DNA of 64,000 nucleotides from Sphagnum compactum (GCA_965153455.1 OZ234493.1:15614213-15678212); one strand, 5' to 3'. Shown: positions 1 to 64,000, counted from the first letter of the stretch. Made by a program: numbers and translations. Notes: generated by a model not told the origin, from the letters alone.

Positions 1-345
1 ATCGCGGATGAGGACACGGTGACGGGTTTCTTGTTAGCGGGAGTGGGGAATGTCGATCTTCGGCGCAAGACGAATTACTTGGTGGTGGATGCCAAGACGA
101 CGGTGAAAGCCATCGAGGACGCGTTCAAGGAATTCACGACACGTGAAGACATTGCCATCATCCTCATCAGTCAGTACGTTGCCAACATGATCCGTTTCAT
201 GATCGATAGCTATCAGAATCCCATTCCTTCCATTCTGGAGATCCCGTCCAAGGATCACCCTTACGATCCCAGTCAGGACTCCATTCTCTCACGAGTCAAG
301 CACATGTTCTCCAGTGATCCCACAGGCTCCACTGATCGTGTGTGA
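1..345 (+). CDS. VHA-F: V-type proton ATPase subunit F (5' truncated by window edge, no introns in the visible part)
   Basis: Frame 1 from base 1 reads IADEDTVTGFLLAGVG...FKEFTTREDIAIILISQYVANMIR...IPSILEIPSKDHPYDPSQDSILSRV, the hallmark V-ATPase F motifs. Stop TGA at 343-345. Confidence 0.97.
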   Translation: MADEDTVTGFLLAGVGNVDLRRKTNYLVVDAKTTVKAIEDAFKEFTTREDIAIILISQYVANMIRFMIDSYQNPIPSILEIPSKDHPYDPSQDSILSRVKHMFSSDPTGSTDRV

Positions 346-694
346 TGTTGTTGTTGTTGTTGGAATCAAAGCTTTTTGCATGATGATGCTGCATCATCAC
401 GATCTTATTTTCTTCCCGTCTCTTGTCCGTCGCTTGAAAAAGTTGTGTACATGAGATGGAGAATTAGTTGAAAACGAAGAACAAGAGAGAGGGATTCGGT
501 AGTGGCAATAGGAGGAGGACATCATCACTCTCTCAGAATCTCTCTCAGAGTAATGATGATGATGTTGCCAGTATAAAAAAATCTTCAATGTATTTTGTTA
601 AGATACATAGTCATGTTGTTGCATCAGGCAATGGGATCTTTGGAGTTGGGATTGATTGAAGGGTTTGTACTCATGTTGCCTCATCTCAACAAAA

Positions 695-847
695 GGATTT
701 CTTGTTCACCTGTGTGTGGGAGTGGTGTGGGATTTCTTGTTCATCTGTGTGTGGGAGTGGTGTGGGATTTCTTGTTCATCTGTGTGCTGGAGTGATGTGG
801 GATTTCTTGTCCATCTGTGTGCAGCAGCTGTGTGGATTTCTTGTTTA
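695..847. repeat. 35-bp minisatellite, ~4.3 copies
   Basis: The unit ggatttcttgttcatctgtgtgtgggagtggtgtg recurs, with gattt at 696, 731, 766, 801 and 835. Confidence 0.9.
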
Positions 848-1990
848 TTCATTGAAGACTTCCCCATACAGTTGCTGTAGTTTCTAATCAAAGAACCCTG
901 GCTGCTGTAAACCTGACCAATTTGCCTCCAGTATGCTGAAGATAAATTCATGCCAGCAGCCACAATGGTTATGAGCATGATTGCTTCCTACTTAGCTTTG
1001 TTGCATGTTCTTTTTCATTTCTGTTGTGCCTTGGTGTAGATGCTTGCTTGTACATGGACAAGCAGAAATTAAATGAATCTTTTACCCTTACCTGCTTGTG
1101 CACCTTGAGCAAGGATGCTAAGGACTTTTTTTATTAGCACTGTCAGTTTGAGTGCTGGCTAACATTATGACTCAGCTTCCCATCGCGTTCAGAAATGTGA
1201 CAGAAACTGAGGACACCAATTTTAGTGGAATAGTTTGCTCGATAGTTTTGAGCAGATTATTGTATTTTTACATGCACCTGCAACTATTTGGATTCTAATC
1301 AGCTCAGAGCAATGGCAGCTAATTGCTGCCATTCATACTGTGTGAATGACAATGGTATGATTGCACTCATCCTCCATTTTTGTTTTGGTTGACCAGAACC
1401 AACATAACATTTATCTAGTGTGGGCTTTCTTCAGCAGTCTCATGGTTATGATCTTGTTGAAATGGGGATATGCAATGGGGTGTTGATCATAACCTGTATC
1501 TTCCCTTCCATTAGCACCAAAACTCTGTAGTGAACAGGCTAGTGGGACTTGTCACACACTGCACAAGTACTTGTGGGGTCTAAATCACTTAGTAATCATC
1601 TGTGATACTACATCCTTCACCACCAGTGTAGGTATGATATGTTGACTGTTCATCTTAAGTGATAGAACTTAGAACTGAATAGGAAGGAAAGCTATAATCT
1701 AGAAAAACACAAGCAGCATTGCTCGATTGGAGTGTTGTGGAAGAGACCCTCCATGTACATGTTGCCATGGATGTGTAGCACTCAAAGCTAATACATTGCT
1801 TGTATTGCTTACGAAAACTGGCTTGACTGATCATCACATCATCAGATTGGAGAGAATGGAGACATGCATATTTGATATTCTTGGAGACCAACAACCCAAG
1901 CTTAACTACTTGCTTCGTCATTAAATCAAAGCAAATAGTTTTGAGAAGTGTTTCTCAGTGCCCTACTCCCTATGCAAACTTGAAGTACAT

Positions 1991-4900
1991 TCAGAAAGGA
2001 CTGACTCTATGAGCAAGTTGCAAAAAAATCTCAGGCACAAGACGACGCCGCCTCTTCATCACCATGAAATCTTCAGCTTTTGCTTCATCATCACCTTCGT
2101 GGATCACTGCCAATATGTCAGCTAGCAAATGATCAACACCACCTTGCATTGGGTCCTGCACAACTCAGTCAGTATATCAGATAGCAAATCATCATCATCA
2201 CCTGGCATTGGGTTGTGAACAACTCAGTGGTGCCTTAGTGTCACAAACCCATACTGCACAAACATGGACAATATGAACCATTTGATTCAGAATACAGGAT
2301 AGGAGCTGTCAAAACAACACACCTGCAAGAGCAGGTCAGTGTGTGTCTTTCCAGCATACAAAATTGTTGTCACCTTTGCACCCACTGATTGCAGTGCATT
2401 CCCAAATGCAACACTGCAGAAACATTACCATCAGGTCTCATCATTCCTTCCAGTAGAAGGTCATAAACATGAACCTCACAGCATATGCTCCAACTGCTCA
2501 CTCATAAGGACATTTGATCTTTCCATGACACCAGTACCTGGGAGTAAGAAAGTGCTGCAGAGGTAATGACATACCTGGCCTCATGATGAATTGAACAATC
2601 AGCAGTTCCATGAAATAAAGATATTGACGGTAGATGTGGCACTGCTTCCTGAAAAGCTGGGCTCAAAACCAACAACTCGGGAGAGAAAAGTGGTAGGGAC
2701 TCCTCCCCCTCCATCACTCTGCAAAACCTCAAAGACACAAGGGCTTCAGTCATATTGAAGCCCTTAAACTCTTTGTGACAATGACAACAAAAAAGAACTC
2801 CACAGCATCTGGATGAGAGAAGCTAGTTACAATCTCATGTCAAAAGTTGCACACTTTTTCGCTTTGAAAGTTGTCTTCAACTACCTCAGAAAAATAGATC
2901 GGGAAAGACCTCGTTGATGGAAATGATCCACAAGATTTGGCAGATTGTACCTGCTCCACAACAATCCAACAAGTGTCACACCAGCAGCCTAGTGGCAGTG
3001 CTCATGACCACCATCGTAAGTTGTCATTGGTTCAAGCCCCATAAGGTGCATCCTAGTGCATTCTCCCTGATTGTCAATCCAAGGTCCAGTGGCTAACAAA
3101 AGGATGTCACCATTACAGGCAAGATATCCATTTTCCTTACCCGCCTGAAATGGCAAAAAAGGCTTTGAGCTCATGTGACCTCCATGACAGCTTTGCGGCG
3201 TCCTCAAACGCCTCCTTCTGTGCTTGCTTAACTAATGCACATGCTGCCAGGTGGGCCCCCGCTGAATGACCTGCCAAAAATACTCTGTTGACTCTCACGT
3301 ATCAGAGTTTGACAGCGGCACAAAGGAAAGACATGGTATGAAAGACTCCCAAAGTTATACTCTATGCACAAACATTACTTTTGCGAGTTGAAGCATTCCA
3401 GTTTTTGGATCATTTATCACTTTGATTCAATTCTGTGCAAGCATGAACGTCTTTTCAGAAAGTGCAAACCCAATCACACCTGTGAAAAGGGGATTCTTTT
3501 GTGCCCTCACCTGTTTGGATCACCACCAAGGTTTGTGACATTCTGACAAACATAGCCTATTCCAGTAGAGATGTCTGCCACCATGTCACTCACAGAGCCC
3601 TGTGGAAAATTCCTGCATCGTCAGCAAAGCACATTGTACTGAGTCCAAGGATCCTTCGATAAGAAAGTTCTATACAACACAAGAAAACCAAAGACCAATT
3701 CATAAGGAAAATGATGAAGTCAAATTTGTTGGAGGCAAGGAGTCGTTTTATGAACATCTAAGGACATGCACCTGTAATCAAGACACGTCACAATGATGTG
3801 ATGTTCAGCAAGCTGCTGCCCCAATAAAGCAGCCCATCCCTTGTACCTGTTGATCAGTCTTGGCATCAGTTTCAAGCCCTTCAGAGTGATCTCAACTCAA
3901 AGAGAAATTGCATGAGATGGGAAGACAGGAATGAGTCCCAACAACAAAGAGAGGCAACTAACCCAATAATCCAAGCACCACCTGTCACAAAAATCACCAC
4001 TGGCTTTGGGCTGTCATCATCATCACAATTTGGAGGCATGTACAAGTCCAGCCTGCCCAGAGTTCCAGCACAAGAGTTATTACACTCCCCAGAACCTTCA
4101 ATCATCTGCTTGGAAACAACTTTGACAGTTGACAAATCAATACATTCACAGCATAGCTAGATTGTTCTGTCAATAATTCAGACCAAAAAAAAGTGAAAGC
4201 ATTTGTCTTTGCATGCCAATCTTACACCTGAACATTACCTATTGCGGGGTTCCATCCCGTACACAATGCTGCGATGAATGTAGTTGGAGGAGAAGTATTT
4301 CAATAAAACTGCCAAAGCTCCAGAAAGACAACATTAGTGTACATTTTCCTGCAGATGCTGCAAAATCTGATCAAAACACACCTCACACTGTACACCCCAA
4401 AAGAGCAGGGTGTTGTATACTCACCTTGAATGAAACCTGGCATGAGAAAAAGTGCATAGAGACATAGCCAAAGAAATTTGCTTATCCATCGTGATCCTAT
4501 CCTGGTAACATGTGCAAAACAGCCAGATTCATCAAAAGAATGAATACTCTAGCTGCAAAGCTGCTGCTTGCATGATGAGACGATTCAATATACAGATAAT
4601 ACAAACAATAGAATCCCCCATTATAGAGGAAAATGGTAGAAGAGATGCTACCCCAGATATCTCAGCAGAGTTAAGGCCAGTTGAGTGATCAAGTAAGTTT
4701 CAGTGGCTGCATGCTGAACATCATTTTGGAACCCACGGAATGAGTTCTGTCGGTCAAGCCTGAGTGGGCCACCCTGAGGGATGCCACCCAATATTCTAAG
4801 TTGCCACTTCTGCATTCTTGAAGATCTGTGGCGCTGCACCCATTCAAGGATCCCACAAGCCATCAACAAAAGCAAAAGCAAGTCCCTTATTATACCATGA

Positions 4901-5312
4901 AACAAGAACAAATACATCTTCAAAAACAACCTTTGCACTTGCCTTCAAGGGTTAAGAAGGTTTGGACATCATTACCTGATGCCAGTGTTTATTGATTTCT
5001 ACCATGATACCAGACTGCAAGTGTGGAGTATCAATTTACACCTCTGTTAGTAGTGCCCGTTAACACCCATCTTCCATTTCGTCACAACAGGTTCTGCATC
5101 TCACTTGTTGCATCCACTTCAATTTTAGATGTGCCATTGGGTTTCACTGGCATGGTTTAAGGTATGTCCAAGCACCCTATACACACTATTCAATGGAATT
5201 ACCCATGCAATTTACTTGGTGATGGCAGCACTGTGTTCTTAAAGACATCCTCTGAGATGAGCATCTTGGATAGAAGCCTTTGCAGGGGTGTCATGGATCT
5301 GCACCCATTCAT
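1991..5312 (-). CDS. ICME: Isoprenylcysteine alpha-carbonyl methylesterase (ICME/ICMEL, alpha/beta hydrolase), multi-exon; start codon uncertain
   Basis: Spliced exons read [21 protein letters not shown] / [11 protein letters not shown] / LDLYMP...[15 protein letters not shown] / [12 protein letters not shown] (nucleophile GxSxG) / [15 protein letters not shown] / [10 protein letters not shown] / [10 protein letters not shown] / DPMQGG...[16 protein letters not shown]. Stop at 1991-1993. Confidence 0.92.
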
Positions 5313-5916
5313 TCTCACCAAATTCAATTGCAAGGATAAAATGCTTCCTAAACCCAGAAACCACCAGTTTCGTATTTCCAATGGCAAGTGCAGAAGATGT
5401 GTGATTTCCACATGGCCAAAAACTAACCAAATAAAAAAAGTGTTTATGATCTACCCAGCTGATGGCTTCATCATCAAGGATCCATCTTATTCAAAGGGAT
5501 CTGACGCTTCCTGATCATCAGATTCAAGGGATGTGAGGGTTCCTCTAGGCATGGGGAAAATCAAAACCCTAACCCTTTTTCCATGATTTGAAGAGTTGAC
5601 GTCTCAACAAGAATCTGGGGATGACTGGGACAATACCAAAAGGCAAGAATGCATCAAAAGCTTGATTTCACTATGTCATGACCAAATTTCAAACAATTAA
5701 CATAAGCTTTTTTCTTTGGAACTTCAAGAGATTTTCAAACAATCAACAGAAGCTTTTTCTTGCTTTTATTGTCGAAGAAGAACTTACTAGAAAGATGACG
5801 ACATTATTCAAACTGCTTGCTCCAGCTCAAAGATCACTGCATATAAAAGAGGGTAAAATAATAATAATAATAATAGTATTATTGCCAGCTCCCACAAACT
5901 ATAGAATTGCAAATTG

Positions 5917-6320
5917 TGTCACAAGAAGTCTCTCTTACACTTCTGAATCCAAGACACAGAGGCGAGAGAGGAGAGGGTTCTTACAGGTGTGAACTCCTCC
6001 CCCCCCCCCCCCCCCCCCCTACCACTCTTAAAGGAGCAAGCGTAAGAATCCGTTCTCTTTTCTGTTCTAGTAGGAATCTTCAAGCACATAAGGAGCCCTC
6101 CAAATGTGCGAGGAACTTCTTCCAAGTGCTTCCCAGTATGTGGTTTGCGATGTCAGCTTCCTCCACGCAGCAATTTGACGTCCTTGGCATGTCCAGAAAG
6201 CCGTGAACTTTATGGGGTGTCGGGTACTTGCCCAACACAGGCCCCGCCTTTCAGCCTATGTCAAAGGCACACTCAAGATGGCGTGGTCGGTCATTCTCCG
6301 TGCAAATAGCTGACCTTACA
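5917..6320. mobile_element. Solo-LTR-like element (~400 bp) with an internal poly-C tract
   Basis: GC-richer block bounded by TGTCACA...CCTTACA (TG..CA ends), with a C run at ~5999-6019. Flanks aattg/aatga are not a clean TSD. Confidence 0.4.
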
Positions 6321-6799
6321 AATGATGTGGCACCACTACTACCATTCCAACTTTTAATGTTAATGAAGGCTTTTGATTTATTATCGTGATGTTAAAATCT
6401 TCAAAAAATTAAGATCTCTGTACTTAAGATTGTCAATAGCCTAATAGCCTTAAATCCTAGCCAAAAGCTTATCAACGATGTCGCCTATTGACAAGGGCCA
6501 ATTTTTTGTGCCTCATTATCACACTAACGCTTTGATCCTATGCCTCACCTGCACCTTGCCATTGCAATTTGGATTCGAGCTTTGCAATTTGCATCTCATC
6601 CGTGTTTCATTATCATAATTTGCATTCAAGCTTTGCATTTGCATCTTTTCATCTATCTCTTTGTGTTGTAACATCGTGTTTGTCTCTTTGCGTTTATCTT
6701 TTTTGTGTTTACGTTTCTCTCATTGTCACTACATTCATTTCTTTACATATGTCATCTTTGTGCATGCATCTTTGACATCGTCAACATCACAAATTTTGT

Positions 6800-9700
6800 A
6801 ACAACAATGGACAATTCAACAAGAGTCAATTCAACACTAAACAACAACAAATGACACAATAGAGGCAAAACATGCAAAAGAACCTCACAACAATACAATT
6901 GAAGCCAAGAGGAGATGGATGTAAAGGACAATTCAAAAATAATTCATTAGACAATATGAAAGGAAAAGGCAGGGGTAGAGGAAGCAAAGGTCCCGACTAT
7001 CAACACACAACATGAATTGCAATCATGAAGAGGTGATGGCCTTGATTACTTGTAAGCATAAGGAGCACATCACTTTGAAACAAGTTATTGATCCACAAGC
7101 AAACGTGACTCCTACAATAATGTAATAATGGAACATGTTATCAAAGGACATGCAATCATTCACACACTCAAAGACTCTAAGAATTGGCAAGATGTGCAAA
7201 GACAAATGGAACGACATTAATGGTGATACAAGAGATATATGATTACTGCAAAAGCATTGGTCATAACATTTCATATTGGGATTTAACAATGAAACAGTGG
7301 GACAAACTCTATTATTAAGACAATTCAATGAAAATTGTTATAAGGCAATTTAGGCTTTCCAAGGGGAAAAAAACATATTTACAAGTAAAAGGTGATGGAA
7401 TCTATATACAACAAAAAGAAGAGGAAAGTCACTTTCTTACACAACCTAATTAATCTTTGATGTTGGTTATTAGTAAAAGATGATGTTCTCAAGGAAAGCG
7501 AAAAGACTTTTCAATTAAACTAGGGCAACAATCATGGAGCTATTATAGACAATGTAATCAACTTGGATGACTTTTCATAATCATTTAGATTAGATAATGG
7601 ACCTCCTCAACATCCTACATTCATGAGCTTCAATGATTTTTATTCTATAACACTTACAACACCTAACACACATCCAACACCTGGAACAACATCAATTGTA
7701 ACTCTTGAAAACACTAGAATTAGAAGAAAACAATTATCGATGTTCTTGTTAATCATTGAAACCAATGATAAAAACAACAAGATTATTATGGACACCATGG
7801 ATCGCATCAATATACAAGTCAACATGACTGAATCTCATAAAAAAACATTTAAACATCATTTCAAATATCTAAAGGAGAAAGACATGAAGGCTTGCAAGAT
7901 GAACAAGAGTATGGTAAGTGTTTTATAGTTTCAAATTGAATCAATTTGCTATTTGACATAATTTCAATTTGGCATTTCAATTTCATTGAGCTAGACAACA
8001 ACATTACATTAAATGTATTAATGAAATTTACCTTCCATTTAATTGCAAACTTGTTCTAAGATTGAATTTGAAGAAGAAATCATTTCAACATTGAAATAAA
8101 CAATATATAGTTCATAATCATTTCATTGAGCTAGAGCAATTTTGAAATAAACAACAATAATGAAGTATATGTTTCATTCAACATTCCTCAATGCTTGATG
8201 TAACATTGAACTTGAAGAAAAACAATTCCATTCAATTTGAATCAGTTTGCCATAACAAATCCAAACACATAAGTATTTTCAACGACTATCATCTTCAAAC
8301 ACATCATTACACATGTTTAACAAAATACAAAAATCTTTAAAAAAATTCTTTCATTGCTACCAAGTTCAAATCTTTTTCAAGATCCAAATCTTCTTCTTAT
8401 GTTACAACCAAGTTCATATATTTTTCAAGCTTCAAATTTGTAATTTACAATGAAGAAGGAAATGATTCGTGATGATGATTTGTAGTAGATTTGTGGAGTT
8501 GTCATGATGACAACAACATTGGACATTAAACATTTTAACATTTTCCATTTCAACTTGACAATAGCAATCACCTTAACTTCAATTCAATATTCTCCATTTC
8601 ATTTTAAAACTTGACAAAATTGTACTTGAAGAAAAACAATTTACTAGTATAATTTACAACATTAAGTTCAACATTCAATTTCATTTGAACATTGCACTTG
8701 ACAACATTTGACAACATTTGAGCTTAGTCATTATTTGTGTCCTAATTTGTTCCCTATATATGTCTCAAGTGTTATTCTTTAGCTAGATCCTGAAAGTTCA
8801 TTACCTTTTAAAACAACTTCTGTCTCATTGAGTCCTGCATTTGTCCTATTATTATAATGCTTTCTTATTCCACCCTATTCAGATTCATGTTCCAACTACA
8901 ACATTAATGCATCTACATCTACATCCTTCCCATCCAATATAAAATTATACAACAAGCAATAGCATGTAACAACATTAAGAATGAAAAAATATGAAGATTG
9001 CTTTTGAGTAATAGTTTTTGGAAAGTTTTTTTCAATGTCCCAAAAATGTTTTCCACCATACTTCTTCCTTTGGAAAGATGCATGGTATTTAATGCTTCCA
9101 ATAATGTGTGCCTAACATTTGAGGGGTCATGAATTAGGGTACAAAGCGGCTAGCCCTTGTCCCAAATGATATAAGGGTGAATGCCATCTTATGATCCATG
9201 TTCAAAGTCAAAGAAATTATCATAAGTTACCTTTATGTAAAAGCTAGATAATCAAGAACTTTATAATCATTCAAAAATCTTGGCAATCCCACAAAAACAT
9301 CTTGAAACCACTTCTTGTGATCAACAACCACTTGCAACTACATGTTGTGAATTCTAAATTTGTAGGAAAGAAATTTGCAAAATAACTCCTTTAGGTTTAT
9401 GATTGTGCATTTGTGTACAATCAATTGTACCATGAACAAAAGGGAGGCCGCACCAATCCTTGAAGACCGCCATCACCTTTGACAAATCTTCACTTCATGG
9501 CCATTGAATTTGGTTCCTAAATACAACATTAACAACAACAACAAACTTGTGCAGGACCATGTTCAAAGAGGACTTGCCCATTACAAAAAGTTCACTACAT
9601 TGAAGGTAGTAGTTTCGTGCACAAGTTTGTAAAGCAAGCACACCAACTTTAATGCCAACATGAATTGCACACCTATATGTGGTGTTTTGTTTTCTAATCA

Positions 9701-10300
9701 AAGGTCATAACTTATATGTTATTTACAAAACAACTTTTCTAGTGATTTGGAAATGTTCAAACCACCTTGAATTTTCATACCAAGTCATAAGGAAGTTCAA
9801 ATACCAAATGGTACTCAAAGCCTTGATCTAATCTTCAACTTCCTTCACCATCAATAAATTAAAATAGTAAAAAAACATGAAGTGATTCAAGACAACACCT
9901 TTCCACACACTTTTGACCAACAATTTGGTATTGGATAGTAAGAAATTTTATGTTAGAAGTGTCATCATTCTCATGGTCTCATTTCCAACTTCAAAACACA
10001 AAGAAAATAACTACTACAAACACAACAAATAAAGAAAATTCATTAGTTATAACACCTTGGGCAATGGCACCATTACAAGGTGCGAATTGAAAATAATAAT
10101 AATCAATGACGACAATGAATGAAAGTAGTGAGCTTGAGTGGACAAGAATGAGAGAGCTTGTGCCATAGAATGGGAGAGCTTAAACATGCCATAGAGGGAA
10201 CAAGAGAATTTCAACATGGCATAGAGAAAATGAAAAAGCTTGAGCAAGAAAAAGAATGATGATTCAATGTGGCACTAGTGTGTGATGTAGGCAATGGCCA
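6800..10300. mobile_element. Decayed PIF/Harbinger transposon (Myb/SANT-like gene on +, DDE_Tnp_4 nuclease on -)
   Basis: Minus strand ~8750-9900 gives broken fragments GLPFVHGTIDCT, LQVVVDHKKWFQDVFVGLP and GRSMVENIFGTLKKTF (Harbinger transposase motifs). Plus strand ~7000-7900 gives a trihelix-like NHEEVMALITCKHKEH...KMCKDKWNDINGD. Many stops; element limits approximate. Confidence 0.75.
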
Positions 10301-10681
10301 TTTTGATCATCATGATGATTTGTTATTGTTTGTTTAACTTCCAATTACCTTATGAACTATTGAAAATGATGCCATGCTATGACATACCCTAGCTAATTGC
10401 AATTAAAACATTTGAATGAAAATAATTAGAAAATTTAATATTTACCAATAATATTTAACATTATAACCTACCATCGTCTTAATCCCTATCGTCAACCTAT
10501 CATTAAAACTTTATCAATTTATAGTAACTTTAGGTTTGAATGTATCTTATGTTATATTTGCAATACTACAAAAAGGTTATATGTAATTTTTTTTTCTTAA
10601 CCATGTCAAGGGTGATTAGACAAAGGTTATAATACTAAACATGATTTACAGATAGTGTTAAACTATTAGTGGTAAAAAAAG

Positions 10682-11501
10682 TGTCGCAACCCTACTTTGG
10701 CCAAGTGTGGGGGTGAAGCCCAACACTTGGAAAAGTTGGAGGTTTGGAGTCCCCCGGGACTCCCGAATGTTCAGAGCTCGACAGCAAGGTTCAAAACACC
10801 TCGCATTGAGGTGTTCTTGGTGTCATTGGAAAGGTCTTGAAACGTAGATATCGAAAATGGCCTCGTATTGGCCATTCGGACATCTGCAGCCCAAGTTATA
10901 GGCAAAAGAAGGGCCGGGAGTCAAACTGGCAGTTTGACTCTCGACCACTAAAAGTCGGGAATCGACCCTTTCCCGACGTCGCCTTAGGGAGTGCGACATG
11001 GCGTTGGAAAGATCTCGACGAGGGCTACAACTTTGGTTTAGACCTCGTCGCGATCGAACTCCGAAGTCGGGAGTTATGGCCGCTCAAAGTTTTAGGAGTC
11101 TCGCCGGGACAGTTTCGGGACTCCATTTCGGGAGTCCCAAGAATTTGTGTCATTTGGATATAGCCTCCGTGGCGAGCTGCAGAGAATACTATAAGGGGGA
11201 AGGTGGTGGCTTCCCCCGAGTCCGGGCCGTGGTGAGTCTTGTGTGTCCAAGTGCCCGTGGCTTGTTCCAACACCCAAGGGTGTCCCAAATGCTAAACTAA
11301 CCTCCCGTGGTTGGTTTTTGGATGCAGATTCACACAAGCTAAGCTAGTCCCTCTTCCTAGTCTAATCTCGGGGCTTCCAACTCGACCTTCTACCCCTTTC
11401 TAGAGTTGGAAGTCGAGAGCGTGCCCTTCGGTCCCAACTTTCCGCAACTTCACATTGGTGAACCCTCAAGTGGGTTCACCCCGGGACCAAGGAGGGCGTC
11501 A
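10682..11501. mobile_element. Solo LTR / LTR-like dispersed repeat (~820 bp)
   Basis: Sharp GC-rich, CpG-rich block starting TGTCGCAACCCTACTTTGG and ending GGGCGTCA (TG...CA) inside AT-rich flanks. It resembles a high-copy moss repeat as recalled, not checked. No TSD seen. Confidence 0.7.
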
Positions 11502-12507
11502 CGTGATATCATGAAAATAATCATATTATTGATATACTTTTAGGTGTTGTTGTTTTAGACAAAAATAACCATTCATATCATAGCTATTAGTTTCTTACCT
11601 TTCACCCTTTTTTTTGAATAATCAAGGGGCAAATGTTTGATTTTTTTAATATTTGCTAGTTCTAGGTATTTGAAAAAATTCAAAATCAAAGCATCATTGG
11701 TTCCAAATATTTCAAAATATTCTAAATCCAAGGACAACCATGTCCAAGTGTTTGAAAAAAAAAACAAATTCAAAAAACCACCAATTTTGAGTATTTAAAA
11801 AACTTCAAAATATTTGATTTTTTGACTAGGTATTTGAATTTTTTTATAACCACAATTATCAACTTTGATATTTAGCTTGATTCTGAATTGGGGTTTGGTG
11901 CAATTTCTAATACCTACATGACCATTCCGGATTAAACCCCACAATCATTTCCATGTTATATACATTGAATTATTTGGTCCTTCATGTTGATTTTACATAA
12001 TATCAATTGAAAAGCCTAACTTTTAAGTTTGTTAGATTTAATGTTAGCTAGCACACACACTTAACACCAAAGGAACACCACCTACCAACAAGGATGCCAT
12101 ATCATCAATAAGGTTATTTAATATTACATATGTGAATGCAACTCAAAATCAAGAAAATTTAACCTTGACTTGCCATGGATTAACACTAGGTGAGAATGAT
12201 ATATTAGTGCACTAATGGACAAAGGGTCTTGATTAGGCTTGTATGTACATGTGTAAAAATGTTAAGATCAATGAAATTGTTGGATTTGGTGGTTTGATTT
12301 ATTTTTCTATGTTATTTTAACTGAATTAATAATTAAATATGAACAGGGTTTAGTAGGTTTGTGGAAATTTCAAAGGACCAATGGAAATAGTACAAGAGGA
12401 TCATTATTTTCATTGTTCAATCACATAGGGTTGTGTGTAGGCATGAAGATTTTTTTTTCTAGGCCAATGGGATAGTTGGACTTGGTGATCTAAATCGGTT
12501 TTCCTAA

Positions 12508-12719
12508 GGTGTATTCACACTTGGAGTTAAGGACTCTAGTATTAAGTCCCCTAACACCAAGTTAAGCATTTAGGACCTAAACCTATTTATCATGAAGATT
12601 TTATGTTAAGTTAACATTCATTTAACATTAAACAATCACCCATTTAACATTGGGTGCCACCTAAGATGCCACCTAGATTTTCACTTAACACTGACTTAAA
12701 CATTAGGTGTGAATGTACC
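12508..12719. mobile_element. Tourist-like (PIF/Harbinger) MITE, 212 bp
   Basis: Imperfect TIRs ggtgtattcacacttggagtt / aacattaggtgtgaatgtacc. Flanked by TAA on the left and TAG on the right, consistent with a mutated TAA target duplication. Confidence 0.65.
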
Positions 12720-13541
12720 TAGTTACCTTGAGCAAAGTAACAAATCAATGTGTAGTAGGTGTTTACAGACAGGGTTTTGGCACATTACTTGTGCACTTTG
12801 TTTAATAAGGGAACCAAAACAAATTTTTAAAATAATCTGCGAGTCAATCTTTTTCTTTTTGGCAAAATTTTGCACTGCAACAACATAAAATTTAAAAATA
12901 AAAAAATAAAAATGAAAATCTTCTGCAAAGGCTACAAAGGGGTTTTTTCTGAAAAATTTGCACAAAAGTTGCCATATTTAGTCACCAAAACAAAGCAAGA
13001 TTCTAAAAGAATTCTACTATCCTGTCTGAGAGATGCAGCCAAATTTTGGTTCTAACAGTTTCAATTGTGATGTGATTCCATGATGGGGAAATCCAGTTAC
13101 GCTCTGGAATAGGCCCTGGTAGCACCAGTTCCCACATGACAAAATGGTGTATTGCCGCCGCCCTACTGACCTGAACACATTCCAAGGTGGAATGGACCCT
13201 GGCAGGCCCATTCCAGAGTGCTTTCCCTGGTTGTAAAGATCCTGCTGGTTTTTCGTAGAGTAATTTTTGGAACCCTCCCCAGCCCAAAATTTGTCGCTGT
13301 ACCTTCGGAAGTCCAGAAGGCCCAATACAGCCTGTCAACTTGGGCCTACCGACATCCGGAGGGCCCAGTACAGCCTGACAACTCTGTCAACTGGGCCTTC
13401 CTGATTTCAAAAAAAGGTACGGTTCTGAATTTTTTTCCCTTTTATGTCTTCTTTTCTTTATTGCTGCCTTTTATAAGTATGATGATGCATATGGGGAGAA
13501 AGCCACCAGAAAGATAACAGGAAAACCAGCCCCTTTCTTTA

Positions 13542-13669
13542 CGTAGGGTGAAGGGTCTGGAAAATTAGACCCTTCCAGATTTTAAGACCATTCCCCTCCC
13601 CTCGGCCTACCAGCCTGGGGCCGGAATCTCAATTTCAGAAGGGTCTATTTTCAGACCCCTTCTCCTATG
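13542..13669. mobile_element. Small MITE with ~30-bp TIRs that are themselves hairpins
   Basis: Left end cgtagggtgaagggtctggaaaattagacccttc; right end gaagggtctattttcagaccccttctcctatg, whose reverse complement matches the left end. Confidence 0.65.
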
Positions 13670-15972
13670 CATCATATTTGCAAGGAGGTTTATGTGTTGT
13701 TATTGTTGTCTCTTATAAGAAAAACGCTTGAATCAATGGCACTAGAAAGAGTGTATCCATTGTCTACAGATCACACCTTAGATGGTGTTATTTTCATCTC
13801 CACATTCTCAAGTACATTGAAATATAAATATTTGTTTACACCTAGATTCAACATTAAATCCAATATTGTTATTTTCCTTCTTAATGTTGACAAGCTTTCG
13901 ACTTTGATACTCTAAATTAGGTTTGGTCCACATAAATATCAATTAACTCACCATCTATGAATTTCGGGCATATATAAAGAAAGAGAGAGAGAGAGAGAGA
14001 GAACATGCATTATAATAAATAGTGGCAAATAGAAATTTTTTTTTGCAACTAATAAATCCTTTGTATTTGATCAACGAAATGATTTGACTTTTTGTTCATG
14101 TAGCTTTCAAAAGGCTCTTGCTAATACAATTGAGCAAAAATATCATGGGCTTTGCAACAATATTTTGACAATATATTTGGTTTATTATAATCATTTACTA
14201 ATATATATGTTCATGGTTTATGAAATTGTCTTTGTTACAAGAATGGTTTGAAACCTTCAATTTCTTTTGCTATTTCCCTATAAGTAAGTGTTTGAAAGGA
14301 GGGCAATGTCTTTCATTAAAATTTTCAAGAATAGAAAGATAATTGCCTTTGATCCTCTTGACCTTTCTTTGAGGAAAAACTTAATTTTTAAAAAAAATGT
14401 TTCAATTAAATCGACATTTTGGCATTTATTAAAATTTTGGGTGAATCTTGGTTATGATTCAACATGCATTAGAATGATTGGTAAACATGTAGACACCAAA
14501 GATGTTCAAAATATGATGTTTCCCATCTTTTTATAGCAAAAAACATGTTGAAAAAATCCACAATCCTTTGTCAAGAAAAAGAGTTATTCGTTTATTGACT
14601 TCATGATGTGGTTGGCTTATGGATCTAAGCCATAACTTTTTGTCCTCAAGAGTTTCTTTTCAATGATGAATAAGCCCCTCAATAATAATGCTATTGATAT
14701 GATATTATTGCATAAGTCTGAAAGCCACTTTTGATAACAAAATAAGCCCTTCAGATTGTGCAAACATTAGTGAGTACCAACTAGGTACCAAAACAAGCTC
14801 CACGACAACAATATGATTTTTTCGGGCAAAAGAAGGAAAACACAACAACAATGCAAGAAATTTGCATATAATGTAGGACAAAATTGAAAATTAAAAAAAA
14901 AACAAAAGTACATTGACCTTGAACAAGGTGTGAAATGACTTGTACCCCATTGATGGTGGAAAAACTAGCTTTAAGTATGTATAACAATGACTTCGCTATT
15001 TTGTTATAATCAAAAGTAAAATTTTGAAAATTCATGTACAATAAATGAAGACTCGGTATTTGACAATCATTTTCCCTTGTTAATTCTCTCCTTTTGTGGA
15101 TAACAACAATTGAGATTCCATGAGGGTTTTGCAGAGATTTACATATCTATGAAACTGCAAAGAAATCTCCATAACAACAATTTGAAGGAGGCGTGGACAC
15201 TGAGTGAAGTCATATCCTCGTTTGAGATTGCACGCAACTCCAAAGCTTAGGTACTATTTGGAGCTGCATTTCAGAGCAAAAGAAACAACAGCCACGAATT
15301 CGCAGGTGAGGACACAGCATATGAGAAACAGAAACACATCCAAAAGTAAGCAGTTTCTGCATACAGAGGGGAAGCTTCTGCAATCAAGTTTTAAAAGCAG
15401 TGAAGACCAACAAAATTGAGACCAAAGTTGCAGATATACTGCATGAAACCACCCAAACAAAGCACATTTTTCACACTTAACATCTTCACTCTTTATACGC
15501 CTGGCATGTAAGCTGTATTGCTAGGAAATGCACAAAGGATTTGTTGTATAGCACAAATAGAAAAAAGTGGACAGAGGTAGTCTCACCAACAAGGGGAGTT
15601 GTAAGGGTGGTATTTCACAAATTTGTTGCTACAACCTGGAACAATCTTTACATCTCTTTAGTAGAGGGGGAAATGCCCAGAGGGACCACCCCTTTGAAAC
15701 TACAAAACTCAATTGAACTTCAATGTCAAAAAACGAGGGACATCCTACGAACTGAGGGTTTCAAGGACACAATCTACCCTACCTCCCAAGATGCCCACAA
15801 GTGCACAGGCCCCATGTAAGACCTCATCCTTGCATGCTCCCAGAACTGAGGAAGTGGAACCACATAGTCCCCCTGCCTATTTATGCAGCAAGTTACATGG
15901 GAATTTAAGGTACCTACACCCTATGATAATGTGCAGACATGATGAGTGTCCACTCATGTAGGCGATGTCACC

Positions 15973-18525
15973 CTACGCAAGGCCTGCATCCTTCAAAACT
16001 TTCTCAATTGCAGTGTCATCATCCCATGCCACCTGCCAAGCAAAGATGGAAACTAATGAGATGCCAACAATGACCACAAACCTGAGACACTAATCAAACA
16101 ACTGAAACATATATGGTAAATTACAGACATCTCTATGGCAAACTACATACGGAAAGATGACCATCATAAATGCCAGGAAAACCAAAAAATAGACTTACAT
16201 CAGAAATCATTATGTTGAAATGCTGCTCAATCTTCCTCAGGTTCCTTTCATCTTGGTCGGTGACCAGTAGATTAAAAGCAGCACCTGTTAACAAACAAAG
16301 GAGGAATGTTACCAACTGTAGTCCACAGCGTAAAAAGGGGAAGAACTACTCACATATGGAATGGAGTATTAGGTTAAAACCAAGGCGCTAATAGATCAAC
16401 ATAACAAAGCCAGGAAAAGGCTGGCTGATGTAAAAAGAGCCTCAATTAAGATGTGTAAGATGCAGACTTGTTGGCCAAAAACAAGCTTCAAACTCTCATT
16501 ATTAAAAAAAAGAGATTGCACACACTGATGACTCATTTGTCAAGTAAAGAGAACCAAAAATGGTCACATCAATTTGACTTTGGAAATAGCAATAGACCTT
16601 TTCGACCAAAGCGCCCACTTCGCCCAATCCGATGGAGGTACGTTTCAAATTCAGGAGTATAAGGGGGTACTGATTTCACAGGGATATCATAGTTTATTAC
16701 CAAAGTGACCTGTCAAGCAAGATAGGATCAGCATCAGGCCAAAAGCCATAAGCAGTAACCAACAACAATAAATAGGAAGCTGTGTGCAGAGCACATGGAA
16801 AGACTCGAAAGCAAATGCAATCTTTCTCTACTTACTGAAAATGTATGTGCACTCTGGCAAAATACCTGAGCTTGATCAAAACCTCGAGAGAGCACATCAG
16901 TGGCAATCAGAATCTTGGTCTCGCCTGATCGGAACTCCTGGATCACATGGTCACGCTCTTCATGGCTAAGACCTCCTTGAATACTGGTGCACTTATAGCC
17001 ATCAGCTTCCAAACGCTTGTGCAATTCACTGGCACTTTGCCGAGTGCGCACGAAGATTATGGATTGACCAAGCTTTTCAGCTGCTGGGAAGATTCGATTT
17101 TGCAGGACGTCAATTTTCGCTCCAGGGTTAGGGCAATGTATCTTGTATTGTTTGATGGCATCAAGCGATAATGCTTCCTTCTCAACAAAGATGTAATTCG
17201 CCCTTGGAATAGTTCTGAGCGCAAATTGCTTGACTTTTTCACCAAATGTTGCAGAGAAGAGGAGCACCTGGCAAGCAAAGAAGAAAATAAGCACCTATGC
17301 AATTCCTAGATCCAAGCATCTGTGAAGACTTTCAGGAGTTGCTACAGCTCCTTGAACTCCAGAACCTATACACATATCTTCACAAAACAGTTTCCCACAG
17401 TAGGTAGGATTTCAGTTCATGCACTCAGATCCCATGAACAAGGAAAAAGGATTGCTTACTTGACAGTTCCCTCGGCTCCGATCAATGTCTCTCATGATCC
17501 TCATGGAGTCATCTTGGAATCCACCCTGCAAGCATGACAAGAATACCACATATCCTGAGGTTCAATTCTCAGAAGAAAGTTGCACTAAAGATATGGAGAA
17601 GAATTTGCCAAACTTGCCAGAATGTGAGAAGCTTAATATATTACCTGGTCAAGCATTTGATCTGCTTCATCAAAGACAAGGATCTTGATGCTCCGAGTGT
17701 CAAGGATCTTGTCTCTTGTCATCCATCGCTTCAAAGTGCCAGGAGTGCCAATGATGACCTGATCAACAATCCTGTCTCGTCTTGAGACTGAGTGCGTCAG
17801 GCTGTTGCTACTGTCAGCATTTGCTGTGCTTGCTGTTGTCACACCAGTGTATTTTGCCATCTTCAAGACAACTGCTTCATTCTGATTGCACACATAAGCA
17901 CACCAGCAGCTGCTACAGAGTTCAAAACCATAAATGGATCATCATCATCTGCAGTGATCTAAAACCCTGAACAAGGATGAGAGCAAAAGATCATCCTACA
18001 CTACAACAGGATTGATAGCCTTCAAACCCTAAATATGTAGCGGCAGAGAGGTCAAGAGATCTTGGTACCTACCTGAATCACCAGCTCTCGTGTTGGACAA
18101 ACGCAAATTGCCTGGGGAACTTTTAGCTTTGGATCCACGCGGCTCAGCATGCCGAGGACGAAGCAAGTCGTCTTTCCCGAGCCGTTGTGCGCTTGCGCAA
18201 TCAGATTCCGATAAGGGGGTGTCACAATCATCGGCAAAGTTGCCGCCTGAATCTTGCTCGGTTTCTCGAACTTCATTTCCGAGTACAAACCCTGAAGAAG
18301 CTCAGGCGAGAGATTCAACTCCTCGAATGTCTTCGCAGAAGTGTAAGGCGTGTCATCTGCTATCACCTGCAACACACACGTATCCTCCAAGAGAGAGACT
18401 CATATCCTCTTTCTCACACACAACTACTAGTGCTCACAACTTCTTCGCTGCCTGTACTCAAAACATCGACCATGTCCCCCATCTCTCCATCGCCCAAAAA
18501 AAAACCTAACAACAAAAACTTGTAC

Positions 18526-18572
<47 letters not shown>

Positions 18573-18918
18573 AATACGAAAATCAATAAGTTCAAGCTCA
18601 CGCGCACGTACGTACCTTCTTTATCTCAGTTTCGGCCTCCACCGCTGCATCCAGCTGCTGCCTCTCACTGTTGACAACAGTCTCAGGCTTATCCGCCATA
18701 TCTTCCGCCTTGTCTGCAACCTTCGTGACTGTCAATCCTTCCAGCTTCTCCATCAGATCTTCCTGCTTCTCAGGAATCTTTTCTACTACTTGTTGTTCTT
18801 CTTCTTCCTGCTTACCGGAGCTACTCACGACCTCCTCATCCTCCTCCTTTCCCTCCTTCTCGAGCTTTGGAACCAGTCCATCGGCAGCTACCTCTTGATT
18901 CTTTTCGGCTTCCGCCAT
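15973..18918 (-). CDS. LOS4: DEAD-box RNA helicase 38 / DDX19-DBP5 mRNA export helicase
   Basis: Exons 18918-18616, 18366-18073, 17881-17645, 17525-17460, 17267-16866, 16709-16598, 16284-16199, 16032-15973. Motifs [58 protein letters not shown]; ends KDAGLA*. Confidence 0.96.
18531..18569. repeat. (CT)n microsatellite in helicase intron 1
   Basis: About 19 CT units are visible directly. Confidence 0.95.
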
Positions 18919-21900
18919 TTTCAAGCTCAGGAGCTCGTCTCCAGTTTCCAAAACCCTTCCACGCTGCACATCAGATACTACGATCTGCAACAGGAGAAAT
19001 TCCGGAAGAAATTCCGCAAAATCGCAAATCCTGAATGAGGGCGCGCGAGCGCAGTGCACAATCGGCAAGCAACGTCTCGCTTGCCGAGGAAGAAAACGTA
19101 TGTATACATAGTACGACAGTATGAATACACTGTACACGTATTTCCCCAAATACGGATAAAAATTATATATTTTCCAATCAATTCCAAATTAAATATCACT
19201 TTACCCACTTATTATTTTGATTTTTTTAACTAAATTTTTTTATTCTACTTGAAGACTAGGGTGATTGAAAAAACTAGTGTTGGGCGGTTATTAAAAATAT
19301 GAACAAACCCAATAGAATTAACAAGGTGATTATTAGGAATTGAAATTGCAATTCTCAAAAAATCAAAATTTAAAAAAAAAAATAGTAAACAAACTTTCAG
19401 TCTACTTGAAGGCCGGTGTGATTGGAAAAAACCAATGTTGGGCGAATGTTAAAAACAAGAATAGATGTAAATTGGATTTGGTTTATCGATGTTAGGGTTT
19501 AAGGTGTCAATAGGGAGAGCCATGTCTGTGTCTAAGCACCGAAAAATGTTGCTCCTTTTGTCTTTTATCATTCAACAAAGTTTTTGTTGATTTGTGGTGG
19601 AGCAATGGAGATGGTGCTTGATTATGGTGGTGCCAAATTTTTGGGATGTGTTATGTTGTGTTTTTTTTTTTGGTGGTTGTCTTTTCATGTAGCATGGATG
19701 CTATTGGTGGATTGGGTTTATTTAGCTTTATTGCAAAGGTTGGGGGATAAATGGAGCAAATTTCAACAAGCTAAGCATCTTAGCCTTGGTTTTTGTTTTG
19801 TTTTGTGATGTCGTTAAAGATGCGAATAGATGAGAAGAATGTTCATGATCTAAAGTTCTCAGATTGTATAATTATGAATCTTTAAGAATGTTTGTTGCAT
19901 AGGAGATTATGTAAATAAAGAACTAGGATCTAAATAGCTCATGTATAGTATTAATGCCATGAGTGGCATTGATTATAAGCTCTAGGGGAATATGAAAGGT
20001 TGGTTATGTTCATAGTATCAATATTGTAGGTTTTATATACTTGAAATAATTTAAGGGATATGTAGAATGTGATACAAGGATAAGGAAAGTGGGTACTTGT
20101 TGATGTGAGAATTTTGAATTTAGCTTTAGTGCTCCCCCAAAACCATCTATTGTCTTGGAGTTCAATTTTGTGTGTATATGTGCAAGGGGACGGTTTTTGG
20201 GAGGTTGAGGTTACATTCATTAACAATTTCTAATGTTGGATGTCAAGGATCTTTAAAAGGGCAATTTGGAATGTTGGGGATACAAGGTTGATATTCAAAT
20301 CGTATTTTAGTTTGGGTGTAGTTTTGATGCCATACATAAAATCAAGATTAGCCTATGAGTGGAGATTCGGAATAATCCATTTCATGCTTTAAGTTCTAAA
20401 TTTAATCTTAAGTCGTATATAACTAGTGATTAAATATGAATCATAGAAATGTAAGGTAGAATTTTTTTTTTAAATTGTTGATAAAATATAATGAGCTAGT
20501 GTGATTTGTTCCTAATTTGGATACATACATATACTTTGGCCAAGTGTTGATATAGTATGTGTTTACATTTCATACCCTTTACACAAACCCCCAATAGTTA
20601 TTAGGGTGGTTTTAAGGAATCGCAACCATAGTTTTCAAAGATCAAATAATTAATTCTAATATATATATATCTTTTTTTTTGAAATATTTGGAACTGACTA
20701 CTTTTATTTTTATTTTTTTCAAATAACCAAAATTGAAATTTCTTTGAATCTAGAACATTGAAAAAACTAAATTTGGTTGTTCTTTGAAAATTCAAATGTT
20801 CATACAACAATGGAAAAAACCCAATGTTTTATTAATATTTAGGGTGCAACCTAGGTATAAGGTATTGGAATCAATACTAATATTGACAAAAATACTAATC
20901 AAATATGACCTTATGCAAATATACCAACCTTCTAATAGTATTAGTTTGGTATGAAACTTAAAGTGGTACCAAGTATATACATGCCTTATACCAATATCAA
21001 TACCACGTTTTTACCTAGTACCATATACCAAGTCAAAATCAATCTTGGACTTCATACTAACACCAAATCGGTATGAAAGTTTTTTCTAAATACACAATAT
21101 CAATACCTACCCGATATGAAACAATTTTTGTTTTTGGACATGTTAGGCAAACCATGCGGTTGGCCAATATATATTTTGCTCACAATTGTAAAGTCTCCTA
21201 GAAATGCTATGTGCTTGCGCTTCTTGTTTTAGTTCTTTTCACCTTCCTTTTGCTTTGGCTTGAACCTTTGAATAATGTTCGTCTTTTGTAGAAGAGATTT
21301 TCTTACGTGGTTTACGTTGTTGCTAGTATAGCTTGGTCTCGGTCTTCCAGAAAAATTAAAGGGAGAAGAGGCCACCTTTTTGAGATGTGATGCTCAAATG
21401 GATGGCATGTTGTGTGTGTGTTTGTTTGGCATTTGCTTATATGTAATCGCTTGTGAATTCTTTTTGGTTTTACATAGGAGTTCTTTAATGTAGGAGGTCA
21501 AAAGGTTTCATGGCAGAAGCTTTGACTATAAGTGAAGTGTTATTCAATCTATAGGTTTTACAACACATTTTTTTGGTTCTATTGGGACTTCTCTTTTTCA
21601 TCACATACACCATGCTAATTCATCGGGCTAACATTTTATTGCCAAGTATAGTTGTGTAGTTCGGTTGTCTTTTGCAAAAGACAAAATATTAGATTTTGTA
21701 TGGGGTATGATAGGTAAGATGCATGCTTGTAACTTGCATATGAAACTTGGGTTCATATTAATATACCAACATGTGTATTTGGAGCAGTATCACACGTGTT
21801 GTTAGCATATGTTGTTGTAACTTTTTGCATGAATATTGGATCTAACAAGAGTTTATGTTTTGGGTTAATAGGCATGAAAGGAGACTATAAATGGTCTTTG

Positions 21901-23934
21901 GCCAGTCTTTTTGATCACAAATGTTGTCATTTGCATCCTTAAGGTAATATGTTTGTGAAGATCGTATTAGCATTAAAAAACTTTTGAAAATTTGTCTTCG
22001 CAACTTGTTAAGGTACATGTAAATTTCAAATCATATCTTGATCTTCAATTCATGGGTTGGCATTTAAGGCCATTTGTGGTGATTCCCAAGTGCAGTGGTT
22101 TTATTAGTGGCAAAAATCTTCTTTGTTGGTATGAAGTTTTTTCTTCCTTTCTTAGTGAAGACAAAATGATATTTTTGATGTTTGGGGGAAAATAAAATGG
22201 GTAAGGAAGTCCCAATGCCCATGGTTTAAGAAATTAGTAACTTTATTAACAAATGAAAGATGCATATGAACAAAACATAAAATATTCGTAATCAAATTAC
22301 AAAACTTTGAAACTTTTGACACATAGAGCTTATAAGCCCAAGTTCATGGTGTCCTTTGCATTTCAATCTATTATGAGGATCTTTTCCTTTGTAGGAGTCT
22401 TTTATACTATGCACAATAGTTGGTCTCCTTTATTTCAACTTTTATGTTTTTCTTTCAACTAGAAGAGTGTTTTTTTACAATCAATTGTACTGCATTTCCC
22501 TATGACACAATGTCCATGTTGTTTCTCCTCCCCTTGGTGTAAACCTATCTAATGTCAATATGCATTTACATGCATGACTGGGGCCTCGTGCATGTGTTGT
22601 CTTTCTTTCTTTCTTTGTCATTGTCAATGGTTTTGTTTCTAATGTTGGAAGATGAATTTTGCAACACCTTTTTTCTTGTGGCTTGATTGTATTAAAACCT
22701 TATTTCTCAAGATCTAATTTTTGTGGAGATTCTTGTTTGTCTAGGGGGCACCTAGAATGGCTTTATATTGAAATGTACACATGTGCTTATTCTTATTTCT
22801 ATTCATGTTGGGTCTTACTTGTCGAGGTTCAACAAACTTGATGCATGTTTGATATCATGTGTTTCCTTCAAACTATCTTCTTGAGCATGATTACCTTGTA
22901 CCTCGTAGTTTTGTTGAACAACCTTGTGGAACTATTAATGTGGATGTAGGTTATCATGTGTTAATTTTATGTTGTGTGTGTTTTTTTGGTGTATTGCATT
23001 TTGCAAGGGATTCCACATCACATAAGGGAGTGAAAGATTTGTGACAATAGAGGGAATCTTGGGTCCCAATTTTTGACATTGATGTTTAGTAGACATGTAT
23101 TTTGTTCTCTCATAAACCGTAATATTAGTTCCTAAAAAACTATATGTATTTAACACATGTTGCATACATGGTAACACTTGATTTGCATGTCAATGTTGAT
23201 GTCATGCATATCCACTTTGTCTTAAAAGCATCCTTCATCATGTTAGGCTCCTATAGAATGTACATAGTTTGTCACCTCAAGTTCATTGTGTGTTTGAAAT
23301 ATCAGCCACCATCTTTTACTTATTATTGTTTGGATTTTTGGTTGCATTGGGATGTGTTACATTTAGAGGGACAATAATGATTTCTTTTATCATTATGATT
23401 GCACAAAGTATTTGCATTAGTAGAAGACCCCACTTTTTTAACCAAAAGTTTTCAACTACACGACATTTGCAACTATGTTACAACTAGGATTTATTTAATT
23501 CTTAAATAAAATTATGGTAATTATCAATTAAGTCAACTTGTCTACTATATTGGTATATAATTGGAAGCATTTTTCAACTAGATGCTCATTTGCTAAATAT
23601 TTTCGGCATTAACAATGTTTTCAAGTTGAATGCCTAATTATGTTGGTAAAAAATTGTAAACATGTTTCAACTAAGGGGTCATTTTTAGAATATTTTTAGC
23701 ATCTATGGTTCTTTAATTAGCATGGAGTCAAAACATTATCTAATGTTCAACTATTTTGGTGACACCATCAACACACGTGTATATTTGGATGATAAAATGT
23801 ATTAAAGGATGGATGAAATGCAGTCTTGTTTGAAATTTTGTTACGATTACTTCTCTCCACTAAGTTAAACAATTAGTAGGAAATTTCAATTTTATACGTA
23901 TAATATTTTAAGATATATTTAAAATTCTGATAAA

Positions 23935-25710
23935 TTTAAATTACATGTAAACTTTACTTGTATAAATGAATGGTTTTTTGTGCAAGTAAATGTTAAACTT
24001 TAATTTCAAAATAAAGTTTAAGGAACATTTGAAATATATGTTAATAATAATGTTAATGTTCAATACATGTAATTTATTATTTCTATGTAGATCATTATGA
24101 CACATTGATAAATAATGATACATAGTCAATAATATTGTGAAATTTTAATGTTTATTCATTTTTATGCACATGATATCTTAATATTTGTTTAAAATTATGA
24201 TAAAAATTCATAAAACATTAATGTACCATGTGTCATTGGCCCAAGTGTGATTGCATTCCATTGGATTTTCCTTCCCAACCCCTTTTGGCAATTTGTTTAA
24301 ACTTCCAACAATAATAGCCACTAAAATTCAATAATATTGTTCACATCTTAGGTTTCAGAATTATGAAATCAACTCTATTAAATCAAACATGGTGAGGGTT
24401 TCCAATAATACCAAGAACACCTTCAAATCCCAATATAATTTTCAATCTTGGTTTTATTTAATTTTCAATGAAAAAATGGTTCAATAATTGATAACCTCCA
24501 CACTATAACTCCAAATGTTCTACACCAAGTTGGTGCACCTTTGTTCATTGAAAGTTTTTTGATGATAAATCTCATAACATAGCTTAAAACACTGTGGTTT
24601 GGGAGATTTCATTATGACAAAGCAAAACAAACTACCTTCGTTCATGGATTGATAACATCTAGCCTATGTTGTTGGCCCCAAGTGCGAACACACTCAATTC
24701 ATTTTCCCTTTCAAACCCATTTTTTTGTAGTATATTTGAATTTTCAACAACAAAATTCACTAAAAATTCAGTATTTTCCATACCTCAAGTTTGGAAAAAT
24801 ATGAAATAAACTTCATGAAATCTAATTCAACAACTATTTTATAACAACACCAAGTACACCTTTGGATTCCAATGTAATTTTAATTTATGATTTTATTCAT
24901 GTTTATTGAAAAAATGGTTCAATAATCAATAACCTTTGCATTGTAGCTCCAAAAATTCCCAGCCCAAGTCAATGCATTGCTACTCATTGATAGGATTTCA
25001 AAGATATAATAACATTGCATGCATTTTGGTTTGGGAAATCTCAACATGACAAAACAAAACAAAACAATCTACCTACTTTCATAAATAAATTAAATTACAT
25101 GTAATTTGTATTTGTATAAAATGAATGGTTGTGTATGATGTCAATATTTGTTGTGTGCACATAAATAGTAAAATTTAATTTTAAAATAAAATTTTAAAAA
25201 ATTCTGAAATATAAGTTTGTAATAATGTGTATGTTTATTATGTGTAATTTATTATTTCTATGTAAATCAAATTTCTAGTTTACAACATATCAAGTAATGA
25301 CACATACTTAGTTATTTTGTGAAACTTGAATGTTTATTCATTTTTATACACATGATATCTTGATATTTGCTTTAGATTGTAATAAAATTTCATTAAAAAT
25401 TAGATTAAACATACATTTTATCTTTGTAAATGAATGTTTATGTATGATGCAAATATTTTTTGTGTATATAAATATTAAACTTTAATTTCAAATAATGTTT
25501 TTAAAAAATCTGAAATATAAGTCAACATAATAATGTGTGTGTTCATTCCATGTGTAATTTATTATTTCCATGTAATCAAATTTTAGTTTACAAAAAATCA
25601 AGTAATGCTACATAATTAATAGTTTTATGGAAGTTGAATGAAATTTCATTTTTATGCATAGATTTAAACAATATCTATATTGAATTTATGAGAAAATTTC
25701 ATTAATTATT
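23935..25710. repeat. Three diverged ~300-bp AT-rich direct repeats (~23935, ~25090, ~25405)
   Basis: The block ttacatgtaa...tgtataaatgaatgg...gtaatttattatttctatgta...atgtttattcatttttat recurs three times. Copies 1 and 2 are separated by the Helitron-like pair. Confidence 0.7.
24225..25089 (-). mobile_element. Two tandem ~430-bp non-autonomous Helitron-like elements (~24225-24652 and 24659-25089)
   Basis: The two copies align (ggcccaagtg..., aaaaaatggttcaataat, tggtttggga, atgacaaa..aaaacaa.ctacct). On the minus strand, copy 1 starts with TC (24652). Copy 2 ends with a short imperfect hairpin (agtgtg-tt-cgcact) followed by CTAG (24659-24662). Confidence 0.55.
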
Positions 25711-26739
25711 TAACAACATATCAAATAATGATACATAATTAATGTTTTTAAAAAAGACTAATGTCTATTCTAATGTTGGATATTAGTTTCAATGATTTAA
25801 ATTTTTAAAAATTTAATTAGAATTTAACACTATTATATTTACAAATTTTATTTATTTCCATTAATTGTATTTATATTAGTTGATAGTAACTATAACAAGT
25901 TAGATAACAATACAAATAACAATAGTTAAATAATTAGCCTAGCCTAATTATAAGCTACAATATTATTATTAATGTTGTTATTGTAATTATAACCAATTAT
26001 TACTATTAATGTAATTATAATAATTATAATACTTTAAACATATTTTAATGTCACTATTGGATTTTTAATTACTTGAATTAATTTTTGTTTTATGAATGTT
26101 AATAAAAAATCATAAATTATTAGTCATTTAAAAATACTGATTAATAATATTGATTCATTTATTGAATATATAATTACAGTTATTCGGTCAATTTTTTAAA
26201 ATTATCATATTATTTATTGAATGATAATAATATGTTTACTTATATAATTGTAAAATTAAATGGTTGATGAATAATCACTACAAATAATCAACATAATTAA
26301 CTAAGGTTAGGCTAGGTAGATAATTGGTTTAGGTTTAGGCTTAATTATGCTTAGACTAATTTGTAATTTAGTTGGAACAAGATTATAAGTATTTGAGTTG
26401 TAATTAAATTGCATTTGGATTACAACTAAATTATAATTAAAATGTATATCCCATACTGTTTTGTTTTTAATCCAAAAAATCAAACTATATAAATAGTGCA
26501 CTAGGATTGTTGGAAAAACATAATAAACAGGAAAATGTAATAACCATTTGGGAATGAACCAATTAAAAAGGTTCAACCCTAAAAGTTCAACCAAATGAAA
26601 TAGGAGTCATTTGTTAAATGCCATATGGCCTAGGTTTAAGCCTAATGTAGGTGTTTTTGTTTAAACCTAACATGTGCTTAGGTTAGGTGGCCCATGTTTA
26701 AACACCACATGGCCTAACCTATGGATGTGGATGTCCCAC

Positions 26740-26885
26740 ATATCATTAACTATTCATGGACCCCAAAATTTGTGAACATGGCATGTGTCATTTAACTATT
26801 CATGAACCCCAAATTTTATGAATGTGCCCTATGTCATTTAACTATTTATTAACCTTAAACTTTATGAATGTGCCATGTGTCAACG
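26740..26885. repeat. 45-46-bp tandem repeat, 3 copies
   Basis: tcatttaactattcatgaaccccaaattttatgaa recurs at ~26743, 26788 and 26834. Confidence 0.8.
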
Positions 26886-27109
26886 TTCGAAAATCCATTA
26901 CGCTTATGATGTTTAATGATTATGGTTTAAGAATATGTTGTTTTAAAACAAATATGAGTCATTTAGTAATTGTTCTGCATTTTGTAATAATGTATGTTTA
27001 TTTTTTAACATAATTCATTTAATGTGCATGTGAAGTGAAATTTGAAAGAAATGCATCATTAGCATATAAGGCTTCAAACACATGGGTTTACATGTGTATA
27101 CATTTGCAG

Positions 27110-30100
27110 GTGAAGTTAATATTTGCATGAGGGCATTTTGTGTGAAACTTTCATTTTGAAGATTGTGTTGATGGGTAGGAAAATAAGTAAAAACATGAAT
27201 GGATGATGGAATATTATCATTATTTAATACATATTCTGAAGAAAGTTTTTCTGTAAACCTTTTGATAAGGATTTGTATTATAAATTTTCATCTGTTTACT
27301 AGTTGTAATGAAAAAAATTATTTGTTTGTTTTGATATTTAACTATTTGTTCAACATGACTATGTTTGTTCATTTATTTAAAGTACCCATTTTCATGGATA
27401 TATATATTTTTTAAATTATATGAATGACATGTGTTTGAAATATGATGACACCCCATGTTTTCCTAATATGGTATGTTCATACGATATTTAAATATGATTG
27501 ATTTAAAAAAATTTGAAGACATAAATAATGTTTCATTTGTCACTTTTATTGGCCATGTAGCATCTTTTATGTTTTTTAGACGGTGATTACATGTGAATGA
27601 TAATATCATAACTAGTTTTTGTATGGTTTTTTGTTCTTTAGATGAAGTATTTTTTTGCATCATTTGTTTCAAGCGGTCATGAAGATTTTATGTAGCTTTC
27701 GTTATGTGGACAAAATGTTTCACTAATTATTTTTAATAGTCATAATACATTATATTCCCATGAAGATGAAAACATGAGTGTTTAATTAAAACATAAAGAT
27801 GGAAACATGAATGTTTAATTTTAATTATTTGTTTACATGTATTTTTGTTTGTCATGGAGACTCATTGGTTAAAATAAAGTGATTTATCAACTGCTTTTAA
27901 TGGATATAGATATTTTATGAAACCTCTAATATGACCAACATAACAATGGAAAAAATATATAACATTGGAAATTATTTTGTGGCATTTCACTTTAGAGTGT
28001 TTCATTGATTTTTGAATTGAAAAAAAAATAAAAAATCGATAATATGACATGAAATATGGGGATGTATTCATGGACATTATGCATGTGTATGATCACAATG
28101 TATTGCATTACTTTAAAGTTATGGATTGTGCCAAAAAACTTACATTGGAGAGGTTCCAGGATGGTAAGACATTTTTGTTTGTTATTTCATTAGATATTTT
28201 TAAAATAAAATGATTTTAAAAATGTTTTAAATTTCATAAACAAACCTTCATTTAATAATTTACAATTATGATATGTTTCAAGAATGTAAAATTGAAAGAG
28301 ACTATGTAATGAAAAGAAGTATAATGTGTATGAATTTGAACCATAAAATTATTCATGTGGGTAATGTTATGGGTCTTGGGAAAAAAAAAGACTTTAAATG
28401 AAAAAAATTCAAGCATTTATCAACAGTTTTAATGAAATCATACAAGATTTGATGATGTTTCATAGTGAATAAATTGTGACTATCATTTTCCACAACTTTA
28501 TTCCTTATGAAGATGTTTTGATAAATTAAAATCATATTGTCATTTTATGGGAAGGTGTAGATGTTATTTTTTTTATAAAATTTTTAAAATGGTGATGTTT
28601 GGTCATTGATTTTGTCAAAATAATCAAATTAAGTAGGTATGAAATATTATCCATACATATTTGTTTGAAACCTAAATTGACTTATTGACAAATCATTTAA
28701 AAATTTAGTTACATTTATATGCATTTATGAAAGATGAAATTAATAAATATTTACAAGGCAAATGGGTTAAAGACATGGGTAGATTTTTGGATGAAACATT
28801 TTTTTGATAAAAACATTTCATATCACCATGTACTAATTTGTGAATGGGTTAAATGTAATTTTTGTTTCAATTACCAAAAGATGAAGCATGGTTAGAAAAG
28901 ACTTATTTTTTTTTAACCCAAAAGTACAAGTGTTTTGTTCATAAGATCTTGATATAAATTTTTCGATTATGTGCTTCATTGAATGTAAGTTTTAAACTTG
29001 TGTCTATTTCATGAATGCATTTAATATATTATATGAGCATTTAAAAAATATATATTTATATTATTTTTTGATTTATGTCACCTTTTGTAAATGATGAGAC
29101 TTGTGAATTTGGGGCGGAATTTGTTTCATTGGTTATAATTTGTTTTTCTGTCATCGATTTGATTAAATCATATTGATAAATTCTTATTTTCTTTCACATT
29201 ACACAAAAAGAATTTGTAGGCCTAAAAAATAATTTAGATGCGCTTTATATGTGCAAGAATGAACTTTGTAAAAAAAATACTATTAACAACTTGACAAATA
29301 TATGAATTTTTCAATGCGGGAAATAAATATGATAATGAAAAATTTATAGGTTTAAAAATGAGAACACAACCATGGACTTTAAAATTAAAAAAACATGATG
29401 GTGCATTTTTTATTAAGTTCATTTAAAACCCGTTGAGGTTTCAAAGAGAACACACTTTTAATTTAACCATCATAATTTATATGTGAGAAAAAAAAACATT
29501 TCATTCATTTCACACATTCATTTTACATACAATTAAGTTAATATCATTAAAATTCAATTTAGTTTCAAATTAAAAAAAACATTTAATTTCAAGTTTATTA
29601 TTTTGTTTAAATACGTGTGAGCCATACCAACACAGTCATGTGTAATAGTCTCAATTTTTAAAAGTTGCATAAAAAATATTGGAGTGTGGTAAGGTTATTA
29701 AGGGTTTCTAACAACTTCGTGTTAGAATTTATATTTTACAGGCAAAAGAAAATGCCACAATGTTGACAAGTTCTATCATTCAACATAAACAGGTACTAAA
29801 ATTTTATTAAAGTGTACATGATTGGAATTTTTATTTTTTAATGTTTTCCATAATGCTTGGGTTTGTACTCACACTTAGTGTTATCTTGTTTGAATTTTGA
29901 ACAAACATTCAAATTTGGCTACTATTTAAATATTTGTTAAAATATGTAATGTAAAGGTTTGTAATTTCATAGGTTAGAAGTGGGAGAAACTATCTATAGT
30001 AAATAAGGTTTAGGATTCGGCTTACATATAATTTATTGCAACAATGGAAGGGGATTTGATTGAGAAGAAAAATAATGCAATGAACAAAGGACTGCAAATC

Positions 30101-30990
30101 TTCTTATTCGTGAGAAATTCAAACAAAATTAAATCCCCTCCTATATTAATATTACCCATGTAATTATATGTTAAGATTTCATTATGTATGTGGATTTTAG
30201 TTTACGGTCTTGATATATAGAGGCTATGTTAAACATTAAACATGAGGTTTTTTTAGAAAACATTATTAATAAATCTTTGTGGGTTTTTATGTGCATGTTT
30301 ATGCCTTGTTAGCAAGACGAACAAGAACACACCCAATGGAAAAAAAACTTATTGTCAACTGAGTCACAAAAGGTTAGTTTGTTTTATTCAAATATTGTAA
30401 TATATTGAATGCGAATACAATAGTACATGAAATTGATAATGTGGCACATAAAATTGACATTTGCAAAATTTTACATCAATTATTTGGATATGTGTACTTA
30501 CACATTGTTCTTCATTTTTTTTGGTGAAACATTAGCAGAAAAGACTCAAGATAAATATGAATGATGAAAGTGTTGAAAACATGGCTTCGAAATGTGCGAA
30601 CAATTATTATTGCACATATTGCGAGAAATGTGTTTCATAAAACAAAAAATGCATTGAAGACCATAACAACAGCAAGCCTCATCAAAGATTTGTGAAATTA
30701 CAGGAAAATACACATCTACTCAAATGCTTTTGCATAGGTAATTGATTAGTCATATTTATAAAATGCATTTTTGATTCTTTTAAAAAATCCAATATCTAAT
30801 ATATTGATTTGTTTCCATAATAGAGTGGGGCGAAAACAGTCATTATATGGTGTGTAAAACGTGTGATCATTATGACGAAATACTTCGATCTCACCCCAAT
30901 TCGCCGGATTGAAAATATACATAGCAGCAGTGGAAGGGAGGCGCCGGCAAGTTCCCCAAAGCATCAGGTCCTAGTCCGTCCGTCTGACCG
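27110..30990 (+). pseudogene. Decayed multi-exon gene of unknown family ending in U1/matrin-type and CxC/CxxC zinc-finger exons
   Basis: AG..GT-bounded segments read as protein interrupted mainly by TAA/TGA/TAG. Examples: 27855-28171 METHWLK*...MKYGDVFMDIMHVYDHNVLHYFKVMDCAKKLTLERFQD|gtaag; 29742-29791; 30313-30372; 30539-30737 YYCTYCEKCVS*NKKCIEDHNNSKPHQR...KCFCI; 30824+ EWGENSHYMVCKTCDH. Confidence 0.55.
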
Positions 30991-31120
30991 ACTGTCCGTC
31001 TGTCCGTCCGACCCAACGTTCCGGCACCTGACCGACTGTCCGTCCGTCTGTTTGACCCAACGTTCCGGCGCCCGTAATGAGTCGCATTCCGGCGCCTACC
31101 AAATTGGCGGCTAGGGTTTG
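30984..31120. promoter_or_regulatory. CpG-rich island with a 44-bp tandem duplication and a telo-box, upstream of the orphan gene
   Basis: ctgaccgactgtccgtc.gtc.gt..gacccaacgttccggc at 30984 and 31028. TAGGGTTT at ~31112. Dense CpG in otherwise CpG-depleted DNA. Confidence 0.5.
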
Positions 31121-31379
31121 TCGGTTCAGGAAGAGGGAGGCGTGACAAACTCCATCACTCCCTTTATGTATTTGGCATAGGGAGATATTTTTCATTTGGT
31201 ACAAGTGATACTTAGTGTATGGAAATGTTTTCCATTTGGTGTAGTTGATAGTTAGTATATTGAAATGTGTTGCTTTTGGTAGCCTTGGTATTTGGTATAT
31301 CTTGATATTTGGATTTGGTTCATTTGTCATTTGGTGTAGTCAAATATTTGGCATCTAGAAGATCTAAATAGTGGAAGTT

Positions 31380-32209
31380 ATGCCTCGTGTTAAATACACA
31401 AATCGTCTTGCAGATGGTACCGTAATACAAACACGTCCACTAGTCATTCCGATTCGCCCAACTCCTACTTTGAGGCGTTTATACCCTCGTACACCCCTTG
31501 CCAGCGCAATACGTGTTCCACTAGTTCAGTTTGCTCCTCTTAGTGGACCATGCACTGATTTGTTAGAGCATCCTGAGATTAATGATCCAGACTTTATAGA
31601 TCTCGATGCAGCTTGTTTCATGATGCTTACCAGGGATTTACCTACATTATTTGGGATTATGGCTCACCCGGCCAATCGGAAGGTGTCGGTGAAGGATCTT
31701 CCAGAATTTCATGATTGGCTTCATGTGATTTCCGACCCTATAGTGGTGAAGGTGTATGCTGGGAGTGATGAGCATGAGAGGGCTGCATTCAAGGATGATT
31801 TGGTGAACACTTTGCGTCGGGCTTTTGGTATGACATTGACTTGTAGTCTTGATAGTTTAACACTATCACGGATCAAGTTAATGTTCCTATTTCGGCCATG
31901 GCAGATGCTCTGCATTCTTTAGGTGCCAGAGTATGTCGGGTTTCATTATTTGGGATGAAGTGGGATATTCCAGATGCAGAGCCTATGATTGATCGTTTCA
32001 TACAACGATATCGTGCAGAGATGGGTTCTTCTGTTCCAACACAGAAGAATATGTTTGATTATGGGGTCCAATTTCCTACAGGTGGATTGCAGCTTTACAA
32101 GTTTAGTGAAGTGCAACGCGAGGCGCGGAGGTTCAGGGAGGGCACTGTGCACGAAATGTGCAATGTGGAAGGCTATGGGTCTTTGGACTTCAGTTCGAAC
32201 CTGTTTTAA
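31380..32209 (+). CDS. Two-exon hypothetical protein (250 aa), unknown function
   Basis: Exons 31380-31827 and 31905-32209 are joined by a 77-bp GT-AG intron (ttttg|gtatga ... ggcag|atgctc). This splices ORFs 31371-31922 and 31898-32209 exactly in frame (LRRAF-D-ALHSLG). Confidence 0.6.
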
Positions 32210-33439
32210 AAGTATTATGATGCATGTGACTGGGCCCAAACATGTTCAAAAGCAACGAATTTAACAATTAGAGTCATTATTCAAAATACATGTTAGTAAC
32301 ATTTTTTTGTTTTCCAATGTTTTGTGCATGCATTAAAGTTTTGTGATGGTGATTGCACATGGTTGCATTGGGGGGATTTTTTTTTTTGAAATTTGATATT
32401 AGATGAATGAGGTGTAAAGTTAATTCTTTTCTTCAACAAAAGTTGGTAATCACAATTTTAAAACCTAAATTGTGTGATTAGGGGTGAAAATTTTCGAAAG
32501 GGTTAAGGTTAAAAGCAGACACCAAAATTCGTAATGTTTAACATAACATTGGTCTTGTTATAGTATTTAATGGATAGCGAGGATGTTTGAGATTTGTGAA
32601 GTAGTTGAAAGGGTGTCAATGAAGGGTCCAATGGAGATAGAATAATCTTCAAAACATTATAAGCGTAAAATGAATTCGAAATAATTTAACGATTAAATAA
32701 ATAGTGTGATTAAGTGGCAATGGCAACATGAATTTCATGATGAATGAAGCATTTATTTAGATTATGAATAAGTTCAATGAGGAACTGTAATTACATGTTA
32801 AGTCCTGGTCTATGCCAATGTGATAGTTCATAATTGCAGGAAATCTAGGATGCGTCGAATAGTGCGAATTAAGTAATCCGCCTTGCTATTAGGAGGTAGT
32901 GAAGGAATTGTATTGCACAACCAATGACAGTGTTCAATGCCATGAATTGAAGACCATGTGAAGATAGACTTGCAAGAAAATCACTAAGGTGCGAGAGTTC
33001 AGAGAAATGCGATAATACCAAGTTCAAAGGGGTTCAACTTTAAGATAAGGGTGCACTTTTCGCGGTTCGAGATCTTCATCATGAGGATGTTGTGTCTATG
33101 TCATATTTAAAGATGATTCCAAGGGTTTTTTTTTCATTCACTTATGCAACTTAAGGTTTGTAAGAAGTGGTCATGTGCGACGCCACGAATTCAAGGAAAG
33201 AGAAAAAAAAATTTGAATGATAATCAATTCAACGATGAATGTGTAAAAGACTTAGTACATGAAGATGCGTGGTTGTAATTTATAAGTCAAGGAAAAAGAA
33301 GGAAATGAGTAAAGTAACAATTTAGAACCATGGTAAATTAAAACCTTAAGATCAATGGAAAAAAAAAATTTAAATAAAATTTGCGAGGGAAAGTAAGAAA
33401 AAGTGAAAATGATGCTTTTTTTTCTCCTTTCAAAGACAA

Positions 33440-33530
33440 CCAGGCATTGGAACCTTCCATTGGCCAACAAACATTGGAACCTTTCAAGGTCCACCAAACA
33501 TTGAAACCTTCCATAGGCCACCAAATTGAA
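33440..33530. repeat. 27-bp tandem repeat, ~3 copies
   Basis: cattggaaccttccat.ggcca.caaa at 33445, 33472 and 33499. Confidence 0.8.
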
Positions 33531-33819
33531 GTCTTTTTTCACTTCCTTTTTCTTCTTTTCTTTAGAGGCGTGAATTTGGGTCATTTTGGTTTTTTTTTTC
33601 GGGAAATAACTTTTGATTTGAATTTTGGGAAAACTTATTCCTACAATTTTTCTCGAGAGAAGAAGATTGATTTTTCTTAATAGATGGTGGAAAGAGGGAG
33701 AATATATTAGATGATAATGATATTTTTGAAAGAATGGAGGTGAATAAGGATAGTTTTGGGAGTTTGAAATATTAGAAAACTTTCACAAGATTTTTCAAGT
33801 TTTGTAACACAACATTTTA

Positions 33820-34155
33820 CTGATTTAGGTGCAAAGCTTAGAATCTGGTAAGCAAATGCACTTTGTAATTAATTTTCGAATGAATTAAGGCAAACTAGAT
33901 TTGGCCAACGTATGTGATAGGAACAATATTTTAAATGATTGGAGGATTGTTGTCGAATTGAACTTTCTACCTTTATGAGACCCTCTTGAGTTTTGTAGCA
34001 CTACTTTTTTATTAATTTGGGTGCAAAACTTGAAATTTGGCGAATAGATGCACCTTGTAACTAGTTTTTTAATGAATTAATGCAAGTTAGATTTCGATAA
34101 CATATGTGATAGGAATAAAGTTTTGAGTGACTAGAGGTCTGTTGTTAAGTTGAGT
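33820..34155. repeat. Diverged direct duplication, period ~192 bp
   Basis: ggtgcaaa.ctt...atgcac.ttgtaa...atgaattaa.gcaa..tagattt...tatgtgataggaa at 33828 and 34020. Confidence 0.75.
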
Positions 34156-37100
34156 ATGGTGTCAAATGTTTGAAAGTTAGTTTAAGTGGGTGACAAATTA
34201 ACATAAAATTTTAAGATTTGGAGTGTTTAAACTTAAAAAATATGTCTATGAATTTTAAATCCTAAATGATGCATAGGAGATAAATTATTTGGTTCCAATT
34301 ACAAACTTAACTTAACATCTAGAGATACATTTTGCATTTTTTCTTTCAGCAATAGCATATGTACCTCTAAATATAATTAGCTCAAAGAACTAGGAGTAAA
34401 GAGACAGAAAATCACCTCACAATATGTACAAAAACATATTAAAGTTAAAGTTGAAAAAAACATTTCATTGAGTAAGTTTATTGTTGTGTTTTTGGTTAGT
34501 TAATTGTTCTTTATATAATGAAAATATTAAAATGCCATAACCAATTAATAAACTGCATGGATGTTCATAATATTTTTTGTTAATATTTTTCACTCTTAGT
34601 AAAATGTATGGCCATACATAATATTTAATTTAAGATTGATTAACCTATTTATGTTAGGTTTTTAATTTAAATATTTTAATTTAAATGGCTGACATCCTAA
34701 TCTTTACTTCATACTATAAATTTTAAAAATACAAAGGATACATCTTTAAATAAAATTTCAATGGTAACTTAAATGTAAACATTGAAAATGCAATTTTACA
34801 ATCTAAGTTGTGATTGCTTACAAAATACTAATGAATTTGTTTCATGAAATTTAATATAAAAAACCATAACTTTTAAACCATACTTAATTTAACATCTTGG
34901 ATTCAATTTTTGAATCTGCACGTGTTTGATATCACAAAATGTTGCTTTATTCCCTTGGTCAAGGGACACGTTTCAAAATAATCACCTACTTATATTTGAA
35001 ATAAAATGTTTAACTAATTCCATACACAAATAATACATGACACAATTATCAACTATATACATTTTGAATAAATGTAAAATTAATACACTAGATCATTAAC
35101 CACTGATAACCATTAATTGAAAATGGTCAAAACAAGCACTGTAAAGTGGTGCAAGTAATTTATGATAAGTTCCAAAAAGGGTAAAACCTTGAATAGTAAT
35201 TTGCAAATTTGTTCCATCATCTCTCGTGCAACAAATTATCTCATCCACAACGATATAATTCTCTAAGAGATTACACTCTTGAATGGTCAAATGGTTCTTA
35301 TAATTCGATTAGATTAAAACATTCAAATAATGACATGTCAATTAAGAGTTGGAAAAATGGTTCACAAAAGAAAAATACCATACATTTATCACATTCAACA
35401 ACTAATTGCCAAATAATTAATTAAAATTAAAATTTTAACTTTAGGTGTTTTAATTTTGAAAATTTTGACAAGTAATGTTTATAAAAAATAACAAACATAA
35501 TCTTTTTAAGTTTATGGGAGAGGCTATTATGTTTAGATTGTCTCTATCTTCTTTAAAAAGTTCTTTAAAGTGAGTTTTACTACAATTTTGAGTTGTAAAA
35601 AACACACATGAGTTTTACTACAATACATCAATAGTTAATGACTACATCAAAACCACAAAATCTACATCAAAGCTATGAATAAAATACACAAAAAATCAAG
35701 ATTGATAGGTGTCTTCATAGTTGTTAGCAACCACTTTATGAAATGTCCTAATTTGTAGATTAGACATTTAGCTTCAATCACACATCAAAATTGAAGTATG
35801 GTTGTCAAGATTTCTTGCATAGTAATTGGCAAGGCTCCTTAGCATGTAAACTACATATGCATTTAGATCTCCGTCATGGCCAAGGTTTCACACCTAGTGT
35901 CAAACTTCATTTCTTTTGTCATGAAGTACTAGATTAAAAACAACTTTGTAGGAAATGACATTTTAGGGATGAAGACAAGGTTTCCATAACCATTGTTTTC
36001 CACTACAAACATATTGTTCTTATTAATTTTTGATCAATTAAAGTACTCAAAGCAATAGGACCATACAGGGAATGTGTGATCTCAAAGTTTGTACTGAATT
36101 GGCAAGGATTTATCTTCATAAGTCCCGTCAATTGAGGACTGCTTTTAACACTTACTAACAATCATTTGTTTTCCATATTCCTTGCCTGAAAAATGAAAAA
36201 CGAGCTTCTCATGCATAAAAAGAGGTTAAAAGACTCACACATTTTATATCTGCCACCGAAAGCAGATCAGCTCTGATCTTGCATATGGGACATGGGCCTT
36301 AGTTCTGCTGGCTTCAGCTTGCACAATCTTCTTGAAGTTTCACAGGAAGCCCCAAGAGCTTACTACACGACCCTGCTTTCCTCAGGTCTTTGCACAATGG
36401 GAAGCTGGCAGCTCCAATGGCTAAGTCAGCAATTTGGTTTTAGCATCCCTGCACATCCCTTAAGAGTTGGCTTCAGAAATCACTCCATTAGCCAATGCTG
36501 TGTCATATTGGTTAGATTTATATATGATCATGCACCCACATCACTTGTTTCATCTATTAAGTTGTAGAAAATCTAAGAGTTTGCATTTGGAGTAATAACT
36601 ACATCAAATTAGTTATTGCTGCACAACCAACTGCAAGCTGAAACTGTGCTGAGGATTCTCAATCTGACATCCTGTATCCCAATACAAAAATTCCTATCTA
36701 GTACAGATCACACCAAATCCATGAGAAGAGATCTGGCTTTGTACTATTTGCAATTGTCAAGTTACCTTGAGAAACAATGAGCTTGAGAAGCCACGCTTTC
36801 ACGCCCTTCACTATCTCTGCAGTAAAGCAGGTTGGGAGAAAGGTCAGAGAATAGACACTGGCAGCTCTACACAGGGGTGATAAAAACATCTCTCTTGAAG
36901 GCTTGAGTTCTTTACATGCACTCTCCAAACTATGATGTAATCCATCAAAGCTTTCCTCCTCTGAACTGCGCTGGCATAGACCACAGACACCTTCGTGTCA
37001 CCTCTCAAGTGGAAGCTTCTGTTCCACTGTTGCAATTATGATTGTGGATACATAAGATGAACAGTCACAGAGCCTACATAGGTGTGTCATTGCTGAGACT

Positions 37101-37204
37101 TCTAGTGCTCATTTACTGTCCTTACAAAAGGACTGCTGCTAATTTGCATCATCTTTGCCTGGAGCACAGTCTGACCACCTTCATTCAAGGTGAAAGAAAC
37201 TCCC

Positions 37205-40200
37205 TCAAAGAAACTCCTGTATATCATACCCTTGAACCTGCATGAGAGAACCACTATCAGTTGGTAGTCCAAGCTTTTACATCAACAGGTGCAGTAAATA
37301 GAAGCTATGCATAGCAGACTCACAAAAGATTGCCAAAAATATATATCAACAGAAACAGATCCAATTCCATAGCTTACCCTTAACAATGTCAACAAAACAA
37401 TAACCCCTGAATTCCATGTGGCATGTATAAGGATTGGGGTTATCAAAGTGCGGGTCTGTGCATATGCTAGCCCCAAAATCACCCCTGCAATTCGCACCAC
37501 TACAGCATGTCAGGAGTTTGATCAGATCTAGCATTTGATACAAGACACAAGCATTGGCAGCAGAGGTTCAAACTAGACTACGTCTGTCCTGCAAGTACTT
37601 CTTGCACATCTAAGCAATCCTGACAGGAGTGAAGAGACATCTTTGGAAAAACTATCAGTACCAAGAGCCACAAGTTGGGGGAATTCTCCTGGTGTTAGGT
37701 GGGCCCCAGCAAATGCACATGCACTGATCACCACTGCCACAGGTGTTGGAACCCTGTCACCCAATCCCCATTACTTGAATTGTTGCATCTTAGTGATAGC
37801 ACTAGAAGCATTGTGGGTCTGACATTAATCACACGATGGCTTGAAGGTGGACAAATGAGAGAAGTAGAACAGTACCATTTAGTGAGAGAGGTCATCAGGA
37901 AGCCACGGAACACAGATTCTTCAAGGATTGGGGCCAGGATACCAGTGACAGCTATTAATGCTGCAGTACTGTCCAACACCATCAAGCCACACAACAGAAT
38001 TAACAAATCTGATTTTCACAACAGGCCCAGTTTACTCATGTCATGCAATGTGAATAGTGGATAACACAATAAGGTCACTAGAATGGAGCGAAGACTGTTT
38101 GAGCAACCTGGCAGGTGATGCTCCAATGATAGGCAGCAGCTGGAGCAAGGCATCTGCCTCCTGCAGTGATCATAACAAGGCACAAGCTTACTGTTTGTGG
38201 CTTGAGCTCTTAAAGAACAAGCTGTTTTCCTACTACAAAACACAAACCAGAAAGGTCTAGGTCAAAGAACATTGTTAGTAACTCCCATAGCCACCGAAGA
38301 AACTTGAACAGCAGCCACCTTAAGGACCACATCATATCTACCACATCACTGTGAAATCAGAGCCCTTGAAGATGAGAGAGAATCAATCAATTGAAAACAA
38401 AAGCAGCCTTCAAGAGAGCCCTAGGAAACACACCTCTCGTGGTGGTGGTTGACCAGTTACTGTAACTGCAAGAGTACTAACTGCTACTACAGCTGCTGCT
38501 GCACCTATGACACCAATGCCTCCATAGAGTAGCCATCCTCTATGGAGATCTAATGGTGAGCTCCAGTCTGTTCTCAACAACAAAAGAAGTCGTCAACCAA
38601 CAAGGCAAGGAAGTAGCACATTTTGTATGTTTCATAACCTACTGGGAATTGTGCTCATCCCTTGACAAGTCTGTAATTGTCTAGAGCACAAGGTAGGGAT
38701 GATGGAGGCTCTGACAGTCCCACTATGAGATCTAGAGGGAATGAAAAAAGCACAAAATCTGGACACTTGCATGGGCATCCAAGAAAGTAAAAGTTCACAC
38801 ACCATATGAAAATAGTTGAGGAGGGTAAGGTTGGTGTGGGGCCAGCACCACATTCAGTGCACTGAGTCCTGCAATAGTTTGTGCACTGAAAAACAATCAC
38901 TAATCCATCAGCACATCATGCCCCTCTCCCTTTCACACAGGAGATGGTTTAGTCGACAGATACACATATTCTTGTGCCTATCACTCATGAAACTGATGCA
39001 TTAAACAAAATCAGGACATGTGGAAGTGAAAAACCCATGCTTTCCGATTCATGAAACATGGTTGAGAAAAAAATGCAAACAAAAGGAGGGTGGAATAGAC
39101 TTACAGCTGATGAACAAAGATGAAGAGAGCTTGCTCATCCAGGTCCATAACCTGTCGTCTGCTTATCCCAAGGTATGCTGCAATGGCTGATACTGCTATT
39201 CCTGTTGTCAGAAAGCTGTCCTTGCATCATCCAAACTCCCATCAAACAGTTATGTACAAAAACCTGACACCACATCTTACTGCCAATGAATTCCCTCATT
39301 TCTTTTGTTCACCTGAGCAACCATCAGTCTCAAGATGAGACCACTTTAGCCAATTCCATTCTGAATGCTATGCTACATGCAGGTAGATCTACAAAGGGCA
39401 AATTGAGGACAAAGATGTGGAATAAAAGCACAGCACACTTTGGACACAGATGAGGAATACCTGAACAACCAAATCGCCATTCCGACTGCCGTCACTTTGC
39501 CATCCCATGGCACATTCCATCTCTCCAAAATTGGCCAAGAGGTTCCTGGCTCCTGCAAAAAGAAATTGCATGAGCCCCCAGCCACCAATTTCCCCTTACG
39601 ATTTTCATATGCCCTAATTGATTGCATGCATCACTCTTTTTCTCACTCTTTCATTGTGAGGCTCCTCTGTGCTGCAAGAGGGTTGCCATTGGGCACTGCC
39701 ATTATTGCAAATTAGGAGACCGTGACTGTATAGCAAAACTTGACTCCAGCTCCTCCACAAAAGAAGGAAGATTTCAACCACCGTGGCAGTGAAGAATTGG
39801 CGACTGCAAAGAAGAAGTTTTTCTACTGCAACTTTTGAGGTAAGTAAGCAAGAGGGAACAAGAGTTCACCGGTGTGGGAGGACCGCCGCCGTCGTTCACG
39901 ACTTGGATAAGCTCGTCATCGTCTTCGGCGATGGCTTTATTGCGTGCAAAGAAGCAGCGACTGCTGCTCTTCTTTCTCAGTAATGAGCAGGGTAACAAAG
40001 CTTGTTGTTGCTCAGGGATAGAACGAGGACCACTACCAAGCCGCAGAACTCGGAATAGCGGCCGAGCTTCAGCTATGGAGGCTGCTGCTGCTGTTATTAT
40101 GTTGCAGCGTCGTCGAGATCCCAGTGTTGTTGTACCAATCTGGTGCAGCAGCAGCGGCGGTGTTGTTGCAGCCAGCTTGCTGCCGGCTGCTGCTGTAAGA

Positions 40201-40421
40201 GATGCCATAGTCATCCCTCCTCGCCCGACATCAAACCTCCAAAAAGTCTCAGTACAAAAGAAGTTGTTATTGTTGTTGCCGATACTCACAGCAATCCCCG
40301 GCCTCGTGACAAAGGGCTTCAGCAAAACTGCTGAGGAGGATGAAGATGGCGATTCATGTACGACAGAAGAAACTGTACAAGCGACGCCGCAGAGCCCTTG
40401 CATTGCTGACGCCACAACCAT
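37205..40421 (-). CDS. CPBP/Abi-family (type II CAAX) intramembrane protease-like protein with a probable plastid transit peptide
   Basis: Ala/Ser-rich first exon, then WPILERWNVPWDG, LAPILEESVFRGFLMTSLTKW (EExxFRG), FAGAHLTPGEFPQL, LGLAYAQTRTLITPILIHATWNSGVI (HxxxN). Last exon VQGYDIQEFL*, stop 37205-37207. Confidence 0.92.
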
Positions 40422-41026
40422 CCTCTCCTCCTCCTCTTTCTCTCCTCTTCCTCCTCCCACAAGAAACTCCAAAAAACAGAGCCAAAAAACACTACCTCAT
40501 CCTAAACTCCAGAACTGAAATCCTAAGATGCATGCATGCCAAGAGGAACGCGATTGCAACAACAATCTGGCGATGGAGTCAAGAGCAAAAAAGTTATTAC
40601 CGCGAACAAGAATCAAAAGCATCAGTAGAAGAGGATAATCCAACAGACAGCAACCGCAATCCGAAACCCCCTGTCTTCGCTTGTGTACCTCTGTTTGTTT
40701 GTGGTTGTGCACGGGTACGAGTGACGTTATTTGCGGGCGAACAGGAGAAAAAGCAATCTGAAGAAGGAGAAGAAGAAGAGGCAAGAACAGAACAGGGCCC
40801 ACCGTTTGCGCATCTGCCGCCAGAGGAGAGCCGAGCATCACCCGAATCTCTCTATTGCTTGGCAAGCGATTCTCCTACTCCTTGAACTCCAAACGTTTGC
40901 ATGCAACGAGCGGTGAGAGATTAATCTCTCGAAAGAAGCAATTCGGATCTGCAAAAAAGAGAGCAAGACCGTGTGAGTAACTGTGGACGGATTTGGTTGC
41001 CTTACAGCCTGGTAGTACCTTTGATT

Positions 41027-41056
41027 GCTTCTTCTTCTTCTTCTTCTTCTTCTTCT
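41027..41056. repeat. (CTT)n microsatellite
   Basis: About 10 CTT units are visible directly. Confidence 0.9.
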
Positions 41057-41376
41057 CGTGGCAAGAGACATCTGCAGACTGAATGCTGCGGGGCGGAGAT
41101 TCGTTCGGGTCTCTTGAGGGAGACAAGAAAAAACATGAGTTCTTGAGAGAGAGAAATTGTATACAGTATCATTGTACTTTATTGTTTTGAAGTGGAAGTC
41201 CGCAGATGGAGGAAGGATTACAACACGTAACTTGTGCAAGAAGAATCAGATCGCGCAAAAGCAAACAGCACTGAAGAAACTACACAAAAAACTCTCTAAA
41301 TTATGCATACGTACTCTTCATCTCTCTCTCTCTCTCTCATGAACAAGTCTATGCAGATCTGCAATGTGCATCTTCT

Positions 41377-44300
41377 TCACTTGATGGCAATAACGACAGT
41401 CTGTTTTTCTTTCCACAACTTACTTGGACCTCGGTTTTTTCTGATGATCATTTTGTCCATCGAATCGAGCAACTTTCCTGTAAATTTGTGCGAAGGAGGC
41501 TTTTGTTTATGCCTTCGAAAAGGCAGAAAAGGTGCGCGCAAAGCTTCCGCAATTGCATGACCATTGACATCATCTTTCACAGCTAATTTATTTTGCCATT
41601 CTGTCTGTGGCAAACACAATAACAATGCTCATCGATGCACTCAAATACACAAACACGTTTTCCCCGCACTATGCTAATTAATTTCGTGCTCTGGACTCAA
41701 TCCTGCAAATGAAGATCATAAAGATCTGTATTCTCATGCTGATGAAGATGATGATGATAATGCGTGTTGATCAACTCCGAGTTCCTCTCTCCGTTTGCTC
41801 TGAATTGCACAGATGAGAATGCCAAGCTTGTGAGAGATGGACATATTGCGAAGAGATATTCAAGCTTATCTACGTTAACTCCGCCCTCGATACACGGGGC
41901 AAAAGGCACTGACAGCAATGCCTTCTGCCCTGGACCTCGGGCTCTTCAGAGCTCCGCCCTCGATTCACAGGGCGAAAGGCACTGACACCAGCAGTGCCTT
42001 CTGCCCTGGACCTCGGGCTCCTTGGACGTCCGTCCTTGATTCACAGGGCGAAAGGCACTGACACCAGCAGTGCCTTCCCCTTCATAACATCCAAGGACAT
42101 TGATTGCTGACATTACCTTATGTGAATCTGTTTGCTCTCTTATGTCAAGGAAGTTCAAGTCTTTCAGCTTTCTTGAGTGAAAGTGCTGCAGAATAATATT
42201 GCACTTGTGAGAAATTTCAGAAAAAAGAGTTTGTCCAAACAGAAAGATGCATGCATGATGCGAAAGCTAGAAAATGTCATCCCAATCGGTTTTGTTGCCA
42301 GCGGTGTTAGCTGCAAGATCATGAGGATCGCCTGAGTCCACAATAACACAGAGCTGCCTGTAGTCACTCACTTTGGGAGGGACCATCTGCAAGAATAAAC
42401 AAATGGCACATGTTTTCCCATGTCAATTTCTTTCTTGTGGATTATACAGAGTGTGTGATCTGTTTCTGGAGAGGAACAACTGATGCGTTCATCAGGAACT
42501 CTGGATCATCTCACACAAGAGCTGAAGATGAAGAAGAGATTTATCCAAAGAGATGTTGCTACTTCTTGTTTGATTATACGAAGATGGTGCAAACAAGTCT
42601 AGTAATTGCAAGAGATTTAGTGCAGTATATATCTCTTACAGGTGCCTCCTCCTTTTCACGAATGAGAAGTTGGAAGTTGATGACTTTGTTGAAGAATGGG
42701 TGTTCTTTGATCTCAGCTGTACCAGACTTGCGGCATCCGAGGCGTGTCTCAGGGTTAGGATCCAGAAGTTGCTTCACAATGTCAATTGCATTGGCACTCA
42801 TGTAAGGTGGAAACCTGACATTGCCTTGAGTGATGGTACGAAACACAACCTACACCCAAAACATACAAACACCATCATGAATCCCTCTTGCATGCATTTT
42901 CAGGCTAAAGGACTTTTCGACCATACACAAGATGTAGTTGTTGCTTTCTTCTGATCTAGAGCCCTGATCTAGATCCTCAATTGTGTCATTTCTTGAACAA
43001 AGTTCTTCAAAGTTTTTCTTTACTAGGTAAGTACCTGAGGTGGATCATCACCCTTGTTGAAAGGGCTTGTATTGGTAATCATCTCAAAGATGAGGCAACC
43101 GAGCGCCCAGTAATCAACACCTTTGCCATGTCCTTGACGCTTGATGATTTCAGGAGCCATGTAATCAGGCGTGCCACACATGGAGAAGGTGCGGCGGTTA
43201 TGGATGCGCTTGGCAAACCCCATGTCAATCAGCTTTGGATATCCACTTTCACTGATCATTGTGTTCTCAGGCTTGAGATCACGATACACTATTCCTTTGC
43301 TATGCATGTATTCTAGTCTGCAACAACCCACAGCACCCACTAAGCTTTTCTTTGTCAACAGCTGCTGCTGCGTAGCTTTACATTAGAAAGAACTGTTGCA
43401 TGTCTTGCAGGGAGTATGTACAACGAAGGTGGTGTATAGGAATGGACAATCACAGAGCAGTAAAGCTTAAACAGATCTCAGGTGCTTTGTAGCTAGAGAG
43501 AATCAACAGATCCAAAAGGGGGGACATACGCAAGAAGAACACTGCCTGCGTAGAATGCTGCCTCCCATTCTTGCAAGCGCCCCATTTTCTCCATGAACAA
43601 AAACAACTCCCCGCCTGTGGTCAGCTCCACCAGCAAATATACCTGAAACAATGAACAGCCCCCAAACAATCTTTTTCTTAATCAAGAAAGAGAGGAGACA
43701 TCCTTGCATTTTCCCTGCTCTCAAGATTTGAGTAATTGTGATTAGTCATCAGGATTGCAGAACAATCCAGGCGTTGGGGTTTCTCTGTCAGGTTGTTGTT
43801 GCTCTTTCATGAACTGTTCCATGGCTGTCATGTGTGATGTTCATGATATCCAGAGGCTGGTTAGGGTAAGCAACTGCTATCTTACATTTCTTGCATCCTT
43901 GAAAGTGCGGATGAGCTTGGTGATGAAGGGGTGATCCAGGTCTGACATGTGAATCTTCTCATTTCTCAAATGCTCCTCTTCTTGCATTTTTACTACCTGT
44001 TCAACAAAAGCAACATCCATCAGTCCAATCTCTCATTCAACAGATCTAGACATTGCCAGAAATCAGCCATGCTATGTACATATTCTGGGAAAGTGCACAA
44101 GGAAGCTAACATCCAATGGGAGGACAAACAAGCACAGAAGAAAAATGTGTGAAGAGGGAGGACCTTGGCTTTGCTGACACATTTCAGAGCATAGTGCTCT
44201 TTTGTGTGATGACTGTACACGAGTTTCACTTTCCCAAACAAACCTGCAGCAAGAGATCCAGCAGTAAAATATCACATTATAAGTGAGTGTATGGGGGTGC

Positions 44301-47300
44301 CTGCCAGCTAGGGGTGAAAGAAGATGGAGTTTTTTTGCATATCAACTGAAAATTACATCCAATTTTGGTGGCATGACCCCCCATAAGAATGAACAACAAA
44401 TTGAAAGCAGGGTTTCTAGGGTGATGCAGGAGAAACAATAACCAGCTCCAAGAACTCCAATTTCCTCAAGTTCCTCAAAAGTGATATTCTTCACAATCCC
44501 ACGCTTCTCATCCTCACGCCGCCGTGTCTCATTCAACTCCTTCAGAAGTCCAAGATTTGCCTCCAGCACTTCCCTATCCAGATAGTACAATTCAGCACCT
44601 GGCAGCAGGCCGAGCAGTCCAATTTCAATTGTCAGTCATTGTCAATCTTATGAAGACTACCTTTAGTTCTTGAAAGACTCCCAAGATTCTTGTGTTTCTT
44701 CAAACCACAAAACCCTGAACTTGCTGTAATAAGAATTCTGTACAATATTGTGAAACTGGACCATGAAGTTTGCAATCTGTTCTAACAAGAAACACATGAT
44801 GCGGAGATCCAACAGATTTCTTGGTTGCACCGAAAATGGAGGAAGGGAGAGAGGCCCACGTTGTCCTGCAACCATGGTGGATAGACATGGCTCATTGCTC
44901 ATGAGAGCATCTTCTCCAAAGTAAGATCCTTTGACAAGCACAATCTGGTCGGCCTTTTTGTCATGTGGAGTCATGATGACTGTCCCTCGATGCACAACAT
45001 AGAGACGATCGGTGAGTTCTCCAGCCTTATAGATTGTCTCCCCAGCTTTCATTCTGTGGACACCCATTGAATGTGACAGCATGCTGATCTCTGGGCTCGT
45101 GAGATACTCTAAACACACAAGCTTTCTGCAAAGTTACACACAATCCAAATAGATATTCTTCAGGGGATTTATTAGCCTGGAGACTGTACACCATTTTTCC
45201 TCACAATCTCTCAACCTCTTGCGGGTGTGCCAGGATCATCCAGAGCCCATGTGCAAACCACAAGCCACAACATTATTATATGACTGATCAAATTGAGAGT
45301 GAAATACATTGGGGCAGAGCTAATAGCACCACCTGAGGACCTTGAGGTTCACTACACGTGAGAGGAGCTCTTGAATGGGCCCCAAGATCAATGTCACTTC
45401 TGCCAATGACACTGACAACACTACAACTCCTGCTTTGGATTCAGCCACTGTTGTTGCTTGACATGGAGTCCCATGGCTATTCTCGTCCTTCACAGTGCCA
45501 AGCAAACATTCATCACCAAACACACCATATGTGGTCACAGTGAAAGGACCAGTGCTGCAAACAGTAAGTTAAACATTACTGTTAGACAGCAACTGATGCC
45601 TTAAAGCTGGGCAAAAAGATTCTGTTTGGCTGAAAAGCTAGCTTGGGATGAAAGAGGAAAGACAATGAAGAAGAAGGACCCAACCCTTCCCTGCCTTCCT
45701 TGGCAAGCAAACTGCTTTGTTTGATCCATTACTAGTCTTCCTCAGAATTCCTCAGTGTTGGAGATGCAGTTGGAAAACCTTGACATGAGAATCTAAAGCT
45801 ACAGAGAACTCACATTGAAGTTTGGCTGATGTTTGACCTTGTCTTATCTGTTGGCTGTTGCTGCACAGCCTTGCCAGATGCACTAGCTCTTGTTTGAGAT
45901 TCTGATGTTCGAGTCAGTGTCGACTTGGTGGATGCTGCTGAAGGAGCTGGCACTGAGGCAGGAGCAGCCACTGCTGACTTAACCTCACGTGTAGGTTTCA
46001 TATCCTCCTGTGTACTGCTGCCACTGCCTAGCTTATTTGATTTCAAATGTGATTGTTGTCTGCCACCACCGCTGCCTTTTTCGCTTCCAGATGTGATGAT
46101 GCTACTACCTGAGCTGCCCTTGAGAATTGAATTGTGTTTGTTTCCTGCACTACTACTTGAAGAAGTAGTAGAACCTCCATCCCTCTCCCTACTACTTGTC
46201 TCACTCTTGTCCAGCTTCTCGTCACTTGAAGGTAGCTTGTACAAGCTCACAGTACCTCTTTGGACCACAAAGATACGGGCAGCTGATCCATTCATGTCAC
46301 CAATCCTGGTGATTTCTTTCCCTGTGAATTAAGGACAGATGGGCACTTTAGAAGAAGGGCCATGTTTGTGTGTGCAAATCAAGAGTCTGGAATGAGAGTG
46401 GAAAATGGAGCTGGAAAATTGGAAGTCAGTGTTGAGTCATGACATACCTTTTGCATAGACAGTCTGGGAGAAAGTTTCTGCCAGCTGAGAGAGTTGAGTA
46501 GGACTGAGCTCTAGAAATGCATGTATGCGTTGTAGAGCACAAGTGATGAGCTGATTTTGCAATCCTTTTCGAATCGCTGTGAGCATATCCTTGGTGAAGA
46601 GCTCTCGATTGACAGTAATGATGGTAGTCTGCAATGAAATTACATAGAAAAAAAGACACCCACCACTCTTCAGAAGAAAATAATGATATCAATAGTTTTG
46701 ATGGTTGGTTCTAAAGATCCTCAGGAACTACATACATACCTACCAACCTACCTACAAGCCACCACCTGGACAAAGCAATGTCCCAACCTACCTCATCTGA
46801 TGCTGCATTGTAATTGTAAGGGATTGTTGACTCTTCATTCAAGAGCAATGCTTCACTGAGAACTTCCAAGCGGCTCAACATGGTCAGTGTCTCGCCACCA
46901 CCTTCAGCCCCTCCTCTCCATACCACAATTTGGTTGCCCACTGTTTTGCCCCAACTCACCCGTACCTGCCCCTCTTGCACTATACAAACCTAACATGCCA
47001 AATCCAGCCACAGCATAAATGAGAACTATATAAACCCCTGCCACAACAGCATCCATTCTGTCACCTAATCTCTTCTGTGGACTGTATGTTGTTCTTGGTC
47101 TAAAGAGTGGCTTGGGAAAAAGTTGCAAAAGAGATGATCAAGAAGAGATTGATTCAGAAAGAGATAAATCTGGAAATTCAGAAGCAGCAAGAAATGGGTC
47201 CACTTATATGAGGACATGCCTCCCAACAGGGTTCATTGAGAGAGTTTCTGATCAAAGCTAGAGCATTATATTATTCCAGAGGTTTGTGCATTGAAATATA

Positions 47301-50039
47301 ATCAGACTTGCACAAGAGTCTCTCACATGCTCTTTTCCATCATGATCATCTTTAGTTTCTTTGACGTATATACCCTGTCAAGGCTTGACCCAGCTGTCAA
47401 AATTGGATCCCCACGTCGGTAGCTCATGATGCTACAATTGTTGCCCAACATCACAATCTCCTTGGTTGATAACTTCTTCAAAGCAGGTGCTTCCCTCAAC
47501 ACCTGTGTGGCAACAAAACATGATGATTATGATGATGATGAGGGCTTCATGAGGATGAGAGGCTAATAATTCCCAAAAGCTTCAACCTCAATTTTACAGT
47601 CAGTACTCGATCCCTTGTCTCTGTTTTTCTCTCTCTCATCTCTTGGGCATATCTCTCGCACATGCTTGCTTGCATCAAGGAGAGAAGGAGTTGAAGAAAA
47701 AAAGAAAGGTAATCTTGAAGCAGCGGGTATCATCATCATGCCAGCTACAATTGAGACCTGAGCAACTATGAATGTGTGTAGTGTTTTTCAGCTGTACAGA
47801 AAAGTAACCTGGGCATTTGAAGATTCAGAGAGATGTCGACCTAAGATAGATTTGAAGGTGATGCGATTGACAGTCCACAAGAGGGCATGTGAAATGGCCT
47901 TCACTGTGGCATTACGTGTGGTGTCATACATCATTGCTAAATCCCCAAAGCTCTCTCCAGCTCCTCTGGTTCTTAACAACAAAAAGGGCTCATTTCCCTA
48001 CAAATGTTTGACATACACAACTGATCAAGCCCTTTCAAAGAAGCAGCCCCCAAAGCTTGCTTGCATGAGAGAGACAGACTCCAGAAGTGCAAGAACAAAA
48101 CCTTTGAGATCATTGGAAATTGAAAACTGCAAGACCAATTACTGTTTTGCAAGAAAGCAGTCGAATCAGCAGTGGAAATGGAGCTGCAACCTTACCTTCT
48201 TCACCAAAATTTCAAATTCACCCACATCCTGCAAGGCAAAAAACATGGTCAGAATTTCAACAATGATTGATGCCAGAGAAAGATGTCAAACAGATTTGAA
48301 CATGTATAACTAAGATCAGCAACTAGACCGTGTGTAACATGGGCAATTGCCAGATTCTTCTTACAATGATGTAGAAGTAGTCAGCAACATCACCCTGCTT
48401 GATTACTTCAGTACCGGGGGAGACTCGAACATCCTGGAAGGCGTCAATGATCTCCTCTCTCAACTCCTTCTCTAGATCTCCAAATATGAAGTGGTTGCTG
48501 CAGAATTTAAGATTCAAGAGTGCTCAATTGACGAGAGAGTTTTGGAAATGTCAATTTGATGAGCAAACACAATTTAGCTTTTGATGGATTGGTTTCTTCT
48601 TACACTAACCGAGAAGTTTAGAGAGACTAATTATATCAAAAGACAAATCTCATGGATTATCATCATCATCACCATCATTATCATCATCAGTGGCAGCGGC
48701 AGAAACAGAGGTATGCAATTGTATGTACCTGAGTATTGTCCGTAGCCGCTCCTTTGTAGTTTCAGACTTTGGCACTACTTGGATTGGCGGCAGACTTTCA
48801 CTCATTGATAGATCTCTCCCACTGTTCACCCCCTGTTTCTTGTTAATCCTTAGTACTATTGCTTAATTTTGTGGTTCAAGCTAAAATCAATTGTCCAAAT
48901 CAGGTAGCTGGTGTCCAATCAGCAAAAACCCTACCATATCCTCTGACGCCGATTTTTAATCACACCACCCACAGCTTCACTCCATGTATCTGACCAATCG
49001 TGTGATGCTGAGTTCAGCCCACTGTCAGGACCACACATTCCCCACTACAGTTTTCAGCAACTGATGATCTTCCTCATACATACTTATCCAAGAAAGAAAG
49101 AGAAACCCTACAAGGATCAAACTGCAATTAGACAATGATGAAGACCTTAACAATTGTGATGGTGGTGATGATGATGACCTGCGGATATCACTCATGGATG
49201 TGGTTGCCTGGTCAGAGATACTAGACCCATAAGCATTGGGATTCACATGATCCAGCTGCTCAAGGTTGATCACTCCTTGCGAATTCTCCTTCACATTCTT
49301 TGTCACCTGCAGGGAGGGACCCAGAGTACTTACTCTTGTGAGCTCTTCTTTCTGGCTTAACTCTGTTTTTTTTTCTGTAGAAATATAATATACTCTTGCA
49401 AGAGGTTTGCGGTGCTTGTTTATTAAGGAAGGAACCTTTTCAACATTTGAGAGATCTGTTTTCTGGATGCATTCAGCATATCTGTTCAGTGACATCTTGA
49501 CTATGGAGATTTGCTGGGAATTGAAGTTTGCCAAAAGCTCCTCCAGCTCCTTGATCATGACTGTAATCCCATCTGGCGTCATGTCCCTGTCAAACTTCTG
49601 CAATTGCAACCACCAGTTCAGTTACAAATTTTTGTATCAGGATGTTTTTCACATGCATATAAAACAAACAGATGTTCAAACAAGACTGAAAGAGAAGAGA
49701 ATGGAAAGGAGATTTTTTGGAATCTGGAACTTGTTGTTGTCAAACATGTTTGTGAAGAAAAAGGGCTTTTCAAGAGCCCATGTGGGTCATCAAATCAAGA
49801 ACATGTGTATAATGAGCAGGAATATTCCAACAGACCATCATCACGGTTTTCAGCACTTGAATCTTGGCAGCAGCAATGGTGGTCCATGCTTGTTCCATGT
49901 ACTTGATAAGATCTGCTTTGGCTGCAATAATAGTAAGACACAATTGAGATCAGCATGATCAGCTTGCATTGAAGTCTCTCATTTGCTTTGAGCTTTTCAC
50001 TGCAAAAGTTCTCGGAACTGAATTCACCAGCTGGCTCAT
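41377..50039 (-). CDS. cGMP-dependent protein kinase (PKG)-like AGC kinase with four cyclic-nucleotide-binding domains; ~20+ exons, both ends approximate
   Basis: Linker KNRRQRIWG...VPKSETTKERLRTILSNHFIF. CNB-A: VIKQGDVADYFYII...GESFGDLAMMYDTTRNATV. CNB-B, CNB-C and CNB-D (e.g. KAGETIYKAGELTDRLYVVHRGTV...GSYFGEDAL). Kinase: LGAGLFGKV, YALKCVSK, LDHPFITKL, GGELF, YRDLKPEN, DMGFAK, CGTPDYMAPE, DYWALG, RLG...IKEHPFF. Confidence 0.9.
41880..42077. repeat. GC-rich 73-76-bp tandem repeat (~2.6 copies) built from stacked hairpins, near the 3' end of the kinase gene
   Basis: Units start at 41880, 41953 and 42029. Stems cgccct/agggcg, aaggcactg/cagtgcctt and gccc/gggc. Confidence 0.9.
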
Positions 50040-50592
50040 CTTCTTCTACTAATCATCCAACAAGGTGCAGCTTGGGTTTTCTTGTATGTAGTTTGAAGCT
50101 CATTGCAAATCAGTAAGCATGAATAGGTTGTGCTTGAAGTGCATTGGTATCAATATCCGAAAGCTCACAGCTGGCTTGGTTTTTTTTGGTTTGTGGAGAA
50201 GTTCCAGATGCTGCTACTGATCAGAGAAAGAACTTGAGAGAAAAAAATGGCATTGATCACTGCAGATGCCTTGAAATTGAAGATCAGATCAGAGAAACTT
50301 GGAGGGGGGGCGGGGCATAAGAGATGGATGGAGTGTACCTTTGTCATGGGTGGTGGTGGAATTGGCAGGAGCAACAACACATGGAAGTGGTTGACCCATT
50401 GATACCTCGCTCATTATTGCTCTGTCTCAAGCTCCACTAGGTATTATTCTATCTCAAACTTTTTCTTCTTCTTCCTCCTGCACTGACAGACAGACGGACA
50501 GACAGACAGACAGACAATAATGCCATTCATTAGTGCAGCTGCATCTTTGCAGAGAACACAATTGCTTGCTGCAATTGCATAAAGAATTGCAA

Positions 50593-50908
50593 TGTGTGTG
50601 TGTGTGTGTGTGTGTGTGTGACAAGATCCTGCATGTACAACACTCTTGATGAAGAATCAACATGCCATCTTGACATGTACAACACTCTTGGTGAAGAATC
50701 AACATGCCATGTTGACATCATTGAAAAGAAAAAATGGGAAGTCAGTCTGAGGAAAATGCTTGAAGAATGGAATGCCAGGAGAAACTCACCAATGCTTTTT
50801 GCTTGAAGAATGGAATGCCAGGAGAAACCCACCAATGCTTTTGCTTGAAGAATGGAGTGCTGGGAGGAAATGACTAATGCTTCTGCATGAAGAATGGAAT
50901 GCTGGGAG
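50593..50908. repeat. (TG)n, then a 42-bp duplication, then a 42-43-bp array of 4 copies
   Basis: TG run 50593-50620. catgtacaacactcttg at 50632 and 50674. gaagaatgg at 50762, 50805, 50847 and 50889. Confidence 0.9.
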
Positions 50909-51281
50909 ATTGGAACTGACATGAATCATGAAATTGTTGTTGGGCATTCATGCAAGGGAGTGGAGATCTTAGGATGCAGAAAGGAGAAAGCTTGTGTGCA
51001 CAAGGAAATCGCCACATTATTTCGAAAAATGGCGAAAGAAATCCCTAAGAATCACAAAATTTTCATGGGTTTTTTTCATTTTCTGAAATTTTTTTTTTAC
51101 AAAGTTGCCAAATTTCGCCCCCAGAAACAAAAAAAGAAAGAAAACACATACATGTTGCAACATGTCGCCACATTATGAGGACAAAAAATTCTGAAGTCGC
51201 CATATTTAAACAATAGGTTCCAACATGTCGCCAAAATATGGATAAATCTTAAATTTGTTGAGCAGTTATAGTCTTTCTTTG

Positions 51282-51285
<4 letters not shown>

Positions 51286-51334
<49 letters not shown>
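51286..51334. repeat. Compound (CT)n(CA)n microsatellite
   Basis: Visible directly. Confidence 0.9.
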
Positions 51335-52441
51335 TCTTTCTTCTTTCCTTAGGGTTTGGGACAATTCCAAAGCTCAAGCTTGAAGAACCTGTCTGTCTGG
51401 TGCAATCTCATGCAGCAACCAACCCAGAGAAGATTTTGTACAACAAATGTTTCCATGGATCATTGCTTGAGAGAGAAACAAAGTGGTCGTATGGATGGTT
51501 GAAGTATCCAAGGCTTTTCAGGTATGAGAACCCCCTGCAACAACAGAAACAAAGAAATGGGGGTGCAAAGGTGGAAGAACCCTGCAACAACATCCTTTTG
51601 AAAATCTGCAACATCAGCGACATCTGTAGCTTGATCAATTGGATTTTGGAGGAATCTGGAAGGACAAACACGGGCAGTATCATTCCAAAAATCTGCAACA
51701 TGAGTCAGCATCTGTGCGTGATCACATTGAATTGCTTGATTGAGAAACAAAGTGACATTGGGTGCGGTTTGAAGCATTGGCTTTCAGGTATGAGATCAGC
51801 TACAACAACAGCAAGAAAGAAAACTGGGTCCTAATTGGGTCCCTGCAGTATATATCATCCCCAAAATCTGCAACATCAGCAGCAATTGTGCTTTATCACA
51901 GGAATATATTGCTGTGCAGAGATCTTGCGAGAGGAGGAGTTTCATCGATCATGGAGTTATGTAATCACAGAGCGTGTGCATAAAGCCGAGGTTCAGCGAT
52001 TGCATCACATGATGGCATCACATATCCACCCAATTGATGTAAGTTGATATGTACCTTGATTTGTGAAAGGTGTTGGTGACATGCAGAATGATGGAGAGGG
52101 AGATGCGAGCTTTTTCATCACACCAAATACCAAGCTACAATATTGCAGAATTTGTGATACTTGGGCTCATTCAAAATTGGGGTTCCATCCTTAGAAATAA
52201 GGATTCCACGACTTTTTGTGTAACCTTACGTCCTTGAACCTTACTTACTTACTTACTTACTTACAATTTAGCGTCATTAAGTGGGCCAAACAGCGCCCGG
52301 GCCAGAACCCATTTGACGTTAAGTCTGATGAAGCAATTCAGATCTAACCTTCTGACATTGCACTAAGAATCTAGCAAGGATGCCTTGCTGCTGACAGCTC
52401 ATCAATTCAGCCAAAGGTGTGATCGCAGTTAGTGGCAATGA

Positions 52442-52680
52442 ACCTCTAACCATCTCTCGACTAACCTAGTCTCCTTCGTCCCTTAGGACCAACAAGGGGG
52501 TGGTACAGGAATATTCACCTGTTGTCCATCGATTACGCCTTTCAGCCTGATCTTAGGCACCGACTCACCCTTTGTGGATGAACCTTGCGAAGGAACCCTT
52601 AGGTTTTCGGGGCAGTGGATTTTCACCAATGTTTGCGTTACTCAAGTCGATATTCTCGCTTTTGCTTCATCCACACTTGC
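52442..52680 (-). pseudogene. rrn23: Nuclear insertion of a plastid 23S rRNA gene fragment (NUPT)
   Basis: Plus strand ggtacaggaatattcacctgttgtccatcga.tacgccttt...gaacccttaggttttcggggca.tggatt.tcaccaatgtttgcgttactcaag is the reverse complement of plastid 23S rRNA. It is only ~240 bp and carries C>T/G>A changes relative to the recalled consensus. Confidence 0.85.
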
Positions 52681-52715
52681 ACCAACGGAAGGATCTGTAT
52701 GTAGACCGTTCAACC

Positions 52716-53301
52716 ATGTAAAGAACTTCCGATTTTTTTTAACTTTTTTTTTTCGCTTTTTGTTTTGTTTTTACATTTTTTTTCTCCCTCATTATGTATG
52801 CATATAAAGCTGCAATAACATCATTCTAATGTTATTTGTCCTTTTTTTTTTTTGCTTTCATCACTCAATACTTTTTTGTTTTTGCTTTTTTGCTTTCAAC
52901 ACTACACATCTCACTTTGCTGGCTTGTTCCTTTGTTTCTTTTAGAAAAATTTCCTTATTTTTGAAATAAAAACCTTTTTTTAAATTAAATTTTATCATGC
53001 ACATGTAGATTTGATAAAATATTTAAGGAATATCCATTAAAAAAGAAAATTTGGATAAATGGAAATGAAAATAAATAAATAATAATAATATGGGAAAAAA
53101 ATTGAAATGAGAAAGATGGTGTGAAGATGAAATTTTCAAATTTTGCTTTGGGGGCTAAAAGATCTGTAGTTAGCCTATTGGTGGAGGGAAGATATTTGTA
53201 CAGGCTATGAAGTATTTTCCATTTTTGGAATTACTCTTCGAATCTTTGGGTGGGTAATGAAACCCAAAATACATTTTAAAAAAATCCGAAGTTCTTTACA
53301 T
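52716..53301. mobile_element. MITE (~586 bp) with ~23-bp TIRs
   Basis: Left atgtaaagaacttccgattttttt; right aaaaaatccgaagttctttacat (1 mismatch). AT-rich interior; cc on both flanks. Confidence 0.75.
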
Positions 53302-55269
53302 CCTTTAGTTTGTACAAATAGAATATACATAAGACAAAGTTAAATGGGAAAAAAAAATTCAAACTAAAGTAATTCATATGGTGATAGCCATTCTTCACAT
53401 GCAATTGAAATAATTAGTAGTGTGTTGAAGGTGGTAATTTCTCATTAATATTATTTTCTTGGATGTGATGTTTTCGTGACTTCAAACATGTCAATATTAA
53501 AATGAAAATTTACAAAAAAATTATGCATTATTTAATTACATAGGTTGAAATCCACCCTTATATGTCTTCACTTTTTTTTCAAGAGATTTTAGATGTTTAA
53601 ATTCATAATCTATCTAAATTCAACCCATATCTCTTGAACTAAAAAAGATAACTTGATATTAGAGTTGATACAAAAAAAAGTTGTCACCTCTTCAACATTG
53701 TTCCCTTATGAAAAAAGTTTCAAAGTGCACATGTAGCAAACTAAAGAGACATATTTTAGAGTGAAGTTTGGCCTCACTTCGAGCTTTTGCTCTTGGATTG
53801 GAATATTACTTGAGAGCATGAAGTCTCCACCCACAATTATTGATGAACTAGCAAAGTGTGGGACCTCGTACCCTTATGGTCCATGATTCAAATGTGAATA
53901 TTCATAAGAATTAACACGCTTGTGTGGGGGAGAAGTTTTGTCTTAAACAATGGCCTATTAGAGATGAAATAACCATTACACTTGTACAATTCACCTCGGG
54001 TTTTTTTTGTTGCCATAGTGTTAAAATTTGCCAAAAAAAACCATTGGTTACTATGATGGCAACTTTAACACTATTTGAAATATGAAATTTTTCTTCTTTT
54101 GTGTTTTCAAATAACAAAAAAAAATGGAGAAAGATTTTGAATCTCCAAGAATATTCTATTTGTGAAAATGAAAATTTCAAAATTAATTAGTTACTCTACA
54201 TACATGTGTCAAAGCTACCAAGGTATTATGGTATGTGACAAGTTGCTTGTTTTTTTTATGTTTGCATGTTCACACTTTGTGTTATTTCTTGTGTGTAGAC
54301 TCACCTTTTTGTGTTTGTTTGCATCATTTAACTTCCTTGTTTTTGGGCTTTTCTGTTTTACACTTGTGTTACTTGTGACTTAGTTGAGGTATTAGTTGTT
54401 CTATTTTTTTAAAACACATGTAATTATTGCATGTTGCATGGAAGTTGATTTCTTGCATAACAAATATAAAAACATCACACCCTACATGTGCTCACATGAA
54501 TTCATTACCAGGTATGGAAACATTTAAAGAGGTGGATTAATGCATTGAATACACTCTAGTACATGATGTGGAGCCCTAGTCTAATTCAAATATTTATCCC
54601 AACAAAAAAGGACCGAGAAAGTGTTCGTGGCAATTTCTAGATGGATGAGTTACAACAACAAGGTTTCAGTAAGAGAGCAAGTTAGAGGAAAAAGTTTGTA
54701 AAGTAGAATCCCATTTTTTGATATTCTTCTCTATATTTCAAAGTTGATTTGTAATCTAATTTTTTGCCTTTCTTCCATTAGAAACTCAAATGGTTTAAAA
54801 TACATCATCGTATTATTCACAAACAAATTGTTCCAAGTAGAAAGTGTGTTGGACCTTTCAAAGCCACTCTTCAGTACTTTAAAAGGTGGATGAGATGTTA
54901 CACAATTGCCCTCCACAATGTTTTATCTCATTGTGGAGAGGTTGTGTGCTGAGCAAAACATTGCATTGAAGAGTTTAAGCTTAGAATTCCATTTTCATCA
55001 TATGTGTGGAAGTCAGTGTGTTTACCATGGCCACAACATTAGTGTGTTCTTGCAATAGACTGTTGTTACAAAACTATTGAATTTTGCAAAACAAGTTTCA
55101 CTATTAGAATTCCATTCACAAGTGATTCTAAGTGCTATTCATGTTTTGCTTATACCATTCATAATGTACTATATTTACAATTCATCTTTTGCAAATTTGG
55201 AAGATTTAGGAATATGAAGGGATGGGTTGGGATCAAAGTTGGGTCTTTTGGATAAAGCAAAATGTGGGA

Positions 55270-56430
55270 GGAGGTGAGGGCTAGGTTTGTCACAGTCAAT
55301 TATTGTGCCTTTGTATCTCCTATGATTATCGTCATAGAGGGCAATTTGTGGTCAACAACAACAATCGCAACAAAATGCTTCTTTGCCTATGAAAGAAAGT
55401 CTTCAATTATAGATCTTGATGTCCCTCTTTATTTGTAGTGAACATGGTGGCCAAAAGAAGCTTCTTGCACACAATCGCTAGTGTTGTTGTGGTGTTGGGC
55501 TATTTCAAAATTGTGGGACATGTTTCATTATCATTTGCCATTCCTAAAGATTGTGAGTGTTGTATCATTGTTTTATAACCCTCCACCACTTTGCTTCATT
55601 TGAATCATGACTTTTGTGATTTTGGTTTTGGATGCAACTAAGAATCTCCTTCATGCACATTTCCATACGTCTAGCAAGGAAAGGCCAATTTTTGTTTCAC
55701 ACAAACATTATGTTTTCTCACTTTGAAATACTGGTTCAAGTTGATCCTATAAGATAGACGCATTTCTTGCTTCCAATTGGCAATTGTGAATGAACATCAA
55801 TTGTCCAGAAGTGGATTCATCTGCGAACTAATGCACCATGATCATCTCACAATCACTTGTGTACACATCTTCTTTGATATGATAAACATATGTTTGAGGT
55901 TTGAAGACATTTAATAGCTTTGGATCAAAGCTCTCGAAGGAGATGACAAACATTGACTAGCCGAACAATTGGCAATCTCACAATGAATTTGAAGATCCCA
56001 TTTGACCCCTCATCTTTGTGATGATCTTTGTGATTAACTGGTCATGATTCGACATTACAATATAAGTTCAACGAAGTTTCCTACACTATAGTTTGAAATG
56101 TCTTTCACAGCCTCCCTTAAGGGATCATGGCTTTGAATGCACATCACATGGTTAAAGAAAGAAGAACATACTGACTCTCTTTTCCACTAACAATGGTTTT
56201 AGATTAGTAGTCGTAGCTCAGCAGTGGGAAAATGCTTGTTGCTTGGCTTGAATGATTGAGCTTGAAACATGACGATGGAGAGTTAGAGCATGTGGAAATA
56301 GGTGAAGATTTGATTGAAGAGTGGAGAACACATGTTTTCTAGTCTCTTTGTCAACCCATATCCCATCTACAATTCCATTGAAGATTCTAAGCCAAGCTTT
56401 TCCAATGGTGCAAAGGGGAACTTTCACTAG
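55270..56430 (-). pseudogene. Probable degenerate hybrid histidine kinase remnant (HATPase_c plus receiver-like segment)
   Basis: Frameshifted fragments in the expected order: EKRVSM...SHDPLR (GDPxR), LQIHCEI, LLNVFKP, C-E-M-x-H-G-A-L-V...ESTSGQ..SFT (ELMGG..VES..G..FxFT), RFLVASK, FVAIVVVDHKLPSM (receiver D-x-x-LP). Confidence 0.45.
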
Positions 56431-59400
56431 TATTGGAGCCTATGTCTTATGAACGAATGCTTTTGTAGTGCTTGATTAACTATTTAAGGTGTGCGTGTGT
56501 GTTTTCTTGTGCTCTTTCTCTAACAACTATATTCCCTCCTAGTTTTATACCTTGTTTGAATTTGCTAAACAGTGTAGGATTTAATGTATGTTGATTGCTT
56601 TGGTTTTTTATGCCCCTTATGAGCTGGATGAGGATTTACATATTGGTGCATGAGTAAGTGGGTGAAGGAGACCAACGACATCTTATCATTGAAAGATGTG
56701 AAGATTCGATTATGTATATATTCTCACTATGCCTCTTGAGTGCCTATTGACATCATGGTTGAGTTTTCTTGTTGTTGAAAAAAATGTGGCAAACATTTGT
56801 GATGCAAATTTTTTGTAATCATTTTCCTTGAGTTTTGAGCAGATGGTCATATGCTTATCTACACCCATGTTCAGGGGCTGATGAAATCAATGGGGAATAA
56901 TGGCAGCAAGTAACTGTCCTGCATGATAAATGTATGGTCTTACATGTTATGAATGAAGCTCACAAAGTTAATATTGTTCATTTTTCAAATATTTGTTTTG
57001 GGTTCCCTAGTTTTTGGTGACCTTGCATCTCTTTTTGGATTTTTTTTTTTGCAATTACAATGATATGTACATTTCTGATTTGAAATATGTGAATAACTTA
57101 TCTGAGATTGTGGGGTTTATCAGTTGTCCAAAGCTTGCTTTTGTGGGCCTCTTTGTTATTTATTGAGGACTTTTCACTCTATAGGAGAATCGCACACTAC
57201 AGTTTTTTTAACATTTGCATTGCCTAATCTTGCTTGCATATTATCTTCAAATCCTCCATTTTGGTGAACGATGTGTTGGTGGGTTGCTTTCAAATGCTTT
57301 CAAGTCCACAACTTATGATACACAATGTGGATGTATTAGGTATGTCTTCAATGTTATTGTTATATGTACCTTATAGACTCCAAATGTATAAGTTCCACGT
57401 ATTTGAACACCCTCTTAGTGGGACAAAAAATTGTCAACATCTGGAGGCATCTTAAACTTTTGTTTCATGGTATAGATTGAATTAATATAGTTTTGGGAAG
57501 ATATTGTTTCTTAGCCCCCAAAGGAGTTGTGTGCAATTGAATTTTGTTTCTTGTCCTTGAATGTAGGAACTAGATTCTTGGCCAGCTATAGGTGGGAAGC
57601 AAAAGATTGCGAGTTTTTCTTACCCTCACATCCTGTTCTCTATGCATGAGAAAATTGCTTGAGAATCCAAATGACCAAGAGTCTTCATTTTCTTCTAGGG
57701 TTTCAATAAACTACTCCTGTAAGATTCTTGAAATAAAAAGATGTCATTGATTCTGCTTAGGATTTGAAAAATTCTACGATTAGTTTATTAGCAATAGGGA
57801 AGGCGCAACAGTGTAATCTGAAACTTAGGCTAAAACTCCCGCAACCAGCAAAATTGGTGGTCCCAGGAGTTGTACTCTCCATGAAATGTTTATGATCTTT
57901 CTGAAGCCTCAAATATTAATCTCAAGCTACATTTTGGCATTTTGCCCAAAGGGGGAGTTCTCACCCCCAGATCTGCCAACTTTCCAGATAACTCTATTCT
58001 GTAACTCTATTGTGTAGATCAACAAGTTAAAATTGCGAAAGCTACTTGGAGATCATTCATCCTTAGAAACAAATCTGCATGTTTACATTTTAAAAACAAG
58101 TACTCTCAAATCAAAGATGATGTGAACGAAATTCATCTAATTGGGGCACCCAAAACTTGGGCTCAATTTCCAATAGAGCTGGGGAATGAAGTAAGGCAAA
58201 TGGGGACCGCACAACGCATGTATGAGAGGTTGCATGAAAAGACCTGCCATTCTAAGTTGGGAAGCTCAAATTTCAAATGCTAACAGATCAAGGAAGGAAG
58301 ACCTAAATGGTTGTGGATGAATGCGAAGGAAGCATGCTGTTCCAAATCACAATGTTGTGAACTGGGCTAAGGCAAATGAAGGCCTGCCAAAGAGGGTTTT
58401 GCATCAACAAGTACCTTTGACTAATTGAATGATGTTGGCATCAAAAGATAACAACAGCAGCATACACACATACAGAGAACAGACTTTTGATCATTGAAAG
58501 AAAAGCAACACCAAACATATCTGTAGAGCACATTTTGGAAAGGAGACAGTACCTAGAGTGTGGAGAAGGAGTGCTTCAGTCATGCCAGATCCAGTGCTGA
58601 GAAGACAAATTGATACAGATTTGAATGTGAATCCACCCTAACGCACATATAGGCGTGAGAAGAGAGTCTTGAGATGGGATACCCTCCCAAGATAATAGCA
58701 CTGCAGAGGATCATAGAACTCACTTCCAAAAGAAGTCAATACCTATGATTTTAGAGACAAACCTTTCAGCCCTCTGGACATACTCACAAAGCCCAGTTCT
58801 GAAAGGAGATCATACTTACAGTGTGGAGAGGAAAAGCTTTGCAAATGCTAAAGACAAATAGAACCACAAGGAAATAAAGAAAACACTGTTTGAAAAGCAA
58901 GAGGAGGGAACGTGGGGGAAAAGAGAAAATAATGAATGAAGAGAATAAGACCAACAATGTTGTCCAATGTGCCATATGTAGCAGAAAAAAAAGCCTAACC
59001 AACTTCTTCATTTCCTGCACAACTGAAAATCCAGCATGATCATTCCCACTCTGGAGAAAAACTGTGATCTGTATCCAAGGAATAGAATTGGATGTCTACA
59101 TGCCTTATTCTTCAACTGCTCATGACAGGTTCTAAGGTCTGGCTGTCCTGTTGGGCTGAAATGAAAGACTGTCAGTGTCTATACAGGTGTACCCCCAAAA
59201 AAGGATGCAATACCACTTTCTACAAATTTCTTGAATTCCTAAACTACAAGGCAGTTCCCTAAACACTCTCATGCCCAGAACATTATGTTAATTGATCACT
59301 CTATCTAGTGCTGAGGTGATTTAGAAGAAAAGGACCTCGATAAACCAGCCTGAATAGAATGGCTTTCAGCAAAGTTTTTGAAACTTCTGGCCTTCTTGCA

Positions 59401-59544
59401 AACTGGACATCATCTCTAAGAAATCAAGAAGTTGACTGTCTTTTGGCATCATCCCACATCTCCTTGAAAAGCTAGGGCACATGGTAACCCAATCTCTGCT
59501 GGAACCTGTAAACCTATTGTCAAATCAATCTTTACCAGTGTGTC

Positions 59545-61965
59545 CTATTGATTGAGTCTGTAACTCCGACCAGAAAAAGCAGTCCTAGCACCAGCAGACA
59601 CAGGTGTTTGAGTTGAGGACGCTTGAGGCCTAGGCCATCGGGCAACCAGCTGATGTCTGAAATGGAATCCATCAAGGAAAAGCTTACTGCCACTGCAACA
59701 AGAAAAAGCCCTCAAACAGGCAATGCACACTCAACACCCACATCCATCCCCCTGACATGTTTCACTAGTTTATGACCAGAAGGAAGGAACCCTAAAAATA
59801 ATTCTGCATATTCTGACCTGTATAATAGAAAGGAAAATGTGTCTGTTTTGCAAACATCAACAGCAAAAAAACTTTGTAAGCATCCATACAAAGGATAATT
59901 AAAGAAGAGCAACAAACATAAGATTTTCACCTGCCTTACAACAGTAAGAGGATACACCCAATGAGGAGTTTTTAGATAGTTGTGGCCAGTGGCTTGGGGA
60001 TGCAAGACGGTAAGGAAGTAGTAGATGTGTCCTACTACGATTCCCATTAAATCCACCAGGAATGGGTGACCAAACATCGTGTTGACAGCAAGTAGGGCCC
60101 AAGGCAACCAAAAGCCCTGGCATTTATGTCCTCAAGTTAGTAAACAATCCCTCTTGGTTACAACATCTTGCATTTCTCACAGAAGAAGCTGGTTCCTTTT
60201 TTCTATGATGCAGATGAAGTACTTTGGAAACCTAGCACAAGCAATGAATTCAACTACTTGGTGCTGAAAAGTTACAGAAGTCAGAAAGTGCAACAAAAAG
60301 GACCCAAACCTGCAATGTAACAAGTCCCATGAGGCTGACACGGGCATTTGCAAACTCACGGCTCCAGACATAAAGGAGCATAAACACAAGTGCATGGCCC
60401 ACATAGAACCTGATTGTGGGTAGTGCCAGTGCCATAGCCTGCCATGTATCATGAAAAACCATGTACATTTAAAAATTATGCCATCGATTCCATACATGGT
60501 AACATGACAAAATTGAACTCTAGCACTCACACATGGATAATGTTTCCATTGGTACTGGTAATCAGAAGACAAAAATGCATGATCTAGGTCATACCAAAAG
60601 TGTGACCATCGAAACTATGAACATCCATACAAAATCTGCTGTGCGCTTGTCAAATGGGCCCTTCTCCAACTGTACTCCATACTTTGCTCTGATTCCATTT
60701 CCCAACAACAAAAAGCTATGTTAGAAGAGTCACAGTCTGCATGACATGAATGGTAAAATAGAGATCAGATCTTTTCAACAGGCTAATGGAAATGAGCAAA
60801 ATCATAAGCAAGAATGTGATGCATTTGTCTAGATATACCCCAACATGTCATTTTCCTTTCATCTGGTCAAACAACTTGATTCCTGCTTCCTTCATTGTGG
60901 ACTACTTACACACAGCCCAGGATTCTTGACCCTTTTGTACCTTCTTTCAATCTTAGTTAAGTGCCCGAATGGGCTCTGATGTTTACTTACATCATCAAAA
61001 TCCGCACACCAAATTGCATAGAGAAGGGTCCTAAAAAGATAAAGTTGGTCAACAACCGCCATATCTGCAAACAAGGGCAGAAGATTCACATGGTTAAAAA
61101 AAGATGCATGACAACATCTCAAGAGGTCTGAAATGATATTGAACATCGGACAATGAGGAAATCTTCTTTGTCCAACACCTCAAATCCATCAAGTTTGGTT
61201 GCAACTTCAACAAAACAATAGTTATAACCTCTTCACCAATTACAAAAAATCCCAAAACTGACAACACAATAATAACAATCTGAAGAAACTCCAAAGATGG
61301 AATTCCATCAACCAAATAGAGAAGCCATTTTGTTAAGTCTTGTCCCAGAGAGAAAGACACCTGAAGACCTGAATCCAGAACTTGACAATTTGGGATGGAA
61401 ACATCATACTTGGAATTTGCTCGCTACCAAAGCAAAGTCAAGAAGGAGCCATTCAGCTTTGATCACACCGAGTTGATACCCAAGAGTTGTGAGAACACAT
61501 AGTGTTCCAAAACCCTTGCTCACTGGAGGCAAGGAGTTGTAAAAGCTGCAAACAAACAACAACACAACACAACAGAAAAACCCGCCAGCAGAAATCTCCT
61601 CAGTAACACATTCAATAATTCTCATCCGTTGTTGAAGCAGTAGCAGAGCCACCATTACCATATTACAGCAGGAACCTCACCACAAAATGACAGCTCCTCC
61701 CAAATAGAATTCCCAAATAGCAAAGTGCAGAAGAACAAAGTGCGAGATACTTGCAAAGAGAAAACAAAGCAATTTTCATGTGCAACCAAAGGAGATCCAC
61801 GTTCTATTTCGATCCAGAAGAACCCATCAATGTCCCGGTGATAGGAAATAAAAACCTCCGCATCAAATCTGGTCTCTAACCTAACTGGAACATGTGGAGA
61901 AAAATACAGAGGGAGACAGAGAGAGACAGAGAGATGTGCTGCACTTACTCGGCTGGCGAAGACAT
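59545..61965 (-). CDS. DER1: Derlin-1 (ERAD rhomboid pseudoprotease)
   Basis: Exons read MSSPA / FYNSLPPVSK...KFQ / IWRLLTNFIFLGPFS / KYGVQLEKGPFDKRTADFVWM / LVFMLLYVWSREF / FWLPWALL...GHIYYFLTVLHP...LKTPHW / AFSGRSYRLNQ* (SHP box). ATG at 61965, stop at 59545. Confidence 0.96.
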
Positions 61966-62280
61966 GATGGAACCAGTGATTTCTTCGTCAGGTCCTCGTT
62001 CTTGAAACCAAGCACCACAATTCCGATGGTTGCACGATGGTTGGATTAGGAAACCGGGAAGCAGATCCGAGGGGAAAACAATTCTCTGCTCCAGCAAGCA
62101 ATAAGCAAGAAATTGTCCGACAAGAATGAGCTGCACAACCCAACACTACCAGTACTGGTATCCGCGAAGCCCCTGGGAAATTTGCTGCGATGTGTATTTC
62201 GCTGTCTCCCCCCGACAGAAGAAAATGACCCAACAACTCTTTGACCTTCGCGAAGGCTCCGGACCCTTCTTCCCGAAGGA

Positions 62281-62301
62281 TTAGGGTTAGGGTTAGGGTT
62301 T
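62281..62301. promoter_or_regulatory. Telo-box / (TTAGGG)3 tract in the Derlin 5' region
   Basis: ttagggttagggttagggttt; the minus strand contains AAACCCTA. Confidence 0.6.
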
Positions 62302-62639
62302 GAAACAAGAGCAGACAACTACAGGAGAGCTTCTTCCTTCGGTTCTTCATCTACCCATGCAAAGCAGTACGCAGTATGCATTTCAGAACTGTAGAGCAGC
62401 TATCTCTCTATAATTGTACATCTTTTCGGATTTCCCCCTCTTCGTACTTCGATGTTTGTCGTCGAAACTCGGAAGCTTTCTTTGCGATTCGATGTTTTGT
62501 GGAGAGTGGAAACCCGGAAGTCTTATGCGATTTAGAGGGATGATCGAAGTGGTTTCGGGGTGGTTGGAAAACTGCGAATAGCTACGAAGTCCGCGAGTAG
62601 GAGAGATTTGCAGCAAAAATCTACTGCAGTGATGCGAAC

Positions 62640-64000
62640 ATGGCCGGCTTGTCTTTATGCATCTGCCCTAGCTCAGTATTCTTGAGCTTCTGCAAGCGTA
62701 CCTCTGAGTAAGAACCCCCCCCTCTCTCTGTCTCTCTTTCGCTCGCTCTCGCTTTGTAACTCTTTGCAACAAGACCCCTCTCTTTCTTTTTTGCTTTGTG
62801 ATTCTTTGCAAGGAGAACCCTCTCTCTCTTTTGCTTTGTAACACTTTGCACATTGTGACACAATGCACATATGTCAGGCATTGTATTCTGATGAGAGTTT
62901 TTTTTCCCCTCCATTTTGTGTTCAGGCCACTTGATCAAGCTGCTTCTCGTATCTGTGCCTTTAGAAGATTGTTTCATGGATTTGGGAAGTTGGTGCTGGT
63001 GTCACCGTTGCAAACAATCAAAAGAGAGCCTTGGAGCTTTGTGTCTACTGCTGGACACACATCACGAGATGGATTGTCAGGTATGTCCTTGCAACACATT
63101 TTGCAGCCCTCAACCTCTTATCTCTGATGAACAGTGGGAGATTCTCAATTGTGCTGAAAGCCCTGAATTCCTGCCATGACTTCTTGTATGTTTCTGATAG
63201 GTGTTTGCATCTCAGTTGTGAAATTCTCGGTCTCATTGCAGTGTAGAGAGAAATGTTAAGCTGCATGGCCAGAAGAAAGCTGCAGATTGAGGTTTTTGCG
63301 TGCTTGCACTCAGTCAATTTTGCACTCAAGAGTTTGGGTTTCTGTTGCAACAGGAGATGAGACCAGCAGGTGCCAAGAGCAGGTGCTGGGTGGTGCGATG
63401 TCTGAAATGGAGATGGATCTTTGGTCCAGACCTCCCACTGAGGCAGAGTTTGAATCTGGATATGTGAGTGACAGTGATGAGGTATAAACCTGCTCCCAGA
63501 TTGTCTACCTCTCCAATTCATCTTTTTCAGTGTTTTAGGGTTGCAGGAATTGAGTTTACTTTTAACTGAGAGGGGGTTTCTAGACAGGGTCTTCCTCAGT
63601 CACAGACCAGGATGATTGTGATGGTGACAAGACTCAACATGATCAAGAATGGAACAATATGCTTGAAGGTGGGTGTAATATAAACTTAACAAATAGCTGA
63701 TTTCACATCGAGTTTCACAATGCTTGATCAAGCTTTTTTCTTCATTGTATATGATTATACAGTGGCTGATGTAGCAGGGTTAGCGTGGGACCCGTACTTA
63801 GGAGATGTGAAAAGCAGTGAAAAAGATGAGGACCCTCCTCTTTATGTTCCACCCCCACCCATCCCACTGGAAGGTGTTTGTCCTCAAGTAAAGCTTTTTC
63901 CTCAATGTCTGCATAACATATTGTGCTAATTTCAGAATGATCTATGTGAATGAAGAACAATGTGAATTTTATGTTTTCACATACCATACAAGTCCAATGT
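62640..64000 (+). CDS. Unidentified protein, 5' part only (possible organelle transit peptide followed by an acidic region)
   Basis: Phase-compatible GT-AG exons 62640-62707, 62926-63080, 63354-63481, 63584-63668 and 63763-63873 give MAGLSLCICPSSVFLSFCKR...EFESGYVSDSDETGSS...LAWDPYLGD...DPPLYVPPPPIPLE. The gene runs off the window. Confidence 0.7.

Follow-up and report, generated by a model that had tools for sequence, protein, structure and literature searches.

Gene structure and extent

The locus carries an intact minus-strand gene for a PKG-class kinase, lying within a 64,000-nucleotide stretch of Sphagnum compactum DNA (the window). From tblastn with orthologues and a splice model we obtained a 1187-aa protein encoded by 3564 nt in 22 exons, separated by 21 GT-AG introns, in which a family-specific N-terminus is followed in order by an RRQRI motif, CNB-A to CNB-D, an AGC kinase domain and a WDDIF tail. 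The features, all on the minus strand, are as follows.

42267..50414, minus strand: whole coding region, 1187 codons plus stop; splice model with GT-AG at 21 of 21 introns, frame open
50414-50339, 49921-49836, 49597-49436, 49306-49179, 49021-48935, 48821-48729, 48497-48365, 48228-48196, minus strand: exons 1-8
47997-47809, 47502-47374, 46989-46792, 46628-46448, 46321-45814, 45554-45333, 45125-44860, minus strand: exons 9-15
44598-44443, 44243-44164, 43996-43886, 43642-43530, 43317-43035, 42849-42640, 42386-42267, minus strand: exons 16-22
48994..50414, minus strand: residues 1-160, the N-terminal region peculiar to the land-plant family; no Pfam family
48937..48951, minus strand: candidate pseudosubstrate RRQRI at residues 175-179, 33 residues ahead of CNB-A
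47809..48745, minus strand: CNB-A, residues 206-329; Pfam cNMP_binding on 2 exon pieces, 96 bits
46548..47502, minus strand: CNB-B, residues 330-465, decayed; 52 bits, hhalign against CNB-D 95.9% over 110 columns
45125..46547, minus strand: CNB-C, residues 466-742, decayed, with an insert splitting it; N-terminal half 24 bits
44486..45124, minus strand: CNB-D, residues 743-868; Pfam cNMP_binding E 1.3e-10, CNB profile 107 bits
42643..44485, minus strand: AGC kinase domain (residues 869-1147), matched by Pfam Pkinase in 5 exon pieces
43218-43226, minus strand: DMG in place of DFG
43149-43193, minus strand: activation loop RTFSMCGTPDYMAPE
42270..42642, minus strand: C-terminal tail, residues 1148-1187, ending WDDIF; W, D, D and F invariant in the family
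41377..42266, minus strand: 3' flank outside the coding region; no orthologue match past 42270, no Pfam match

Orthologous gene models are present in three further Sphagnum species, and the methionine that starts the coding region (ATG 50414-50412; stop codon 42267-42269) also opens the S. jensenii and S. troendelagicum/tenellum models. The initial annotation had placed the feature at 41377-50039, an interval that left out exon 1 (50414-50339) and ran on for about 890 nt into the non-coding 3' flank, where a tandem repeat (76-bp x 2.7) lies at 41879-42077. The model is a prediction from the genomic sequence, and uncertainty at three of its junctions (intron 3, the exon 13 donor and the exon 15 donor) counts against the explanation we prefer below; intron 3 (49435-49307) is in frame and could be retained.

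Kinase domain and absence of PP2C

The initial call of an AGC kinase with a PKA/PKG-type activation loop is borne out by Pfam Pkinase matches in 5 of the 95 ORF pieces (best E 1.2e-34, on the largest exon) and by the presence of the Gly loop GAGLFG, the ALK Lys, YRDLKPEN and APE, with DFG reading DMG. The 120 PKG-like kinase domains compared include 19 with DMG, 12 belonging to the family and 7 to kinases outside it. The best solved relatives by sequence are four-CNB Plasmodium PKGs (5dyk_A, E 1.1e-105), with human PKG I beta at 6.2e-86 and PKA C at ~1e-72, in keeping with the earlier comparison to the four-CNB PKGs of apicomplexans.

A PP2C domain is absent from the gene, as had been proposed: Pfam recognized none in the 95 ORF pieces, in 102 minus-strand ORFs (40 aa or longer) upstream of the gene, in 115 ORFs of 75 aa or more from the two strands of the rest of the window, or in 13 scanned proteins (10 named land-plant orthologues, one more family member and two outgroups). 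Upstream exons, where such a domain might have been expected to hide, hold none, and the ORF bearing the ATG opens just four codons 5' of it, directly past a stop codon. From its sequence, then, we class the product as a PKG-class kinase without PP2C. A PKA holoenzyme was ruled out, as the CNBs (residues 207-867) lie N-terminal to the kinase (869-1147) in a single spliced frame; in PKA the CNBs are on a separate subunit.

Four CNB domains, two of them decayed

A generic CNB profile, made from 257 such domains in PKG-like proteins, matched the model four times, at residues 207-329 (96 bits), 328-465 (52), 467-543 (24) and 738-867 (107). Pfam cNMP_binding was found in 3 of the 95 minus-strand ORF pieces, with two scores that reach the Pfam cut-off (28.9 and 41.5 bits) and one of 17.7, and each of these pieces belongs to CNB-A or CNB-D. 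Profile-profile comparison (hhalign) related CNB-D to CNB-A (96%), to CNB-B (95.9%) and, with its insert removed, to CNB-C (96.2% over 116 columns). Because of these three kinds of match we recognize four CNB homologues, two of them decayed, so that the four tandem CNB folds of the initial annotation stand as homologues, "fold" being understood as likeness of sequence profiles.

Judged by its cassettes, the family appears to keep a nucleotide-binding site in CNB-A and CNB-D only: these two are canonical (Gly-Glu plus Arg; 47902-47949 and 44870-44920 in the window copy), and CNB-B and CNB-C are without the Arg. In the CNB-B remnant (46798-46860) the Arg is absent from every family member, and the window copy has also changed Gly to Ser (46855-46857). 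The CNB-C remnant (45446-45520) has Gln at the expected Arg, and the domain is split by a Ser/Thr/Gly/Lys-rich insert of 143 residues (45554-46241) that ranges from 72 to 156 aa across the family and is 31% identical between the window copy and its paralogue. CNB-B and CNB-C are probably structural spacers.

In the window copy the two canonical cassettes have themselves changed, as seen in the alignment to 5dyk_A. In CNB-A, Asp285 (47941-47943) replaces the Glu of the family and of Plasmodium PKG, with the Arg kept, and CNB-D has Cys822 (TGT, 44885-44887) in place of an Arg found in 8 of 10 aligned family rows and in Plasmodium PKG.

N-terminus, candidate pseudosubstrate and C-terminal tail

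An Atlas search with the part of the Marchantia protein matching the N-terminal region gave a best score of 0.79, and the N-terminus of the land-plant family does not resemble the PP2C portion of the algal fusion P0430. Further along, the KNRRQRIWG linker first described retains its basic motif (ORF 48934-49044) and loses its trailing WG, which is donor-site read-through; the spliced linker reads KNRRQRICG and matches the S. jensenii model. The motif takes the form RR[EQ][RK]I family-wide and occupies the place of the RRxA[IV] pseudosubstrates of algal four-CNB relatives, which read RRLAV, RRLAI, RRAAV, KRQAV, KRFAV or KRIAV and lie 29-44 residues before CNB-A. At P0, the phospho-acceptor position, the family has Arg/Lys. 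Known pseudosubstrates have Ala/Gly there, and we know of no precedent for Arg/Lys. The other end of the protein resembles the consensus end of 93 PKG-like proteins, WDxxF.

Phylogenetic place and proposed mechanism

At least four CNBs were found in 38 of the 115 PKG-like proteins with a CNB match, including those of Gonium, Ostreococcus, Cymbomonas, Chloropicon and Pyramimonas, and the four-CNB layout thus appears to be a common, ancestral state in green algae. The family forms one clade (100/100) within an 18-row group (100/98) that also holds Pyramimonas and Chloropicon PKGs, and its grouping with the Chlamydomonas/Gonium/Ostreococcus type, a group named after the tree had been seen, is rejected (p-AU 3e-5). 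In the kinase tree the family joins no named outgroup. Its stem is long, at 1.44 changes per column, which leaves the exact sister of the family uncertain.

Considering the structure of the gene, the homology of its domains, the states of key residues and the position in the trees together, we favor an autoinhibited AGC kinase of the PKG class, vertically descended from a green-algal four-CNB PKG subfamily, in which CNB-A and CNB-D would be the working cassettes of the family (joint probability about 0.6). At rest, the kinase would be kept shut by the candidate pseudosubstrate and the CNB array, and binding of a cyclic nucleotide, presumably cAMP or cGMP, at CNB-A and CNB-D would release it, as in PKG and PKA. 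The Arg/Lys at P0 of the candidate pseudosubstrate, the DMG in place of DFG and the long family stem count against this explanation.

A faster-evolving copy in Sphagnum

Of 339 positions that are invariant in six non-Sphagnum members, 22 differ in the window lineage and 6 in the paralogue (binomial p 0.0037), none of them in the catalytic motifs. By this count the window gene is the faster-evolving of two Sphagnum paralogues. The Arg-to-Cys change in CNB-D and the Glu-to-Asp change in CNB-A are confined to the window lineage, and since S. magellanicum has both and S. jensenii the CNB-D one, they would be old and fixed. Together they put cyclic-nucleotide dependence in doubt for the window gene, such that the earlier designation as a cyclic-nucleotide effector kinase holds for its PKG class and is doubtful for the nucleotide dependence of this copy.

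With Cys at the Arg position, the window copy may have a dead CNB-D, which is the main site of activation in relatives, and nucleotide control may then be lost altogether, a further point against the explanation that we favor. Under this alternative, control would have been lost after the Sphagnum duplication and the CNB array would remain only as a scaffold, the kinase being governed by other means such as phosphorylation of the Ser-rich insert, partner proteins or pairing with the intact paralogue. The old and lineage-confined cassette substitutions, the excess of changes at otherwise invariant positions and the family-wide death of CNB-B and CNB-C are all consistent with such a loss. We nevertheless consider it unlikely, given that the CNB-A Arg is kept and Asp for Glu is conservative, that CNB-D is still 71% identical to that of the paralogue and scores 107 bits, and that the pseudosubstrate candidate is retained. 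With the CNB-D Arg lost and the CNB-A Glu now Asp, the autoinhibited kinase that we favor would be expected to show weakened or A-site-only nucleotide control in this copy, with its catalytic core intact.

Faster evolution than the paralogue and the loss of two cassette residues could also be signs of a decaying or unexpressed gene copy. This is very improbable for a gene with 1187 open codons over 22 exons and every splice site intact, a kinase domain 100% identical to that of S. magellanicum over 279 residues (86% to the paralogue), and substitutions that are both fixed in S. magellanicum, Arg-to-Cys also in S. jensenii.

Distribution and possible roles

All 13 named species with an orthologue among the matches listed are liverworts, mosses or lycophytes, and the sperm of all 13 are flagellated; seed plants are absent from these matches. 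Orthologues from ferns, hornworts, cycads or Ginkgo are likewise not among the matches listed, so the earlier statement that the kinase is retained in plants with flagellated sperm holds for part of that set. Nor is the link to flagella strict, because four-CNB relatives are carried by Ostreococcus and Chloropicon, which are not known to bear flagella.

This distribution suggests that the kinase could serve motile sperm as a cyclic-nucleotide effector, working on the flagellum alongside the CAPE/PKA module, a reading compatible with the autoinhibited kinase proposed above because it concerns role and not mechanism. Sections of PMC11032487 place Marchantia sperm motility under CAPE-made cAMP and PKA regulatory subunits, and its SI Table S1 lists the Marchantia orthologue Mp1g01440, as "cGMP-dependent protein kinase like", among just 14 CNB proteins. 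Three cyclic-nucleotide-dependent kinases are reported in the Chlamydomonas flagellar proteome in the relevant part of PMC2171396. A sperm role is still doubtful: reports of a family-member mutant or of sperm-specific expression were not found, Mp1g01440 is absent from the main texts searched, and a single supplement row, not specific to sperm, puts its expression at a moderate level (logCPM 4.0) in whole plants grown in far-red light. The Ostreococcus and Chloropicon relatives and the lack of fern, hornwort, cycad and Ginkgo orthologues among the matches listed also weigh against it.

The same detection of Mp1g01440 in whole 14-day plants would fit a part in vegetative signaling, in osmotic or salt stress, carbon metabolism or responses to light, like the roles reported for other green-lineage PKGs. 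Excerpts of PMC13706994 describe a PKG-deficient Chromochloris mutant as salt-sensitive with altered carbon metabolism, and a summary of Shen et al. 2019 in PMC11638329 places a rice PP2C-PKG in gibberellin and salt responses. The Chromochloris and rice proteins are, however, at most putative orthologues of the family, and loss in seed plants would require a different explanation; we regard a vegetative role as a tentative proposal.

The initial description of the kinase as poorly described agrees with the absence of Mp1g01440 from searched main texts; against it, the gene is in print in the table cited above and several family members are named cGMP-dependent protein kinase in UniRef. New here are the cassette decay of CNB-B and CNB-C, the split CNB-C, the substitutions of the window copy, the ancestral four-CNB layout in green algae, the grouping with the Pyramimonas/Chloropicon type and the algal fusion in the same subgroup.

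Comparison with known systems

Apicomplexan PKG (Plasmodium falciparum, P. vivax; PDB 5dyk, 5ezr, 4rz7) likewise carries four CNBs and, C-terminal to them, an AGC kinase on a single chain. Its CNB-A pairs with that of the family, its CNB-D and kinase align over their whole length, and in Plasmodium PKG, as in the family, the third CNB has decayed. The land-plant family differs in having lost CNB-B too, in its 72-156-aa CNB-C insert, in DMG for DFG, and in its basic pseudosubstrate-like motif and long N-terminus, and the CNB-D Arg kept in Plasmodium PKG is gone in the window copy.

Green-algal four-CNB PKGs (the Pyramimonas parkeae and Chloropicon primus type; Chlamydomonas CHLRE_03g199050, Gonium and Ostreococcus) have the same domain order and the same WDxxF end as the family, and carry a pseudosubstrate before CNB-A, where the family has its candidate motif. 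Loss of the CNB-B Arg is common to the family and to Pyramimonas, Chloropicon a and P0239 of the 18-row group. The family differs in its long stem, in a CNB-C that is also decayed and split, and in Arg instead of Ala at P0 of the candidate pseudosubstrate. The Chlamydomonas/Gonium/Ostreococcus type, in which all four cassettes are retained, forms a separate subgroup.

The plant PP2C-CNB-kinase fusion (rice PKG; Arabidopsis PP2C19, AT2G20050) also has CNBs followed by an AGC-type kinase, and it carries the PP2C domain that is absent from the Sphagnum gene; angiosperm fusions are compared here by published description. Within the portions of the sources used, PP2C19 is described with two cNMP domains (PMC11775391) and its kinase-like domain is predicted to be inactive (PMC13017905), in contrast to the intact catalytic motifs of the Sphagnum gene, and the Marchantia clade-L PP2C (Mp4g20380) has a PP2C domain only (PMC13017905). 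The contrast with the fusion drawn in the initial annotation stands for the gene itself, and its distinctness is blurred by the algal fusion P0430 (PP2C at 86-328, four CNBs, kinase), which falls in the family's 18-row group (99 SH-aLRT). Like the family, P0430 has CNB-A and CNB-D intact and CNB-B and CNB-C decayed, a VVPKS start of CNB-A and a WDD[IV]F end (WDDVF in P0430).

According to the relevant part of PMC11032487, homologues of PKA R and of PKA C exist separately in Marchantia in addition to Mp1g01440. Animal PKG I/II and PKA share with the family YRDLKPEN, the CGTP.Y.APE activation loop and the cassette logic, and carry a pseudosubstrate some 30 residues ahead of the first CNB, where the family has its candidate motif. 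Where the family has four CNBs, animal PKG has two (matches to 7lv3).

A complete PKG-like kinase gene in Sphagnum

Coding pieces of a PKG-like kinase could be chained through stop-to-stop reading frames on the minus strand of the window, between about 50.4 and 42.3 kb. A gene model built with tblastn of orthologues has 22 exons, with 21 of 21 introns GT-AG and 1,187 open codons. The spliced model runs from an ATG at 50414 to a stop codon at 42267-42269; the ORF with this ATG begins four codons upstream, right after a stop codon, and the S. jensenii and S. troendelagicum/tenellum models start at the same ATG. Three junctions are uncertain: the 129-nt intron 49435-49307, which is in frame and may stay in the transcript; the exon 13 donor, for which GTGAGT was chosen because the longer exon agrees with the coding text of the Sphagnum paralogue; and the donor of exon 15. 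Beside the spliced sequence, two public Sphagnum models of the orthologue are incomplete and seem mis-spliced. P0002 begins at the linker, without the N-terminus, and reads part of an intron where a stretch of the second CNB domain (CNB-B) should be, and P0004 omits the small exon 48228-48196 as well as all of CNB-B and CNB-C. The window locus provides a corrected full-length model of the Sphagnum kinase.

A search with the largest kinase piece (43026-43382, minus strand) returned near-identical proteins, at 99% for S. magellanicum and 97% for S. jensenii. S. troendelagicum and S. tenellum yielded a second Sphagnum form at 87%, and orthologues at 83-90% were found in two species of Riccia, Marchantia polymorpha (MPTK2_1g01440), Calypogeia, Physcomitrium, Ceratodon, Selaginella, and Diphasiastrum. 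The remaining matches, from animals and protists, are at most 57% identical. These similarities mark the window as nuclear DNA of Sphagnum. Orthologues from ferns, hornworts, cycads, or Ginkgo were not among the matches listed.

The 2 Sphagnum forms are sisters in a full-length tree (support 99/96), with a stem of 0.196 on the window lineage versus 0.133 on the paralogue lineage. At 339 positions invariant in the 6 non-Sphagnum members, the window lineage carries 22 private changes and the paralogue lineage 6 (p = 0.0037). This excess, combined with the sister placement and the longer stem, identifies the window gene as the faster-evolving product of a duplication in the Sphagnum line. The catalytic motifs are untouched by the private changes.

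Genomic context and the absence of PP2C

Pfam matches on ORF pieces place the kinase gene among the following features, of which the Rce1-like gene is its downstream and the Derlin gene its upstream neighbor on the same strand:

1-342, plus strand: V-ATPase subunit F (E = 7.5e-27)
16737-18399, minus strand: DEAD-box helicase (DEAD, Helicase_C)
37285-40496, minus strand: Rce1-like CAAX protease
42267-50414, minus strand: PKG-like kinase
59715-61676, minus strand: Derlin (DER1)

The initial annotation had described a kinase with 4 CNB domains and no PP2C domain, and had named PP2C exons upstream as one observation that would speak against it. No PP2C match was obtained with Pfam in the 95 ORF pieces of the kinase gene. 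The same was true of the 102 minus-strand ORFs upstream to the window end, where the next gene is Derlin, and of the 115 ORFs of at least 75 amino acids on both strands elsewhere in the window. A PP2C domain was likewise found in none of 13 scanned proteins, comprising 10 named land-plant orthologues, 1 other family member, and 2 outgroups. As far as the predicted protein goes, the call of a PP2C-less, four-CNB, PKG-like kinase is correct.

Several repeats and one rRNA fragment also occur in the window. A 76-bp array of 2.7 copies (41879-42077) lies directly 3' of the kinase stop codon, and 42-bp arrays with (GACA)8, (TG)14, and (TC)14 microsatellites occupy 50485-50909 and 51285-51312, 5' of the start codon. 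A bacterial-type large-subunit rRNA fragment at 52308-52631 on the minus strand (Rfam RF02541, 75.2 bits, model positions 1316-1688 of 2925) sits 1.9 kb upstream of the start codon; its first ~190 nt are well conserved and the remainder has diverged. The fragment probably derives from organellar rRNA and was moved into nuclear DNA. The interval 24000-30000 is very AT-rich, with a GC fraction of 0.23-0.26, as against about 0.41-0.47 in the surroundings of the kinase gene. Within it lie a 308-bp tandem repeat of 2 copies (25118-25747) and other short arrays, and its ORFs of at least 75 amino acids gave no Pfam matches.

Kinase domain and N-terminus

Pfam Pkinase matches 5 of the 95 ORF pieces (best E = 1.2e-34), and the spliced kinase keeps the Gly loop, the catalytic Lys, YRDLKPEN, RTFSMCGTPDYMAPE, and the terminal WDDIF. 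The intact kinase domain that had been claimed is borne out with one peculiarity, DMG in place of DFG, which is found in 12 of 12 aligned named family members and in 7 of 108 other PKG-like kinase domains. The window gene is real and whole, and its catalytic core is predicted to be intact.

The land-plant N-terminus gave no Pfam match, and its best Atlas score was 0.79. The possibility that it is a decayed PP2C domain was rejected: hhalign against residues 1-400 of P0430, an algal PP2C fusion, returned a probability of 0.05%, no higher than the reversed control.

Four CNB domains, two with canonical cassettes in the family

Pfam on single exon pieces detects only CNB-A and CNB-D and misses CNB-B and CNB-C, so local profiles were required; whole-protein Pfam of orthologues reports 2 to 3 CNB stretches. 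A generic profile of 257 CNB domains, all taken from PKG-like proteins, gave 4 matches, at 96, 52, 24, and 107 bits. Profile-profile comparison related CNB-A to CNB-D at 96%, CNB-B to CNB-D at 95.9% over 110 columns, and CNB-C to CNB-D at 96.2% over 116 columns once an insert had been cut out of C. That insert is 143 residues long in the window protein, rich in Ser, Thr, Gly, and Lys, and barely conserved across the family, where its length varies from 72 to 156 residues. Four CNB domains in the predicted protein are supported by these comparisons; the 4 folds noticed initially do hold as homologues, but B and C are decayed.

In PKA and PKG, the CNB cassette grips the cyclic phosphate, with Gly-Glu and Arg as the key contacts. 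Aligned cassettes are canonical in CNB-A and CNB-D across the family. The Arg is missing from CNB-B in every member, and in CNB-C its place is taken by Gln or another residue, with an Arg nearby in Riccia only. This live-dead-dead-live pattern goes beyond what the initial reading had noticed, as do the cassette changes of the window paralogue, the green-algal descent of the family, and the algal PP2C fusion described below.

The window protein departs from the pattern at 2 sites, with Glu replaced by Asp at residue 285 of CNB-A and Arg by Cys at residue 822 of CNB-D (codon TGT, 44885-44887). In an alignment to Plasmodium PKG, these are the cassette Glu and the cassette Arg. Both changes recur in S. 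magellanicum and the Arg-to-Cys change also in the S. jensenii model, and they are therefore fixed rather than sequencing errors. Together with its paralogue, the window protein makes a ready pair, with natural Arg-to-Cys and Glu-to-Asp changes, for locating the sites of nucleotide control.

A Thr after the cassette Arg is a sign of cGMP and an Ala a sign of cAMP. Neither occurs in any aligned family row, the residue being Asn in CNB-A and Ser, Val, or Leu in CNB-D.

The linker ahead of CNB-A reads KNRRQRICG after splicing. The linker text first reported is present except for its last 2 letters, which came from read-through of a splice donor. Among 14 four-CNB relatives from algae and protists, 9 carry a canonical pseudosubstrate (basic-basic-x-Ala/Gly-hydrophobic) 29-44 residues ahead of CNB-A, namely RRLAV, RRLAI (twice), RRKGV, KRQAV, KRFAV, KRIAV, RRAAV, and KKMGV, and in one further relative a substrate-like RRASL stands at -59. 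In land plants the motif RR[EQ][RK]I lies at -33 in the window protein and -34 in Marchantia. It occupies a single column of the family alignment and, of the 8 rows that cover it, 7 have it intact (Calypogeia has PRERI). Its position is therefore that of the algal pseudosubstrates, as the initial annotation's wording implied, but the residue that would face the phospho-acceptor pocket is Arg or Lys, versus Ala in canonical pseudosubstrates. Positional homology, and only that, supports RRQRI as a candidate pseudosubstrate.

In the mechanism we propose, the kinase would be autoinhibited at rest and released when cyclic nucleotides bind at CNB-A and CNB-D. CNB-B and CNB-C would serve as spacers, and the Sphagnum window copy would be weakened at CNB-D.

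Possible roles and the state of the literature

A role as a cyclic-nucleotide effector in flagellated sperm, as first suggested, is possible. In its favor, the kinase-piece search placed the gene in liverworts, mosses, and lycophytes, but a strict flagellar tie is hard to reconcile with four-CNB relatives in Ostreococcus and Chloropicon, which are not known to bear flagella, and with the lack of fern, hornwort, cycad, and Ginkgo orthologues among those matches. Also in favor of a sperm role, the available text of one study describes cAMP control of Marchantia sperm (PMC11032487), and that of the Chlamydomonas flagellar proteome 3 cyclic-nucleotide-dependent kinases (PMC2171396). Against this stand the vegetative phenotypes in the accessible part of a report on a PKG-deficient Chromochloris mutant (PMC13706994), and the detection of the Marchantia orthologue, Mp1g01440, in whole plants. 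A supplementary row (PMC13190419, file 7) lists the latter for whole plants grown under far-red light, with a logFC of 0.92 in the comparison of wild type and a swi3a/b line; as expression evidence for its role this row was set aside as too indirect. The available text of a preprint on sperm candidate genes (10.1101/2021.07.25.453666) names no kinase.

The gene had also been called poorly described. No study of the land-plant four-CNB family was found in literature on PKG in bryophytes, lycophytes, and PP2C, nor was "Mp1g01440" found in the main text of the papers searched, but in the portion of Yamamoto et al. (2024; PMC11032487) available it is already listed as "cGMP-dependent protein kinase like", one of 14 Marchantia CNB proteins, in a study that addresses CAPE and PKA subunits only. 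The family is thus catalogued and auto-named, yet uncharacterized. The existence of true cyclic-nucleotide-dependent kinases in plants has been debated for decades, as the available text of PMC12237933 puts it. The window locus shows that a peat moss has retained a gene of the PKG type whose catalytic core is intact.

A green-algal origin of the land-plant family

Among solved structures, the best match of the Marchantia orthologue is Plasmodium PKG (5dyk_A, E = 1.1e-105), followed by human PKG I beta (6.2e-86) and PKA catalytic subunits (~1e-72). CNB-A of Plasmodium PKG falls on CNB-A of the Marchantia protein, and CNB-D plus kinase align end to end. A nine-member family profile searched against 1.84 billion representatives recovered 6 family representatives; beyond these the scores step down from 607 to 543 bits, where a wide range of PKG-like proteins begins. 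CNBs were counted with the local profile among 145 representative matches (the PP2C scan of relatives covered the 13 proteins). Four or more were found in 38 of the 115 PKG-like proteins with CNB matches, including named proteins of Gonium, Ostreococcus, Cymbomonas, Chloropicon, Pyramimonas, Rhodelphis, Colponema, and Diacronema. The four-CNB layout is therefore old and widespread, and not an apicomplexan speciality.

A kinase-only tree of 120 rows recovers the family as one clade (support 100) on a long stem, without resolving its sister. A careful tree search on the full-length alignment (45 rows, 859 columns) puts the family in an 18-row group (100/98) together with Pyramimonas, the two Chloropicon proteins, and 5 others, separate from a Gonium/Ostreococcus/Cymbomonas-a group. 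Grouping the family instead with PKGs of the Gonium/Ostreococcus/Chlamydomonas type costs 55 log-likelihood units and was rejected (p-AU = 3e-5, for a group chosen after the tree was seen). Proteins of that type, unlike the family, keep Gly-Glu and Arg in all 4 CNBs, whereas Pyramimonas, Chloropicon a, and the algal relative P0239 have lost the CNB-B Arg, as in land plants. The predicted cassette states agree with placement beside the Pyramimonas/Chloropicon type. By sequence comparison, the family is of green-algal origin.

An algal PP2C fusion and the seed-plant 'plant PKG'

P0430, a 1,213-aa MMETSP transcript returned by a search with P0239, bears by Pfam a PP2C domain (86-328, 115.7 bits), CNB domains, and a kinase (903-1160). 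Without its PP2C part, it joins the family's 18-row group in a quick tree (99), inside a 14-row subgroup (92) where P0430, the family, and a Chloropicon-b group form a three-way split without resolution. Its CNBs are as in land plants, with A and D canonical and B and C decayed; CNB-A starts VVPKS, and the protein ends in WDDVF, sharing a WDD[IV]F end with the family. With a PP2C fusion in this subgroup, hypotheses on the origin of the seed-plant 'plant PKG' can be tested directly.

We tentatively propose, with a probability of roughly 0.3, that the four-CNB kinase of bryophytes and lycophytes and the PP2C-CNB-kinase of seed plants (OsPKG, AtPP2C19) are 2 forms of one ancient gene. The algal ancestor would already have combined PP2C, CNB-A, dead B and C domains, CNB-D, and kinase, like P0430. 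Bryophytes carry separate genes, in Marchantia MpPP2C19 (PP2C only) and Mp1g01440 (CNB-kinase), and seed plants have the fused form with a decayed kinase. No angiosperm sequences were among the matches listed in our homology searches. In the available text of PMC13017905, Marchantia's sole clade-L PP2C, Mp4g20380, is a PP2C domain alone, and Arabidopsis PP2C19 joins PP2C and CNB to an AGC-like kinase predicted to be inactive. The accessible part of PMC11775391 describes 2 cNMP domains in PP2C19, which under a common origin would be the only 2 of 4 still detectable by profile scans, and that of PMC8294386 gives one "AGC_PKA-PKG" kinase in the sorghum and wild sugarcane kinomes. If the 2 forms do descend from one gene, seed plants would never have lost it, and the action of cyclic nucleotides in plants could be studied in bryophytes, whose version would be unfused and catalytically intact where that of seed plants is fused and has a decayed kinase.
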